A stretch of DNA of 64,000 nt from Macrostomum lignano (Eukaryota). The notes under the pieces are model-generated. The model did no database searches, was not told where the DNA came from, and was given only the letters and a program-made list of their open reading frames with translations. This document shows, one piece after another, positions 1-64,000 of this stretch. The stretch covers positions 925 to 64,924 of the forward strand of contig NIVC01004007.1 in the NCBI GenBank assembly GCA_002269645.1. Reading direction: 5' to 3'. Each line of letters opens with the position of its first letter. Within the stretch, counting starts at the first letter, position 1. Made by a program: the position numbers and the translations under genes.

Positions 1-345
1 ACTGGCTGATGCGGCTGATGGTGCACCGGCAGCTGGTAGGCGACATTGCGCGCCTGTTCCGCAGGCTCTGTTGAACGATGCCGGAGCCTCTCGCCGGCTG
101 GCCTTGCAGAACCTGCGGCGCTGCTGCCTTTGCCACCGCCGCTGCCGCTGCCAATGCCTAGCAGCTCATCCAGCAAGTTGTCGATATCCTGGACGGGCCG
201 GTTCCGGCTGGTACCGTATCGCGACGATGAAGCCGAGTACTCGAACTCCGGCTGCTGCGAGTGCGACTGCAGCGGTGGCCCGAGTCCGGCTCCGCCGCCA
301 AGGCTGCGGTGGGCGTTCCCTGAGCCGATATTGGCTGCGAATGGA
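1..345 (-). CDS. Probable internal exon of a tensin-like gene, running off the window edge
   Basis: Open minus frame ...RNRPVQDIDNLLDELLGIGSGSGGG..., resembling the ELDRLL segment of tensins. The 5' boundary is unresolved: there is an in-frame TGA at about 380. Confidence 0.45.
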
Positions 346-1354
346 GAGTTATTGAGGAGGCACTTCGGTGAGTTGCTTCAGAGCTTATCTGGTAAGTTAT
401 GAATATTTCTATACGTACTTGGATGGAAAAATTCATACTAGCTCGTAAATAGCTTTTACATTCGAATCAAATTTGTCCTGAAGCTACTCGCAGCAAATTA
501 ACTCACTCCTAAAAACGGTGCAGAAGCGATTATTCTGCTGAAAATCGCGCGAATTTGCGCCGTAGTTCATTGCGCCGAAAGTTCCTCTCGATTCTGGGTC
601 GGTTAGAAGCTGTTAGTCCAAGAGACGCGAACGGTCGTCTTTAATACGGACACGGAACCCACAATGGCTCAGTCTGTGGCTCTGTTTGTCTAAGCTTTCT
701 CGCCTTCTCGTGGCGCAGTCCAAGGGAGCGAAATGGAGAAAAAATCAAGAGAGGCAGGATTTTGGCAGGAGCGAGAGACAGGATTAGGATGGACCCGCAT
801 GGATTAGGTGAGGGCTGCGAAATGCCGACTGGGAGACCCGGAGGTGAAAGAGGCGGGCAGGCGAGAGGGAAGGAGAGGCGGTGCTTGGATGTCAACCAGC
901 GCGGAGGAGAGGCTGAGGTGGGCGATGGAGAGGGGCGCGCACGATGCGTTCAATCGTTGCTGCCCAACGAATAAGCGGAGTAGCAGAAGGCCGAGCTGGA
1001 ATCGCTGGCTTAGGAAGATATTTCGTTCGGGCAGAGGTACAGGCAGAAGGAACTTTCGGGGAAACGGTAGCTGGAGAGCCAGGTCTGTATGCCGGATGCT
1101 GCGAGGGAAAAGTGATCGATAATTTGTAGCCCAAAAAGGTTTGCGCCAGAAGTCAATGAAGGCTTCACCCCCGACCAAATTCGTGTTCGATGTACGTGCA
1201 TGTACACTAGCGGCTGCTGCTGCTGCTGCTGCTGCACTCTGCGCCGCCAACTGCAGCTGCCACCTCTGCGATTAGAGAGGCTGGCTATCCTAGCAACTGC
1301 TGGGATGCTGCGATACCAGAGATGCTGCTTCAAGAAGTTGTCTAGTCGACCTTG

Positions 1355-1361
<7 letters not shown>

Positions 1362-1398
<37 letters not shown>
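1362..1398. repeat. (CT)n microsatellite
   Basis: Perfect dinucleotide run. Confidence 0.95.
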
Positions 1399-1401
<3 letters not shown>

Positions 1402-3119
1402 GCTCGATTTTTTCCAAGGCAACGCTGCTTTGCCACGGAACCGCCTATTCCCTTACTGGTGGTTGGGTTTAAGTGTCACGCCAGACCACAGCCAGCGCTA
1501 GCAATAGAATTTGGTACTGCGAATGCACACGGGGAGCAGAGAAGAAGACGGAGGAGACCGGGAGAAGAGCTATTTTTGGATTCGATCTAACTTATAGCAG
1601 CAGGCTATATAAAACGCTCTAAACAAACCCGCACAACAAATTTCTTCCAACGATTGCGTCCAAGTAACCGTGGACTGTTGTAGAGAGGAAAAGCAAAAGA
1701 CACTGCCCTAGCTAAAGGAGGGGGGAGGCAGAAGCAGAAACGCAGTCGAGCTGATTCAGTATGAATTATGAAAATTGGCAGCCGTTTGCTGGTGTTTTGT
1801 CTGGCACGCTTTCCTTGCTCGAGCAGCTTATTTGTCTAAACCTGCTTCCCAACCTTGCCCACCGTGTGCGGCAGTGCGCGCTTCAGCCCAGCAGATGATG
1901 CCACCACTAGTGCATTCTTGTTCCCAAATTATGGGTTGCGTATGCGCCTTGCTTTCCCCTTCTTTCACTTATAAATATATCCTCAAATCTGGGCCCGCCC
2001 GAATCATTTCAGCCCAGTTTCAAAAACTGATTTTTACAATCGCCTGCCGTAGTAAAGCCCAGAACAGGGGGGGAGGGGGGGGGTCACAGGATCCGTGGCA
2101 GTAGCTGCCCTCGCTGCTCGACATTTTTCAGGTAAACTGGGGCCGGGGGAAGAGGTTCGTTCAAGCGCAGAAGCCAGATGTGCTGCAGTTCCGGCTTGAT
2201 TCTTTTGCAGTCCTTTTCAGGCAGCCCAACCCGTGGATTGCGGGGGGAGCGCTGTGGAGCTGGAGGTCGGATACGTCTGACGCCGTTTCCCTGTCTCCAC
2301 CAGCCTCCGCTTCAAGTTCTTCCTCATCAGCGTCTTATCAACGGGGCCTGCTGCAACAGCCAAGCCAAGCTTTTTTTGGGCAAAAGGCGAAGACCAAAAA
2401 GGGGTAAAGCGATGCGAACTGTTGGCGGGCAGGGCCTGCTGACTGGACCAAGCCGGAGTCAGAAAGTCTGCCCAGCAGTCAGGCTGCTTCCGCACCAGTG
2501 CCAGCTGGAAGCCCCTGTAGCATTGGCGCTCGGCTTTGGCCCCGACATGGAGAAGAATATTCGGGGGGGGGGGGGGGGGGGCTGGAATCCGAGTGCAAAT
2601 GAGGCGCACTGGAATTGATCCAAGCTTTTTCCCTCGATCCCCCATGAAATGGCTCGGCAAAGGCGGGAAGTGAAAGCTAGACATACAGAAGAATACAAAT
2701 GTTATAGAAGTGGCTGGGGAACTTGTTGGCCTCTCGTGTGATTGACAATATTTATGCAAATTGATGACTGGTTGGATGTAAATGTTATTCACAATAATGT
2801 TCGCCTTAAGAGATTAGGAAAGTATTGGGCACATTGTTTTTTCATGTAGCTAGTGTTACTAGATGTATTATTAGTGCAAAGTTTCAAACAAACTTTCACG
2901 TTCCGTCCAAATTCTTCATACGGTTCAGTATTCAACTATTCGACCGCGATGCTTTACGTATCTTGATAAATATTGAGAAGCGGCAGTTCGGCTAGTTTCC
3001 GGTTTTTCGAGATTACATTCAAATGAATATTGGATGCCTGCGAACGCTCCATTCTAATGGCGGTGAACTGAGCCTTTTTTGTTTTTATTTTATTAGAGGC
3101 AAAGGGCTCTTCCTGACCC

Positions 3120-3415
3120 ACTTTAAGCGACATGGTCGCACAACCGGCGAGACCCATTTCACCGACTCCTCTGAGCAGGTACACAAGCGCGCGGATATGT
3201 ACGCAGTCATACGCACAGACACACACTCCAGTGTACAGCGGCCCTAACTTTATTTATCGTTAGGCATGTACACTTCACTGTGCCTTGGGGGTTGGCCCTC
3301 AATGGCGTTAACTGCACGAGCAGAGCGAAGCCGAGATTCCAATTTATCCCCAAATTAGCACTTGGGATTAGTACTTGGGCCGCTGGCACATGAGAGCGCC
3401 GCGCTAAGCTATGGC
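3120..3415 (-). mobile_element. tRNA-derived SINE, same family as 32047-32367
   Basis: Reverse complement aligns with 32065-32330 (GCGCGGCGCTCTCATGTGCCAGCGGCCC...GCCTAACGATAAATAAAGTTAGGGCCGCTGTACAC). Confidence 0.8.
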
Positions 3416-3451
3416 CCGTGAACTGACTCTGAACTACGAGTATCTGATATA

Positions 3452-3976
3452 TACTCAGCAACGGTCAAAAGTTCCACCCTCCAAGCGAGATGAAAATTTT
3501 CTCACTTATTGCGACAACTTCTCACTCATCACAATTCAACCCTCAAGTTACGCAACCATAAGCAGCCGCGAGGAAAGGAAAGTTGATCGAATCTAACGTC
3601 AGTCGCACAAAATCATAAGTTTAATTTTTTATGCAATATAAGCAGTTAGAATTGCGATGCTTAATAACGCGTGTGGGATCCCCTCGCACGCAGAAGTGCG
3701 GCGACTCTGCCGGGCATCCTCAGGATGAGGCGGCGCAGAAAGTCCTGGAGAAGCTGCTGCCAAGCGTTTTCAATGGCATGACGCAGCTCCGCAACATTCT
3801 GTGGTGGATTCTCTTTTCGAATGCTGCGTTTTAGAAAGTCCCACGAGACATGCTCGATGGGATTCATGTCTGGGGACCGGGAAGGCCAGCGCAGAGTGCT
3901 CAGCTGTAGCTGGTCTTTTAGTTGGCTAACAGCATCGGCTCGGTGTGGTGGCGCGTTATTGTTATCCTGGTCAATA
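3452..3976 (-). mobile_element. Tc1 (DD34E) transposon 3' fragment with terminal repeat
   Basis: QD(NN)NAPPH...WPSRSPDMNPIEH...RGSHTRY* (3661-3976); TIR-like end TA|TACTCAGCAACGGTCAAAAG at 3450-3470. Confidence 0.85.
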
Positions 3977-3978
3977 TA

Positions 3979-4060
3979 CACTCATCAACATTGAAAACCG
4001 CCACTTTAGAGCATTGGCGGCAGAGCAATTGACTTCAACTCACACTGCAATGACGCAAGA
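3979..4060 (+). mobile_element. Possible terminus of a second Tc1-like element inserted at a TA in the first transposase
   Basis: TA|CACTCATCAACATTGAAAACCGCC begins exactly where transposase homology stops; no partner end found. Confidence 0.4.
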
Positions 4061-4303
4061 TTTTACAACCTCTCGCTCAGGCGCACTAGATCTAGGGTGG
4101 CGAAGCGACCATATACAATTCCTTGACTGGATACTGTCGGGCTAAGCGCATCACGACTGTACAATCGTAGTGTCTATGGTCAAAGTGGTCTGATCGCTGG
4201 GAACTCCTACATTCTGGTCAACGCCATATATATTCCATAGATGTGCTATAGTTGCTATAATGAATCTCATAAACAATCCCATGCTCAGGTAAGCACTGCT
4301 CAC

Positions 4304-4499
4304 ACGCGCAGCCAGAGTCGCAGGGATCGCAGGCGCTGCTGCTGGCGGTTGCCTCCGGTGAGCTGCTGGCTGGCGGACCGTCGTCGATCCAGCAGCCGTC
4401 ATCGGTGCGGCGCACGATGGCGTACAGGCTGCCGTCGACTGGACCGATGCAGTGTTGCGTGCGGACCGCCTCTGCCGCTGTTTTAGTCATTGTTTCCAT
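4304..4499 (-). CDS. Tensin-like exon
   Basis: METMTK...QHCIGPVDGSLYAIVRR...DPCDSG matches the tensin motif GPLDGSLYAKVKK...SSDSG; candidate donor GTGAGC at 4303. Confidence 0.55.
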
Positions 4500-7400
4500 A
4501 TGCAATCTCAGCGCCTGAGGCTGGCACTCCTTCTAGGACGGTTTTTCGTTTCTTATGTTCTAAACGTTCTTAATTCCCTCAGGCCGAAAGATTGGGTTTG
4601 AGTCGGATTTGCCTTTGTAAATTTGAATAACGAAAGCCGCGTTTATAGTCAACCGGGTCCGCGCGGTTTCACACATGTCAGCTAAGGCGCTCATGAACTG
4701 TTGTTGGGTTTCCCCGCCCTCTCCCTGCAGCCTGCTAGGGCCTCCGCTACTCCAGCCAACCAGCCCGGGGGTTCCCGAGATTCCCACGCCTGCGGGCGGG
4801 GTGGGTGGCTGCGTTGAGAACAGGCAAAGAGGGGGCGGCGGCCTTGGTAGTTGACGGCGCTCATGGCCCCGACGCTGTCTCTCTGGGCAATGCCTAACCA
4901 TGGTTCTGCTTCCCCCTCTCTCGCCCATTCTCTCTCTCTCTCTATCCCGTTTTGCATCGGCTGTTGTGTTGAAGAGAGAACAAGGCAGAAGGCCAGCTAA
5001 CAAGCAGCTCAATATGGAAAGGCATTGGGTGAAGCTTCCACAGACACACGCAGGCGCACACACAAATTAGACTAATGCGGAGTTTGCTGTTGTTTGCGTA
5101 CTTAGTGCCCAACAGGGCGCGATACGCGCGGGGAGGGGAGAGAGAGAAAAAAAAATGAGAGGAAGGAGAAGACCGAAGTTGGTGCTGGGCAAATGCGATG
5201 AGCGGCGCGATTTCCGAGCGAATTCATGCTGAGAGCGCGCAACGAGTGGTGAGAACTATAGTTGCCGGTTGCCATAGCCCCTTGTCAACCGCGTCAACCG
5301 CTGCGCAGCAGGCTGCGAGCTATTAATTTGATTGCGCGATGGCAGCGCAGGGAATTATATAATACGCCCAGAGTACGCGGGCTAGTTGCAATTACGACGG
5401 CTTCGGGTTACAGCGGCTCATTTGTGCTCATTTTTTGCCTTTCTAATTGCTGGTGTTGCACGACACAGCTCTGCCAGAGAAAGTTATTGCCGCGCTCATT
5501 CGACCCTTTTGGAAATGAATTAATAAATAGAATGTTGGAGTCTAGTTCTCTTCTCTTCGAGTACCCGTATGGAGCTCCATTTTAATTTAATAGAAGCTAG
5601 GAGTGCTGTGCCCCCAGCAAAATGCTTTCTAAAAATACTCATACGGGTAAAGAAAACTTGGATAGGAAGCTGCTACACCTGCTTCAGCTAATACGAGTGA
5701 CAATTGAGAGTGAACAACATTGGCTAGACACAAATCCAAAGTGCACTTGTGTGCAAAAATGCAATTCAACATAATTGATGCCTTCGCCCCCTGCACACTG
5801 CATTGTGAGCTGGGTGATTCTAGGGGCAGAGTGAGCTTGAGAGATTGTCGGAGTCAGCGGAATGGACAAGAACTTAGCCTTCCTGCCATTATTATTACTA
5901 TTGTTATTACTATTATGGGTGGTTCCATTCAAGGGCTGTCCTGCTTTTGAAGATACTTAGATTCAATAGCCGCACATGTTATGAAGTCACATTTGGACTG
6001 TAAATCAAAATTCTATAGCATTAATTTGGTGTCAAACACAAGACGCCTTCATAGATAAACGTGATTACATTTGCATACACACGAATACACATGAAACTCA
6101 AAATTGAATTGTTTGCCTTTTTGCGTGGGGAATTCGCACATGTATAGTAAGAGCATTTGCACGCGCAAGATTACAAGATTAGCTTTGGCGTGGACCTTGG
6201 ACCTTAGTCAGAAAGCACACAAAGATCTGTTAATGGTACTGTTATTTAATTAAACTTGACAATAGTTAATGTGAGTAGTAATCATACTGATATTTCACTT
6301 AATATTATCGAGTGTATCATATTTTGCTTGTTTACCTTCTCTGTTTGTATTTTTCCGACCAATGACCAAACGTATGCCAGTTTCAAATGATTTACTGGAA
6401 AAAAGGAAAAAACCATATATTCTAATGAATGTTAACGAGAATTTGGGCCTCCCAGTGTAATACCCAAACCTCAAAACCGTGGACAACTTAAGTAAGAGCA
6501 CGCTGCACTCGATTTTCTTAGAAATGAGATGGTAAGGAACGTTAGAGAACACATACAGCGCTGAATGGGGTCCTGCCATAGACTATTTATCGTTGTCCAG
6601 AGCTGGCAGTCCTGTGACGACACTTCGATGATTTAATGTAACTCAACTTTTCTCCGATTTCACAGCTTAATCCAACTCTAGCCATAAGTCTCCACTCTCT
6701 CCTTAACAGCATTAGCCAGGGCCTTGTGACGAAAATTACATCGCCTTGCATTGCATTGAGAAGAGGACAGAGGTCAAAGCAGCTCAGTAATCTATGGCAC
6801 AATACACAGGTGTGAATGAGGTGTCTGATAGTAGACTAGAGTTATGGTTTAGGATATAGGATTAATTTAGTTTTGGAATATGGAAGGAATCCAAGGATAC
6901 GTAAGTCAGTCGTCGTAGGCCCTCTTGATAATACAACAGACCAAGCCGCACAGCCACAATGGTCATAACACCAGCATTTACTGGGCGAGCGCGGTACTAT
7001 AACTGTATTAGTGCATTGACTAAACGGCTGCAATAGAAGTTGGGAATTTAATGATGTAGCAGAGAATTGCAGCTGCAAAGTGGCCCGGAGGGATGCATTT
7101 AATGTAGAGACTGTGTGAGACTGACAATTTCACAATTTTTATTCAACCCGTTTAGGCTGTAGAGGTTGGTAGAGTTAGCACACAGAGTCGGCAGCCAAAT
7201 TTATGGTAATATTGCAAACTACACTCGACACCGTAACATCTATCGAATATATTTTATTGTTAGTCAATTATTTCTGTAAAAGAAATAGAAATGGCTGACC
7301 ACGAAAAAAGGCTAATGGACAACGGAAATTGCGATTTGTAAAACTAAAAACACAATAGGCAGTAAGTAGGATCATAGTAGTATGAAAGGCACACAATAAA

Positions 7401-7505
7401 ACCAGAAAGAACTGCCGAATAATAACATTGCGCCTGTAAAAGGGACTGCCACTACTAATAGCAGTAAAAAGCGTCAAATGTTCCAATTAAAACAAATTAG
7501 CTTTT

Positions 7506-8048
7506 CTAGCAGAAGCCGCGATTAATAACTCTGGCGCCGAGGCAGGACGCGATGCAAGAGTTCAGGTAGGTGTTGCGCGCGCTGCTACCGGAAGCGTAGG
7601 CGCACACGGGATCGTAGTTGCTGGGGCAGTTGCAGTTGCCGCCGGCATTGCGATTGTTATAGTTATTGTAGTTGTACCTGTACTGGTTGTAGTTGCGGTA
7701 GTTGCTCCGGTAGTTGCGGTAGTAGTTTCGGTAGTTGCGGTAGTTGTTCCGGTAGTTGTACGGGTTCCGGTTGTTATAGATATTGTAGTTATAGCGACTG
7801 CGGCTCCAATAGTTTGGATAGCTGCCGCTTCTGGTGCCGCCGCTGGTTGTGCCGCAAAATCCGTAGGTAAACGAGTTGTAGCCGTTGCACTGGGCGTAAC
7901 AAGAATTTGCGTAGGTTTGGCCGTTGGCGCACACGGGCTGGTAGCCGGCGCTGGCGCACTGGCTGCAGGACACCTGGCCATTGGCGAGATGGCTGGCAGC
8001 GGCGGCTAGCAGGACCACAGCCAGAGAGAGTGCGGAGCTGGAGCGCAT
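7506..8048 (-). CDS. Secreted 180-aa protein: signal peptide, Kazal domain, N/Y/R-rich linker, Kazal domain
   Basis: Hydrophobic leader MRSSSALSLAVVLLAAAASHLANG; CxxC...PVCANGQTYANSCYAQC...GFC and CNCPSNYDPVC...TYLNSCIASC...GFC*; single exon. Confidence 0.9.
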   Translation of the reverse strand: MRSSSALSLAVVLLAAAASHLANGQVSCSQCASAGYQPVCANGQTYANSCYAQCNGYNSFTYGFCGTTSGGTRSGSYPNYWSRSRYNYNIYNNRNPYNYRNNYRNYRNYYRNYRSNYRNYNQYRYNYNNYNNRNAGGNCNCPSNYDPVCAYASGSSARNTYLNSCIASCLGARVINRGFC

Positions 8049-9039
8049 CTTCAAATCAGCAATTAACTACCGGGCAGACTACCTGCGAAATTACCTGTCC
8101 TGTGGCGATAACCTTATGGGCTGATTAACTGAGCTGATTAAATACCTCTGCATGGGTGGGGTGGGTGGCGCCGGTCCTGCCTGCGCGCAACGTGCCAATA
8201 ATTGATTGGCTGGCTGATCTTGAAGTTAGTCGGTTGGTTTACATCATTGTACAGTGCCATTGTTACTCTCACTACCCCCTCACTCTTATCTAATCTCATT
8301 CTCTGCCCCCCCCTCTCTGACTAAACGAGAGCTTAGCCTGTGTTATGCGTAGTACGAGTATCAAAGATAAACGTTAATTGCCACTTTGCAATCGATGAAA
8401 ACTTGTTTAAATCGGTTTTTACCAAATATAACAAAGATCACACCAAAGATAACAATATAGGACAGCGTGCACAAACAGCCTGACTGGATGATTAATTATT
8501 GCTTGCTTAACTTTAAAAGTACACCAGGTAAGATTGAGCTACTCTCTAGCCAAACTAGCTCATTCTCCAGTGTAGCACACCTTCTCAGATTGGCTTTTTT
8601 TAATAGGTAATAAAGTTAGAAGTTATTATTGAATTGAAAATAGGCTTTATTAGGCATAATATTTGCGGCAAGTTGTTTATGCCCAAAGCGTTTAATTATA
8701 ATCAAGAGATAATGAAGAATTTTGTCCTACAGGTCTGCGATGACAAGTGAATGTCGAATACTCCATGGCAGTTAACTATAATATTATTGATTTAATTTAA
8801 AGCTCCTTGTGCGATCAAATACATGTCAGAAATTGCCGGTTAGAGCTCTGATGCATGTACACTGGCACTGAGTAGGATCATTTGTAATTTCCGGTTATGA
8901 GTCATTGTCTGGAAAATTGGTTATTATTTTGACAACTATTCATTACCTGTATAATTAATTGGTAAATATTCAGACAATGGGTTATTGTTAGGACAGCTAT
9001 TGTCAGGATAAAATTGGTCAGCAGAATTAAGGGCGGCAT

Positions 9040-9575
9040 ATTGGTCATCTATAGTCAGGGGTTTCATTGGTCATTTATGTCAGGGGTGTCATTGGTCATC
9101 TATGTCAGGGGTGTCATTGGTCATCTATGTCAGGGGTGTCATTGGTCATCTATGTCAGGGGTGTCATTGGTCATCTATAGTCAGGGGTTTCATTGGTCAG
9201 CTATAGTCAGGGGTGTCATTGGTCATCTATAGTCAGGGGTGTCATTGGTTATCTATAGTCAGTGTTGGCATTGGTCAGCTATAGTCAGGAGTGTCATTGG
9301 TCATTTATAGTCAGGGGTGTCATTGTTCATCTATAGTCAGTGTTGGCATTGGTCATCTATAGTCAGGGGTGTCATTGGTCATCTATAGTCAAGGGTTTCA
9401 TTGGTCATTTATAGTCAGGGGTGTCATTAGTCATCTATGTCAGGGGTGTCATTGGTCATCTATGTCAGGGGTGTCATTGGCCATCTATAGTCAGGGGTGT
9501 CATTGGTCATCTATGTCAGGGGTTTCATTGGTCGGTCATTTATAGTCAGGGGTGTCATTGGTCAGCTATAGTCAG
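9040..9575. repeat. 25-26 bp minisatellite (CATTGGTCATCTAT[A]GTCAGGGGTGT), about 20 copies
   Basis: Direct tandem repeats. Confidence 0.95.
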
Positions 9576-10151
9576 CTTTCCGATACAACACGATCCTATT
9601 TCAGATCAGACCGATTGCATGCAAGTATCGCATCATTTCAAAGGATCTGATATTCTATTGTTATTTAATAATTCAAAAGTAAAAAAAAGGTTTTGCATCT
9701 TGAAGTTAGAATGACAAATTCAATGAGTTTCAAATAAATTTTCGACAAAATTACGTAATATTTCGTATGGCACTTAAGCCTCAAATTACAGCTCACACCT
9801 GTCTGGAAAAGAGTAATTTGTTGTGCGTTTCATATGCCTATAATTACTGCTTGAGCAATAAGCTGCTTCTCGCAACAGTTCTCAGCCAGATCAATCCAGT
9901 GCTCCCTTGGCGCACACAGTCCACAGTGCACTGTATTGTTTGCAGTAGCATGCTATAGCGGCTCCGATTCAAAGTGGAACGTACCGCTAAAAACCTATTC
10001 TTTAGGGCTGCTTAGTGCAGACTTTACAGAATATAAATAATATTAATTGTTTTGAAGATATTGGCTATGTAGAATGTTTTTCTTATTCTCGTGTATTACT
10101 ATGAAATTTGCATGTAACAAGCCATGGATAACTAAAGTACATTTATTTGTA

Positions 10152-10437
10152 GGAGGGGTTGTAGCCTAGTGGTTAGAGCGTTGGACTCACTATAGAAAGG
10201 TCGGGGGTTCGATGCTCGACCCTCCTTGAGCAAGACACTTAACTCTGCATTGCCTCAGTTCACCCAACTGTAAAATGGGGTGCCAGCATCAGCTGGGGTA
10301 ATTGAGGGTGTGTGTGGCGACCCCCCAGTCCTTGGACTGAACAGCCGTATGCAGCCTTCAGATGCGCCGCGCAATAGCTGCGGCTGAGCTGTCGGTTGCA
10401 CATCTGGCCATTAGGGAAGGTGTAATAAAAAAAACAG
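10152..10437 (+). mobile_element. tRNA-derived CORE-type SINE
   Basis: A box TAGCCTAGTGG, B box GGTTCGATGC, CORE-like segment CCTTGAGCAAGACACTTAACTCTGCATTGCCTCAGTTCACCCAACTGTAAAATGGGG (10224-10280), A-rich tail. Confidence 0.8.
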
Positions 10438-12607
10438 GAAGATCGTGATAATTTCCCCGTTGGTAGGTTTCGTTGCAAGCCTACCAACTGCTCCGCAAGC
10501 TTGGATCGGAGCATTTCCAACTCGCCATCTAAAGAACTTTAGATTAGCAATACTTTGCAGCAGATTAGCAATACCATATAAAAGTCGATAAAAACTAGTC
10601 CAAAGGAATTTAACTAATGAGATAAGAAGAAATGAAATTGACCTCAACTAACTTGAGCTTGATTAACACGTGGATCAACTTAGAGCACAATATACATTAC
10701 TTTTTTCATTGTCAACTCTGAAGTTCAGAAGGTGGGAAGATGGTCAATTTGCAACAGGATCTAAATGTGTAAAAGCGCGCATTAAACGGCTTGTGATCGC
10801 GTATTGGCTAGTCATAAAATGCTTATTAAATGGCTATTGTCATATAATTAATGCACCATAAATATATATCGTGATTACAATGCTGCTCAATAGTCGTTTT
10901 TCTCTGGCCCAAATAAATGTCTATGGCCACCCGTGCACTGCGCACACTCGAGGCATAGACATGTAAGCACTCAAAACCGACTATTGAACCCCTCATTTAT
11001 TTTTAGGATATCAGTAGAAAGCGGTGGAAGTAAAAATAACGGAAAACTGACATGCTGCTAGCTTGAAAAAACTACTTATCAGACTTGTTCAGTAGTGCCT
11101 GATGGATCTTACGAAGTCAGACTTTCTGAAACCATATTTTCTTGTCCTGTGCTAGTCCGCTTAGCGAATTCAGAGGACACAGCGCGGGAAAAAATTCCTG
11201 TCATGCCATGTTCCGATCGAATGAACTGCACAATGAATCCCAGCTTGCGAGGGCATGATAAATACCATTGGGAATCGTCTAAACATGCACATGGAAGAGA
11301 CACTCGCACAAATCCATATGGAACTTTCCGGACATTTCTGCACATGACGGACAAAAAGTGTTCAGCCACGTCCCTCTCTATTGGTTTCTGTCGACGCAGC
11401 TTCGGAGATGAAGCATACAGCCTGAAGCAGGCAGAGCTGCGCAAATATTTCCCGGCAGCCGGGGCTTTAGAGGCTTTGATCTGCTTCAGACGGCAGACAG
11501 CAGTCACTCTGGTGTGCGCAACATGCGGCCGTGCCCGCCTCCCGAGTGCAACACATCGCTGGGGGGGGGGGGGCGCACTTTGCTATCTCCTCCCGCTTTT
11601 TCTATCTTCGAGATTCAAGCGTACACGATGAACTTCATAGCATCCCGCCTGCTGCCCTATCCCGCTCTGTCGCTTTGAACGCGTTGGTTACGAAAGACTG
11701 CGCTGCTCTGGGATCTGCTGCTGCTTGCATGGCTTAGGCCGGGATGGAGGGAGGCTGCAGGAGGGGGGGAAAGATGATGAAGCAGCTGGCTTGGCCAAGA
11801 TAGGAGCCTGGATTTCACTTAGATAATACTACTGCAAGTTTTTGAACGCGCGGAACTGAAAGTAGCGGAGCTTTGTGGCAACCGAGAAAGCGAGAAGTTT
11901 TTATCGCACGATTCTGGTAAGCCTGACTGAATCTGGTTGACACAATCCCAGTCCTAATTCTCACAGAAGAGGCAAGCAGGCAGGCCCGTTTCCACTGACC
12001 ACTGACCACTGACTTAGGCCCGCACTCACACGGGGTGTACAGCGTCTCTGACCTTGTCAGTGTCTCTTTATTAAAGACATGCTTGCCAAGCATTTATGCA
12101 CAGTTAAAATGAGCGTGACGATTGTGTAGAATATGAGTTTGATTGGCAACAGTCATTAATTATCATAGTTTCTACCTACACTTGTGTGTCTATTTTTACT
12201 CTTTAGTTTTGCTTTCATTCTTCCCCTTCCCCGCGCTACTCAAATTTGACTTCAGCGGGGCGCACAAGTGCTCACGGGCATGTTGCCAGTGGCAACAGCT
12301 GTGCTGCGGAAAGACAATCAAAATTGCAAGGGGGGGGGGGAAAGCCGCTCAAGAGCAAACCCTCCTAGAGGTGATCTATAAGCGAAGGCTTGCAGACTGG
12401 GTCTCATGGCAGCTTGTGTTGGTTTCAATGGCCAGAACGATCAATATTAATACAAGCCTCTGAGCAGTCTGAAAATCCCGATTCGCCATCCACCACTTTA
12501 CTGAGTCCTATTCGGACTACGAAGTAGAAACAGCGTAGACTGTCTGATTTGCTAAAACAGGCTCGCATAATTCCAGGGGCAAACAGCCAATATCCTGGGC
12601 GGAAACT

Positions 12608-15600
12608 ATGAAGATCAACCAGAATCTGATGGACGCGCTCAAAATTAGCGACGAGGAGCTGGAAGGTGAGAGTTTTGGCTGATTTATTCAAGGTGCTCGT
12701 AATGTTGTGAGAAATGAAATTCGAATTTCAGAGCTCAAAGAAGCGTTTGCAATTTTTGACCAAGACAAGTCGGGCTTCATTGAGCCGCAAGAGCTGCGCC
12801 ACATCCTGCAAGTGCTGGGCCAGAATCCCACCAAGGCCGAGATTGACAGCATCATAGCCGAAGCAGATGTCATTGGTGAGAGCCTGTTTTTTGAGTTCGT
12901 GACTGTCTGAGGTTAGCTAGTTCGTCGAGGGGGGGGGCGCAAATTCCAGCTGACCCCCGAGCATGCACGCACACGGGATATGTACACAGGCACACGCTCA
13001 CAGAGGGTGTACAGCAGCGGCCCCGACTTTCCTTGTGCTTTTGGGGTTGGCTTTCATAGGCCATGAATCCCACGACAAACCCCAGGCTAATTTTCGTGCA
13101 CGAATCCCAAATTAATGTGGGTTCAGCCGTGTTATCGTTGAGCTGCTCTACTCCTGGTCACCCTAAACCCCACACTAAACCCCCACAAAAACGCAGTTAT
13201 TGACGGCAAGATCGACTTTAATGAGTTCGCGCGAATTATGAAGAGCAACTACAAATTCAAGTCGGCCAGCGAGATGGACAATGAGCTCATGTCGGCGTTT
13301 CAGGTTGGTGCTACTACTACTTGAGTGTCGTTAAGACCGTCAAATATGTTAGGAACGTAAAATACAAGGACCCTTAACTTACCGCTGTCTTAAAAATAGC
13401 AAATCTTTACTGTCTCAACTAGGTATTTGATCGCGACAGCAACGGCTACATCAGCCGGCAGGAGCTGGAGTTTGTGCTCACCTCAATCGGGGAGCGACTC
13501 ACTAGCGAGGAGGTGGACGAGATGTTTCGCTTTGCTGATACAAACGAGGATGGAAGGATCAGTTATAAAGGTGATTATGTCTACCGTAGATGCTAGTACC
13601 AACAATCCCACAATGTCTAGAAGCCAGTCCCAACAGCCCACAATGTCTAGAAGCCAGTCCCAACAAGCCCACAATGTCTAGATGCCAGTCTCAGCAATCA
13701 CACAATGTATAGATTCCGGTCCCAACAGCCCACAATGTCTAGATGCCAGTCCCAACAGCCCACAATGTCTAGAAGCCAGTCCCAACAAGCCCACAATGTC
13801 TAGATGCCAGTCCCAACAATCCCACAATGTATAGATGCCAGTCCCAACAATCCCACAATGTATAGATTCCAGTCCCACAAGCCCACAATGTCTAGATGCC
13901 AGTCCCAACAGCCCACAATGTCTAGAAGCCAGTCCCAACAGCCCACAATGTCTAGAAGCCAGTCCCAACAGCCCACAATGTCTAGAAGCCAGTCTCAGCA
14001 ATCACACAATGTATAGATTCCAGTCCCACAAGCCCACAATGTCTAGATGCCAGTCCCAACAGCCCACAATGTCTAGAAGCCAGTCCCAACATCCCACAAT
14101 GTCTAGATGCCAGTCCCAACAGCCCACAATGTCTAGAAGCCAGTCCCAACAGCCCACAATATCTAGAAGCCAGTACCAACAGCCCACAATGTATAGATGC
14201 CAGTCCCAACAGCCCACAATGTCTAGATGCCAGTCCCAAAGACTCCACAATGTCTAGATGCCAGTTCCAACAATCCCACAATGTATAGATTCCAGTCCCA
14301 ACAAGCCCACAATGTCTAGATGCCAGTCTCAGCAATCACACAATGTATAGATTCCAGTCCTAACAGCCTCTCAATGTCTAGATGCCAGTCCCAAGGACTC
14401 CACAATGTCTAGATGCCAGTTCCAACAATCCCACAATGTATAGATTCCAGTCCCAACAAGCCCACAATGTCTAGATGCCAGTCTCAGCAATCACACAATG
14501 TATAGATTCCAGTCCTAACAGCCCCTCAATGTCTAGATGCCAGTCCCAAGGACTCCACAATTTCTAGATGCCAGTCCCAACAAGCCCACAATGTCTAGAT
14601 GCCAGTCTCAGCAATCACACAATGTATAGATTCCAGTCCCAACAAGCCCACAATGTCTAGATGCCAGTCTCAGCAATCACACAATGTATAGATTCCAGTC
14701 CTAACAGCCCCTCAATGTCTAGATGCCAGTCCCAAGGACTCCACAATTTCTAGATGCCAGTCCCAACAAGCCCACAATGTCTAGATGCCAGTCTCAGCAA
14801 TCACACAATGTATAGATTCCAGTCCCAACAGCCCCTCAATGTCTAGATGCCAGTGCCAAGGACTCCACAATGGCTAGATGCCAGTCCCAACAATCCCACA
14901 ATGTATAGATTCCAGTCCCAACAAGCCCACAATGTCTAGATGCCAGTCTCAGCAATCACACAATGTATAGATTCCAGTCCTAACAGCCCCTCAATGTCTA
15001 GATGCCAGTCCCAAGGACTCCACAATTTCTAGATGCCAGTCCCAACAAGCCCACAATGTCTAGATGCCAGTCTCAGCAATCACACAATGTATAGATTCCA
15101 GTCCCAACAAGCCCACAATGTCTAGATGCCAGTCTCAGCAATCACACAATGTATAGATTCCAGTCCTAACAGCCCCTCAATGTCTAGATGCCAGTCCCAA
15201 GGACTCCACAATTTCTAGATGCCAGTCCCAACAAGCCCACAATGTCTAGATGCCAGTCTCAGCAATCACACAATGTATAGATTCCAGTCCTAACAGCCCC
15301 TCAATGTCTAGATGCCAGTCCCAAGGACTCCACAATTTCTAGATGCCAGTCCCAACAAGCCCACAATGTCTAGATGCCAGTCTCAGCAATCACACAATGT
15401 ATAGATTCCAGTCCCAACAGCCCCTCAATGTCTAGATGCCAGTGCCAAGGACTCCACAATGGCTAGATGCCAGTCCCAACAGCCCTACAATGTCTAGATG
15501 CCAGTACCAACAGCCCTACAATGTCTAGATATTCCAGTACCAACAATCCCACAATGTCTAGCTAGAATGCCTAGCATGAATAGATGCTGTTCAACCACCA

Positions 15601-15653
15601 TTGCAGAATTCGTGGTACTTTTCAACCACTCGTTCAAGGGCAGCTTTGCTTGA
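12608..15653 (+). CDS. Calmodulin-like four-EF-hand protein; exons 12608-12665, 12732-12875, 13197-13303, 13423-13570, 15607-15653
   Basis: [39 protein letters not shown]...DGKIDFNEF...[18 protein letters not shown]...[14 protein letters not shown]; all introns GT-AG with consistent phases. Confidence 0.9.
13595..15562. repeat. 30-31 bp minisatellite in the last intron of the calmodulin-like gene, with higher-order 3-4-mer structure
   Basis: ATGCCAGTCCCAACAGCCCACAATGTCTAG units, about 65 copies. Confidence 0.97.
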
Positions 15654-16554
15654 AATTCTTCCGTCTTAGAGCACCGACATGCAAATCTGAATTGACGATA
15701 ATAGCTCCGCCGTGCTTCTAAACATAATTTTAACTCAATATTTGCATGCCTATTTACTATTATCGTCTAGCTTACATAATCTTTCTTTGTAAAAGCTATC
15801 CTGACCATTTGGCATCGACAATACGCTAAATTAGTGCTCTTAAATCTGCTTATATATAAAAAAATTCTAGGTAAAAGTACCATCACAGACTGATAGTCGA
15901 TTGACAGCTAAATACTGTAATATTTCAGAATTTTTGTTTGCTCTACTGAAAATAAATTAAATAAACAAGGGAAATTAACCTTCATGATGAAGTTTCATAA
16001 CATAATATTCTATTATCTGCACTTTGTGAATCACAGTTGAGTAATAAACATATGATTAGTGTTGCAATCTATTTTAATTATTATATATTAAATTATTAAA
16101 TAAATTCGCTCTTGTCTCGGGCAAAAGAAAAAGATTGGGTTGGATACAAAAAAACCTATGTGCACTACTGCCCTGTAAATTCTAGTAGTATTAATAGAAA
16201 TGAATTCAACTAGTAAAGCTAGGCGACAATGCCCTAATGGTTTATTAATAATATAACAAATTAAACAGCGCACAACAGCAAAATCAGCTTGCAGGCTAGC
16301 ACAAATTATTCAAATAAAAATGAGAGAATTGTAAATTACTATTTACCAACAGCAGAAAGCATTTTCCGCCCTGAAGACATGGACCCTATAAACTTGTCCT
16401 GTGCTTATACGCCACTTACAAACTCAGTACTAATATACTCGTAGAATACACAAGGAATGGTTGCCATTGCCACTGTATACTGACTCCTGTGCCAGTATAT
16501 ACTGTTATAACAGAACTGCTTTGATATTTTTAGCTGTCTTTAATCTTATCATGA

Positions 16555-17322
16555 TCTGTCTGTCTAGGCGCTAGACCTCAGTCTGGTCTAATCTCATCTT
16601 GATATGTCTAGGCGCCAGATCTCAGTCTGGTCTAATCTCATTATGATCTATCCGTCTAGGCGCTAGATCTCAGTCTGATCTAATCTCATCATGACCTATC
16701 TGTCTAGGCGCTAGATCTCAGTCTGATCTTATCTCATCATGATCTGTCTAGGCGCCAGATCTCAGTCTGGTCTAATCTCATTATGATCTATCCGTCTAGG
16801 CGCTAGATCTCAGTCTGATCTTATCTCATCATGATCTGTCTAGGCGCCAGATCTCAGTCTGGTCTAATCTCATTGTGATCTATCCGTCTAGGCGCTAGAT
16901 CTCAGTCTGATCTAATCTCATCATGATCTGTCTAGGCGCTAGATCTCAGTCTGGTCTAATCTCATCATGATCTATCTATCTAGGCGCTAGATCTCAGTCT
17001 GATCTTATCTCATCATGATCTGTCTAGGCGCCAGATCTCAGTCTGGTCTAATCTCATTATGATCTATCCGTCTAGGCGCTAGATCTCAGTCTGATCTAAT
17101 CTCATCATGATCTGTCTAGGCGCTAGATCTCAGTCTGGTCTAATCTCATCATGATCTATCTATCTAGGCGCTAGATCTCAGTCTGATCTTATCTCATCAT
17201 GACCAATCTGTCTAGGCGCTAGATCTCAGTCTGATCTTATCTCATCATGATCTGTCTAGGCGCTAGATCTCAGTCTGGTCTAATCTCATCATGATCTATC
17301 TGTCTAGGCGCTAGATCTCAGT
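16555..17322. repeat. 41-45 bp minisatellite (TCTAGGCGCTAGATCTCAGTCTGATCTAATCTCATCATGATCTG)
   Basis: About 18 tandem copies, rich in short palindromes. Confidence 0.95.
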
Positions 17323-17829
17323 TAAATATAATAATCTAGCTAAGCATTTCAGTTTACTTGGGCACTAATCTAATCTCACTAAAGCCTAGTCTCCAATTGA
17401 CCTTGATCTGAATAGCATCGAATACCAGAACAACACACTGAGGAACTGCCATTGAATTCACAATCATAGCTCGTAGTACATACAATAAGAAAAACGGAAA
17501 ACAAAAGTGACCAGTCCGAAGAAGAATGACGGAAACAAAAAATGTATATGAGAAACAATGAGAACGCATTCGGGAGCTAAAAATAAGATTATAGAATTAC
17601 AGGCATAAATGAGAGGAAAGTGTCAAGTCGCAGCGGTTAGTGCATAATCAGGGTAGCCATTATCATATATCTGCATCTGGGATGTATCAATAGAAATATA
17701 TATATATAGTAATATATGCATCTGTAAAACACATGGTTGCGAGTGTAATATACTATATACGAGAGAAACGGAAAGAACAACATTGAAAAAGTTATGTGCA
17801 ATAATATTATGCCTGGAAAGAGCCGCATC

Positions 17830-18250
17830 TCCGCGCTAAATTCAATAACTTGAATGGGGGCATAAAATCAGATCTTATTGGGGGCGCCATTTCCGCGCTA
17901 AAATCAGATCTTATTGAGGGAGCCATTGCGGCGCTAAATTCAGTCTTATTATGAGCGCCATTTTGGCGCTAAATTCAATTTTATTGGAGGCGCCATTCCG
18001 GCGCTAAACACAATCTCGTTAAAGGCGCCATTTCCGCGCCAAGTTCAATCTTATTGGGAGTGCCATTTCTAAGCTAAGTTCAGTATTATTGGAGGCGCCA
18101 TTTCCGCGCTAATTTGGACCTTATTGTGAGCGCCATTTCGGCGCTAAATTAAATCTTATTTGGGCGCTTTTTCCGCGATATTTGGGGTCTCATAGAGGGC
18201 GCCATTTCCGCGCTAAATAGGGTCTGATTAAGGCGCTACTTCCGCGCCAA
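17830..18250. repeat. Degenerate ~37 bp tandem repeat (GGCGCCATTTCCGCGCTAAATTCAATCTTATTG)
   Basis: About 11 diverged copies, probably the interior of a non-autonomous element. Confidence 0.8.
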
Positions 18251-18498
18251 ACAAGATGTCAGTAGGGCATTTTAAAAACAGATTCGGCGCACCACAACAC
18301 GGGCGCTTAACACAGCGCACGTTGCGCAACAAATGGGGTCCACCGAAAGGTAAAAAATATAGAGAGAAAAAAATCAAAGTTCGCGCGGCCTAGCTCTGTC
18401 GTTGAGCAACTACTACTAAGTAGGTTAGTACGAATCAATGTAAATAATAATATACCGCCTACTGCGACTAGAGAATCGACGCATAGAAATCTGATGAT

Positions 18499-18789
18499 TC
18501 AAGCGGAAATAAGCGAGTCCATTGGGCGCAGTTTGACTGTGCCATCGCAGCCGCACGAGAACAGATAGCAATGCCCGTCTCTGGTGCACAGTTCCAATCG
18601 TTGTACGCCCTGGTCAGAGGCTGAGCGCAGCAAAGAACGCGGCGCCACGTGCTCGTCGCGGAAGCAGGCAAGCGGCTCGTGGGCGCCAAGGCGCCAGGCG
18701 CGGACGGAACCGTCAGCGGAGCCGGTGAGCAGGAGGCGCTCGCTAGGATCGACGCACAGGGTGGTCACCGCCGAGTTCGGCTCGTGCGC
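18499..18789 (-). CDS. DMXL: DMXL exon 13 (last coding exon)
   Basis: [32 protein letters not shown]...MDSLISA*; acceptor TGCAG. Confidence 0.9.
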   Translation of the reverse strand, partial: AHEPNSAVTTLCVDPSERLLLTGSADGSVRAWRLGAHEPLACFRDEHVAPRSLLRSASDQGVQRLELCTRDGHCYLFSCGCDGTVKLRPMDSLISA

Positions 18790-21700
18790 CTGCATTGCGA
18801 AACAATATTGGGTTCCCGTTGATTGAAAACTACTGCAAAATGCGCATATTTCTACTTATAGTAGCTGGTCAGAGAATTGAAAATGTGCGTCAATACTACT
18901 GACTAAATGAGAACATTAGTAATATACTCAGATATCAACATCGCTAATTGTTCATGACACAGGTGACACTTTCTGTGCGCTTATTCTGAAAACAGGTGAC
19001 ACTTTCTGTGCGCTTATTCTGAAAACAGGTGACACTTTCTGTGCGCTTATTCTGAAAACAGGTGACACTTTCTGTGCGCTTGTCCTGAAAACAGGTGACA
19101 CTTTCTGTGCGCTTATTCTGAAAACAGGTGACACTTTCTGTGCGCTTGTCCTGAAAACAGGTGACACTTTCTGTGCGCTTATTCTGAAAACAGGTGACAC
19201 TTTCTGTGCGCTTGTCCTGAAAACAGGTGACACTTTCTGCACGCTTGTCCCGGGAACAGATGACACTTTCTGTGCGCTTGTCCCGGGAACAGATGACACT
19301 TTCTGCACGCTTGTCCCGGGAACAGATGACACTTTCTGCACGCTTGTCCCGGGAACAGATGACACTTTCTGCACGCTTGTCCCGGAAACAGATGACACTT
19401 TCTGCACGCTTCTCCCGGGAACAGATGACACTTTCTGCACGCTTGTCCCGGGAACAGATGACACTTTCTGCACGCTTGTCCCGGGAACAGATGACACTTC
19501 TGCACGCTTCTCCCGGGAACAGATGACACTTTCTGCACGCTTGTCCCGGGAACAGATGACACTTTCTCTGTATGCCCACCAATTCGCGTAAAATATCGCG
19601 TATTTAATCTACCCAGCGATCCTATTAGGCAGAAAAGCGCATTCCAAGAGCTAACCTGAAAAGCGTGCCTAACGGCCGCCTTGCGCAGGTCGAGCAGGGC
19701 CACGCCGCCTTTGGCTGTGCCGGCTAGCAACAGTTGGCGCTGCGGCGCGTAGGCCAGCGAAGTGCAACCGGCCTGCAGAGCCGGATCGAAGAAGCGCTGC
19801 ACAACGGACTTCTCAACTGGGAGCAGAGTGTCCAGAGGGCCGCGTTCGCCTCCGATTCGGCGCCCGTGCCGCCAGTGGCATACAGAGTTGAACAGCCGGC
19901 GAATAGCAGGTCGGAACAGCCGCGCGAGTGCCCGCGCCACACCCTGTAGGGCTTGTCCGACTCGGCGCCGCCGCCACCGCCGGCGCCCACAATGCTGCGC
20001 CAGTGCCACAGGGACACGTAGCCTTCGCTGTCGCCAACGGCGAATCGATTGCCGTAAACGTTGAAACGCAGGGCGGTGACTCGGCCGCCTACGCTGATAC
20101 TGCCCGGCTTGGTTAGCGGGGCCCGGTGCGACCATTCGTAGCAGTCGATGGCGCCGGAGGCCGAGCCGAATAGGTAGTTGTGCCTGTCAGGGTGGGCCGC
20201 CACCTGGAATGCGGGATAACTAGTGAGTATTAGTGCCAGTAGGCTGCTCAATGGGATAATCAGTAGGCTGCTCAATGGGATAACCAGTAGGCTGCTCAAT
20301 GGGATAACCAGTAGGCTGCTCAATGGGATAACCAGTAGGCTGCTCAATGGGATAACCAGTAGGCTGCTCAATGGGATAACCAGTAGGCTGCTCAATGGGA
20401 TAACCAGTAGGCTGCTCAATGGGATAACCAGTAGGCTGCTCAATGGGATAACCAGTAGGCTGCTCAATGGGATAACCAGTAGGCTGCTCAATGGGATAAC
20501 CAGTAGGCTACTCAATGGGATAACCAGTAGGGCTGATCAATGGGATAATCACTAGGGCTACTCAATTGGATAATCAGTAGGCTGCTCAATGGGATGATCA
20601 GTAAGACTGCTCAATGGGATAATCAGTAAGACTGCTCAATGGTATAATCAGTAAGACTGCTCAATGGGATAATCAGTAAGACTGCTCAATGGGATAATCA
20701 GTAAGACTGCTCAATGGGATAATCAGTAAGACTGCTCAATGGGATAATCAGTAGGCTGCTCAATGGGATAATCAGTAGGCTGCTCAATGGGATAATCAAT
20801 AAGACTACTCAATGGGATAATCAGTAAGACTGCTCAATGGGATAATCAGTAGGCTGCTCAATGGGATAATCAGTAGGCTGCTCAATGGGATAATCAATAA
20901 GACTACTCAATGGGATAATCAGTAAGACTGCTCAATGGGATAATCAATAAGACTGCTCAATGGGATAACCAGTAGGCTGCTCAATGGGATAACCAGTAGG
21001 CTACTCAATGGGATAACCAGTAGGGCTGATCAATGGGATAATCACTAGGGCTACTCAATTGGATAATCAGTAGGCTGCTCAATGGGATGATCAGTAAGAC
21101 TGCTCAATGGGATAATCAGTAAGACTGCTCAATGGTATAATCAGTAAGACTGCTCAATGGGATAATCAGTAAGACTGCTCAATGGGATAATCAGTAAGAC
21201 TGCTCAATGGGATAATCAGTAAGACTGCTCAATGGGATAATCAGTAAGACTGCTCAATGGGATAATCAGTAAGACTGCTCAATGGGATAATCAGTAGGCT
21301 GCTCAATGGGATAATCAGTAGGCTGCTCAATGGGATAATCAATAAGACTACTCAATGGGATAATCAGTAAGACTGCTCAATGGGATAATCAGTAGGCTGC
21401 TCAATGGGATAATCAGTAGGCTGCTCAATGGGATAATCAATAAGACTGCTCAATGGGATAATCAGTAAGACTGCTCAATGGGATAATCAGTAAGACTGCT
21501 CAATGGGATAATCAGTAGGCTAACCAACACACAGGTTAAGAGCCTTAGCGAAAAGGCAGAGCAACATTGTGAAAAAGGTTACTCTACCTGTCGCGGCTTC
21601 GGCAAAGAGCGACGCGTAATGAGCCTGGCCGGCCAGCCCTTGATGACGCTGGAAGAAAGGGTTGGCACCGGGGTGACGCCAGGCACGGCGAAGCTGGTCA

Positions 21701-24700
21701 ACAGGCGAGGCAGCTGGTCGGAATCCAGCTGGCCGACAGCGTCGCCAACAAACCCGCCGGCGCCAGCGACTGTGGCCGAGGCCAGGCCGCCGTAGTCTTC
21801 GTCGTCTAGGCCGGCCGGAGAAAACGGGTGCAGCATGAGGTCGCAGATGTCCAGCTCAACTAGCTCTTTGCTGGTGGCCAGGGTTAGGCAGTTCTGATTG
21901 GCCCGGCTAAGGCAGAAACTGCTAATCGCTTCGCCTTTGGTGTCGTGCACGAGAGCTACTGGGAGGTCGGCAGCGGCGGCCGGAGCGGCTTCGGTTAATT
22001 CGGCGCTAGACAAGGTCGGAGGCGGCGGTCGGGGAGGCGCCGACTTTTGCTGCTGCTGCTGCGACGACGTGGTCGACATCGGCGGCGGCGGGAAGGCGAA
22101 TTTGGCGAACACGTCGCGGGCGGCCTCCTTGCGCACAAGCTGCGCCCATAGCCGATTGCAGAGTCGTTCAGACAGCGACTGGCCAGGGAACGGCGTTCGC
22201 TCGGCGTCTAGCAGCAGCTTGTAGCGCTCCATCAGCAGGCGGGCAGGCTGGAATGTTGAATCCTCGCCTACGAACGAGGAATTGCCGCCGCCTAGGAATC
22301 CTGATGAAATTTAGGAAGTTAGCGCCTCTTTTACCACTACAGAATGCTTTGCGCATCTAGGCAAATTTAACCATTGTTAGCTTTTCTACTCGAGCTATTC
22401 TGGTAGCCAATTCTTGACGAATTTGAGGCACATGAGCATGGTTTTAGATATTCGAGATGTTTTAGAGATAATTGAGACGGTTTTGAGATAATTGAGACGG
22501 TTTTGAGATAATTGAGACGGTTTTAAAATAATTGAGGGTTTAAGATACTTAAGTCGGTTTGGAGACACTTCAGATGGTTTTGAAACACTTCAGATGGTTT
22601 TGAGACACTTCAGATGGTTTTGAGACACCTCAGCTGGTTTTGAGACACCTCAGATGGTTTTGAGACACCAGATGGTTTTGAGACACCTCAGCTGGTTTTG
22701 AGACACCTCAGATGGTTTTGAGACACCAGATGGTTTTGAGATACTTAATTCGGTTTTGAGATACTTCAGATGGCTTTGAGATACGTGAAATGGTTTTGAG
22801 ATACTTCAGATGGTTTTGAGATACTTCAGATGGCTTTGAGATACGTGAGATGGTTTTGAGATACTTCAGATGGTTTTGAGATAGTTCAGATGGCTTTGAG
22901 ATATGTGAGATGGTTTTGAGACACTTCAGTCGGTTTTGAGATACTTCAGATGGCTTTGAGATACGTGAAATGGTTTTGAGATACTTCAGATGGTTTTGAG
23001 ATACTTCAGATGGTTTTGAGATACTTCAGATGGCTTTGAGATATGTGAGATGGTTTTGAGACACTTCAGTCGGTTTTGAGATACTTCAGATGGCTTTGAG
23101 ATACGTGAAATGGTTTTGAGATACTTCAGATGGTTTTGAGATACTTCAGATGGTTTTGAGATACTTCAGATGGCTTTGAGATATGTGAGATGGTTTTGAG
23201 ACACTTCAGTCGGTTTTGAGATACTTCAGATGGCTTTGAGATACGTGAAATGGTTTTGAGATACTTCAGATGGCTTTGAGATATGTGAGATGGTTTTGAG
23301 ACACTTCAGTCGGTTTTGAGATACTTCAGATGGCTTTGAGATACGTGAAATGGTTTTGAGATACTTCAGATGGCTTTGAGATACGTGAAATGGTTTTGAG
23401 ATACTTCAGATGGCTTTGAGATACGTGAAATGGTTTTGAGATACTTCAGATGGCTTTGAGATACGTGAAATGGTTTTGAGATACTTCAGATGGCTTTGAG
23501 ATACGTGAAATGGTTTTGAGATACTTCAGATGGCTTTGAGATACGTGAAATGGTTTTGAGATACTTCAGATGGCTTTGAGATACGTGAAATGGTTTTGAG
23601 ATACTTCAGATGGCTTTGAGATACGTGAGATGGTTTTGAGACACAAGATTTTTACCACAACTGTAGGTAGTGATAAGAGCTGTCACTGCTGGGGAATGCA
23701 GTCAAAGTGCGGTCACAGTCTTCTTTAGAAGCTTAATAAGACTAATACGAGTGAATTAAGAGACAAACCGTCGGGCGGCTGGCCAATCCGTCGCAGACGA
23801 TCGCGGAACGCCCGCTGCCATTGGTGAACCCGCTTGACGGCGTTGTACAGAGCCGGCGATTCCACAGGCAGGTCGGACAGTTCCAGGCCGACCTGGGGCA
23901 GGAAGCGGCCAACTTGGTCCAGTGCCACCCGGACACAGGCGCAGCGCATCAGCAGCCAGGCGTATTCGCGACGTTCCTGAGCGGCTTGGCGCCGACGCGA
24001 AACAGCCGGCGTCTGGCGCATCTGCCGGCTCGATCGATAGGATCTGTCAGCGTCCAGGTCGGCCATTGAGCCGCCGAAGCCGGGAATCTCGTCTGGCGCG
24101 GCCTCGGCATGCTCGTCGTCTTGAGTGTCGTCGTCAGCATCGTCATTTTCGGAGACGTTGGCGGAGTCGAAATCGGCCGCTTGGCCGGCTGGCTGGCGCG
24201 GATCTGGCGGCAGTTTGGCCAGCAGGCAGCCCAGGATGGAGGCGCGCGGCTGCACAAACCGCTCGGTGAAGCCGCGACTGCCGCCGCCGCCGGCGCTACT
24301 CGACGTTGCAGGCGACGGCTGCTGATGCTGCTGCGGTTGAGGCGGCGGCGGCAGCGGCGGGGCCCCGCCACCTTGCACAGTGCTCAAGTAGAGTTTTACT
24401 CGCTGCTTTGACATCTCGTCAGTGACGCGGGGGATTCCCCCGCCGACAACTGCTGCTGCTGCTGCTGTGCCTGGCGCCGAGGACTAGCGCCGCCGCCGGC
24501 GATGACAACGCCGCTGGACAAAGCGTGGCCGCCAGAGCCGGCTGGCGACCCGCTGATTCGCATCGGCGCCGGCCGCTGCGGGGTCTTCAATCCGCCGCCG
24601 AACACAGCGCCCCATACGCTGGTGGTAAGCGACCTGGCAACCAGCCGGTGAAGAATCTTGGCATTAGCCGTGGTCAGGCCGTAGGTTAAGGTGGCCAGGT

Positions 24701-27700
24701 AGACGCTGAGGAAGGCCTCGGTTAAGATGATGTTCAGCCGTGGGACGTCGTCATCTTTGTGCCGTTCTAGCAGGCTGCGGAGATGCGCGATGCCCGGCCA
24801 CTTGCTGGGCTGGGTGTTGGGCGCTTCCAGGTCTTCTTGAGGCTGCTGACTGGCGCCTGCTAGTGTGAGTGCGCGGTATTCATTTGAAAGGGACTCTATA
24901 ATGGATTTTATCGACAGTGAAAGCGCCGCTCTGATACATCGCTTCCATTTTAGGGCTACAGTAGGGTCCGTGAAAAAGGGTCCAAATTTCCGCGGAAAGG
25001 CCGCGGAATTCTGTGCAAAATGTGTGAAATTTGCGCTTATTATATTGAATCTTGCTCTTTGCCCAGGAATTCATACTCCTTCCGTGACTAAATCTCTTTT
25101 TTCTTCTAGTAGAACCAATATGAAAGAGATTTAAAGCCTAATTTAAATCTTTGAATAATTTCTTTATGATGTCAGGCCATCACGTCACCGAAAATCAAAA
25201 GGTTCCATCGAATATTAAAGCGCTTTTCTGATAAGAAACAAGGAGATAGAGAGAGATGGAGAGAGGAGAGAGGCGGCAGGGAGGAGGAGAGAGGAGAGAG
25301 GCGGCAGGGAGGAGAGAGGAGAGAGGCGGCAGGGAGGAGAGAGGAGAGAGGCGGCAGGGACGAGAGAGGAGAGAGGCGGCAGGAAGGAGAGAGGCGGCAG
25401 GGAGGAGGAGACAGGAGAGAGGCGGCAGGGAGGAGAGAGGAGAGAGGCGGCAGGGAGGAGAGAGGAGAGAGGCGGCAGGGAGGAGAGAGGAGAGAGGCGG
25501 CAGGGAGGAGAGAGGAGAGAGGCGGCAGGGAGGAGAGAGGAGAGAGGCGGCAGGGAGGAGAGAGGAGAGAGGCGGCAGGGAGGAGAGAGGAGAGAGGCGG
25601 CAGGGAGGAGAGAGGAGAGAGGCGGCAGGGAGGAGAGAGGAGAGAGGCGGCAGGGAGGAGAGAGGAGAGAGGCGGCAGGGAGGAGAGAGGAGAGAGGCGG
25701 CAGGGAGGAGAGAGGAGAGGCGGCAGGGAGGAGGAGAGAGGAGAGAGGCGGCAGGGAGGAGAGAGGAGAGAGGCGGCAGGGAGGAGAGAGGCGGCAGGGA
25801 GGAGAGAGGAGAGAGGCGGCAGGGAGGAGAGAGGAGAGAGGCGGCAGGGAGGAGAGAGGAGAGAGGCGGCAGGGAGGAGAGAGGAGAGAGGCGGCAGGGA
25901 GGAGGAGGCGGCAGGGAGAAGAGAGGAGAGGCGGCAGGGAGGAGAGAGGCGGCAGGGAGGAGAGAGGCGGCAGGGAGGAGAGAGGCGGCAGGGAGGAGAG
26001 AGGCGGCAGGGAGGAGAGAGGCGGCAGGGAGGAGAGAGGCGGCAGGGAGGAGAGAGGAGAGAGGCGGCAGGGAGGAGAGAGGAGAGAGGCGGCAGGGAGG
26101 AGAGAGGCGGCAGGGAGGAGAGAGGCGGCAGGGAGGAGAGAGGAGAGAGGCGGCAGGGAGGAGAGAGGCGGCAGGGAGGAGAGAGGCGGCAGGGAGGAGA
26201 GAGGCGGCAGGGAGGAGAGAGGCGGCAGGGAGGAGAGAGGAGAGAGGCGGCAGGGAGGAGAGAGGCGGCAGGGAGGAGAGAGGCGGCAGGGAGGAGAGAG
26301 GCGGCAGGGAGGAGAGAGGAGAGAGGCGGCAGGGAGGAGAGAGGCGGCAGGGAGGAGAGAGGCGGCAGGGAGGAGAGAGGCGGCAGGGAGGAGAGAGGCG
26401 GCAGGGAGGAGAGAGGAGAGAGGCGGCAGGGAGGAGAGAGGCGGCAGGGAGGAGAGAGGCGGCAGGGAGGAGAGAGGCGGCAGGGAGGAGAGAGGCGGCA
26501 GGGAGGAGAGAGGCGGCAGGGAGGAGAGAGGAGAGAGGCGGCAGGGAGGAGAGAGGAGAGGCGGCAGGGAGGAGGAGAGAGGAGAGAGGCGGCAGGGAGG
26601 AGAGAGGAGAGAGGCGGCAGGGAGGAGAGAGGCGGCAGGGAGGAGAGAGGAGAGAGGCGGCAGGGAGGAGAGAGGAGAGAGGCGGCAGGGAGGAGAGAGG
26701 AGAGAGGCGGCAGGGAGGAGAGAGGAGAGAGGCGGCAGGGAGGAGGAGGCGGCAGGGAGAAGAGAGGAGAGGCGGCAGGGAGGAGAGAGGCGGCAGGGAG
26801 GAGAGAGGCGGCAGGGAGGAGAGAGGCGGCAGGGAGGAGAGAGGCGGCAGGGAGGAGAGAGGCGGCAGGGAGGAGAGAGGCGGCAGGGAGGAGAGAGGAG
26901 AGAGGCGGCAGGGAGGAGAGAGGAGAGAGGCGGCAGGGAGGAGAGAGGCGGCAGGGAGGAGAGAGGCGGCAGGGAGGAGAGAGGAGAGAGGCGGCAGGGA
27001 GGAGAGAGGCGGCAGGGAGGAGAGAGGCGGCAGGGAGGAGAGAGGCGGCAGGGAGGAGAGAGGCGGCAGGGAGGAGAGAGGCGGCAGGGAGGAGAGAGGA
27101 GAGAGGCGGCAGGGAGGAGAGAGGCGGCAGGGAGGAGAGAGGCGGCAGGGAGGAGAGAGGCGGCAGGGAGGAGAGAGGAGAGAGGCGGCAGGGAGGAGAG
27201 AGGCGGCAGGGAGGAGAGAGGCGGCAGGGAGGAGAGAGGCGGCAGGGAGGAGAGAGGCGGCAGGGAGGAGAGAGGAGAGAGGCGGCAGGGAGGAGAGAGG
27301 CGGCAGGGAGGAGAGAGGCGGCAGGGAGGAGAGAGGCGGCAGGGAGGAGAGAGGCGGCAGGGAGGAGAGAGGCGGCAGGGAGGAGAGAGGAGAGAGGCGG
27401 CAGGGAGGAGAGAGGAGAGAGGCGGCAGGGAGGAGAGAGGCGGCAGGGAGGAGAGAGGAGAGAGGCGGCAGGGAGGAGAGAGGCGGCAGGGAGGAGGAGA
27501 CAGGAGAGAGGCGGCAGGGAGGAGAGAGGAGAGAGGCGGCAGGGAGGAGAGAGGAGAGAGGCGGCAGGGAGGAGAGAGGAGAGAGGCGGCAGGGAGGAGA
27601 GAGGAGAGAGGCGGCAGGGAGGAGAGAGGCGGCAGGGAGGAGGAGACAGGAGAGAGGCGGCAGGGAGGAGAGAGGAGAGAGGCGGCAGGGAGGAGAGAGG

Positions 27701-30700
27701 AGAGAGGCGGCAGGGAGGAGAGAGGAGAGAGGCGGCAGGGAGGAGAGAGGAGAGAGGCGGCAGGGAGGAGAGAGGAGAGAGGCGGCAGGGAGGAGAGAGG
27801 AGAGAGGCGGCAGGGAGGAGAGAGGAGAGAGGCGGCAGGGAGGAGAGAGGAGAGAGGCGGCAGGGAGGAGAGAGGAGAGAGGCGGCAGGGAGGAGAGAGG
27901 AGAGAGGCGGCAGGGAGGAGAGAGGCGGCAGGGAGGAGAGAGGCGGCAGGGAGGAGGAGAGAGGAGAGAGGCGGCAGGGAGGAGAGAGGAGAGAGGCGGC
28001 AGGGAGGAGAGAGGAGAGAGGCGGCAGGGAGGAGAGAGGAGAGAGGCGGCAGGGAGGAGAGAGGCGGCAGGGAGGAGGAGAGAGGAGAGAGGCGGCAGGG
28101 AGGAGAGAGGAGAGAGGCGGCAGGGAGGAGAGAGGAGAGAGGCGGCAGGGAGGAGAGAGGAGAGAGGCGGCAGGGAGGAGAGAGGCGGCAGGGAGGAGAG
28201 AGGCGGCAGGGAGGAGAGAGGCGGCAGGGAGGAGAGAGGCGGCAGGGAGGAGAGAGGCGGCAGGGAGGAGAGAGGCGGCAGGGAGGAGAGAGGAGAGAGG
28301 CGGCAGGGAGGAGAGAGGAGAGAGGCGGCAGGGAGGAGAGAGGAGAGAGGCGGCAGGGAGGAGAGAGGAGAGAGGCGGCAGGGAGGAGAGAGGAGAGAGG
28401 CGGCAGGGAGGAGAGAGGAGAGAGGCGGCAGGGAGGAGAGAGGCGGCAGGGAGGAGGAGAGAGGAGAGAGGCGGCAGGGAGGAGAGAGGAGAGAGGCGGC
28501 AGGGAGGAGAGAGGCGGCAGGGAGGAGAGAGGAGAGAGGCGGCAGGGAGGAGAGAGGAGAGAGGCGGCAGGGAGGAGAGAGGAGAGAGGCGGCAGGGAGG
28601 AGAGAGGAGAGAGGCGGCAGGGAGGAGGAGGCGGCAGGGAGGAGAGAGGAGAGAGGCGGCAGGGAGGAGGAGAGAGGAGAGAGGCGGCAGGGAGGAGGAG
28701 GCGGCAGGGAGGAGAGAGAGGGAGAGGAGAGGTAAGTTGACATTCCACTTTTGTATTTAGTAATAAATTCCTAGGCATTAAGCTACGCACCATAAGCATA
28801 GACAGCGGCGTCCCTCAGCGCGCCCAGCTGCTGCTGCTGAGCTCCCTGACTCAAAGCATCGGTCCTTTGTCCAGCCAGCCGGCTCATCAAGCAGTAATAA
28901 TCGCCGTACACTAAGCTAGTAGTGAATCCGGCAGCGGCCGCGGCGTCACCAGGCGGCCCGACACTGTCTACTAGGCACTGATAGACGCAGGCGGATACGG
29001 CAGCACTGATGCTGCGCAGCAGGAACAGTTCCTGGGCGTTGGCTGGCAGCTCAGGCGGAGACGCCCATCGGCGCAGCTGGCCGAGCACGTCGCCAATGAG
29101 ATTCTGCAGCTGACGGATGGGATCGGCTACTACAGTTTTGAAGCTGCTAACAGCCGCATTGATTAGAGGCAAACTGTTCGGCAGAGGCATTTTAGCTTCT
29201 AATTGAAGCGGCGCATCGGTCAGATTGTCCTGCAGCAGTTCCTGAAGGAGCAGCACCAGCTCCATGCGCACTGAAGTCAGGCCGCCGCCGCTGGCGCCGT
29301 GCAGAGAGCAGAAGCTTAGCAGAGTTCGCAACAGCTGTTCATTGTCGCGCAGCCACAGCTTCCTACGCTGCCAAGAGTCCAAACGGCTGTGCAATGAGCC
29401 GCCTAAGTCAACTAGGCTGGCCTTGCGACCGCCGTAACCGGGTGCAGCGGCTGCCGAGGCGACAGTCGTTATCGTGGCGGCGGAATCTTCCTCTTCACCG
29501 GGAGTGCAGCCGTAGTGACACAGTCGCCTCAGCAGTGCGGTCTCCCGCTCTAGCCAGGCGTACAGCTGGGCCCGCAGCTGGCCGCCGTCGACTTCAAAGC
29601 CCGTAGCCAAGGTGCTCAGCTCTTCGGACATAATCCGCTGGCAGGCCACGAATCGCAGCTGGTGAGTCATTACGTCCAGCACAGCCGGAGAATCTTTTAT
29701 TGCAACCACTTCGCCAGTCGGCGCGTCATCAACCGGTGCTTCACCGTTTTCGAGGGCACCAGCTTCCTTTTTATCAATCGTCGCCTCATCGTCGTCAATA
29801 TCCTCGTCGCTGCTGCTGCTCAGTCGAAGCGACGGCGGCCTGTCGTCGTCTGCGTCAGCCGCCGTTCCGATGTCGTTCCAGCACAGGAAGTTGTCTTCCT
29901 CTTTGGCCGGCGGCGGTGGCGGAGGCGGCGGCTGCTCCGCCTGCTGCTGTTCACCGTCGGCCGCCTTGCCAGCCGGAGTCTCCAGTCGCAGATAGTCGGG
30001 CAGGCGGGTCAGCACCTCAAGCGCCAGACTGGGGCAGCCCAAACGGAAATAGGCGTGTGCGGTGCGGAAGAACAGCCGGCGCTCTGTTAGGCTCATCCGC
30101 TCACCCGACGCTGCCGATGCGGCTGTCGGCACCGCCGCAGTTGCACCGCCGCCACCCATGCCAACTGGTAGGCCGCCGCGCAGTTTAGCCTGGCGCAGTA
30201 TCAACGGATGGCATTTCAAATAATTGAAGTAGTTGAACACGCTCGGACTGGACTGGTCAAGCAGGGCGGAGTCCGGCTCGCCCAGCAGCAGAGTGCTGAC
30301 TGCTTGGTCATAGTCTTTCAATAGCCAGTGCGCCATGCTGCGGTAGAACGGATTAGAATAATACCGGCCAGTCGGGCTGAGCACGTACTTATTGAGTAAG
30401 TCGGCGAGCGGCTGGTTGCTATTGGATACCAGTACGCCTTCGGCTGCGTGCAGCCTAGCCAGCACTATGGCCAGCTGCAGATCGTTCAGTTTGGTGACGC
30501 AAACTTCTACCGCATCTTTAACGCTGTTGCCAAGCAGAAAGAAGGCGGCTGCGTGCTCAAATCGTTGCTTACCTGCGAGAGGGCAATCGCATCAGTGCGT
30601 TAGGCGGATTTTGTAACAGAATGAATCCCATTATTTCACGTATTACATCTCAATCATATTACATCTGAATTATATCACACCTGAATTATATCACACTTGA

Positions 30701-33700
30701 ATAATATCACACATGAGATATATCACACCTGAATTATATCACACTTGAATTATATCACACATGAGATATATCAAACCTGAATTATATCACACCTGAATTA
30801 TATCACACTTGAATTATATCACACCTGAATTATATCACACTTGAATTATATCACACATGAGATATATCAAACCTGAATTATATCACACCTGAATTATATC
30901 ACACTTGAATTATATCACACCTGAATTATATCACACTTGAATTATATCACACATGAGATATATCAAACCTGAATTATATCACACCTGAATTATATCACAC
31001 TTGAATTATATCACACCTGAATTATATCACACTTGAATTATATCACACCTGAATTATATCACACCTGAATTATATCACACCTGAATTATATCACACCTGA
31101 ATTATATCACACCTGAATTATATCACACCTGAATTACATCACACTTGAATAATATCACACATGAGATATATCACACCTGAATTATATCACACCTGAATTA
31201 TATCACACCTGAATTATATCACACCTGAATTATCACACCTGAATTATATCACACCTGAATTATCACACCTGAATTATATCACATCTGAATTATATCACAC
31301 TTGAATTATATCACACCTGAATAATATCACACTTGAATTCTATTCGAAGGGCATATGATAGCACCCGAATACAAACGGATACTATTATAAACTAAATCCA
31401 TCTGCATTTTGAAATCCATCAGCATCCCAATCAAGCCAGCAGCCTCAGCTCACCCAGCAGGTCAAAGGCATTCTTCAGAGCCGCTGTGCGCCAACGCTCC
31501 TGACTGAAGTCTTGCCGAAAGAAGTCCTGCAGCTTCTGATTGCTGACAGTTTTGTACAGGGCGGCCATCACTTTGACTCGTCGCATTGCCAGATAGAATA
31601 CGGCAGCGTCTAGCGGCTCCTGCTTAGACTGAAAAGCCGCCTTAGCGGCCCGTTCAGCGCATCGGCGCAGCAGAGAATCGTTGCGCACCCACCAGCCGCA
31701 GCCGTACTGCTTCATCACTGGCCAAGCTAGGTCGCCAGACTCCGTGACAGGCAACCGGCTGAGCAGCTCCTCCTGAGCCTCGCTGTGAAATGCCCAGACT
31801 AAATTGCCAGCGGCGATGCCATTCTGTGCTAGCTCGGCCCGCTGGCTAGGCGGCAAAGTGCGCAACAGGTAGGTGTGATGCTGCAGTACAACAAAGAATC
31901 TGAGACCGCACGCGTCTAGGGAGTCGGTGAGGCCGCGCACCTAAGCGAGGTTAGTAGGTTGGATGATAATAAAGGTTATTAAGAGGGCGGACACAAATTT
32001 GGGGCTTGTAAACGAAAAAATTGCTGTACAATTTAGGCCTGACGATGGGGGGGGGGGGTCCGCAGCCCAGTGGCCAAGCGCGGCGCTCTCATGTGCCAGC
32101 GGCCCAGGCTCGATTCCAAGTGCAGTTACATTAATTTGGGGCCAAATTGGAATCTCAGCTTGGCTCTGCTCGTGCAATTAACGGCCTGAGGGCCAACCCC
32201 CCAAGGCACAGTGTGTATGCCTAACGATAAATAAAGTTAGGGCCGCTGTACACTCCCGTGAGTGTGTGCCTGCTCAGGGGAGTCGGCAGAATGGCAGTAA
32301 TGCCTCTCGCCGGTTGTGACAATCTCGCTTAAATTGCGCCAGGGTGCACACTGCCCCTGCCTTTAACTAGGCCTGACGATAAGAACTCTGGGTCGCTGTA
32401 CACCCTGTGCGAGATTGTGCCTGCGTGCGTGCTCAGGGGTTATCGGAATGGGCCTGAGTTCTTGCTTCCTCGCTGCCTTAATTTGCACTCAGGGGTTTTC
32501 GGAATGGGCCTGAGTTCTTGCTTCCTCGCTGCCTTAATTTGCACTCAGGGGTTTTCGGAATGGGCCTGAGTTCTTGCTTCCTCGCTGCCTTGATTTGCAC
32601 TCAGGGGTTATCGGAATGGGCCTGAGTTCTTGCTTCCTCGCTGCCTTAATTTGCACTCAGGGGTTTTCGGAATGGGCCTGAGTTCTTGCTTCCTCGCTGC
32701 CTTAATTTGCACTCAGGGGTTTTCGGAATGGGCCTGAGTTCTTGCTTCCTCGCTGCCTTAATTTGCACTCAGGGGTTTTCGGAATGGGCCTGAGTTCTTG
32801 CTTCCTCGCTGCCTTAATTTGCACTCAGGGGTTTTCGGAATGGGCCTGAGTTCTTGCTTCCTCGCTGCCTTAATTTGCACTCAGGGGTTTTCGGAATGGG
32901 CCTGAGTTCTTGCTTCCTCGCTGCCTTAATTTGCACTCAGGGGTTTTCGGAATGGGCCTGAGTTCTTGCTTCCTCGCTGCCTTAATTTGCACTCAGGGGT
33001 TATCGGAATGGGCCTGAGTTCTTGCTTCCTCGCTGCCTTGATTTGCACTCAGGGGTTATCGGAATGGGCCTGAGTTCTTGCTTCCTCGCTGCCTTGATTT
33101 GCACTCAGGGGTTATCGGAATGGGCCTGAGTTCTTGCTTCCTCGCTGCCTTAATTTGCACTCAGGGGTTTTCGGAATGGGCCTGAGTTCTTGCTTCCTCG
33201 CTGCCTTAATTTGCACTCAGGGGTTTTCGGAATGGGCCTGAGTTCTTGCTTCCTCGCTGCCTTAATTTGCACTCAGGGGTTATCGGAATGGGCCTGAGTT
33301 CTTGCTTCCTCGCTGCCTTGATTTGCACTCAGGGGTTATCGGAATGGGCCTGAGTTCTTGCTTCCTCGCTGCCTTGATTTGCACTCAGGGGTTATCGGAA
33401 TGGGCCTGAGTTCTTGCTTCCTCGCTGCCTTGATTTGCACTCAGGGGTTTTCGGAATGGGCCTGAGTTCTTGCTTCCTCGCTGCCTTGATTTGCACTCAG
33501 GGGTTATCGGAATGGGCCTGAGTTCTTGCTTCCTCGCTGCCTTGATTTGCACTCAGGGGTTATCGGAATGGGCCTGAGTTCTTGCTTCCTCGCTGCCTTG
33601 ATTTGCACTCAGGGGTTATCGGAATGGGCCTGAGTTCTTGCTTCCTCGCTGCCTTGATTTGCACTCAGGGGTTATCGGAATGGGCCTGAGTTCTTGCTTC

Positions 33701-36700
33701 CTCGCTGCCTTGATTTGCACTCAGGGGTTATCGGAATGGGCCTGAGTTCTTGCTTCCTCGCTGCCTTGATTTGCACTCAGGGGTTATCGGAATGGGCCTG
33801 AGTTCTTGCTTCCTCGCTGCCTTGATTTGCACTCAGGGGTTATCGGAATGGGCCTGAGTTCTTGCTTCCTCGCTGCCTTGATTTGCACTCAGGGGTTATC
33901 GGAATGGGCCTGAGTTCTTGCTTCCTCGCTGCCTTGATTTGCACTCAGGGGTTATCGGAATGGGCCTGAGTTCTTGCTTCCTCGCTGCCTTGATTTGCAC
34001 TCAGGGGTTATCGGAATGGGCCTGAGTTCTTGCTTCCTCGCTGCCTTGATTTGCGACGGAGCCCAAAAAGACTCGTCGCAAGCTATAATAAACCAGCTTA
34101 AAATCCTCTCACTCCGCAAATTTGAGCAGTCTATAATTTGCAAGTTCCCACAGTAGCACTATGGCAGCAGAGTTCAAAGCAAGCTGCTCACCGAGCCCTC
34201 AGTGCTGGTGTAGCCTCGCACGCTGCCATCGTCTAGTGAGGCCAGACGCGCTCCAGTCTTCGGCTGCCAGTCGGAGCCCAGGCCGGTCTGCAGGTTGGCA
34301 ACCACTTCAGCCAAAGCTAGCAGGTACATCTGGTCTAGGCGGCTCAGGCCGGGCAGCTGGATCTGCATCAGGTGCTCAGTAAGCAGCTTGGCGGTAGCTG
34401 GCCCGAAAGCCGTTCGATTGCCGCCCTGCTGCTGGTGACCAGTGGAAGTCACCCGACGCTGAGTCCGAGGAGACTTCGGTGAGTCGCCGTCGCCAGCCTC
34501 AAGCTCGTCGTCTTCTTCCGCCTCGAGCAGGTTGTGCGAGTAGGTATCCGGCAGAGAGGCCTCGTCGCCGAACGCGTTATCAAACAGATCGTTGGCACCA
34601 CCATTCAGCAGGCCGCCGGAAGCGTCGGCGCCAGCGCCAGATTGAGAGCCAGCGCCGGCACCGGCGACGCTGTCATTGTCGGCTTCGAACAAGGCGTACA
34701 GCGGCAGCGGCGGGACGGCTTTGATGTCAAGCACCTGAGTTAGGTAAAAATGACGTGTGCTGGAGAAGTGGACGGGTTATTTTGTTGTAATTTTCGACCA
34801 CATGACCGACATGGTAAGCGACCACATGACCGACATGGTAAGCGACTACATGACTGACATGATAAGCGACCACATGACCGACATGGTAAGTGACCACATG
34901 ACCGATATGATAAGCGACCACATGACCGACATGGTAAGCGACTACATGACTGACATGATAAGCGACCACATGACTGACATGATAAGCGACCACATGACCG
35001 ATATGATAAGCGACCACATGACCAACATGGTAAGCGATCACATGACCAACATGATAAAGGACAAGATAAGCATTAAACGACAATTGGTGCAAATAACGAA
35101 AAAAAACTTACAGCCTCATCGCCGGCAGCCTGAGGCTGGGCGCCCTCCACAACGCAGTGCGTGAGATGCGCCAATATGGCTCGGATCCGTTTGAATTTGC
35201 CAAAGCCTAGCAGTTCCATCAGCTTCTTAGGATGATACTGCGGCAGAGTTGGGTTGCAGATCTGGGCAGCCTCGAATAGGCCAACATCCTGGATGAAAGC
35301 TGCCAGATCCAAATGTTGCGGCTGAGCCTGAGAGATAGCGACAGCACCAGCAGACGAGGATGCAATCTGATCGTGCTCAGTCAGACTATAAGCCGAGTAG
35401 GTGCTGTGCAGCCGATTCAGAGGCAGGGTGGCAGCGGACTTAGACAAGGCCAAGTCGGTAAGCTCTCGCTTGTCAACAAAACCGGATCGAGGCTTGGCAC
35501 CGCCAGCCGGTGCAGCCGACGCCGTGGCCGAAAATTTTTTCTCTTTAGAAGAGTCCGCTGGCGCCGTGTCAACCGCGCCGAGTCCGCCTAGCAGAGGTTT
35601 CCACTGCGAATAGACGTGCAGCTCGTTGTCCATGCCAACAACTAGCAGACCCTCGCGCACCCAGGCCACTCGCATCGGTAGCGGGGCCAGATCGTCCGCC
35701 GTTGACAACTGGATCGCTCTTAATCGCATCCAGCGAATCTCTAGGCCGGCAGCCGACTCCCCGGCCATCTTAGTTCGCTGCTGAAGCACAGCCCGACCCT
35801 GGCGCTTTAATGCCGCTTTCATGTCGTGATAGTCCTTGGCCGTAGCTGTGGCGAGCTCGTGCGACACCGGCGCAAACATTTGGATGCAGGTGCTGGCCGC
35901 CACGGACAGGATGTGCGACCCGTCCTCGGTGGACACCCAGTCAAGTTGGACGAATCGCTCGTTGGGCCAGTCGGCTTCCGAACCGTTGGGTTGAGCGCTT
36001 TTGCTGGTTAGAATATGAGGGACTTAGTTGCTAAGTTAGTGAGTCATAGCAAGGCTTTCAGACTACCATTGAGCAGCCCTACTGATTATACCATTGAGCA
36101 GCCCTACTGATTATCCCATTGAGCAGCCCTACTGATTATCCCATTGAGTAGCCTTAGTGATTATCCCATTGAGTAGCCCTACTGATTATTTCACTGAGCA
36201 GCCCTAGTGGTTATCCCATTGAGCAGCCCTAGTGATTATCCCATTGAGCAGCCTTATTGATTATCCCATTGAGTAGCCTTATTGATTATCCCATTGAGCA
36301 GCCTTATTGATTATCCTATTGAGTAGCCTTATTGATTATCCCATTGAGTAGCCTTATTGATGATCCCATTGAGCAGCCTTATTGATTATCCCATTGAGCA
36401 GCCTTATTGATTATCCCATTGAGCAGCCTTATTGATTATCCCATTGAGCAGCCCTACTGATTATCCCATTGAGCAGCCTACTGATTATCCCATTGAGCAG
36501 TCTTACTGATTATCCCATTGAGCAGCCCTACTGATTATCCCATTGAGTAGCCCTACTGATTATCCCATTGAGCAGCCCTACTGATTATCCCATTGAGTAG
36601 CCTACTGATTATCCCATTGAGCAGCCCTACTGATTATCCCATTGAGTAGCCTACTGATTATCCCATTGAGCAGCCCTACTGATTATCCCATTGAGTAGCC

Positions 36701-38421
36701 TACTGATTATCCCATTGAGCAGCCCTACTGATTATCCCATTGAGTAGCCCTAGTGATTATCCCATTGAGCAGCCTTACTGATTATCCCATTGAGCAGCCT
36801 ACTTTTTAGAACAATGCATACTTACAGACTAGACGCCAATATACTCTTGTGCAGGTGAATAGAGTCCTCCATAGTCCAGCCGGTGCCGCCAGTTGACTCC
36901 CACTCGTAGATAGCCACTCGAATATCGAATAGCTTACCGGTGCCGCAGCCGTTCCCAATCTTAATACCCTCATCTTCCTCGCCAGGCAGACTGCTAGTGC
37001 TGCCTGTGCTGCTGCGGTAGGCCACGGCGATCCGGCCGCTATAGGCGCAGGAGACGCACAGCGGCTGGCCGGGAACTTCAATAGCGCTAGCCGAATCGCC
37101 TAGCATTCGCCATTCGCGCCAATCTGATCCGGTGGCTTCGCCACCTCTCTGTTGCCATGGCGACCAGAATCGGATACGATTATCAGTGCACACGGTGGCT
37201 AGTAGGTAGGGTGATAGGCAGGCCGGATAGATCGATGCGGAGCTGAGATGGCCGGCTGACACGGCCGCTTGAGTTATGCCAACTCCAGGCGGCAGGGCCA
37301 GTGCAGCCGAGGCCACCTTGGCTGAGCACACTGTCAGGCTGAGCTCGCTGAGCAGTGTGCGACGGCTTGAGTCCGCGTACGGCGACTCCGGCTCGCTGGG
37401 GCTGCCAGCATTAACTGACTGCTGCCGCTGCAGCTGCTGCTCGGCTGGGGTCCGCTTGCCTGAATTGAATTGATAGTTAATGGGTTAATGAGACAGGTAA
37501 AAAATTCTGGTGACACATGACAAGACGGCAGTCAGACTGACAGGTGACACACGGCAAGACAGCAGTCAGACTGACAGGTGACATACGGCAAGACAGCAGT
37601 CAGACTGACAGGTGACACACGACAAGACAGCAGTCAGACTGACAGGTGACACACGGCAAGACAGCAGTCAGACTGACAGGTGACACACGACAAGACAGCA
37701 GTCAGACTGACAGGTGACACATGACAAGACAGCAGTCAGACTGACAGGTGACAGAGGGCAGGACAGCAGTCAGACTGACAGGTGACACACGTGACACAGG
37801 ACGGCAACTCACCGAGGGTGATACGCCACACGTGAAGACGGGTAACGCCGTCAGGCTCCCCAACCAGCATTGCCAAATAGAAGTTGCCAGTCTGAGCATC
37901 TGTTGACGTGGCCGACGAGGCCGTCTCGGCAGCCGATCGATTGCCGGTGACCAGCGGCTCGGCGAAAGCGTGCAGAATGAGAGCGCCGCCGCCTGGGACG
38001 CGAGAGTGGGCCACTTCGGCTAGTTCAACAACGCAGCCAGGCTTAGAGGCACTCTGCAAGCTGACAATCTCGCTGCTGTTGCTGCCGGCCATGGACACGT
38101 GGCTGGCTATGCTGGTGTCCGTTGTGGAGGAGCTCATACCGCTTGCTGCGCCAACACCCTGCAGTGAATTGAAAATTAACTTTGCTAACTGGCTACTTCA
38201 AGTAGAAATTTACGAAATTTCGACTTATTGAAATTGAACATGCAAATAAAAATAAGTGCGCGTACACTTTTGCATAGACGACTAACATAAAAGATTAATT
38301 GAAGACCAAATAAGACGCGTAGATAAACAGACACAGACGCAGACTGGCACACGGGAAATAGACAGACAGACAGACCGATAGACAGACAGACAAGACAGAC
38401 AGACCGATAGACAGACAGACA

Positions 38422-38469
<48 letters not shown>

Positions 38470-38735
38470 CGATAGACAGACAGACAAGACAGATAGATAA
38501 ACAGACAGACAGACAGACACTAAGAGGACAGACAGACAGACAGACACACACACAGACAGACAGACAGACACACACACAGACAGACAGACAGACAGACAGA
38601 CACACACACAGACAGACAGACAGACAGACCGATGGGAGACAAACAGACACATAGACAGACAGACAGACTGATGGCAGACAAACAAACAGACAGACAGACA
38701 GACAGACAACAGACAGACAGACAGACAGACAGTCC

Positions 38736-38766
<31 letters not shown>

Positions 38767-38791
38767 CAGACAGACAGACAGACAGACACTA

Positions 38792-38828
<37 letters not shown>

Positions 38829-38831
38829 CTA

Positions 38832-38866
<35 letters not shown>

Positions 38867-38867
38867 A

Positions 38868-38898
<31 letters not shown>

Positions 38899-41800
38899 GA
38901 CACAAAATCAAGAATAAACAACTCACGGTCTGCTGTCGGTTCCGCTCAGCCCTGGCCGTCAGAATACTCCTAGCATCGATAACAGCCATGTAGCAACGGA
39001 GTCGCACGCCGTCAAAAGCAACAAAGACTGTGCCTGGCGACCGGTTAGACGAGCCCAACACGGAAGTTGGCAGCAGCGCGGGCAGCCAGGCCATGTGGGT
39101 GAAGGCGGTTGGCAGGGCTGAGTTCACCCTGGCCAGTTCCGTCATGCCGCCGCTGCTAGACAACGGGCCAACTGATTCAACTCGCCACAGGATCAACTCG
39201 GAATTGAAATCCGACCCAGATTGCGAGTCGGCCGCGTCCTGCTGTTGATGCTGGAACTCGTGCTGTGAACTAGTCAGCACCAGCGGCAGCACCGGGTGAC
39301 ACTGGACATTGTTAGTGCGGAACCGGTGACCGCTCATGCGATCAACGTGGCTAATGCTCACAACAGTCTGATAGCTGGAGTTCTCAGCAAAGTTGATCTG
39401 CCACAGGTTTAGCGAACCATTTCGGTGCTTGGATAGTATCATTGCGCAGGGCAGGATCAGGCCGCCACCGCGGCTCTTGCCGCCTCCGCCTCCGCCCCCG
39501 CTGCCGCTTTTCCACATGTTGCCGACTGATGTTGATAGCGATTCGCCTGCGGTTGGTTGTTGATTGACAAATCAGACGACTGAACCCGAGGAGAAGCTAA
39601 GAAACAACTCTGTAGATCTCAAATAAATATTCTCAGGAGGCTTGCGGGCACTCCGGCAAATAGAGCGCTGAGGGCAACTCCGCCCATTCCAAGGACTTCT
39701 GAGCACAAAACAAGCGCGTCAATACTGTAAGCAGACACGCAGTCATGCACACGATCACACAGGGTGTACAGCGGTTCTGGCTTTCTCTGTACATGTACTA
39801 TGGGGTAGAATCGAACCAGGGGTCGTGGCGCGTTGAGTCAGGCGTTGCCTGCTTTGCCCCGTGAATCTTCTAGAAGATCTCAGATTAAACAAAGCAGAAG
39901 ACTAAGCTTTTGAAAGCTAAAGAACATTAAAAATAAATCAAAGCCGACTCACCAAGCTGCTGCTGCTGTTGCAGTTGCTGTCTGGCCGCTGGAATACCGC
40001 CCCACACGTCGGCATCCTCGCCGTATAGAATAAGATGAGACGACATCGAGATAGCGTCGCCAACTGGGAAAGCGCGCGGAATGCTAGACGAGAAGCTGAC
40101 ATGGGCCTGGCGATAGCAGCCAGACGATCGCTCGTCGATCCATTCAACCATCCACACAAGGAAGCTGCCATCGTACGGGTGGATGGCGAACAGCATGTCC
40201 GGGCACTGGTACCAGCGGTCTAGTGCATCGTCGAGGCTTGCCGGCTTCGTTGAAGCGCCGCCGTCTCCTTCGTCTTCGGCATCGTCGGCAGCCGAATTTT
40301 GCCTTTGTTGCTGCTGACGCGACGATCGCTTAGTGAAGTGCAAGAATTTGTTATTCAGCCAGTGCATTACAAAACCAGTGCCGCCGCCGCCGCCGCTTCC
40401 GCGCAGGTGTCGGCCAAAAGACGGCATCAGCGGTATGTCAGTCTCCGGATTAACGCTGGCCACCAGGTTGAACCGAACGCTTGGCAGCGGCGACCGGCTG
40501 TGTCCGACGCCGCCAGAGCCCAGCTGACGATTGCAGCCGAATTCGTGCGGCCAGCCCATGTTGAGACCGCCTGTGCGGCGCGACCAGGCGTTTGACGTGC
40601 CTGATTAAATGGTTTATATCGGCATACACCCTTAAAATCTCTGCATCTATGCATCAGATTTAAGCAAAACTTTATACACAACTGGATTAATATGGTACAC
40701 AAAGTCAGAGCTAAAATTTCTGCTTTATCGGTTGAATGAAACATACGATAACTTCTGTATAGATAGTTTAGATCATCGGTGTGTTGCACTAAAGGAGGTA
40801 GTTCACTTCGCAAGTGACAATCCCACTCGCTGTCATGTTCGCGTCTTCAATGCATTTCTTGGTGTTCGCCCACCTGGCGCTTTGGGGAAAGAACACCATC
40901 GCAAACATGCTGACCCGAATGTGCGAGGCAGCTGGCGTGACCGTATGCATAGAAGATAATGCATGGCTGTTAGTGTTGTATTAAACATTTATCTCACGTA
41001 AGTTCCTTCCTTTTCTGGGATTTAACCTAATAAATCCCGGAACATGTGGAACAGCTCCTCGGGATTTAAACAAATACAACCCTAAAAGCCATGCATTATC
41101 TTCTACTTAATAAACGAAAAGTAACCTCTGGAGGGTTAATTTACCACATAAAAATTTTAACTTTTTAAAAAGTAAAATTAACATTAATTAACCACTTGAC
41201 ATTTGCCCTCGTCCTCACGACGTTGCGTAAAGTAATGTTTATTTATCTACGAGTGTAAAGTAAATTTACGTTGAATCACTTACTGCGCGGCATTAAATTT
41301 ACCAAAATATACGCAAAATTGCTGACCCTGGTGGGTTAATTTACCTGGGAACATGCAGGTAAACTTTCATCAATTTACTTGACACATGAGCGCAAAGTTT
41401 ACTGCTCGCTGGAAGATATGCGTAAATCGATCTGGATCTCTTCTCATGTGTATACTGTGGTAGGCCGGTCTACCACTGGGGTGAACGACGGCAGGCTTCC
41501 AGTGCGGACAACGGCGGGACGACCAGCTCAACTCCATCGGGTGACGGATTGACGTCATATTTTTCAATTTTTGCTCCCCTGATTGTTCCCCCGGTTGTCC
41601 CCGCTTTTGCTCCCTCGTCTGTTCCTTTTGCTGTTCCCTCCCTTGGCCCCTGTTGTTTTAGTGTTTCCAGTGGCCGGGTTTTCTCGTTTCCCATCGTTGT
41701 CCCTTCCCTTGTCCCATCCTCTGTCCCACCCCTTGGGTCCTCCACGCCAATTTTTTTATATATTTACGTTGTCATTGGAGTCATTTTCTCCTCCTCCTCC

Positions 41801-44800
41801 TCCTCCTCCTCCTCCTCCTAGCTCGCTCGCTCCTCTCCTTTTCATTGTCCGTGTTTAGGTTCGTGTTTTAGTTTGTTTGTTTCTCCGTGGTTTGCTGTTT
41901 GCGTTCATTTTGTTTAGTTCCTAGTTTTACTTTAGTTCTCTCAGCTCGCACTCGGCACGACCGAATCTATCTCGCGTAGTTCTAATATTTAACGACAGTA
42001 ATAATAACGAATAATAATAACTTCTCCAATAACAATAATATTTATTCAGTTGTTCCGAATCGAAGCCTTTTAGTCTCAATTGAGTCATTTGCCCGCGGGG
42101 CGTAAAATAACCGATCAGTCTCAACTCAAAGAAAGCTCTGAGACCCTTAACGTTCCGTAATACGAATTTACGGTGGTGGCAGCGCTACTTTACTACTGAT
42201 AGTAACCAACCGAGCATATCAACAGATCACGAATTTTTACGGTGTCTGAGGACCCAATTTGAACGACCGTGCCGCTAAAGACCGCTCGACTGCGATTACA
42301 ACTACCCTCCCCCCGGAATTGAGGACCCCGGCTGTCGGAGTAAAAGGAGAAGAATTTCGTTGTGATTCGTCTGCGCGATTTTACGGCTTCATTCGTGCGA
42401 ACGCAACGCTAACTGGTTTCGAAGAAACCCCAATCCCCAAGTTTTCAACAAGTTTTATTTTCTTCTCCACCCCCACCTCGTATACCATACACTGCGTTCC
42501 AAGTTATTAAGCAAAGAGAGATAAATTGAATATTTTCAAAATTATTGATCGCAGCGACTTGCTGCTTGTGTCAGGTGTACATCAAGCTAGTACACACTCT
42601 GTGCAGCTCTGCCAATCACTAAACTTCTTGCTAGCACGTGCCAACAAACTTTCATTGCGCAACACGGCTGCTACACTGTTCCAACTTATTATGCAAGCCA
42701 CAGAATTTCCCTGTGTGGTTCTGCAGCTGAATTTCTCTCACAATTTTCTGTGTGTATCAACCATGGGCAAGCGCCAGGATCTCTCCGATAAGGAAAAATC
42801 TCAAATCGGGCAACTTTTGGCAACTGGCCAAACTACTTTGTCTATCTCCAAGCAGCTTGGCAGAGATCATCGTACAGTAAAGAAATTCTTGGCTGATGTC
42901 ACCAAATCAAGGCAGCGGACTCGCAAAACTAGTGTTCGAGGCATTTCGAATCGAAAACTTCGAGAAATCAAAAGAGAAATCCTTAAACATCCATTGGCCA
43001 CCAGCAAGTTCATCTTTGAGCAAGTGGATCTTGGCCATGTGCCAAGAACTACGCGGTGCCGCACTCTTGCATCCATCGCTCAATGCCGCAAGGCTGTCGC
43101 CAAGCCGATGCTGACCTCTCGCCATTGCCAGCTGCGCCTCAGCTGGGCGCAGAAGTATTTGAAGGCTGACTTCAGTTCAGTCATTTTTACAGATGAGACC
43201 AGGGCCACTTTGGATGGGCCTGATGGCTGGGCCAGAGGCTGGATGGTTGGAGACGAGGTGTCAGGGCAGCGCGTGAGGCGTCAGCAAGGCGGTGGAGGCA
43301 TCATGATCTGGGCTGGTATGGTCAACGACACCATCATTGGCCCATTCCGTGTTCCTGATGGCGTCAAGGTCACGGGTGAAGCTTACCGTCAGTTGCTGCA
43401 GCTGAATTTTGTTCCCTGGCTGCGACGCCAGCAAGCAGCTCGCCGAAAGAAGCTGACTTTCATGCAGGACAATGCTCCCTCCCATGCTGCGAAGCTGACG
43501 ACCAATTTCTTGAATGACCTCGGGTTCAAGGACGACAAGCTGATGGATTGGCCTTCGAATTCTCCGGATTTGAATCCAATTGAAAATCTTTGGAGCATTT
43601 TGAAGCGTAGCTTGTACAGCAATGGTAAGCAGTATCATTCCAAGCATGATCTGTGGGCTGCTGTGCAAGCTGAAGTGTCCAAGATACCTAAATCACATGT
43701 AAAGAAGCTGACATCATCGATGGACAGTCGCTTGGTAAAAATATTGCAAGTAAGGGTGCCCGCATTAACTATTAATTGTGTGTTGCTGCTTGGGAGACTA
43801 AATTCTCCGATTTTCAATCAATATTTCATGCTGACGATGTTTTATTCCTAGTTGCATAATTATCTGGAACAGCAGAAAAGTCAATTTTTGATTATCATTT
43901 TGAAAATACGCCTTCAATTTCATTCAGTTTTGGTGGTTAGTCTTATTGTTACGAAATACATTTCTTGCTAAAAAATTATGACTTTTGCTGCTTCATGAAA
44001 AAATTATAAAAAAAACTGATTTGCATAATAAGTTGGAACACAGTGTAGTGTGAATGCATGCTATACTTTCATAAAAATAAACGGCGTTTAATTGCCCGTA
44101 AGTGTGCCCCTTCACGGGGTGACGTTTACGGTTGTTAATGACCGGTCGGGCACCGCTCCTTTGCGCTCTCCCCCCTGCTCTGGCCGCTTTGTCCTCCGTG
44201 CATACTCTCTCCCCCCGTCGCGCCCCTCCCCCTCCGTCTCTCTGCCCCGCGCGCACCCACCCCCATTCTGGTTTTAAAGGCTGCTCGCGTGTGTTTGACT
44301 CGCATTGTCTGTTTGCGCGAGTTGATTTTTCTTTTTATCTTCTTTTATCCTGATTGCAAGTCGCGCCGCTTGTCTATAAGGTTATTGCCGCTCGCTTGTT
44401 TAACTCGGTCGAAATAAATCGTTTTATTGTCCCGCGTCTATGGGGCTCTTTTTGCTCGTCTGCGTGCCTCGTTCTCCAAGTTCGCGTCTCTCTGACTTCG
44501 TGCTCCGACCGTGGAATTAATTGAATTTTTACCTGTTAGGAGAAAATGGCCAACAATGTTTGTGCCAGTGACCAATATATATGTACAATTAGCCTTTGAC
44601 GCCTTTCGTCTAAAGACGAAAAGTAAATAATTAAGTAAATAATTTGTCAATGGAAATAGGTGTTTTTAATATTTTTGTATGGTTTACAAGTATTTATAAA
44701 CTTATTCTATTCCAATAAGTTTTTCTTCGATTTTTTTTCACGTGTTGGCCGCACATGCACATGCAATGTATTGCCATACTTCTTTTTTGTTATTTGCCTG

Positions 44801-47800
44801 TGCTGGGCCTAAGAACTTTGAAAGTCTGCGACTAATTTGCAATCTCTGCGGCTAATATTTGATTACGCTGACTGCATAAAGTGTGTCTAACTTTTGGGGA
44901 GACAGTTTACTGGTATTTTTGTAAAATAATATGTGAAATGCTTGGTAGTACTCGTATATGTATATGATTTAACTATAAAATACATATATATGTAACTCCA
45001 TTTGACATATAATACTAAGCAACTATGCCAAAGTGACCCTAAGCCTTCCTGCTGTTCGCCGTGGCAGGGGGTAGCCTTTTGGCTGACTGCATGGTGGTGT
45101 ATCCAGTCCCCGAGCGGTCTTTTTTCTTTTTTTCTAAGTTGCGTTTTCCCCGTTTCAGCTATTCTTCTATGGATTCTGAACTTAATTTTGAACTAAACAT
45201 TTGTATACTAAAATTCTGAACTCACGCGGCAACTCACGCGGCCGGGGTCCGATAATCCCTCAACCCTCCAACTCGGAGGCAACTATCCCCGCGGATGCTA
45301 CCCCAAGCGGGGGAAACTCTACTCCCACTGGCGGAGATTTTGGTGATACCATCACGCAACATGATTGCGAGGCTAACGCGTCCCCAGCCCCCATGAGGAC
45401 CCGAAGAGCTCCAAGGGTAGAGGGACAGCCGGCTCCTACGCCAAGACGGCATCTGAGCCCCACCAAGAAATATGTGTCCTTGCGGCTACTGGGTCACTGA
45501 ACGATGCTCAGTTGGAAGGCGCCGTCGCTCTCGGCGGAGTTAAAGTTGAATCCATTAGGTTCAATCCCTTAGGTTTAACCTAAGGGCTACCGGACGAGCG
45601 ACAATCCACCTCCTGGACTCTCCAGAGGGGGACCGCGCTGCGGACACCGGCACCACCGGAACTCCCTGCGCGACACCGCAGCACTAGCTACCCGTGGTGG
45701 CTAGGGGTTAGCGAAATGGGCGGCAACGCCTCCTCGCTGTTTCCGGACGCACGGAGCCCCCTGCAGCTAAGTCTAAGTAATCCATTAGGTTCGCTAATGG
45801 CAATCTCATCCTCGCTTTCCAGAGCGAGGACCAACTGAACACCGCATGTACTAGCAAGACGAAGCTCCCGGAGCTGGTCATTAAGAAAGCTTGCCCGCCG
45901 CCTCCATGTAAGAGGTACAGGGCTTTCTACTCGGGTACCAGAGCGATCGAGAAAATCTGTGGTCGTCTGGTCGCTAAGCATCCCGAGTTGCCCGCAGACG
46001 GCCTTCGGGCCTTCAAGTGCCGGCCAAAGATGGCAACGGGAAAACGCTCTACATGGGCCTCTCCGCCGACTGGGAGCACCACATGCAGAGGACCGGCCAC
46101 GCTGCCTACGGTGGGTCCAATGATGATATTACCTCCTAATCTACACATTGTGCAGATCAACCTGCACCACGCGGTCGCAGCCTCCAGTGGCCTCACCGAC
46201 ACCCTTGAAGCATGCTTAAGCGCAACCTTGGGATTCACTCGGCCGTTTCTATTGGCAACACACACATGTAAGTCGCTATTGGACGGAATAGTAGTCACGT
46301 GACTGCTCTCAGCCAATAGCGACTTACATGTGTGTGTTGCCAATAGAAACGGCCGGGTGATTCCCAAAGTTGCGCATGTATGCCTTGAAGGCACCAGTAT
46401 GGACATTTACCTCATTCAGGAGCCCTACGCCGTGCAAGGTAAGCCTACTTTGTTGCCGAATGGTTACCAGATCCTTTTCCTATCTGAAGGTGAAGCCCTT
46501 AGGGCCATTGAACAAGTGGGGCAACCATATGACAAATTTTCGTTATAGTTGTTGTCTCATCATTTGTTCATAATTCTGCTGCTGCTTTAAATGCCCATCA
46601 CTTTGAGGAGGTGCTGTGAAGTGATTGAAGTCATGTAGATGCTAGATGCTAGATGCTAGATGCTAAGATGCTACTTAGTGATAAGCTACTTAGAAACAGC
46701 AATACACTGGACTAATTTTTGGTTAGCCTTATTTGTTTACTACATTCTTTTCAGTGACTTTCATTGAATGTATTTTAGTAACTGTTGATGGCTGCTACTG
46801 CGTTAGTCTTCGTAGCCTATGGTTGCATAGATTAGATCACATAATTTAGCCTGACTAATGTAGGCGTTTTGGATGTACGTAAAGCGGTTAACTACAATCT
46901 TTCTACTGCTGCATTACAGCTAATGCCGAGCAATGATGTACGTTATTATTCGATAATTGTGGCGAGCAATCGCCTGGAGAGTGTCACACTGTCCCGCATA
47001 GTGCACCCTGCTCCAGCGCCAACTGAAGTGGGCAACAAGGTCCAGGTGGTGCCGGGCCAAGATCGTCACCCCAAAAGTGACTCGCTTCGAGGCCACCATC
47101 ATCTGGAAGGCTTTCGCGACAAGTCGGCCACTAACAGCGTCCTACGGTCGCTTCAGCTCGCCCCCTCCAGCGACGTTGAGCTCCCGACAAGTCGCCAGGG
47201 TACCGGCCTGACCACCTGTGCTGTTCGCGCCAGCATGACCGACGATGCGTCGATTGTTGAACTCAACAGGCAACTTCGTACTAGGATGAGTCCATCGCCG
47301 AGCTCAACGACGACCTTCGCGCCAGAGTTCAGCCTGGCTGCGGTTAAAGCGGCGATCGACCGCTCCACTAAGTCCCGTTTCAATGCAGACTACAGCGCGG
47401 AACCGCACTGCATCACGCACCGCCTGACCACAGGAAACGGCGCCAGACCCAAAAGATTGCTCTCCAGAAAAGACGAGGTCTCTCTCGCTCAACTCCGTAC
47501 CGGCCACTCTCCCCTGCTCCAGCAGTACTGCCACCGCATCGGCCTAGCCGACAGCCCAACGTGCCCGCACTGCGGCGAAGCCGATGGGGACCTGGAGCAT
47601 CTGATCAAGGTATGCCGTTCTCACGAACAAGCCAGAAACCGGCACCTCGGCCAAAAAACCAGAGCTTCCAAGCGCTCAGCGACAGTTGCAGACAGGTGGT
47701 GGACTTCTTGAAGGAGGTCGGGGCACAGACCCGCCCCCGGACTGACTGGCCGGAAACAACAACAACCTTCGCGCCAGCGACGCGTCCATCGCGGAGCTTA

Positions 47801-50398
47801 ACGGCAAAATTCGAGTCAAGGATGCGCGGATTAGTGATCTACTTTGCCGCTTGGACACCAGCGAGCAGCAGCTGGAAGATGACGAGCAGCAAATTCGCCA
47901 AATGGCAGCTGCCAGGGAGCGTGCTGAACAAGCCGAGCAGGAGGCATTAGCCAAAGGGCCCATCATGGAGTAGATCAAGCAGCTGGTAGAGAGAATTATT
48001 GATGGCAATGCCTGTGGCCAGGTGGCTGGTCAACCGCAGCCTGCTGCCCACTCAGTCGCAGAACAGCCGACTTGGGCGCTGATCGTCAAGGAGTCACCTC
48101 TCTGGGCAGGGATGCCAAAGGTGACACTCACCCCAACCCCGTGGGCCGATGTGCACAGAGCTGCGCATCGATTCTGTGCGACACGCCACAACTCGCACAT
48201 GACGGCTCTAGTGCGAGTTCTAGTACGCAACATTTTTGAGCCGACCGAAATTGCTGCTTGCATGGTGTCTGGCAGGAAACGCCATGGAGTTCAGCCGGAC
48301 ATGCACAAGATGGCGGCCATCCGCGTCTTTGTTGGCCAGTTCGCCGGGGACATACCACAGGGGACATTCTCGGACGTTTTTAAATATCTCACTAACAGGC
48401 ACAAAGTGGCAACCCGCTTGTACCGCACAGATGGGCGCACGTGGTGCCACTGTGCCACTAGCCGCCGACACTGTGACAAGATGCACTGTGGCAGCCGGCC
48501 AGGAAATGGAGCCATTTCTTGACGAGAGAGCTTTCTCTTCATGAGTTTTTGCTCTCTCGGACTCGCTTGTTAGGACTTTATAGCGCAGTTTTTTGTTGCA
48601 ATCCGTTTGTTTTGTATGGTTCTTTTTTTAACGTTTTTTCTTAGTTTTTTTATTGCATTTCTAGTTATTACACCAGAATGCAGAACGTGTACCTGTTTTC
48701 TACACGTTCATTACCATCAAACTTTACCAAAACTTTAAACTTTTTAATCTATTTTTTCGTCCTAAGAAAGGGCACATGGACTGCATGTGCAGCTGTCCAG
48801 TATTGGGAAATCTATTAGGATGCATTAAGCGATAGTATTGTATTGTAGTATTGAATTTAAATTTCGCAAAATCCACTCTGAGGAGGCGCGTACATGACGT
48901 AGTTGGTGATCTACATGCACAAATCGCACACAGTGAATCAAACAACGGAGTAAATTTACTCTTGGTTACTAAACGTATCTCGTAAATGGGATGACGAAAT
49001 TTGCTGTTGCTTATAAGTTATTTAACCTTTAAAGTTATTAGTTAATTAACCCTCAATATTAACCCCATTTTTCAACGGGAAGGCAAGACACAGCCAAGAC
49101 ACAGCAGGCAGCATATGGAGGATTCTCCCATTGGATGGTTTTATTCTCAGTTAGACTGTCCACAGCAATATCCATGTCTTTATGTAACGCAAAGATAACA
49201 TATGAGATCTCGATTTTTGGGCTTAAATTCATTGGTATGAAGCGACAGTTACATGAACACTGTTTGGTCAAGGCTCAAGTCTCTTCAGGTGGCGAAATTA
49301 TCGTATTAATCAAGTAAATTGTTTACAGAGTTTGTTTTATTAGGCTGATAAAAAATGGAAATTTGAGCTCTGAGTTTGTGTAATATTGACCCATTCGTGT
49401 ATAAATTTGTGCTGAAATCCCATGAACAGATGCAGAGATTTGAACGGTGTCTTCTAAAAACTAAAAGCAGTCACCATTTACTCACCAAACGATGAACCGG
49501 CGGTCCCGAGGTCGCCATCCTCGCCAACAGTACCGGAGGTTGCCGCTGCCGCAGCCGTAGCCGAAGCCGACGCATCGATAAGTCCATCATCCGGCAGCAC
49601 GGTCTCGGACCAGATTCGGCAGACATTATCTTCGCACGAGGTAATTAATAAATTAGCAACGCAACCGCGCGGTATCTGCTGACTAGTCTGACGCCAGGAG
49701 AAGCCGGTCACGGGTGCCGGATGGGACAGGTAGGCAAAGTTAAATGACGGCGGCCGATCTTCGCCAACAGCAGCCGAGTCCAGCTCGGCAAAGCCAGGCG
49801 GATTGTCCCGATACCAGATCTTTAGAAACGGGTCATTCCGACCGTAGGAAGCGAAGAACAGGCCGTCTGGAGAGAAGCGTACGTGATCTACCGGTTTAGA
49901 CAGCTTCTGGCCCCAGGCGCAGCGCCATTTGACTGGCCCGGTAGGTTCCGGCTCGTCCGGATAATCGTCCACAATGATGGTGAACGCGGCCGCCGATACC
50001 CAGATCTGGATTGACTCGCCAGCCGTGATTAGATAATCACCATTGGGACTCCAGGCCAGATCCGTGACCGGACTATCGGCGCAGATTTCGCCAAATCGTT
50101 TCCATTTGAATGGAAAATAGGCGTCCTCGTGAGCGACTGGAACGGGCTCGAATATGACAATGTGATCGCCATAGGAGGCGGCAATTTTGCCAGTCTCCTG
50201 GCTGCAGTCTAAGCCACTAATTTGCACCTGGCCGTGTGTGACGCCAGGCAGAATTTGAACCCGTTTAAAGCCGCCATCTAGGATTACTAAATCGCAGCCG
50301 CTGGCGTAAGCTATGAAAGTGGCGCCTTCGACTACGCCGCGCGAGAACGCCCTAGCAGTGGCGTTGCAAGAGCCGGTTAGAATCTGATGTAGTCGCAT
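18499..50398 (-). CDS. DMXL: DmX-like / rabconnectin-3 alpha (RAVE Rav1 family, V-ATPase assembly scaffold); 13 coding exons, about 3158 aa
   Basis: N-terminus [14 protein letters not shown]40 repeats, [51 protein letters not shown]-terminal [11 protein letters not shown]. Splice phases are consistent and exons sum to 9477 nt once two single-base deletions are restored. Confidence 0.95.
18955..19567. repeat. 33-bp minisatellite in DMXL intron 12
   Basis: GACACTTTCTGCACGCTTGTCCCGGGAACAGAT and a second variant, segregated along the array; about 18 copies. Confidence 0.97.
19656..20203 (-). CDS. DMXL: DMXL exon 12 (apparent -1 frameshift at 19832-19833)
   Basis: [14 protein letters not shown]...NAALW/DTLLP...HAFQ; the frame switches inside the WD40 LWDT motif. 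Confidence 0.88.
20238..21522. repeat. 24-bp minisatellite in DMXL intron 11 (CTGCTCAATGGGATAATCAGTAGG)
   Basis: About 53 copies; an internal ~490 bp block is duplicated. Confidence 0.97.
21588..22247 (-). CDS. DMXL: DMXL exon 11
   Basis: [20 protein letters not shown]...[27 protein letters not shown]; an alternative acceptor at 22267 is possible. Confidence 0.85.
22440..23645. repeat. 20-bp minisatellite in DMXL intron 10, becoming a 40-bp dimer
   Basis: GAGATACTTCAGATGGTTTT / GAGATACGTGAAATGGTTTT. Confidence 0.97.
23749..24859 (-). CDS. DMXL: DMXL exon 10 (apparent -1 frameshift at about 24429-24441)
   Basis: PSKWPGI...[11 protein letters not shown]...WGAVFGGG, then a frame change to EMSKQRVKL...[10 protein letters not shown]...YAWLLMR. 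Confidence 0.85.
25255..28735. repeat. 3.5-kb polypurine/polypyrimidine satellite in DMXL intron 9
   Basis: 18-bp GGCGGCAGGGAGGAGAGA and 25-bp (+GGAGAGA) units; essentially no T on the + strand. Confidence 0.98.
28791..30572 (-). CDS. DMXL: DMXL exon 9
   Basis: [15 protein letters not shown]...[19 protein letters not shown]...[30 protein letters not shown]. Confidence 0.93.
30650..31340. repeat. 16-bp minisatellite in DMXL intron 8 (CTGAATTATATCACAC)
   Basis: About 43 copies. Confidence 0.97.
31454..31940 (-). CDS. DMXL: DMXL exon 8
   Basis: [11 protein letters not shown]...[12 protein letters not shown]...[12 protein letters not shown]...[13 protein letters not shown]. Confidence 0.93.
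32047..32367 (+). mobile_element. tRNA-derived SINE with a 13-bp target-site duplication, inserted into an older related SINE
   Basis: A/B-box-like head CAGCCCAGTGGCC...GGCTCGATTCC; TAGGCCTGACGAT at both 32034-32046 and 32368-32380. Confidence 0.85.
32430..34054. repeat. 56-bp satellite in DMXL intron 7
   Basis: GCACTCAGGGGTTATCGGAATGGGCCTGAGTTCTTGCTTCCTCGCTGCCTTGATTT, about 29 near-identical copies. Confidence 0.98.
34192..34734 (-). CDS. DMXL: DMXL exon 7
   Basis: [16 protein letters not shown]...[28 protein letters not shown]. Confidence 0.92.
34795..35055. repeat. 24-bp minisatellite in DMXL intron 6
   Basis: GCGACCACATGACCGACATGGTAA, about 11 copies. Confidence 0.95.
35112..36003 (-). 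CDS. DMXL: DMXL exon 6
   Basis: [18 protein letters not shown]...[21 protein letters not shown]...[13 protein letters not shown]. Confidence 0.93.
36065..36802. repeat. 24-25 bp minisatellite in DMXL intron 5, reverse complement of the intron 11 array
   Basis: CTACTGATTATCCCATTGAGCAGCC, about 30 copies. Confidence 0.97.
36826..37459 (-). CDS. DMXL: DMXL exon 5
   Basis: [31 protein letters not shown]...[11 protein letters not shown]...[14 protein letters not shown]. Confidence 0.92.
37508..37800. repeat. 34-bp minisatellite in DMXL intron 4
   Basis: GACACACGGCAAGACAGCAGTCAGACTGACAGGT, about 8 copies, reaching to within about 10 nt of the donor site. Confidence 0.95.
37813..38158 (-). CDS. 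DMXL: DMXL exon 4
   Basis: [11 protein letters not shown]...ILHAFAEPL...FYLAMLV...LHVWRITL; GT-AG phases 0/1 fit. Confidence 0.85.
38320..38900. repeat. (CAGA)n microsatellite in DMXL intron 3
   Basis: Interrupted tetranucleotide run. Confidence 0.97.
38927..39546 (-). CDS. DMXL: DMXL exon 3
   Basis: [18 protein letters not shown]...[22 protein letters not shown]...SELILWRV. Confidence 0.93.
39740..39850 (-). mobile_element. Degenerate tRNA-derived SINE fragment in DMXL intron 2
   Basis: Minus-strand B box GGTTCGATTCTACCCC plus the shared core CCGCTGTACACCCTGTG. Confidence 0.55.
39953..40600 (-). CDS. DMXL: DMXL exon 2
   Basis: [16 protein letters not shown]...FVMHWLNNK...[24 protein letters not shown]...RQAHVSFSS. 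Confidence 0.93.
40950..41105. mobile_element. MITE with ~33-bp imperfect terminal inverted repeats, bounded by TA
   Basis: TAGAAGATAATGCATGGCTGTTAGTGTTGTATT ... AATACAACCCTAAAAGCCATGCATTATCTTCTA. Confidence 0.7.
42490..44045 (+). mobile_element. Full-length Tc1-like DD37E (TRT-type) transposon in DMXL intron 1
   Basis: TA target duplications; 25-bp TIRs CACTGCGTTCCAAGTTATTAAGCAA / TTGCATAATAAGTTGGAACACAGTG; inner direct-repeat copies at about 42678 and 43855. Confidence 0.93.
42763..43775 (+). CDS. Tc1-family transposase (HTH + DDE), about 337 aa
   Basis: VIFTDE...DGPDGW...FMQDNAPSH...[15 protein letters not shown], 37 residues between the second D and E; the natural end KGARINY* needs one missing base at about 43749. 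Confidence 0.9.
45200..46530 (+). mobile_element. Non-LTR retrotransposon 5' fragment (degraded ORF1 and start of the APE endonuclease)
   Basis: [13 protein letters not shown]...[16 protein letters not shown] matches APE motifs I-II once the MITE is removed. Confidence 0.75.
46211..46382. mobile_element. 172-bp palindromic MITE with an 8-bp TSD (hAT-like)
   Basis: CCTTGAAG duplicated at 46203-46210 and 46383-46390; the element is almost entirely a hairpin. Confidence 0.85.
46960..47766 (+). mobile_element. 5'-truncated LINE (I/R1-group) 3' end
   Basis: [32 protein letters not shown]...EHLIKVC zinc finger followed by an (AAC)n tail. Confidence 0.85.
47767..48522 (+). pseudogene. Coiled-coil plus BEN-domain ORF remnant with an in-frame stop at 47971
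   Basis: [24 protein letters not shown]...[12 protein letters not shown]...FKYLTNRHK fits the BEN domain pattern. Confidence 0.6.
49486..50398 (-). CDS. DMXL: DMXL exon 1
   Basis: [13 protein letters not shown]...[14 protein letters not shown]...[13 protein letters not shown]...[16 protein letters not shown]. Confidence 0.95.
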
Positions 50399-50694
50399 AT
50401 TTTCGTTAACGTCTACTTATAGTAGAATTCAATAAAATAAAACTGGGTGCAGGCAGGATAAGGCAAAGGGAGAGATCGAAAATGGCGAAGCAAAACCCGC
50501 TGATAGCAGGCGCCGTGTCCGTGGCAGCAGCTCTCTGTCACAGAGCCTACGCAGCATGCATTCATTTCACAACTAACAGTTTTAGAACTATAGATAGATA
50601 GAAACAAACATTTATGGACTAAATCAAGTATTCTGAGTCATCCATCATCAGTCGGAGTAAAAAATTAAACGTTTAGCGCTTACGGTTGGCCCTA

Positions 50695-51520
50695 CGAAGG
50701 ATTAGGGATTTAGGGCGGCCTTATGAAGTCTTAGGGATCTGGGGTGACCTTATGAAGTCTTAGGGATTTGGGGTGGCCTTATGAAGTCTTAGGGATTTGG
50801 GGTGGCCTTATGAAGTCTTAGGGATTTGGGGTGGCCTTATGAAGTCTTAGGGATTTGGGGTGCCCTTTTGAAGGACTAGGGATTTGGGGTGGCATTATGA
50901 AGGACTAGGGATTTGGGGTGGCCTTATGAAGGACTAGGGATTTGGGGTGGCCTTATGAAGGATTAGGGATTTGGGGTGGCCTTATGAAGGATTAGGGATT
51001 TGGGGTGGCCTTATGAAGGACTAGGGATTTGGGGTGGCCTTATGAAGGATTAGGGATTTGGGGTGGCCTTATGAAGGACTAGGGATTTGGGGTGGCCTTA
51101 TGAAGGATTAGGGATTTGGGGTGGCCTTATGAAGGATTAGGGATTTGGGGTGGCCTTATGAAGTCTTAGGGATTTGGGGTGGCCTTATGAAGTCTTAGGG
51201 ATTTGGGGTGGCCTTATGAAGGATTAGGGATTTGGGGTGGCCTTATGAAGGACTAGGGATTTGGGGTGGCCTTATGAAGGATTAGGGATTTGGGGTGGCC
51301 TTATGAAGGACTAGGGATTTGGGGTGGCCTTATGAAGGATTAGGGATTTGGGGTGGCCTTATGAAGGACTAGGGATTTGGGGTGGCCTTATGAAGGATTA
51401 GGGATTTGGGGTGGCCTTATGAAGGACTAGGGATTTGGGGTGGCCTTATGAAGTCTTAGGGATTTGGGGTGGCCTTATGAAGGACTAGGGATTTGGGGTG
51501 GCCCTGTGAAGGATTCGGGA
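50695..51520. repeat. 29-bp G-rich minisatellite containing TTAGGG
   Basis: TTAGGGATTTGGGGTGGCCTTATGAAGGA, about 28 copies. Confidence 0.97.
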
Positions 51521-51974
51521 TGGATCATTCGAAGGATCATAAGAGACGTGAATCATAAAGACAATCTTAACAGCTTAATAAGGCAAATAACTTGACAGAC
51601 AAAGAAAGATGTGCATTAATAGCTGAATAAATGTACAAACGAGGAAACGTATTTTATTGATCAATTTATTTCATTACAGATCGGGTCGCACAGCATTAGT
51701 ATGCGCGCTAGACAAGCGAAAATGTAAAGCAAACAGCGGATACAATGCAAAAGAACGAACAAGAGAACCCACAGTGCATTTTTATTTTGCGATAAGTAAT
51801 CACGAAATAATGACGATGAAGCCAAGAGGATTATTAAACTGTCGGCGTCAACTAAAAACAAAGGATTCTGCGACCAGCTTTTGATCCCGACGTAGAAACT
51901 GTTCTATAAATAAGTCAGACGCGCTTTGTTAAACTTAGAATGTAAACAAGTAAATATTTGAAATAAATCAAGGC

Positions 51975-52250
51975 GATTCTTAAAAATAGTGTAAGGACGA
52001 TTCTTAAAAATAGTGTAAGGACGATTCTTAGAAATTGTTATAGGGAGATTCTTAGAAATAATATTAGGGCGATTCTTAGAAATAGTATTAGGGCGATTTT
52101 TAAATTATATTAGGGCGATTCTTAGAAATTTTTATATGGCGATTCTTAGAAACAGTAGTAGGGCGATTGTAAGAAATAATTATATGGAAATTCTTAGAAA
52201 TTCTTAGTTATAAGGGCGATTCTTCGAAATAACCAGAAGGGCGATTCTGA
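51975..52250. repeat. Degenerate ~25 bp repeat (GGGCGATTCTTAGAAATAGTATTA)
   Basis: About 11 diverged copies. Confidence 0.85.
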
Positions 52251-52435
52251 GGTACAGTTTAGTCTGTTATAATTTACCTAATTGACAATAAATTATGTCC
52301 AATCGGTTTCCAGCTGGGCAATTCCGTATTGATTTTCATTCAATATAATTTGCTACTGTGTATTATGTTAAAAAAAACATCAAAGGAAACAAACAGCAAA
52401 CGCAAAAGCATTAGAACAAAAAGTACGGTAAGCAA

Positions 52436-55400
52436 TCACTTTCGCCTGCTTTCAGACCGACTTACTGGGCTGCGGCTGCGGTCCCGATCGCGCCTGCTTG
52501 GCCGGTCTTTCTTCTCCTTTTCCTTTTCCTTCTCCTTTTCCTTTTCCTTCTCCTTGTCTTTCTTGCTGCGTTTGGCTTTCTTTTTCTTCTTTTTATCCTT
52601 TTTCTCTTTGTCTTTCCGCTCCTTTTTAGCCGCTTTTTTAGCCGCCTTTTTAGCCTTCTTCGACTCTGAATCCGAATCGGAGTCGGAATCCTCGGACTCC
52701 GAGTGCAGGTAGGGCAGCGCCGAGGCGCCGGCTGCTCCAGAGCCGCTGGCGGCGGCGTCGCGGCCGCGGTCGATTTTTAACGCGCTTCGCATCAGCTCCG
52801 CCTGCTGCTGTCTGGCCGCTTGGATTTCGTGCGTACCCTTAGCAACCAGCCGGCCAGTCTCGGCGTCCTTAGCAACTGAAGGAAATATTTGCTTACCAGT
52901 GCTGGCGGCCGCTTCCTGTTGCTGCTTCTGGTTTTGCTCGTCTTCGACGGCGAGAAATTTTCGGAAATTCGACACCTTCTGGCGAATTTCCTCGGCGCTG
53001 AAGCTGTGGAAGATTTGTTTGAATAGTTGCATGGAGTTTTCTGGATATAGGAACAAACAAGTGCTGTCTAAAGTGCTTTAATAGTGCAGCAGCTCACTGA
53101 AGGATCACAGGGGGTTGGGGGGTGCAGCAGCTCACTGAAGTATCACAGGGGGTTGGGGGTGCAGCAGCTCACTGAAGAATCACAGGGGGTTGGGGGTGCA
53201 GCAGCTCACTGAAGAATCACAGGGGGTTGGGGGGTGCAGCAGCTCAGTGAAGGATCACAGGGGGTTAGGGGTGCAGCAGCTCAGTGAAGAATCACAGGGG
53301 GTTGGGGGTGCAGCAGCTCAGTGAAGGATCACAGGAGGTTGGGGGATGCAGCAGCTCACTGAAAGATCACAGGGGGTTGGGGGTGCAGCAGCTCACTGAA
53401 GAATCACAGGGGGTTGGGGATGCAGCAGCTCACTGAAGAATCACAGGGGGTTGGGGGTGCAGCAGCTCACTGACGAATCACAGGGGGTTGGGGGTGCAGC
53501 AGCTCACTGACGAATCACAGGGGGTTGGGGGTGCAGCAGCTCACTGAAGAATCACAGGGGGTTGGGGGTGCAGCAGCTCACTGAAGAATCACAGGGGGTT
53601 GGGGATGCAGCAGCTCACTGAAGAATCACAGGGGGTTGGGGATGCAGCAGCTCACTGACGAATCACAGGGGGTTGGGGGTGCAGCAGCTCAGTGAAGGAT
53701 CACAGGAGGTTGGGGGATGCAGCAGCTCACTGAAAGATCACAGGGGGTTGGGGGGTGCAGCAGCTCACTGAAGAATCACAGGGGGTTGGGGATGCAGCAG
53801 CTCACTGAAGAATCACAGGGGGTTGGGGGGTGCAGCAGCTCACTGACGAATCACAGGGGGTTGGGGTGCAGCAGCTCACTGACGAATCACAGGGGGTTGG
53901 GGGTGCAGCAGCTCACTGAAGAATCACAGGGGGTTGGGGGTGCAGCAGCTCACTGAAGAATCACAGGGGGTTGGGGATGCAGCAGCTCACTGAAGAATCA
54001 CAGGGGGTTGGGGATGCAGCAGCTCACTGACGAATCACAGGGGGTTGGGGGTGCAGCAGCTCAGTGAAGAATCACAGGGGGTTGGGGGTGCAGCAGCTCA
54101 CTGAAGAATCACAGGGGGTTGGGGGTGCAGCAGCTCACTGAAGAATCACAGGGGGTTGGGGATGCAGCAGCTCACTGAAGAATCACAGGGGGTTGGGGGT
54201 GCAGCAGCTCACTGACGAATCACAGGGGGTTGGGGGTGCAGCAGCTCACTGACGAATCACAGGGGGTTGGGGGTGCAGCAGCTCACTGAAGAATCACAGG
54301 GGGTTGGGGGGTGCAGCAGCTCACTGAAGTATCACAGGGGGTTGGGGGTGCAGCAGCTCACTGAAGAATCACAGGGGGTTGGGGGTGCAGCAGCTCACTG
54401 AAGAATCACAGGGGGTTGGGGGTGCAGCAGCTCACTGAAGAATCACAGGGGGTTGGGGGGTGCAGCAGCTCAGTGAAGGATCACAGGGGGTTGGGGGTGC
54501 AGCAGCTCACTGACGAATCACAGGGGGTTGGGGGTGCAGCAGCTCAGTGATGGATCACAGGAGGTTGGGGGATGCAGCAGCTCACTGAAGAATCACAGGG
54601 GGTTGGGGGATGCAGCAGCTCACTGAAGAATCACAGGGGGTTGGGGGTGCAGCAGCTCACTGAAGAATCACAGGGGGTTGGGGGGTGCAGCAGCTCACTG
54701 ACGAATCACAGGGGGTTGGGGGTGCAGCAGCTCACTGACGAATCACAGGGGGTTGGGGGTGCAGCAGCTCACTGAAGAATCACAGGGGGTTGGGGGTGCA
54801 GCAGCTCACTGAAGAATCACAGGGGGTTGGGGATGCAGCAGCTCACTGAAGAATCACAGGGGGTTGGGGGGTGCAGCAGCTCAGTGAAGGATCACAGGGG
54901 GTTGGGGGTGCAGCAGCTCAGTGAAGGATCACAGGGGGTTGGGGGTGCAGCAGCTCAGTGATGGATCACAGGAGGTTGGGGGATGCAGCAGCTCACTGAA
55001 GAATCACAGGGGGTTGGGGGATGCAGCAGCTCACTGAAGAATCACAGGGGGTTGGGGGTGCAGCAGCTCACTGAAGAATCACAGGGGGTTGGGGGGTGCA
55101 GCAGCTCACTGAAGTATCACAGGGGGTTGGGAGATGCAGCAGCTCACTGAAGAATCACAGGGGGTTGGGGGTGCAGCAGCTCACTGAAGAATCACAGGGG
55201 GTTGGGGGGTGCAGCAGCTCACTGAAGTATCACAGGGGGTTGGGGATGCAGCAGCTCACTGAAGAATCACAGGGGGTTGGGGGTGCAGCAGCTCACTGAA
55301 GAATCACAGGGGGTTGGGGGGTGCAGCAGCTCAGTGAAGGATCACAGGGGGTTGGGGGTGCAGCAGCTCAGTGAAGGATCACAGGGGGTTGGGGGTGCAG

Positions 55401-55798
55401 CAGCTCAGTGAAGGATCACAGGAGGTTGGGGGTGCAGCAGCTCAGTGAAGGAGCACAGGGGTTGGGGGTGCCTATTGGTACCTTCAAAAAAGCAACAGAA
55501 AACAAATTCCCAGATAACATGAAAGCCTCACCAACTGCGATGCCGACAGATGGACTCACCCTTGCTCCTCCATTAGATCCTCCATCTCAGCACATTTTAG
55601 TTCAATTTTTCGCTTCCTCTCGTGCTCGAGAATCTCCTTATTTGGCTCTTTAAACATCAGCTCGTCGGCTTTGCGCAATTCGGCTTCGCTTTTGTAATCA
55701 ACTCGCTCTTTGGCTCGCTTTACAAAGGCAATGTTGCGCTGCACGTAGCCATTGGTGCCGCTGCCACGCGGCGTAGTCAGACCAATTCCATTGTACAT
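52436..55798 (-). CDS. CWC21: CWC21/SRRM2-like splicing factor, 268 aa; exons 55798-55560 and 53003-52436
   Basis: MYNGIGLTTPRGSGTNGYVQRN...EILEHERKRKIELKC...G|FSAEEIRQKVSNFR; K/E-rich and RS-like tail. Confidence 0.93.
53085..55468. repeat. 37-38 bp minisatellite filling the CWC21 intron
   Basis: GCAGCAGCTCACTGAAGAATCACAGGGGGTTGGGGGT, about 64 copies. Confidence 0.98.
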
Positions 55799-58150
55799 TG
55801 CGCTGCATGCATAAAATAAGCATCCAGATGATAATGCGGTGATCACTTGTCATGCAGACTAATTAAAAAATAATAGATTCAGATGCATTTAGCCTAATAA
55901 AAACCCCATAAGCTCCTTTATTGATAAGGCATTATATATTAACATTATAAAGTGTAATTTAAACTTAAAGTGAAATATGGCTTAGAAGCAATTTCTTGCC
56001 AATAATAATGCAAAAGAATAAGCAATGTCTTTTTACAAGTACAAGCCAATTTTTTCTGTCCTTATACAATCTGCCATACATATTCTAATTCTGGTTGCTT
56101 TAACTGATGGTTCATATATATGCTTACTGGGTTTTTTGGCCATATGGGGTTTTTAGGCCCTTTGAAAATCTCATTGGCAACTGGATTTTTGGCATCAGAG
56201 GCCAATCTGGCAACTTCATTTTTCCCATGCCAGTTGCCAATTTCAAAAATGATTTTGTAAGTGTAATAAAAGTGCCATATGAATCAATATGATGGAATTG
56301 TTGGTCTATTATTGTTAGTATCACATATTACTCAAAATTTAGTTTAAATGATAATTTATGAATTTGTGGTTTTTAGTCATTAATTGTTATCCATTCTCAA
56401 GAATTTGGCTAGTTGCCAATAGGCAACCAAAAATAGCCATTGGCAACTGGATTTCCAACCTTAAAAAACCCAGTATGCTTATGCTATATGCTGCATATAC
56501 CAACTTGGGTACATTCTATATATGTTAGAATTTATTGCCATAATGTATACCTTGTTAACTATGGTCACAATGCAAGTCTAAGTCATTCTATCAAATGGTC
56601 ATTTTATCAAAATATTGGCTTTCAAAAAATTGACACCTGAATTGCTTTAGCAACTAAACAGTGGTATGATACTGCCTTAGGCTCTTTTCAAAAATATTCT
56701 ACTGATCTGTGCTATTTGCAAATGTATTTTTGGTATTTAAATTTGAATTTGAAATTTGAACTTTGAACTTGGGACAAAGAAGACATTATTGGTGCACTCA
56801 ACTATATAGCTTATATTATATAAGGTATTTTTCAAGCAATAAGGTTTAGTCTTAGCTGATTTCTTTGCAACTAAAAGATCAACATTTTTGGGATTCCCTT
56901 TTTTGTTATACTACATGTAAAACATGCTTTGGCACAACCTAGGAATTTACATAGCCATTTTATTGGTAATATACACATATAAGTTCCTATTAGACAGAAT
57001 AATAGTACTATTACTAACTTAAAAATGCATAAAACTATTTCTATATATCTTTTTTTCTATATTCTTATATTATTATATAGCCCTAATAAGTCTAACCAAA
57101 CTATAGAATAGAAATATGCATGTGTTAACAATATTCAATTGTTTATACAAATGCATTAAAATTCCTTACATTCTAGATTTTTGATTGTCAAAATTTTGCT
57201 GCCATTTGGCACTTGGGTCCAGGTGCTAATTGGCACTTATTCAATTTTTAGTTGAACCATTTAATGCTCAATTTTTATCTTAATCTTTATCATTATAGAT
57301 AACCCTAAAATTCTTAGAAAAAAATTAAAATAATTGTTAGACTATAATAACTTTTTTTTCTTACAAAAGTTAAGATAAGACTATAGCTATGCATACTATA
57401 TTTTAATGATCTCTTCTTTATCATAGAAATATATCCATTTTGGCACTATGGGTCTAAATTTAAGGTGCCAAATAAAATTCTGAAGTGACATGGCAACCAT
57501 CTCTACATATAAAAAATCAAAACTTTTGGTATAAAAACCTAGTTTTTATTATAGTTAAAACATCTTTATTGCAATCAATGCATAGCAATTATATATATGG
57601 CATATGATAGAAAGAGAAAGAGAAAAAGAGGGCCTACAAGGATATACAAAGAAGTATAAAAATATACAAGGGAAGGATATATATCTAATATAAAAAATAA
57701 GGATATCTAACATAGTTCTAGTCTAGACATTTGCAATAAAAAAGATATGCAAATAAAACATTGATAGAAACTGATAGATTCATATTATTCAATATTTAAC
57801 AGTTTTTAAAAAAATATATTAATATTATAAATTTATACTTATACTTATTTTAAAAAAGTTATATGAGCATAAAATATAATTTTATAAATTAAATTCATAT
57901 TATATATGATATATATTTTAGTAAAGGCAATACTATTATCAAAAAGCTAAATATAACCTAATGTGCTAATACTATATAAATATTATAAATATATTACGCA
58001 AGCATAATTAACATTATAGACAAAATAGTCTAGAATTATATACTATAATGTGATGGCCAGACTGTATGCAACCGGTAACACTAACTGCAGCCACACTGAA
58101 ACCCCCCCCCAACCTCTGTCTAGCTAAGGTAGGGTAGGTACACACCAAGC

Positions 58151-59268
58151 TAGCCAGCTTGCTAAGCTAGGAGGGGGGGGGGTTGGCATAGCCTATCATA
58201 TATGCCATTCTTTTGTACCTCCCTAGGACCCTCAATATTGCGCTGTTTGTGTAAATAAATATATGTGCAAAGCAGCACAAAATATTTGCTGCCATTACAT
58301 CTATTGAACTAAAAGGCCTTCCACCTCATTGGTAAGCCCAATGTGGAATGCTGGGCCTACCTAGTTGGCCCTGTGCAGTCCTGGCAGCCAGCCGCTTGGC
58401 CAACTACAATAGCAGCAATAGCAACCTAGCAGCACTGCAGCCTAGCAGCACTATAGCCCAGCAGCATCACAGCCTAGCAACATTGCAACCTAGCAGCATT
58501 GCAGCCTAGCAGCACCATAGCCTAGCAACATTGCAACCTAGCAGCATTGCAGCCTAGCAGCACCATAGCCTAGCAACATTGCAACCTAGCAGCACTGCAA
58601 CCTAGCAGCACTGTAGCCTAGCAGCACTATAGCCTAGTAGCATTGCAGCCCCATAGCCCAGCAGCACCATAGTCTAGTAGCATCACAGACCAGCAGCACT
58701 GCAGCCCAGCAGCACCATAGTCTAGTAGCATTGCAGCCCAGCCACACTGTAGCCCAGTAGCATCGCAGCCTAGTAGCATTGCAGCCCTATAGCACCATAG
58801 CCTAGTAGCACTGCAGCCCTGCAGTACCATATCCCAGTAGCACTGCAGCCCAACAGTACCATAGCCCAGTAGCACTAGATACCAACTCCTACACCAACTC
58901 CAGACACCAACCCCAGACCAGCCTAGCAGCACCATAGCCCAGTAGCACTGTAGCCCCATAGCCCAGTAACACCATAGTCTAATAGCATTGCAGCCTAGTA
59001 GCACTGCAGCCCAGCAACATCATAGCCTAGCAACACTGTAGCCCAGCAGCACTGTAGCCCAGCAACACCATAGCCTAGCAGCTACAACAGTTTTGTATAG
59101 CTGGCTTGCTAAGCTAGGAGAGTTGGCATAGCCTATCATGCCATGCCACCTTTTTGCACTTCCCTAGGCCTTTTAATATCACACTGTTTGTGTAAATAAA
59201 TATATGCGCAAAGTAGCGCAAAATCTTTGCTGCCATTATATCTATTGAACTAAAAGGCCTTCTGCCTC
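58151..59268. repeat. Two ~175-bp direct repeats (58151-58330, 59098-59268) flanking a degenerate ~19-bp array (58410-59085)
   Basis: The copies align end to end; many differences are C>T or G>A. Confidence 0.85.
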
Positions 59269-60460
59269 AATAGTCAAATAGGCAAAGATATGAAGTTTTA
59301 TACAAAATCATTAAGAAATTTTTTATAAATATAAAATATACATATTTTTTATAAACTTAAATATAATTTAGTCTTAGAAAATATGCATTTGATATGCAAT
59401 TACTAAAAAAATATTTTGATTAAGTTAAGAAAATCTCTTTATTAAAACTTATTAAGCATTAGAGAGGTAATGCAAACAAAATCTACCATATGTAGCTAAT
59501 GCATTAATGCACTGCAGGAAAAAACATTGGAGGCAAACCTTGGCAGAAAAAAACTTGGCAGGCAATTCTAGCCTAGGTAGACAAATCACCACAGGCAATT
59601 TACTTATGGGCAAAATGCACTATAGGCAAATCTTGGCAAGAAAAGCTTGGCAGTCAATTTGTCTATAGGCAATTCTCATAGAACCAGTATAGCTACTAGC
59701 AATATATGGCCAACAATAGTTTAGAAAAAACAACTAGGGGGCCTAGAACTCTATGCTTATTTATTTTCTTATAAGTTATACTTCAACAATATTCATTAAA
59801 AAAAAACTTAAATATATATAGGCTAGATCATTTCATTGGATTGAATACAATAATCAATATTAATATTATATTATAAACATATTATATATTTGAAACTATA
59901 GTCAGGATGATGTATATTATGCCAGAAATTTCCGGCGTACAATTGGCATAAAAAATATATTTGGTGTACCTTTTGGTGTGATGCCATGTTGTAAATACAC
60001 CAAGCAGCATATGCCAACTCCAACCTTCACGTCAAAGTTAATATTAACAATTGTTGGCATAATGCCGTAACCTCAGAATCTTATTAGAAAATCATAAAAA
60101 CCATAAAACTAGTAAGCAAAGATGAAAGTTCATAACTGTTTATGATTTATAAAAATTTAAAATTCCACGCAAACTATTCGTGTTGATTTTCTAAAAAAAC
60201 TTAAACAAAAAATTGATTTTTGTTGGCATTATCTGTAAGCCAATTTACTTTAAAGGAAAACCACACATTTGTTAAATTTTTATTGTTAAAAATGTATAAC
60301 ACGCAAAAAAGGTCATTTATTGTCACAAAGCCTAGAAAACCTAGCGTAAGTTCCTTGGACCTTGGCATACATTTCAGTATAAAGTGGCGTAGATTTTTTT
60401 AGGGGACTTTTTATTCCAGCGTATACCATGACATGATCTTGACTATGGGTTTAAAATAGG

Positions 60461-60569
60461 CTATCCTGTAGTTTCGCACGTTAAATTATTTTACGGAATT
60501 ATTTCGCCCTCTATTCAAGGGTGGTGGGGGGGTGGGGGTAATAATTTAACGTGCGAAACTACAGGATAG
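60461..60569. mobile_element. Small MITE-like element with perfect 30-bp inverted repeats
   Basis: CTATCCTGTAGTTTCGCACGTTAAATTATT ... AATAATTTAACGTGCGAAACTACAGGATAG. Confidence 0.75.
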
Positions 60570-63539
60570 GCTTAAAATAATTTAAATACATTTCCAAGTA
60601 TAAATTAAAATGGTATATTTTACTCTACACTCTTTTCTAGACTGTGTAGGCCTATTAGGGGTGGGGTCTTAGTTCAAAATTGAAATACATATTAATTAAA
60701 ATTATCTAAATGATATAAAAATTTTATAAAAAGGCCTAGCTTTATATTAATTAGGCCTAGTTTAATTGCAATTTGAAAATCTGTTTTTTTAAGTAAATGA
60801 CCTATTGAATACTTTTTGATAATATTTAACCAATTATGCCATAGTAAGTAGAGGTTTTGGCTTGAAATTTGATTATTGAATTGATTTCCTAAATTAATAA
60901 TTTTTGTTTCAAGACAAGACAATAATATAATAATTAAGACCAAAGGCAAGGCTTCTGTCAGTCTCAGTACAGTAGTCCAATTTTTTAAGCTTGCTTTAGT
61001 CATTTAGCTAATGTTGCAAATAAACTTAACTAGTGTCATTACTGTGCTCTTATTTTTATGTAGTGTAAGGACAGTAGGCCCTATAGGCCGAAGGACTATG
61101 CTTATGCGGCTATGGCCTATGGGTTCTTTTCATTGAAGCATGTCGTTGTCGATTCTATTAATCTACGTTTTGCAAGTCCTAAAAGGCTTGTTCACACCGC
61201 AATAAAAATAACCAAATTCAATGTGGTCGCACCGTTTGTATACAAAATTTGATTTCTTTTTTACATTGATCGTGTAAATGGTCATTGGTTTGCTTATTCG
61301 AGACTTTTCGCATAATTAGCTCGAATTTCGTAGAAAGTTGTATTGAACGAAATTACCGGAAAATAAAAAATAGTTTTAAATTTTTCTAGCTTTTATCACC
61401 TTGCGTAAAAACTGTTTCATCCAATTTTTTTCGTTGAGTTTTACATTTAAAAGATGACCATTGTTAGAATATCCTGATGCCTAATTCTCACTGGTAGACT
61501 CGGTAAAGCAAACAACATTATTATTTTATTTAGATAGCTAGCCTGCTTTCATCACAAGTGGTTAAAAACCTGTGCTCTTATTTCAATCTTGCTTTGAGGC
61601 TCGCAGTAGAGGTCTGTAGATGCAGTGAGAGGTATTTAAGGCAAAAAAACTAGGTTTCGTGATTCATACTTTGTTATGCTGAGACTAAAAAAATAGTAAA
61701 AAGCAAAAGAAGGCCTATACACTCATAGATGGCACTCTTGATTCCTATAGAGATGTGAAAAAATTCCATAATATTGTGACAGTGTAATTCATAGAATCAT
61801 CTGATCGTACTTCCTTATCTCGCATTGCATGCATACTACGTACTTGTATTTTTAAATTTATTTTAACAATATTCTATACGCATTATTATTGCGCTAATGT
61901 TACAGTTAATTGCTTTGTTTTTGTAGCCTCGTATGTATTTATTCTATTAGTTGTATTTCATTCATATCGTTATTATTTCTCGTACAGTAGATCTACCTAT
62001 GTACATGTACTGGCGTATGTTATTCTTACCCGATATATTAATTAATCGATTAATTTGTACAAGTACATTTCCCGCCGCGTGAGGGGTTTGTCTGGATTTT
62101 GGATTAGGGATGTTGTTTGTTATCTGTTTACCTTACAATTAAATATACGCTTGCAGTCAGCCGCCGCTCTCTCCTTCTCTCCTGGGTTTTCGCTCCGCTT
62201 CTCGCGGGCCCTTAGCCGTCGCATTCAATTGCTTTAGTCGCACTAAAATTAAGCAGCTACCAATCCAAACCTAACATTTAATTAAACATACCAAATCTGA
62301 TATCTGCAATTTACGCTAAGGGAAGTCAGCTGCTGGCTCTAGATTATTAAATTTAACCGCTACACAAGTCGTACGTCTTCCCGCCTTTATTCGTCACAAT
62401 ATATTATATTTTCATTAGCATATCCACATCGTTTATCATCTTTAATCATTAGATTTAGAAGGTTTAAGTATATCAAGTTTTACACGTAGCTTCACAGAGA
62501 TATTGCTCACAAGACGAATTCAAAAAGCGAAAATAACTTCATGGACGTTTTGATCTTAATAAAACTGTGATAGCAGGCATTTAACGCGCTGCAATTTATT
62601 CATTAAAAGCTTACTAAACAAGTTTTTTGATTTGTTTTATTTAATGCTTTTTAAATTAAAATCTACGACAATTTGGCTTTTCAACAAAACGAGAAACAAA
62701 ATAAGACAAAGTTCAGTGGTACAATACTCAGCATGTAATGTATATAAGTTTTGTTTCTATATCTAATTAGAACGAGTATAGACTCTTCTTTAACGTGTAG
62801 ATTTTGTTTTTACTAAAAACGTTTTCTTTGCTTAGCAATTTCTTTAAAAAAACACTTTTACAATTTTTTGTGTAATTATCAGCTTATGGTAACCTCACTT
62901 AAGTCCCTACAAATGGCTACAATAAGCTGCGGACCATGAACCTTTTTAAGTTGTGCAAGTTTGTCAAAAATGTGCGTGCAAGTGTGCAAATTTTTTCAGA
63001 CATGCACAGAATGTGCCAAGATTTTATCTCATTTATAAAATTCCATCCTGGTAGGTAGCGATAATAATGATTGTAGTTAAGTGGTCTTTAACAGGCACAC
63101 ATATGCTCACCCCTGATTTACACTGGCATTTGATTTACTTTTTGACCAAAAATGCAACATAAGTATAAAAGAAACCATTGACCATGCAGCAATTTTTTTA
63201 AATAATAGGAATAACTATGACTATCTTATAAGGCTAAATGCCTTGTTATCTAATTAGTATTCTGTCTATTCTCTTGGCCCTTTTTGGCAACTTAACCCTG
63301 GTCTACCACAATTTTGGCTAGTAGTTATATATGTATAAGCATAAGTTGTTCAATTTGGGATCCTTAGATACCATTAACTTAATATACATTGAAATTTGTT
63401 AATGTTTTTCTAAGAGTTGCATAGTGTTGCTACCATTATAAATTATGTTATAAAATGTTAGATTCTTAGAGCTTGTTCAAAATAGAGATTACTTGGTTAT
63501 TTTTTACCTAATAGACAATTACTTAAGATGGCAGTGCTT

Positions 63540-63830
63540 ATTTAGCCGCACCGGTCGAATAAGTTTTGCTACTATTTAGCCGGCACCGGCCGAAATAAGC
63601 TCGTCACTATTTAGCCGGCAGTCCTGCCCCACTGCCGGTCAAATAAGCTCGTCACTATTTAGCCGGCAGTCCTGCCCCACTGCCAGTCAAATAAGCGCGT
63701 CACTATTTAGCCAGCAGTCCTGCCCCACTGCCGGTCAAATAATTGCGTCACTATTTAGCCGGCAGTTCCTGCCCCACTGCCGGTCAAATAATTGCGTCAC
63801 TATTTAGCCGGCAGTCCTGGCCCCAATGGC
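63540..63830. repeat. ~43-bp minisatellite
   Basis: GTCACTATTTAGCCGGCAGTCCTGCCCCACTGCCGGTCAAATAAGC, about 6 copies. Confidence 0.9.
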
Positions 63831-64000
63831 CACGCTGCGGTCAAAATACATTTATACATTTTATAACTGCGCACTGCTCGTCATGACCTTAAATTAATAA
63901 TTTAACATACACAAGCTAATTATTAATCGACAATATTTGGAGTTTTTTGATTCATAGATTAAAGTGAAAGTAAAACATGCATAATTAATTTTTTAATTGT

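Follow-up and report, generated by a model that had tools for sequence, protein, structure and literature searches.

Small secreted inhibitors of the Kazal type, such as the leech tryptase inhibitor LDTI, rhodniin, infestin and the sea-anemone elastase inhibitor, share the six-cysteine framework C-x1-C-x7-C-...-C-x3-C-x10-C and carry Lys, Arg or His at the P1 position. They have, in addition, the reactive loop C-P-P1-x-Y-x-P-V-C and the motif T-Y-x-N-x-C, with its supporting Asn, in common, and in rhodniin a linker connects two Kazal heads. Kazal domains are held together by three disulfides (1-5, 2-4 and 3-6), have a central helix that packs on a small three-stranded sheet, and inhibit serine proteases by tight binding in the manner of a substrate. 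A different kind of secreted protein is represented by the mussel protein Mfp-3, which is small and basic, is rich in Gly as well as in Asn and Arg, contains approximately 20-30% Tyr but little or no Lys and hardly any acidic residues, and has no folded domains. Dense Tyr and Arg “stickers” separated by polar spacers are also typical of the FUS-family prion-like/RGG regions and of the N/Y-rich prion domains of yeast, and such tracts are expected to undergo phase separation, possibly with amyloid-like hardening. Inhibitor domains are furthermore found in sticky extracellular material, namely in the Kazal proteins of limpet pedal mucus, in the 10-Kazal protein of the Exaiptasia pedal disc and, as TIL domains, in Mlig-ap2; domains of the Kazal type and of other protease inhibitors are met repeatedly in limpet adhesive mucus and sea-anemone pedal discs, and a protective role, that of guarding the material, has been proposed for them (PMC7333891, PMC6626399, PMC8621496).

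The window, i.e., the whole stretch of 64,000 nucleotides of DNA from the marine flatworm Macrostomum lignano analyzed here, contains a gene, Mlig029904, the product of which was compared with all these systems (Table 1). From the N- to the C-terminus, the protein is composed of a signal peptide, the first Kazal domain, a spacer of Gly, Ser and Thr, a linker of 58 residues dominated by Asn, Tyr and Arg (N/Y/R), and the second Kazal domain, which ends at the final Cys.

Table 1. Features of the Mlig029904 locus (positions refer to the window; residues are numbered from the initial Met).
Feature	Position	Strand	Residues or letters	Basis
Candidate TATA-like box, 89-96 nt upstream of the ATG	8137..8144	minus	TATTTAAT	By reading; putative
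Mlig029904 CDS, complete, single exon	7506..8048	minus	180 codons + TAG; ATG at 8048, stop at 7508-7506	ORF and window translation
Signal peptide	7977..8048	minus	aa 1-24 (MRSSSALSLAVVLLAAAASHLANG, followed by Q)	Read by eye; cleavage site predicted
Kazal-like domain 1	7854..7967	minus	aa 28-65 (CSQCASAGYQPVCANGQTYANSCYAQCNGYNSFTYGFC)	Pfam near miss, PDB matches, multi-Kazal relatives
Gly/Ser/Thr spacer	7821..7853	minus	aa 66-76 (GTTSGGTRSGS)	Composition; site of G71A
N/Y/R low-complexity linker	7647..7820	minus	aa 77-134 (YPNYW...NNRN)	Composition, no Pfam match
21-nt tandem repeat in the linker	7689..7758	minus	7-residue unit, roughly NYRNYYR	3.3 copies, 89% identity
Kazal-like domain 2	7509..7634	minus	aa 139-180 (CNCPSNYDPVCAYASGSSARNTYLNSCIASCLGARVINRGFC)	All six Cys align with LDTI
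Candidate poly(A) signal, approximately 250 nt downstream of the stop	7253..7258	minus	First canonical AATAAA	By reading; putative

The protein is already present in GenBank as the hypothetical protein BOX15_Mlig029904g3, which is 96-99% identical to the ORF of the window and was the sole match in a word-indexed homology search with the full-length sequence. Since the annotation of the respective M. lignano assembly was made from RNA-seq-derived transcripts (PMC5730564), a Mlig029904 transcript exists. Three genomic copies of the gene were found (that of the window, L001 and L002), all of them intact. They differ by four synonymous and two non-synonymous changes, G71A in the spacer and N102Y in the linker, while the protein sequence of the Kazal domains and the letters of the TATA-like box are the same in all three. 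Neither tblastn nor blastn revealed paralogues inside the 64-kb window, so the gene is not part of a tandem cluster. The GenBank product, being 173 aa long, is exactly one 7-residue unit short, but it was rejected as a real splice form, because the genomic ORF is 180 aa long at each of the two annotated loci. In L001 and L002 two repeat units of the linker are perfect duplicates of each other, and the 21 nt missing from the shorter product correspond to one of them, which fits a collapse during mapping or assembly.

The signal peptide has the typical n-h-c structure, with a basic n-region, a hydrophobic core of 13 residues and an A-x-G cleavage motif, and the protein is thus predicted to be secreted, as the initial annotation of the locus had proposed. 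The mature part comprises 156 aa (approximately 17.9 kDa, calculated pI 9.35) and includes 26 Tyr (17%), 31 Asn, 15 Arg and one Asp, while Lys, Glu, His and Met are absent. The entire precursor likewise has neither Lys nor Glu, and D146 is its only acidic residue, which bears out the earlier statement that the mature protein is Lys-free and has a single acidic residue. No dibasic sites and no repeated peptides between cleavage sites were present, and a prohormone or other peptide precursor was therefore rejected.

The 12 Cys residues form two six-Cys blocks with the spacing characteristic of Kazal domains, C-x2-C-x8-C-x9-C-x3-C-x10-C in domain 1 and C-x1-C-x7-C-x15-C-x3-C-x10-C in domain 2. 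Domain 2 keeps both the loop C-P-P1-x-Y-x-P-V-C (as CPSNYDPVC) and T-Y-L-N-S-C; it bears an insertion of five residues between Cys3 and Cys4, and its Cys6 is the last residue of the protein. Domain 1 keeps Y-x-P-V-C and T-Y-A-N-S-C, but its Cys2-Cys3 loop (CASAGYQPVC) exceeds the canonical one by one residue, and it thus conforms to the canonical reactive loop with Y-x-N-x-C only if an insertion is allowed. In the Pfam search, the whole protein scored 20.5 bits with Kazal_2 (gathering threshold 22.8) and 19.5 bits with Kazal_1 (gathering threshold 21); domain 1 alone scored 20.6 bits with Kazal_2 (E = 4.7e-4) and 13.9 bits with the other Kazal model, and domain 2 alone 14.0 bits with Kazal_1. 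These values are near misses (E from 5e-4 to 5e-2) that stay under the thresholds of PF00050 and PF07648, which counts against an inhibitor. HMMER searches among 1.84 billion representative sequences gave 437 matches at E ≤ 1e-3, 69 of which reached E ≤ 1e-10; in nearly every one of the best 150 of the 437, the best-matching stretch lay inside one end domain, and each of ten matches scanned with Pfam contained Kazal domains (up to 128 bits). Among solved structures, LDTI is the best relative. It was matched by domain 1 with E = 3.6e-5, along with rhodniin and SPI-1, and by domain 2 with E = 1.2e-3 and all six Cys aligned end to end, SPI-1, infestin and the sea-anemone elastase inhibitor being weak matches of domain 2 (E 0.04-0.4). 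A single-sequence AlphaFold2 model of the whole protein had a mean pLDDT of 36.8 and a pTM of 0.19, values too low for the model to be of use. Judging by the HMMER relatives and the PDB matches, both ends of the protein carry genuine Kazal domains of the non-classical kind (MEROPS I1), and in this respect the sequence comparisons agree with the initial annotation.

These comparisons also bear on the question of whether Mlig029904 is a gene at all. The window abounds in tandem satellites, from which long spurious ORFs result, and the Pfam scores are under threshold, as might be expected of a chance ORF over a satellite-like repeat or of a decaying pseudogene. Such a non-functional ORF is hardly credible, however, as a single frame holds the signal peptide, the two six-Cys domains and the stop right behind Cys6, significant homology extends to many Kazal proteins, the changes among the three diverged copies are mostly synonymous, and the gene model is transcript-derived. 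The signal peptide, the pair of Kazal domains, a divergence among the copies that leaves the frame untouched and the transcript origin of the gene model were the grounds on which the chance ORF was rejected.

The loop CPSNYDPVC of domain 2 can be aligned residue for residue with CPKILKPVC of LDTI, so that Ser occupies the position of the LDTI Lys, which we take to be the P1 residue of that inhibitor. The Ser at P1 that had been suggested for both domains is consequently confirmed for domain 2, while for domain 1 it depends on the alignment, since the loop there is one residue over the usual length: P1 is Ser when counted from Cys2 and Ala when counted back from Y-x-P-V-C. Ser at P1 is ordinary among the relatives of the protein (24 of 415 Kazal cores). 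It usually means modest affinity, which counts against an inhibitor, and the extra residue of domain 1 or the insertion of domain 2 could impair inhibition. Nonetheless, as far as can be told from their sequences, the Kazal domains, and domain 2 in particular, look like working inhibitors and not like inert end caps. In comparison with the LDTI-type inhibitors, Mlig029904 thus shares with rhodniin the two linker-joined heads and differs in the P1 Ser (or Ala), in the additional loop residue of domain 1 and the insertion of domain 2, and in the possession of the N/Y/R tract; its inhibition is, moreover, a predicted one. Within M. lignano, a comparable protein is Mlig007587 (P0054, 149 aa, four gene copies), which, similarly to Mlig029904, has a signal peptide, small basic Arg-rich Kazal domains with a core of the PVCA(N/S)G(K/R/Q)T(Y/F)RN type, and several near-identical copies. 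It differs in having three consecutive Kazal domains with no low-complexity linker. The two proteins matched each other with E = 2.2e-12 along approximately 40 residues (63.7 bits for three matching stretches), so that Mlig007587 is not an orthologue of Mlig029904.

In its sequence, the linker is unique. Its 58 residues include 21 Asn, 18 Tyr and 11 Arg (36%, 31% and 19%; 50/58 in total), precisely as counted in the initial annotation, the remainder being 3 Ser, 2 Pro, 1 Trp, 1 Ile and 1 Gln; there is no Gly, Lys, Glu or His, and the net charge is +11. The motif NYR occurs five times, Tyr residues follow each other at intervals of 1-6, mostly 2-4, residues, and the two Kazal domains are 69-73 residues apart, counting the spacers. 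The share of N, Y and R is 86%, against 17% expected from the base composition of the window (P ~1e-30), and in none of the six frames of the 64 kb does any other stop-free stretch of 58 aa reach 60% N/Y/R. The linker had no match in Pfam, and a search with the linker only among 5.8 billion proteins (E ≤ 10) returned six word-sharing candidates, none of which scored, which means that its analogues are not findable by sequence. In the best 150 of the 437 relatives, no segment exceeded 52% N/Y/R, compared to 92% in Mlig029904. The arrangement Kazal-N/Y/R-Kazal, which the initial annotation had not recognized, was not encountered elsewhere in the databases searched. Like the FUS-family regions and the yeast prion domains, the linker combines dense Tyr and Arg with polar Asn spacers; in contrast to them, it is predicted to be extracellular and is flanked by disulfide domains, half of its residues are stickers, it is charged +11, and it contains hardly any Gly, Ser or Gln spacers.

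Considering the end domains and the linker together, we tentatively favor, with a confidence not far below an even chance, a reading in which Mlig029904 is a cationic, self-associating, double-headed protease inhibitor resident in the matrix of some secreted material. Two non-classical (LDTI/rhodniin-type) Kazal heads enclose a lineage-specific tract that would be intrinsically disordered, its Tyr and Arg serving as stickers and its Asn residues as spacers. The heads would be working canonical inhibitors of serine proteases, and their small P1 residue (Ser; Ser or Ala in domain 1) may direct them to elastase- or subtilisin-like targets, e.g., microbial or digestive ones, and not to trypsin-like proteases. 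The N/Y/R tract would provide self-association as well as sticking to anionic or aromatic partners in the secreted material via Tyr-Arg cation-pi contacts, pi-pi contacts and hydrogen bonds, while its charge should keep the protein soluble until it is screened by seawater salt or polyanions. The material may be mucus or a secretion of rhabdites, egg cement, eggshell or seminal fluid. Working heads combined with a sticky tract would yield a matrix-resident double-headed inhibitor that guards the secreted material and maybe adds to its cohesion. It is known that polypeptides rich in Arg and Tyr condense when present at micromolar concentration (PMC13339138). The intact frames, the mostly synonymous changes and the absence of glycosylation sequons were counted as signs of selection, in favor of this reading; the inhibitory activity and its specificity, the self-association and the tissue or material are what we infer. 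The inhibitor proteins of the limpet, Exaiptasia and Mlig-ap2 adhesives provide a parallel, although they are large and multidomain (vWD, EGF, TSP-1 and other domains), whereas Mlig029904 is tiny and its sole non-inhibitor part is of low complexity.

The 21-nt repeat varies between the copies, and the linker could thus be a neutral expansion of the microsatellite type. The protein would then be an ordinary soluble double-headed Kazal inhibitor of the gut, pharyngeal glands or seminal fluid, with a neutral spacer produced by 21-nt slippage. Such an explanation is in line with the homology of both heads to canonical inhibitors, with the perfectly duplicated repeat unit of L001 and L002, with the location of both amino-acid differences among the copies in the spacer and linker, with the lack of any relatives of the linker and with the existence in M. 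lignano of the plain three-Kazal basic family Mlig007587. We find it unlikely, as only approximately 70 of the 174 linker nucleotides are recognizably repetitive, whereas the diverged rest retains the same three-residue composition, which is preserved by N102Y as well. Besides, Lys and Glu are missing from the folded domains just as they are from the linker, suggesting that charge is tuned over the entire protein, all three copies have kept the reading frame open, and N-glycosylation sequons (N-x-S/T) are avoided: none is found among the 31 Asn, against approximately 3-4.4 expected (P = 0.006-0.03).

The composition of the linker had earlier been compared with that of Mfp-3, and the protein had been regarded as a glue, cement, eggshell or mucus component, an idea that is physically plausible. 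The likeness holds insofar as the protein is small, basic, Tyr/Arg-rich, Lys-free and nearly free of acidic residues; it is a likeness in composition to Mfp-3-type plaque proteins. Both proteins would be expected to show cation-pi and pi-pi cohesion, but the Mlig029904 linker, unlike Mfp-3, is Gly-free and Kazal-flanked, and the two share no sequence homology. Mlig029904 could accordingly be viewed as mainly a structural or adhesive precursor (of egg cement, another permanent glue or a rhabdite/mucus matrix) that employs DOPA and/or Mfp-3-like coacervation, the Kazal domains being end caps or cross-link nodes. A signal peptide and a lineage-restricted, repeat-driven sequence are typical of or compatible with adhesive proteins, M. 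lignano possesses shell and cement glands, the cement secretions of which fix the eggs (PMC4490696), and byssal proteins commonly pair folded Cys-rich modules with Tyr-rich tracts (PMC9168380). On the other hand, neither full-length nor linker-only searches revealed homology to any adhesive, foot or cement protein; DOPA has so far been reported only from permanent adhesives and not from temporary ones, e.g., those of the flatworm duo-gland system (PMC8621496); the known glue proteins of M. lignano are giant and multidomain (PMC6410801); and the tyrosinases of flatworms are of the transmembrane gamma subclass and not of the secreted alpha subclass that mussels use (PMC11667028). The protein also lacks Lys, His and free Cys, which could serve as quinone acceptors or tanning partners, and its Kazal loops seem functional rather than degenerate.

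Searches of published supplements yielded no expression data for Mlig029904. Mlig029904 is missing from the gland transcripts compiled from in-situ screens, including the complete table of in-situ-characterized M. lignano transcripts in Brand 2020. Its identifier is absent from the supplements of Grudniewska 2018, Brand 2020 and Mouton 2018, the word “Kazal” and peptide or nucleotide fragments of Mlig029904 are absent from those of Arbore 2015 and Weber 2018, and neither “Mlig029904” nor its peptide strings occurred in searchable full texts. With these arguments on both sides, a mainly adhesive precursor seems unlikely. Its narrower version, a one-component cement or matrix protein in which coacervation through Tyr and Arg is triggered by salt (e.g., a permanent egg glue, Kazal-capped and convergent with Mfp-3), is quite unlikely in our estimation. 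If it were true, the protein would be the first adhesive of the Tyr/Arg type, possibly of the DOPA type, in Platyhelminthes, and one in which nature has fused a folded inhibitor to a sticky domain of low complexity.

An eggshell function can be considered separately. In trematodes, the tanning of Tyr-rich vitelline proteins by tyrosinase is well established, and the known flatworm eggshell precursors are marked by Lys, His and Gly-rich tracts. By parallel with these Tyr-rich proteins of parasitic flatworms, Mlig029904 might be a precursor stored in the eggshell granules of oocytes and cross-linked by tyrosinase. The protein is small, presumably secreted and Tyr-rich, with a repeat-based low-complexity tract, eggshell granules do accumulate in M. 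lignano oocytes (PMC4490696), and Platyhelminths have a tyrosinase clade of their own (PMC11667028). However, the mature protein has neither Lys nor His, its linker has no Gly, and full-length searches found no eggshell precursor homologues; we consider this function very doubtful.

Returning to the matrix-resident inhibitor, its significance depends on the N/Y/R tract. If the linker is neutral, Mlig029904 is one further lineage-specific Kazal inhibitor. If the tract drives self-association or surface binding, the protein would represent a minimal natural design, in which two disulfide-knotted inhibitors and an extremely sticker-dense tract are accommodated within 18 kDa. It would then be of use for modelling how phase separation proceeds outside the cell in seawater, as a template for bio-adhesives or coatings that withstand proteases, and as a test of whether Tyr/Arg chemistry has evolved convergently in flatworms and mussels. 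The tools available for M. lignano (RNAi, transgenesis and in-situ hybridization) would allow this to be tested directly.

The Kazal gene lies on the minus strand as one exon of 180 codons, complete from ATG (8048) to TAG (7508-7506), and its protein layout is listed in the table. A search of 5.8 billion clustered proteins returned a single close homologue, 'hypothetical protein BOX15_Mlig029904g3 [Macrostomum lignano]', named 'Kazal-like domain-containing protein' in UniRef and encoded on two contigs of the assembly GCA_002269645.1 (L001, NIVC01000897.1, and L002, NIVC01001828.1), neither of which is the window. This match identifies the window as genomic DNA of M. lignano, a free-living marine flatworm. 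The window is 99.07% identical to L001 over 8.5 kb and approximately 93% identical to L002, which is rearranged. Three genomic copies of the gene were found, which fits the hidden polyploidy of M. lignano described in PMC10468722; within the window no paralogue or second copy was detected. The 180-codon frame is intact in all three copies, and their coding sequences differ at six positions, four synonymous and two non-synonymous. The latter change the spacer (G71A) and the linker (N102Y); at the protein level the Kazal domains do not vary. As the GenBank annotation of the assembly was built on RNA-seq-derived transcript assemblies (PMC5730564), the gene model implies a transcript. That the ORF is spurious is essentially excluded.

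The GenBank gene BOX15_Mlig029904g3 spans 543 nt and has a product of 173 aa, but the genomic ORFs of L001 and L002 (10001-10543) encode 180 aa. A splice form was rejected, as in both contigs one repeat unit is perfectly duplicated and the 21 nt absent from the product are one of its two copies. The shorter annotation is probably a result of transcript-assembly or mapping collapse, and the deposited protein is likely to be 7 residues too short.

The name 'Mlig029904' was present in no full text of the searched literature, nor in the searched supplements of Grudniewska 2018, Mouton 2018 and Brand 2020 (for the positional classes of the latter, among the rows searched). File 16 of Brand 2020 gives a complete list of the transcripts characterised in situ by Arbore 2015, Weber 2018, Ramm 2019 and other screens. 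The supplements of Arbore 2015 and Weber 2018 contained neither the word 'Kazal' nor fragments of the gene sequence. Considering these searches, the gene appears never to have been characterised previously.

With the whole protein as query, both Pfam models scored below their cutoffs (Kazal_2, 20.5 bits vs 22.8; Kazal_1, 19.5 vs 21), as did each domain scanned singly. When 1.84 billion representatives were scanned exhaustively with HMMER, 437 matched at E<=1e-3, 69 of them at E<=1e-10; for nearly all of the best 150 of these 437 the best stretch lay inside an end domain, and all ten relatives scanned gave Pfam Kazal matches, nine reaching the gathering score. Among PDB entries, domain 1 matched LDTI (E=3.6e-5), SPI-1 and rhodniin. 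For domain 2 the LDTI match (E=1.2e-3) ran over the full length and aligned all six Cys; those to the sea-anemone elastase inhibitor and to infestin were weaker (E 0.04-0.4). Both domains possess the Y-x-P-V-C segment and the T-Y-x-N-S-C motif, the Asn of which braces the canonical binding loop of the Kazal family. On the basis of the HMMER and PDB matches and of these retained motifs, both end domains are, at the sequence level, slightly deviating Kazal domains of the non-classical (invertebrate) type: the Cys2-Cys3 loop of domain 1 is one residue longer (CASAGYQPVC), and in domain 2 five residues are inserted between Cys3 and Cys4. A model built by AlphaFold from the single sequence was unusable (mean pLDDT 36.8). 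The initial annotation had predicted Ser at P1 of both domains; this holds for domain 2, where CPSNYDPVC aligns over CPKILKPVC of LDTI, the Lys opposite this Ser being the LDTI P1, but not firmly for domain 1, where the residue is Ser or Ala depending on insertion placement. Ser in the second position after Cys2 is not unusual: 24 of the 415 Kazal cores of the relatives have it.

The linker composition reported initially proved exact: its 58 residues include 21 Asn, 18 Tyr and 11 Arg, i.e., 50 in total, where 17% of codons would be expected from the base composition of the window (P ~1e-30); Gly is absent. In six frames of the window there is no second stop-free 58-residue stretch with at least 60% N/Y/R. 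Also as annotated, the protein has a single acidic residue (Asp146) and no Lys; Glu and free Cys are absent as well, and the mature protein lacks His and Met. None of the 31 Asn of the mature protein (window 7509-7976) lies in an N-x-S/T sequon, against approximately 4.4 expected when the whole sequence is shuffled (P=0.006) and 3.0 when it is shuffled segment by segment (P=0.03), which fits bare Asn side chains being wanted. A recognisable DNA repeat (7689-7758; 21-nt unit, 3.3 copies, 89% identity) is confined to the tract centre; the remainder is non-repetitive and still keeps the N/Y/R composition. A simple soluble inhibitor whose linker is neutral and arose by slippage would account for the repeat and for the differences between copies. 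It is an unlikely explanation, however, and leaves unexplained that Lys and Glu are missing from the whole protein, that the composition persists beyond the repeat and that sequons are avoided.

The architecture, unrecognised in the initial annotation, was not found elsewhere by homology search either. The richest 40-residue N/Y/R window among the best 150 relatives reached 52% (in an Arg-rich protein) vs 92% here, and the richest Tyr window 17.5% vs 35%; a search with the linker alone yielded six proteins sharing five-residue words, none at E<=10. Mlig007587 (149 aa, four gene copies), the sole other M. lignano family among these 150, is a plain basic three-Kazal protein which, unlike the Kazal gene product, has no linker. 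Its g1-g4 products (P0054 / P0156) are small, Arg-rich and secreted, and the gene copies, which lie outside the window, are near-identical; M. lignano may possess a small repertoire of basic Kazal proteins. Judged from its sequence, the protein under study is a Kazal-type inhibitor joined to an unprecedented Tyr/Arg/Asn tract.

The gene stands alone between satellite arrays, with no other called gene within approximately 7 kb in L001 and no sign of a gland-specific or secreted-protein cluster nearby. The flanking arrays (26-nt and 31-nt units) are also present in the homeologous L001 in different copy numbers. The window is dominated by very dense tandem satellites, whose periods range over 16-92 nt and whose copy numbers reach 64; homogeneity is 99% in the 56-nt array at 32432-34054. 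A 3.4-kb purine-only array (25258-28718; units GGAGAGAGG / CGGCAGG, period 18-25) is essentially T-free on the plus strand (core 26001-28000: GC 0.70, AT skew 1.0) and creates spurious ORFs of approximately 1,160-1,190 aa on both strands (25195-28799). One 25-nt satellite family occurs at 20237-21521 and 36066-36803, approximately 15 kb apart and in opposite orientation (CAGTAGGCTGCTCAATGGGATAAT vs reverse complement CCATTGAGCAGCCCTACTGATTATC). Exon-sized minus-strand ORFs at approximately 28786-50398 suggest a large DMXL/rabconnectin-3-like (RAVE complex) gene with satellite-filled introns, one of which probably hosts a Tc1/mariner-type element.

Features of the Kazal gene product (aa) and of the window (nt)
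Feature	Position	Strand	Remarks
Signal peptide (predicted)	aa 1-24	minus	basic start, hydrophobic core ALSLAVVLLAAAA, A-N-G / Q cleavage motif; read by eye
Kazal-like domain 1	aa 28-65	minus	
Gly/Ser/Thr spacer	aa 66-76	minus	
N/Y/R tract (linker)	aa 77-134	minus	
AGGN	between N/Y/R tract and Kazal-like domain 2	minus	
Kazal-like domain 2	aa 139-180	minus	stop codon immediately 3' of sixth Cys
Distinct satellites	9040-9575, 13587-15561, 16543-17322, 18959-19567, 22438-23641, 30641-31343, 32432-34054, 50687-51521, 53084-55471		
Rav1p_C C-terminal	28786-30465	minus	weak Pfam match
Rav1p_C	35076-35936	minus	Pfam 30.8 bits, above gathering score
Transposase ORF, Tc1/mariner-type	42526-43851	plus	441 aa, intact-looking; HTH + DDE_3 domains
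WD40	49481-50398	minus	Pfam E=1.4e-12

Taken together, the Kazal gene has a transcript-based model and a conserved reading frame, and it encodes a small, strongly basic protein comprising a signal peptide, two Kazal domains whose loops look canonical and a unique Tyr/Arg/Asn tract. We tentatively favour, as a possible function, a matrix-resident double-headed protease inhibitor. Its heads would inhibit serine proteases that prefer a small P1 residue, namely elastase- or subtilisin-like ones, as are typically found in microbes and in digestion. The tract would be disordered and sticky; in low-complexity domains that phase-separate, Tyr and Arg are the classic stickers. Micromolar concentrations suffice for Arg-rich and Tyr-rich polypeptides to condense (PMC13339138). 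With no negative charge, and with 18 Tyr and 11 Arg among its 58 residues, the tract would repel itself at low salt and associate once seawater salt or polyanions (e.g., sulfated glycans) screen the charge; the linker would anchor or condense the protein in secreted material, which the heads would protect. In the literature, protease-inhibitor domains recur in limpet adhesive mucus and the sea-anemone pedal disc, and the M. lignano glue protein Mlig-ap2 carries TIL inhibitor domains.

The initially proposed structural or adhesive role seems rather unlikely. The compositional likeness to Mfp-3 is real, and egg cement, a permanent glue, would be a plausible home; however, full-length and linker-only searches revealed no homology to adhesive proteins, the linker is Gly-free, and the protein offers no Lys, His or free Cys with which quinones could react. 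Moreover, DOPA is so far known from permanent adhesives only, flatworm tyrosinases form a different, transmembrane subclass, and the characterised M. lignano glue proteins are giants. An eggshell precursor, a reading that a small, Tyr-rich and presumably secreted protein would suit, is improbable, since its make-up does not fit that of known flatworm eggshell proteins, which are rich in Lys, His and Gly. M. lignano is an organism in which this Kazal/Tyr-Arg-Asn protein can be tested quickly.
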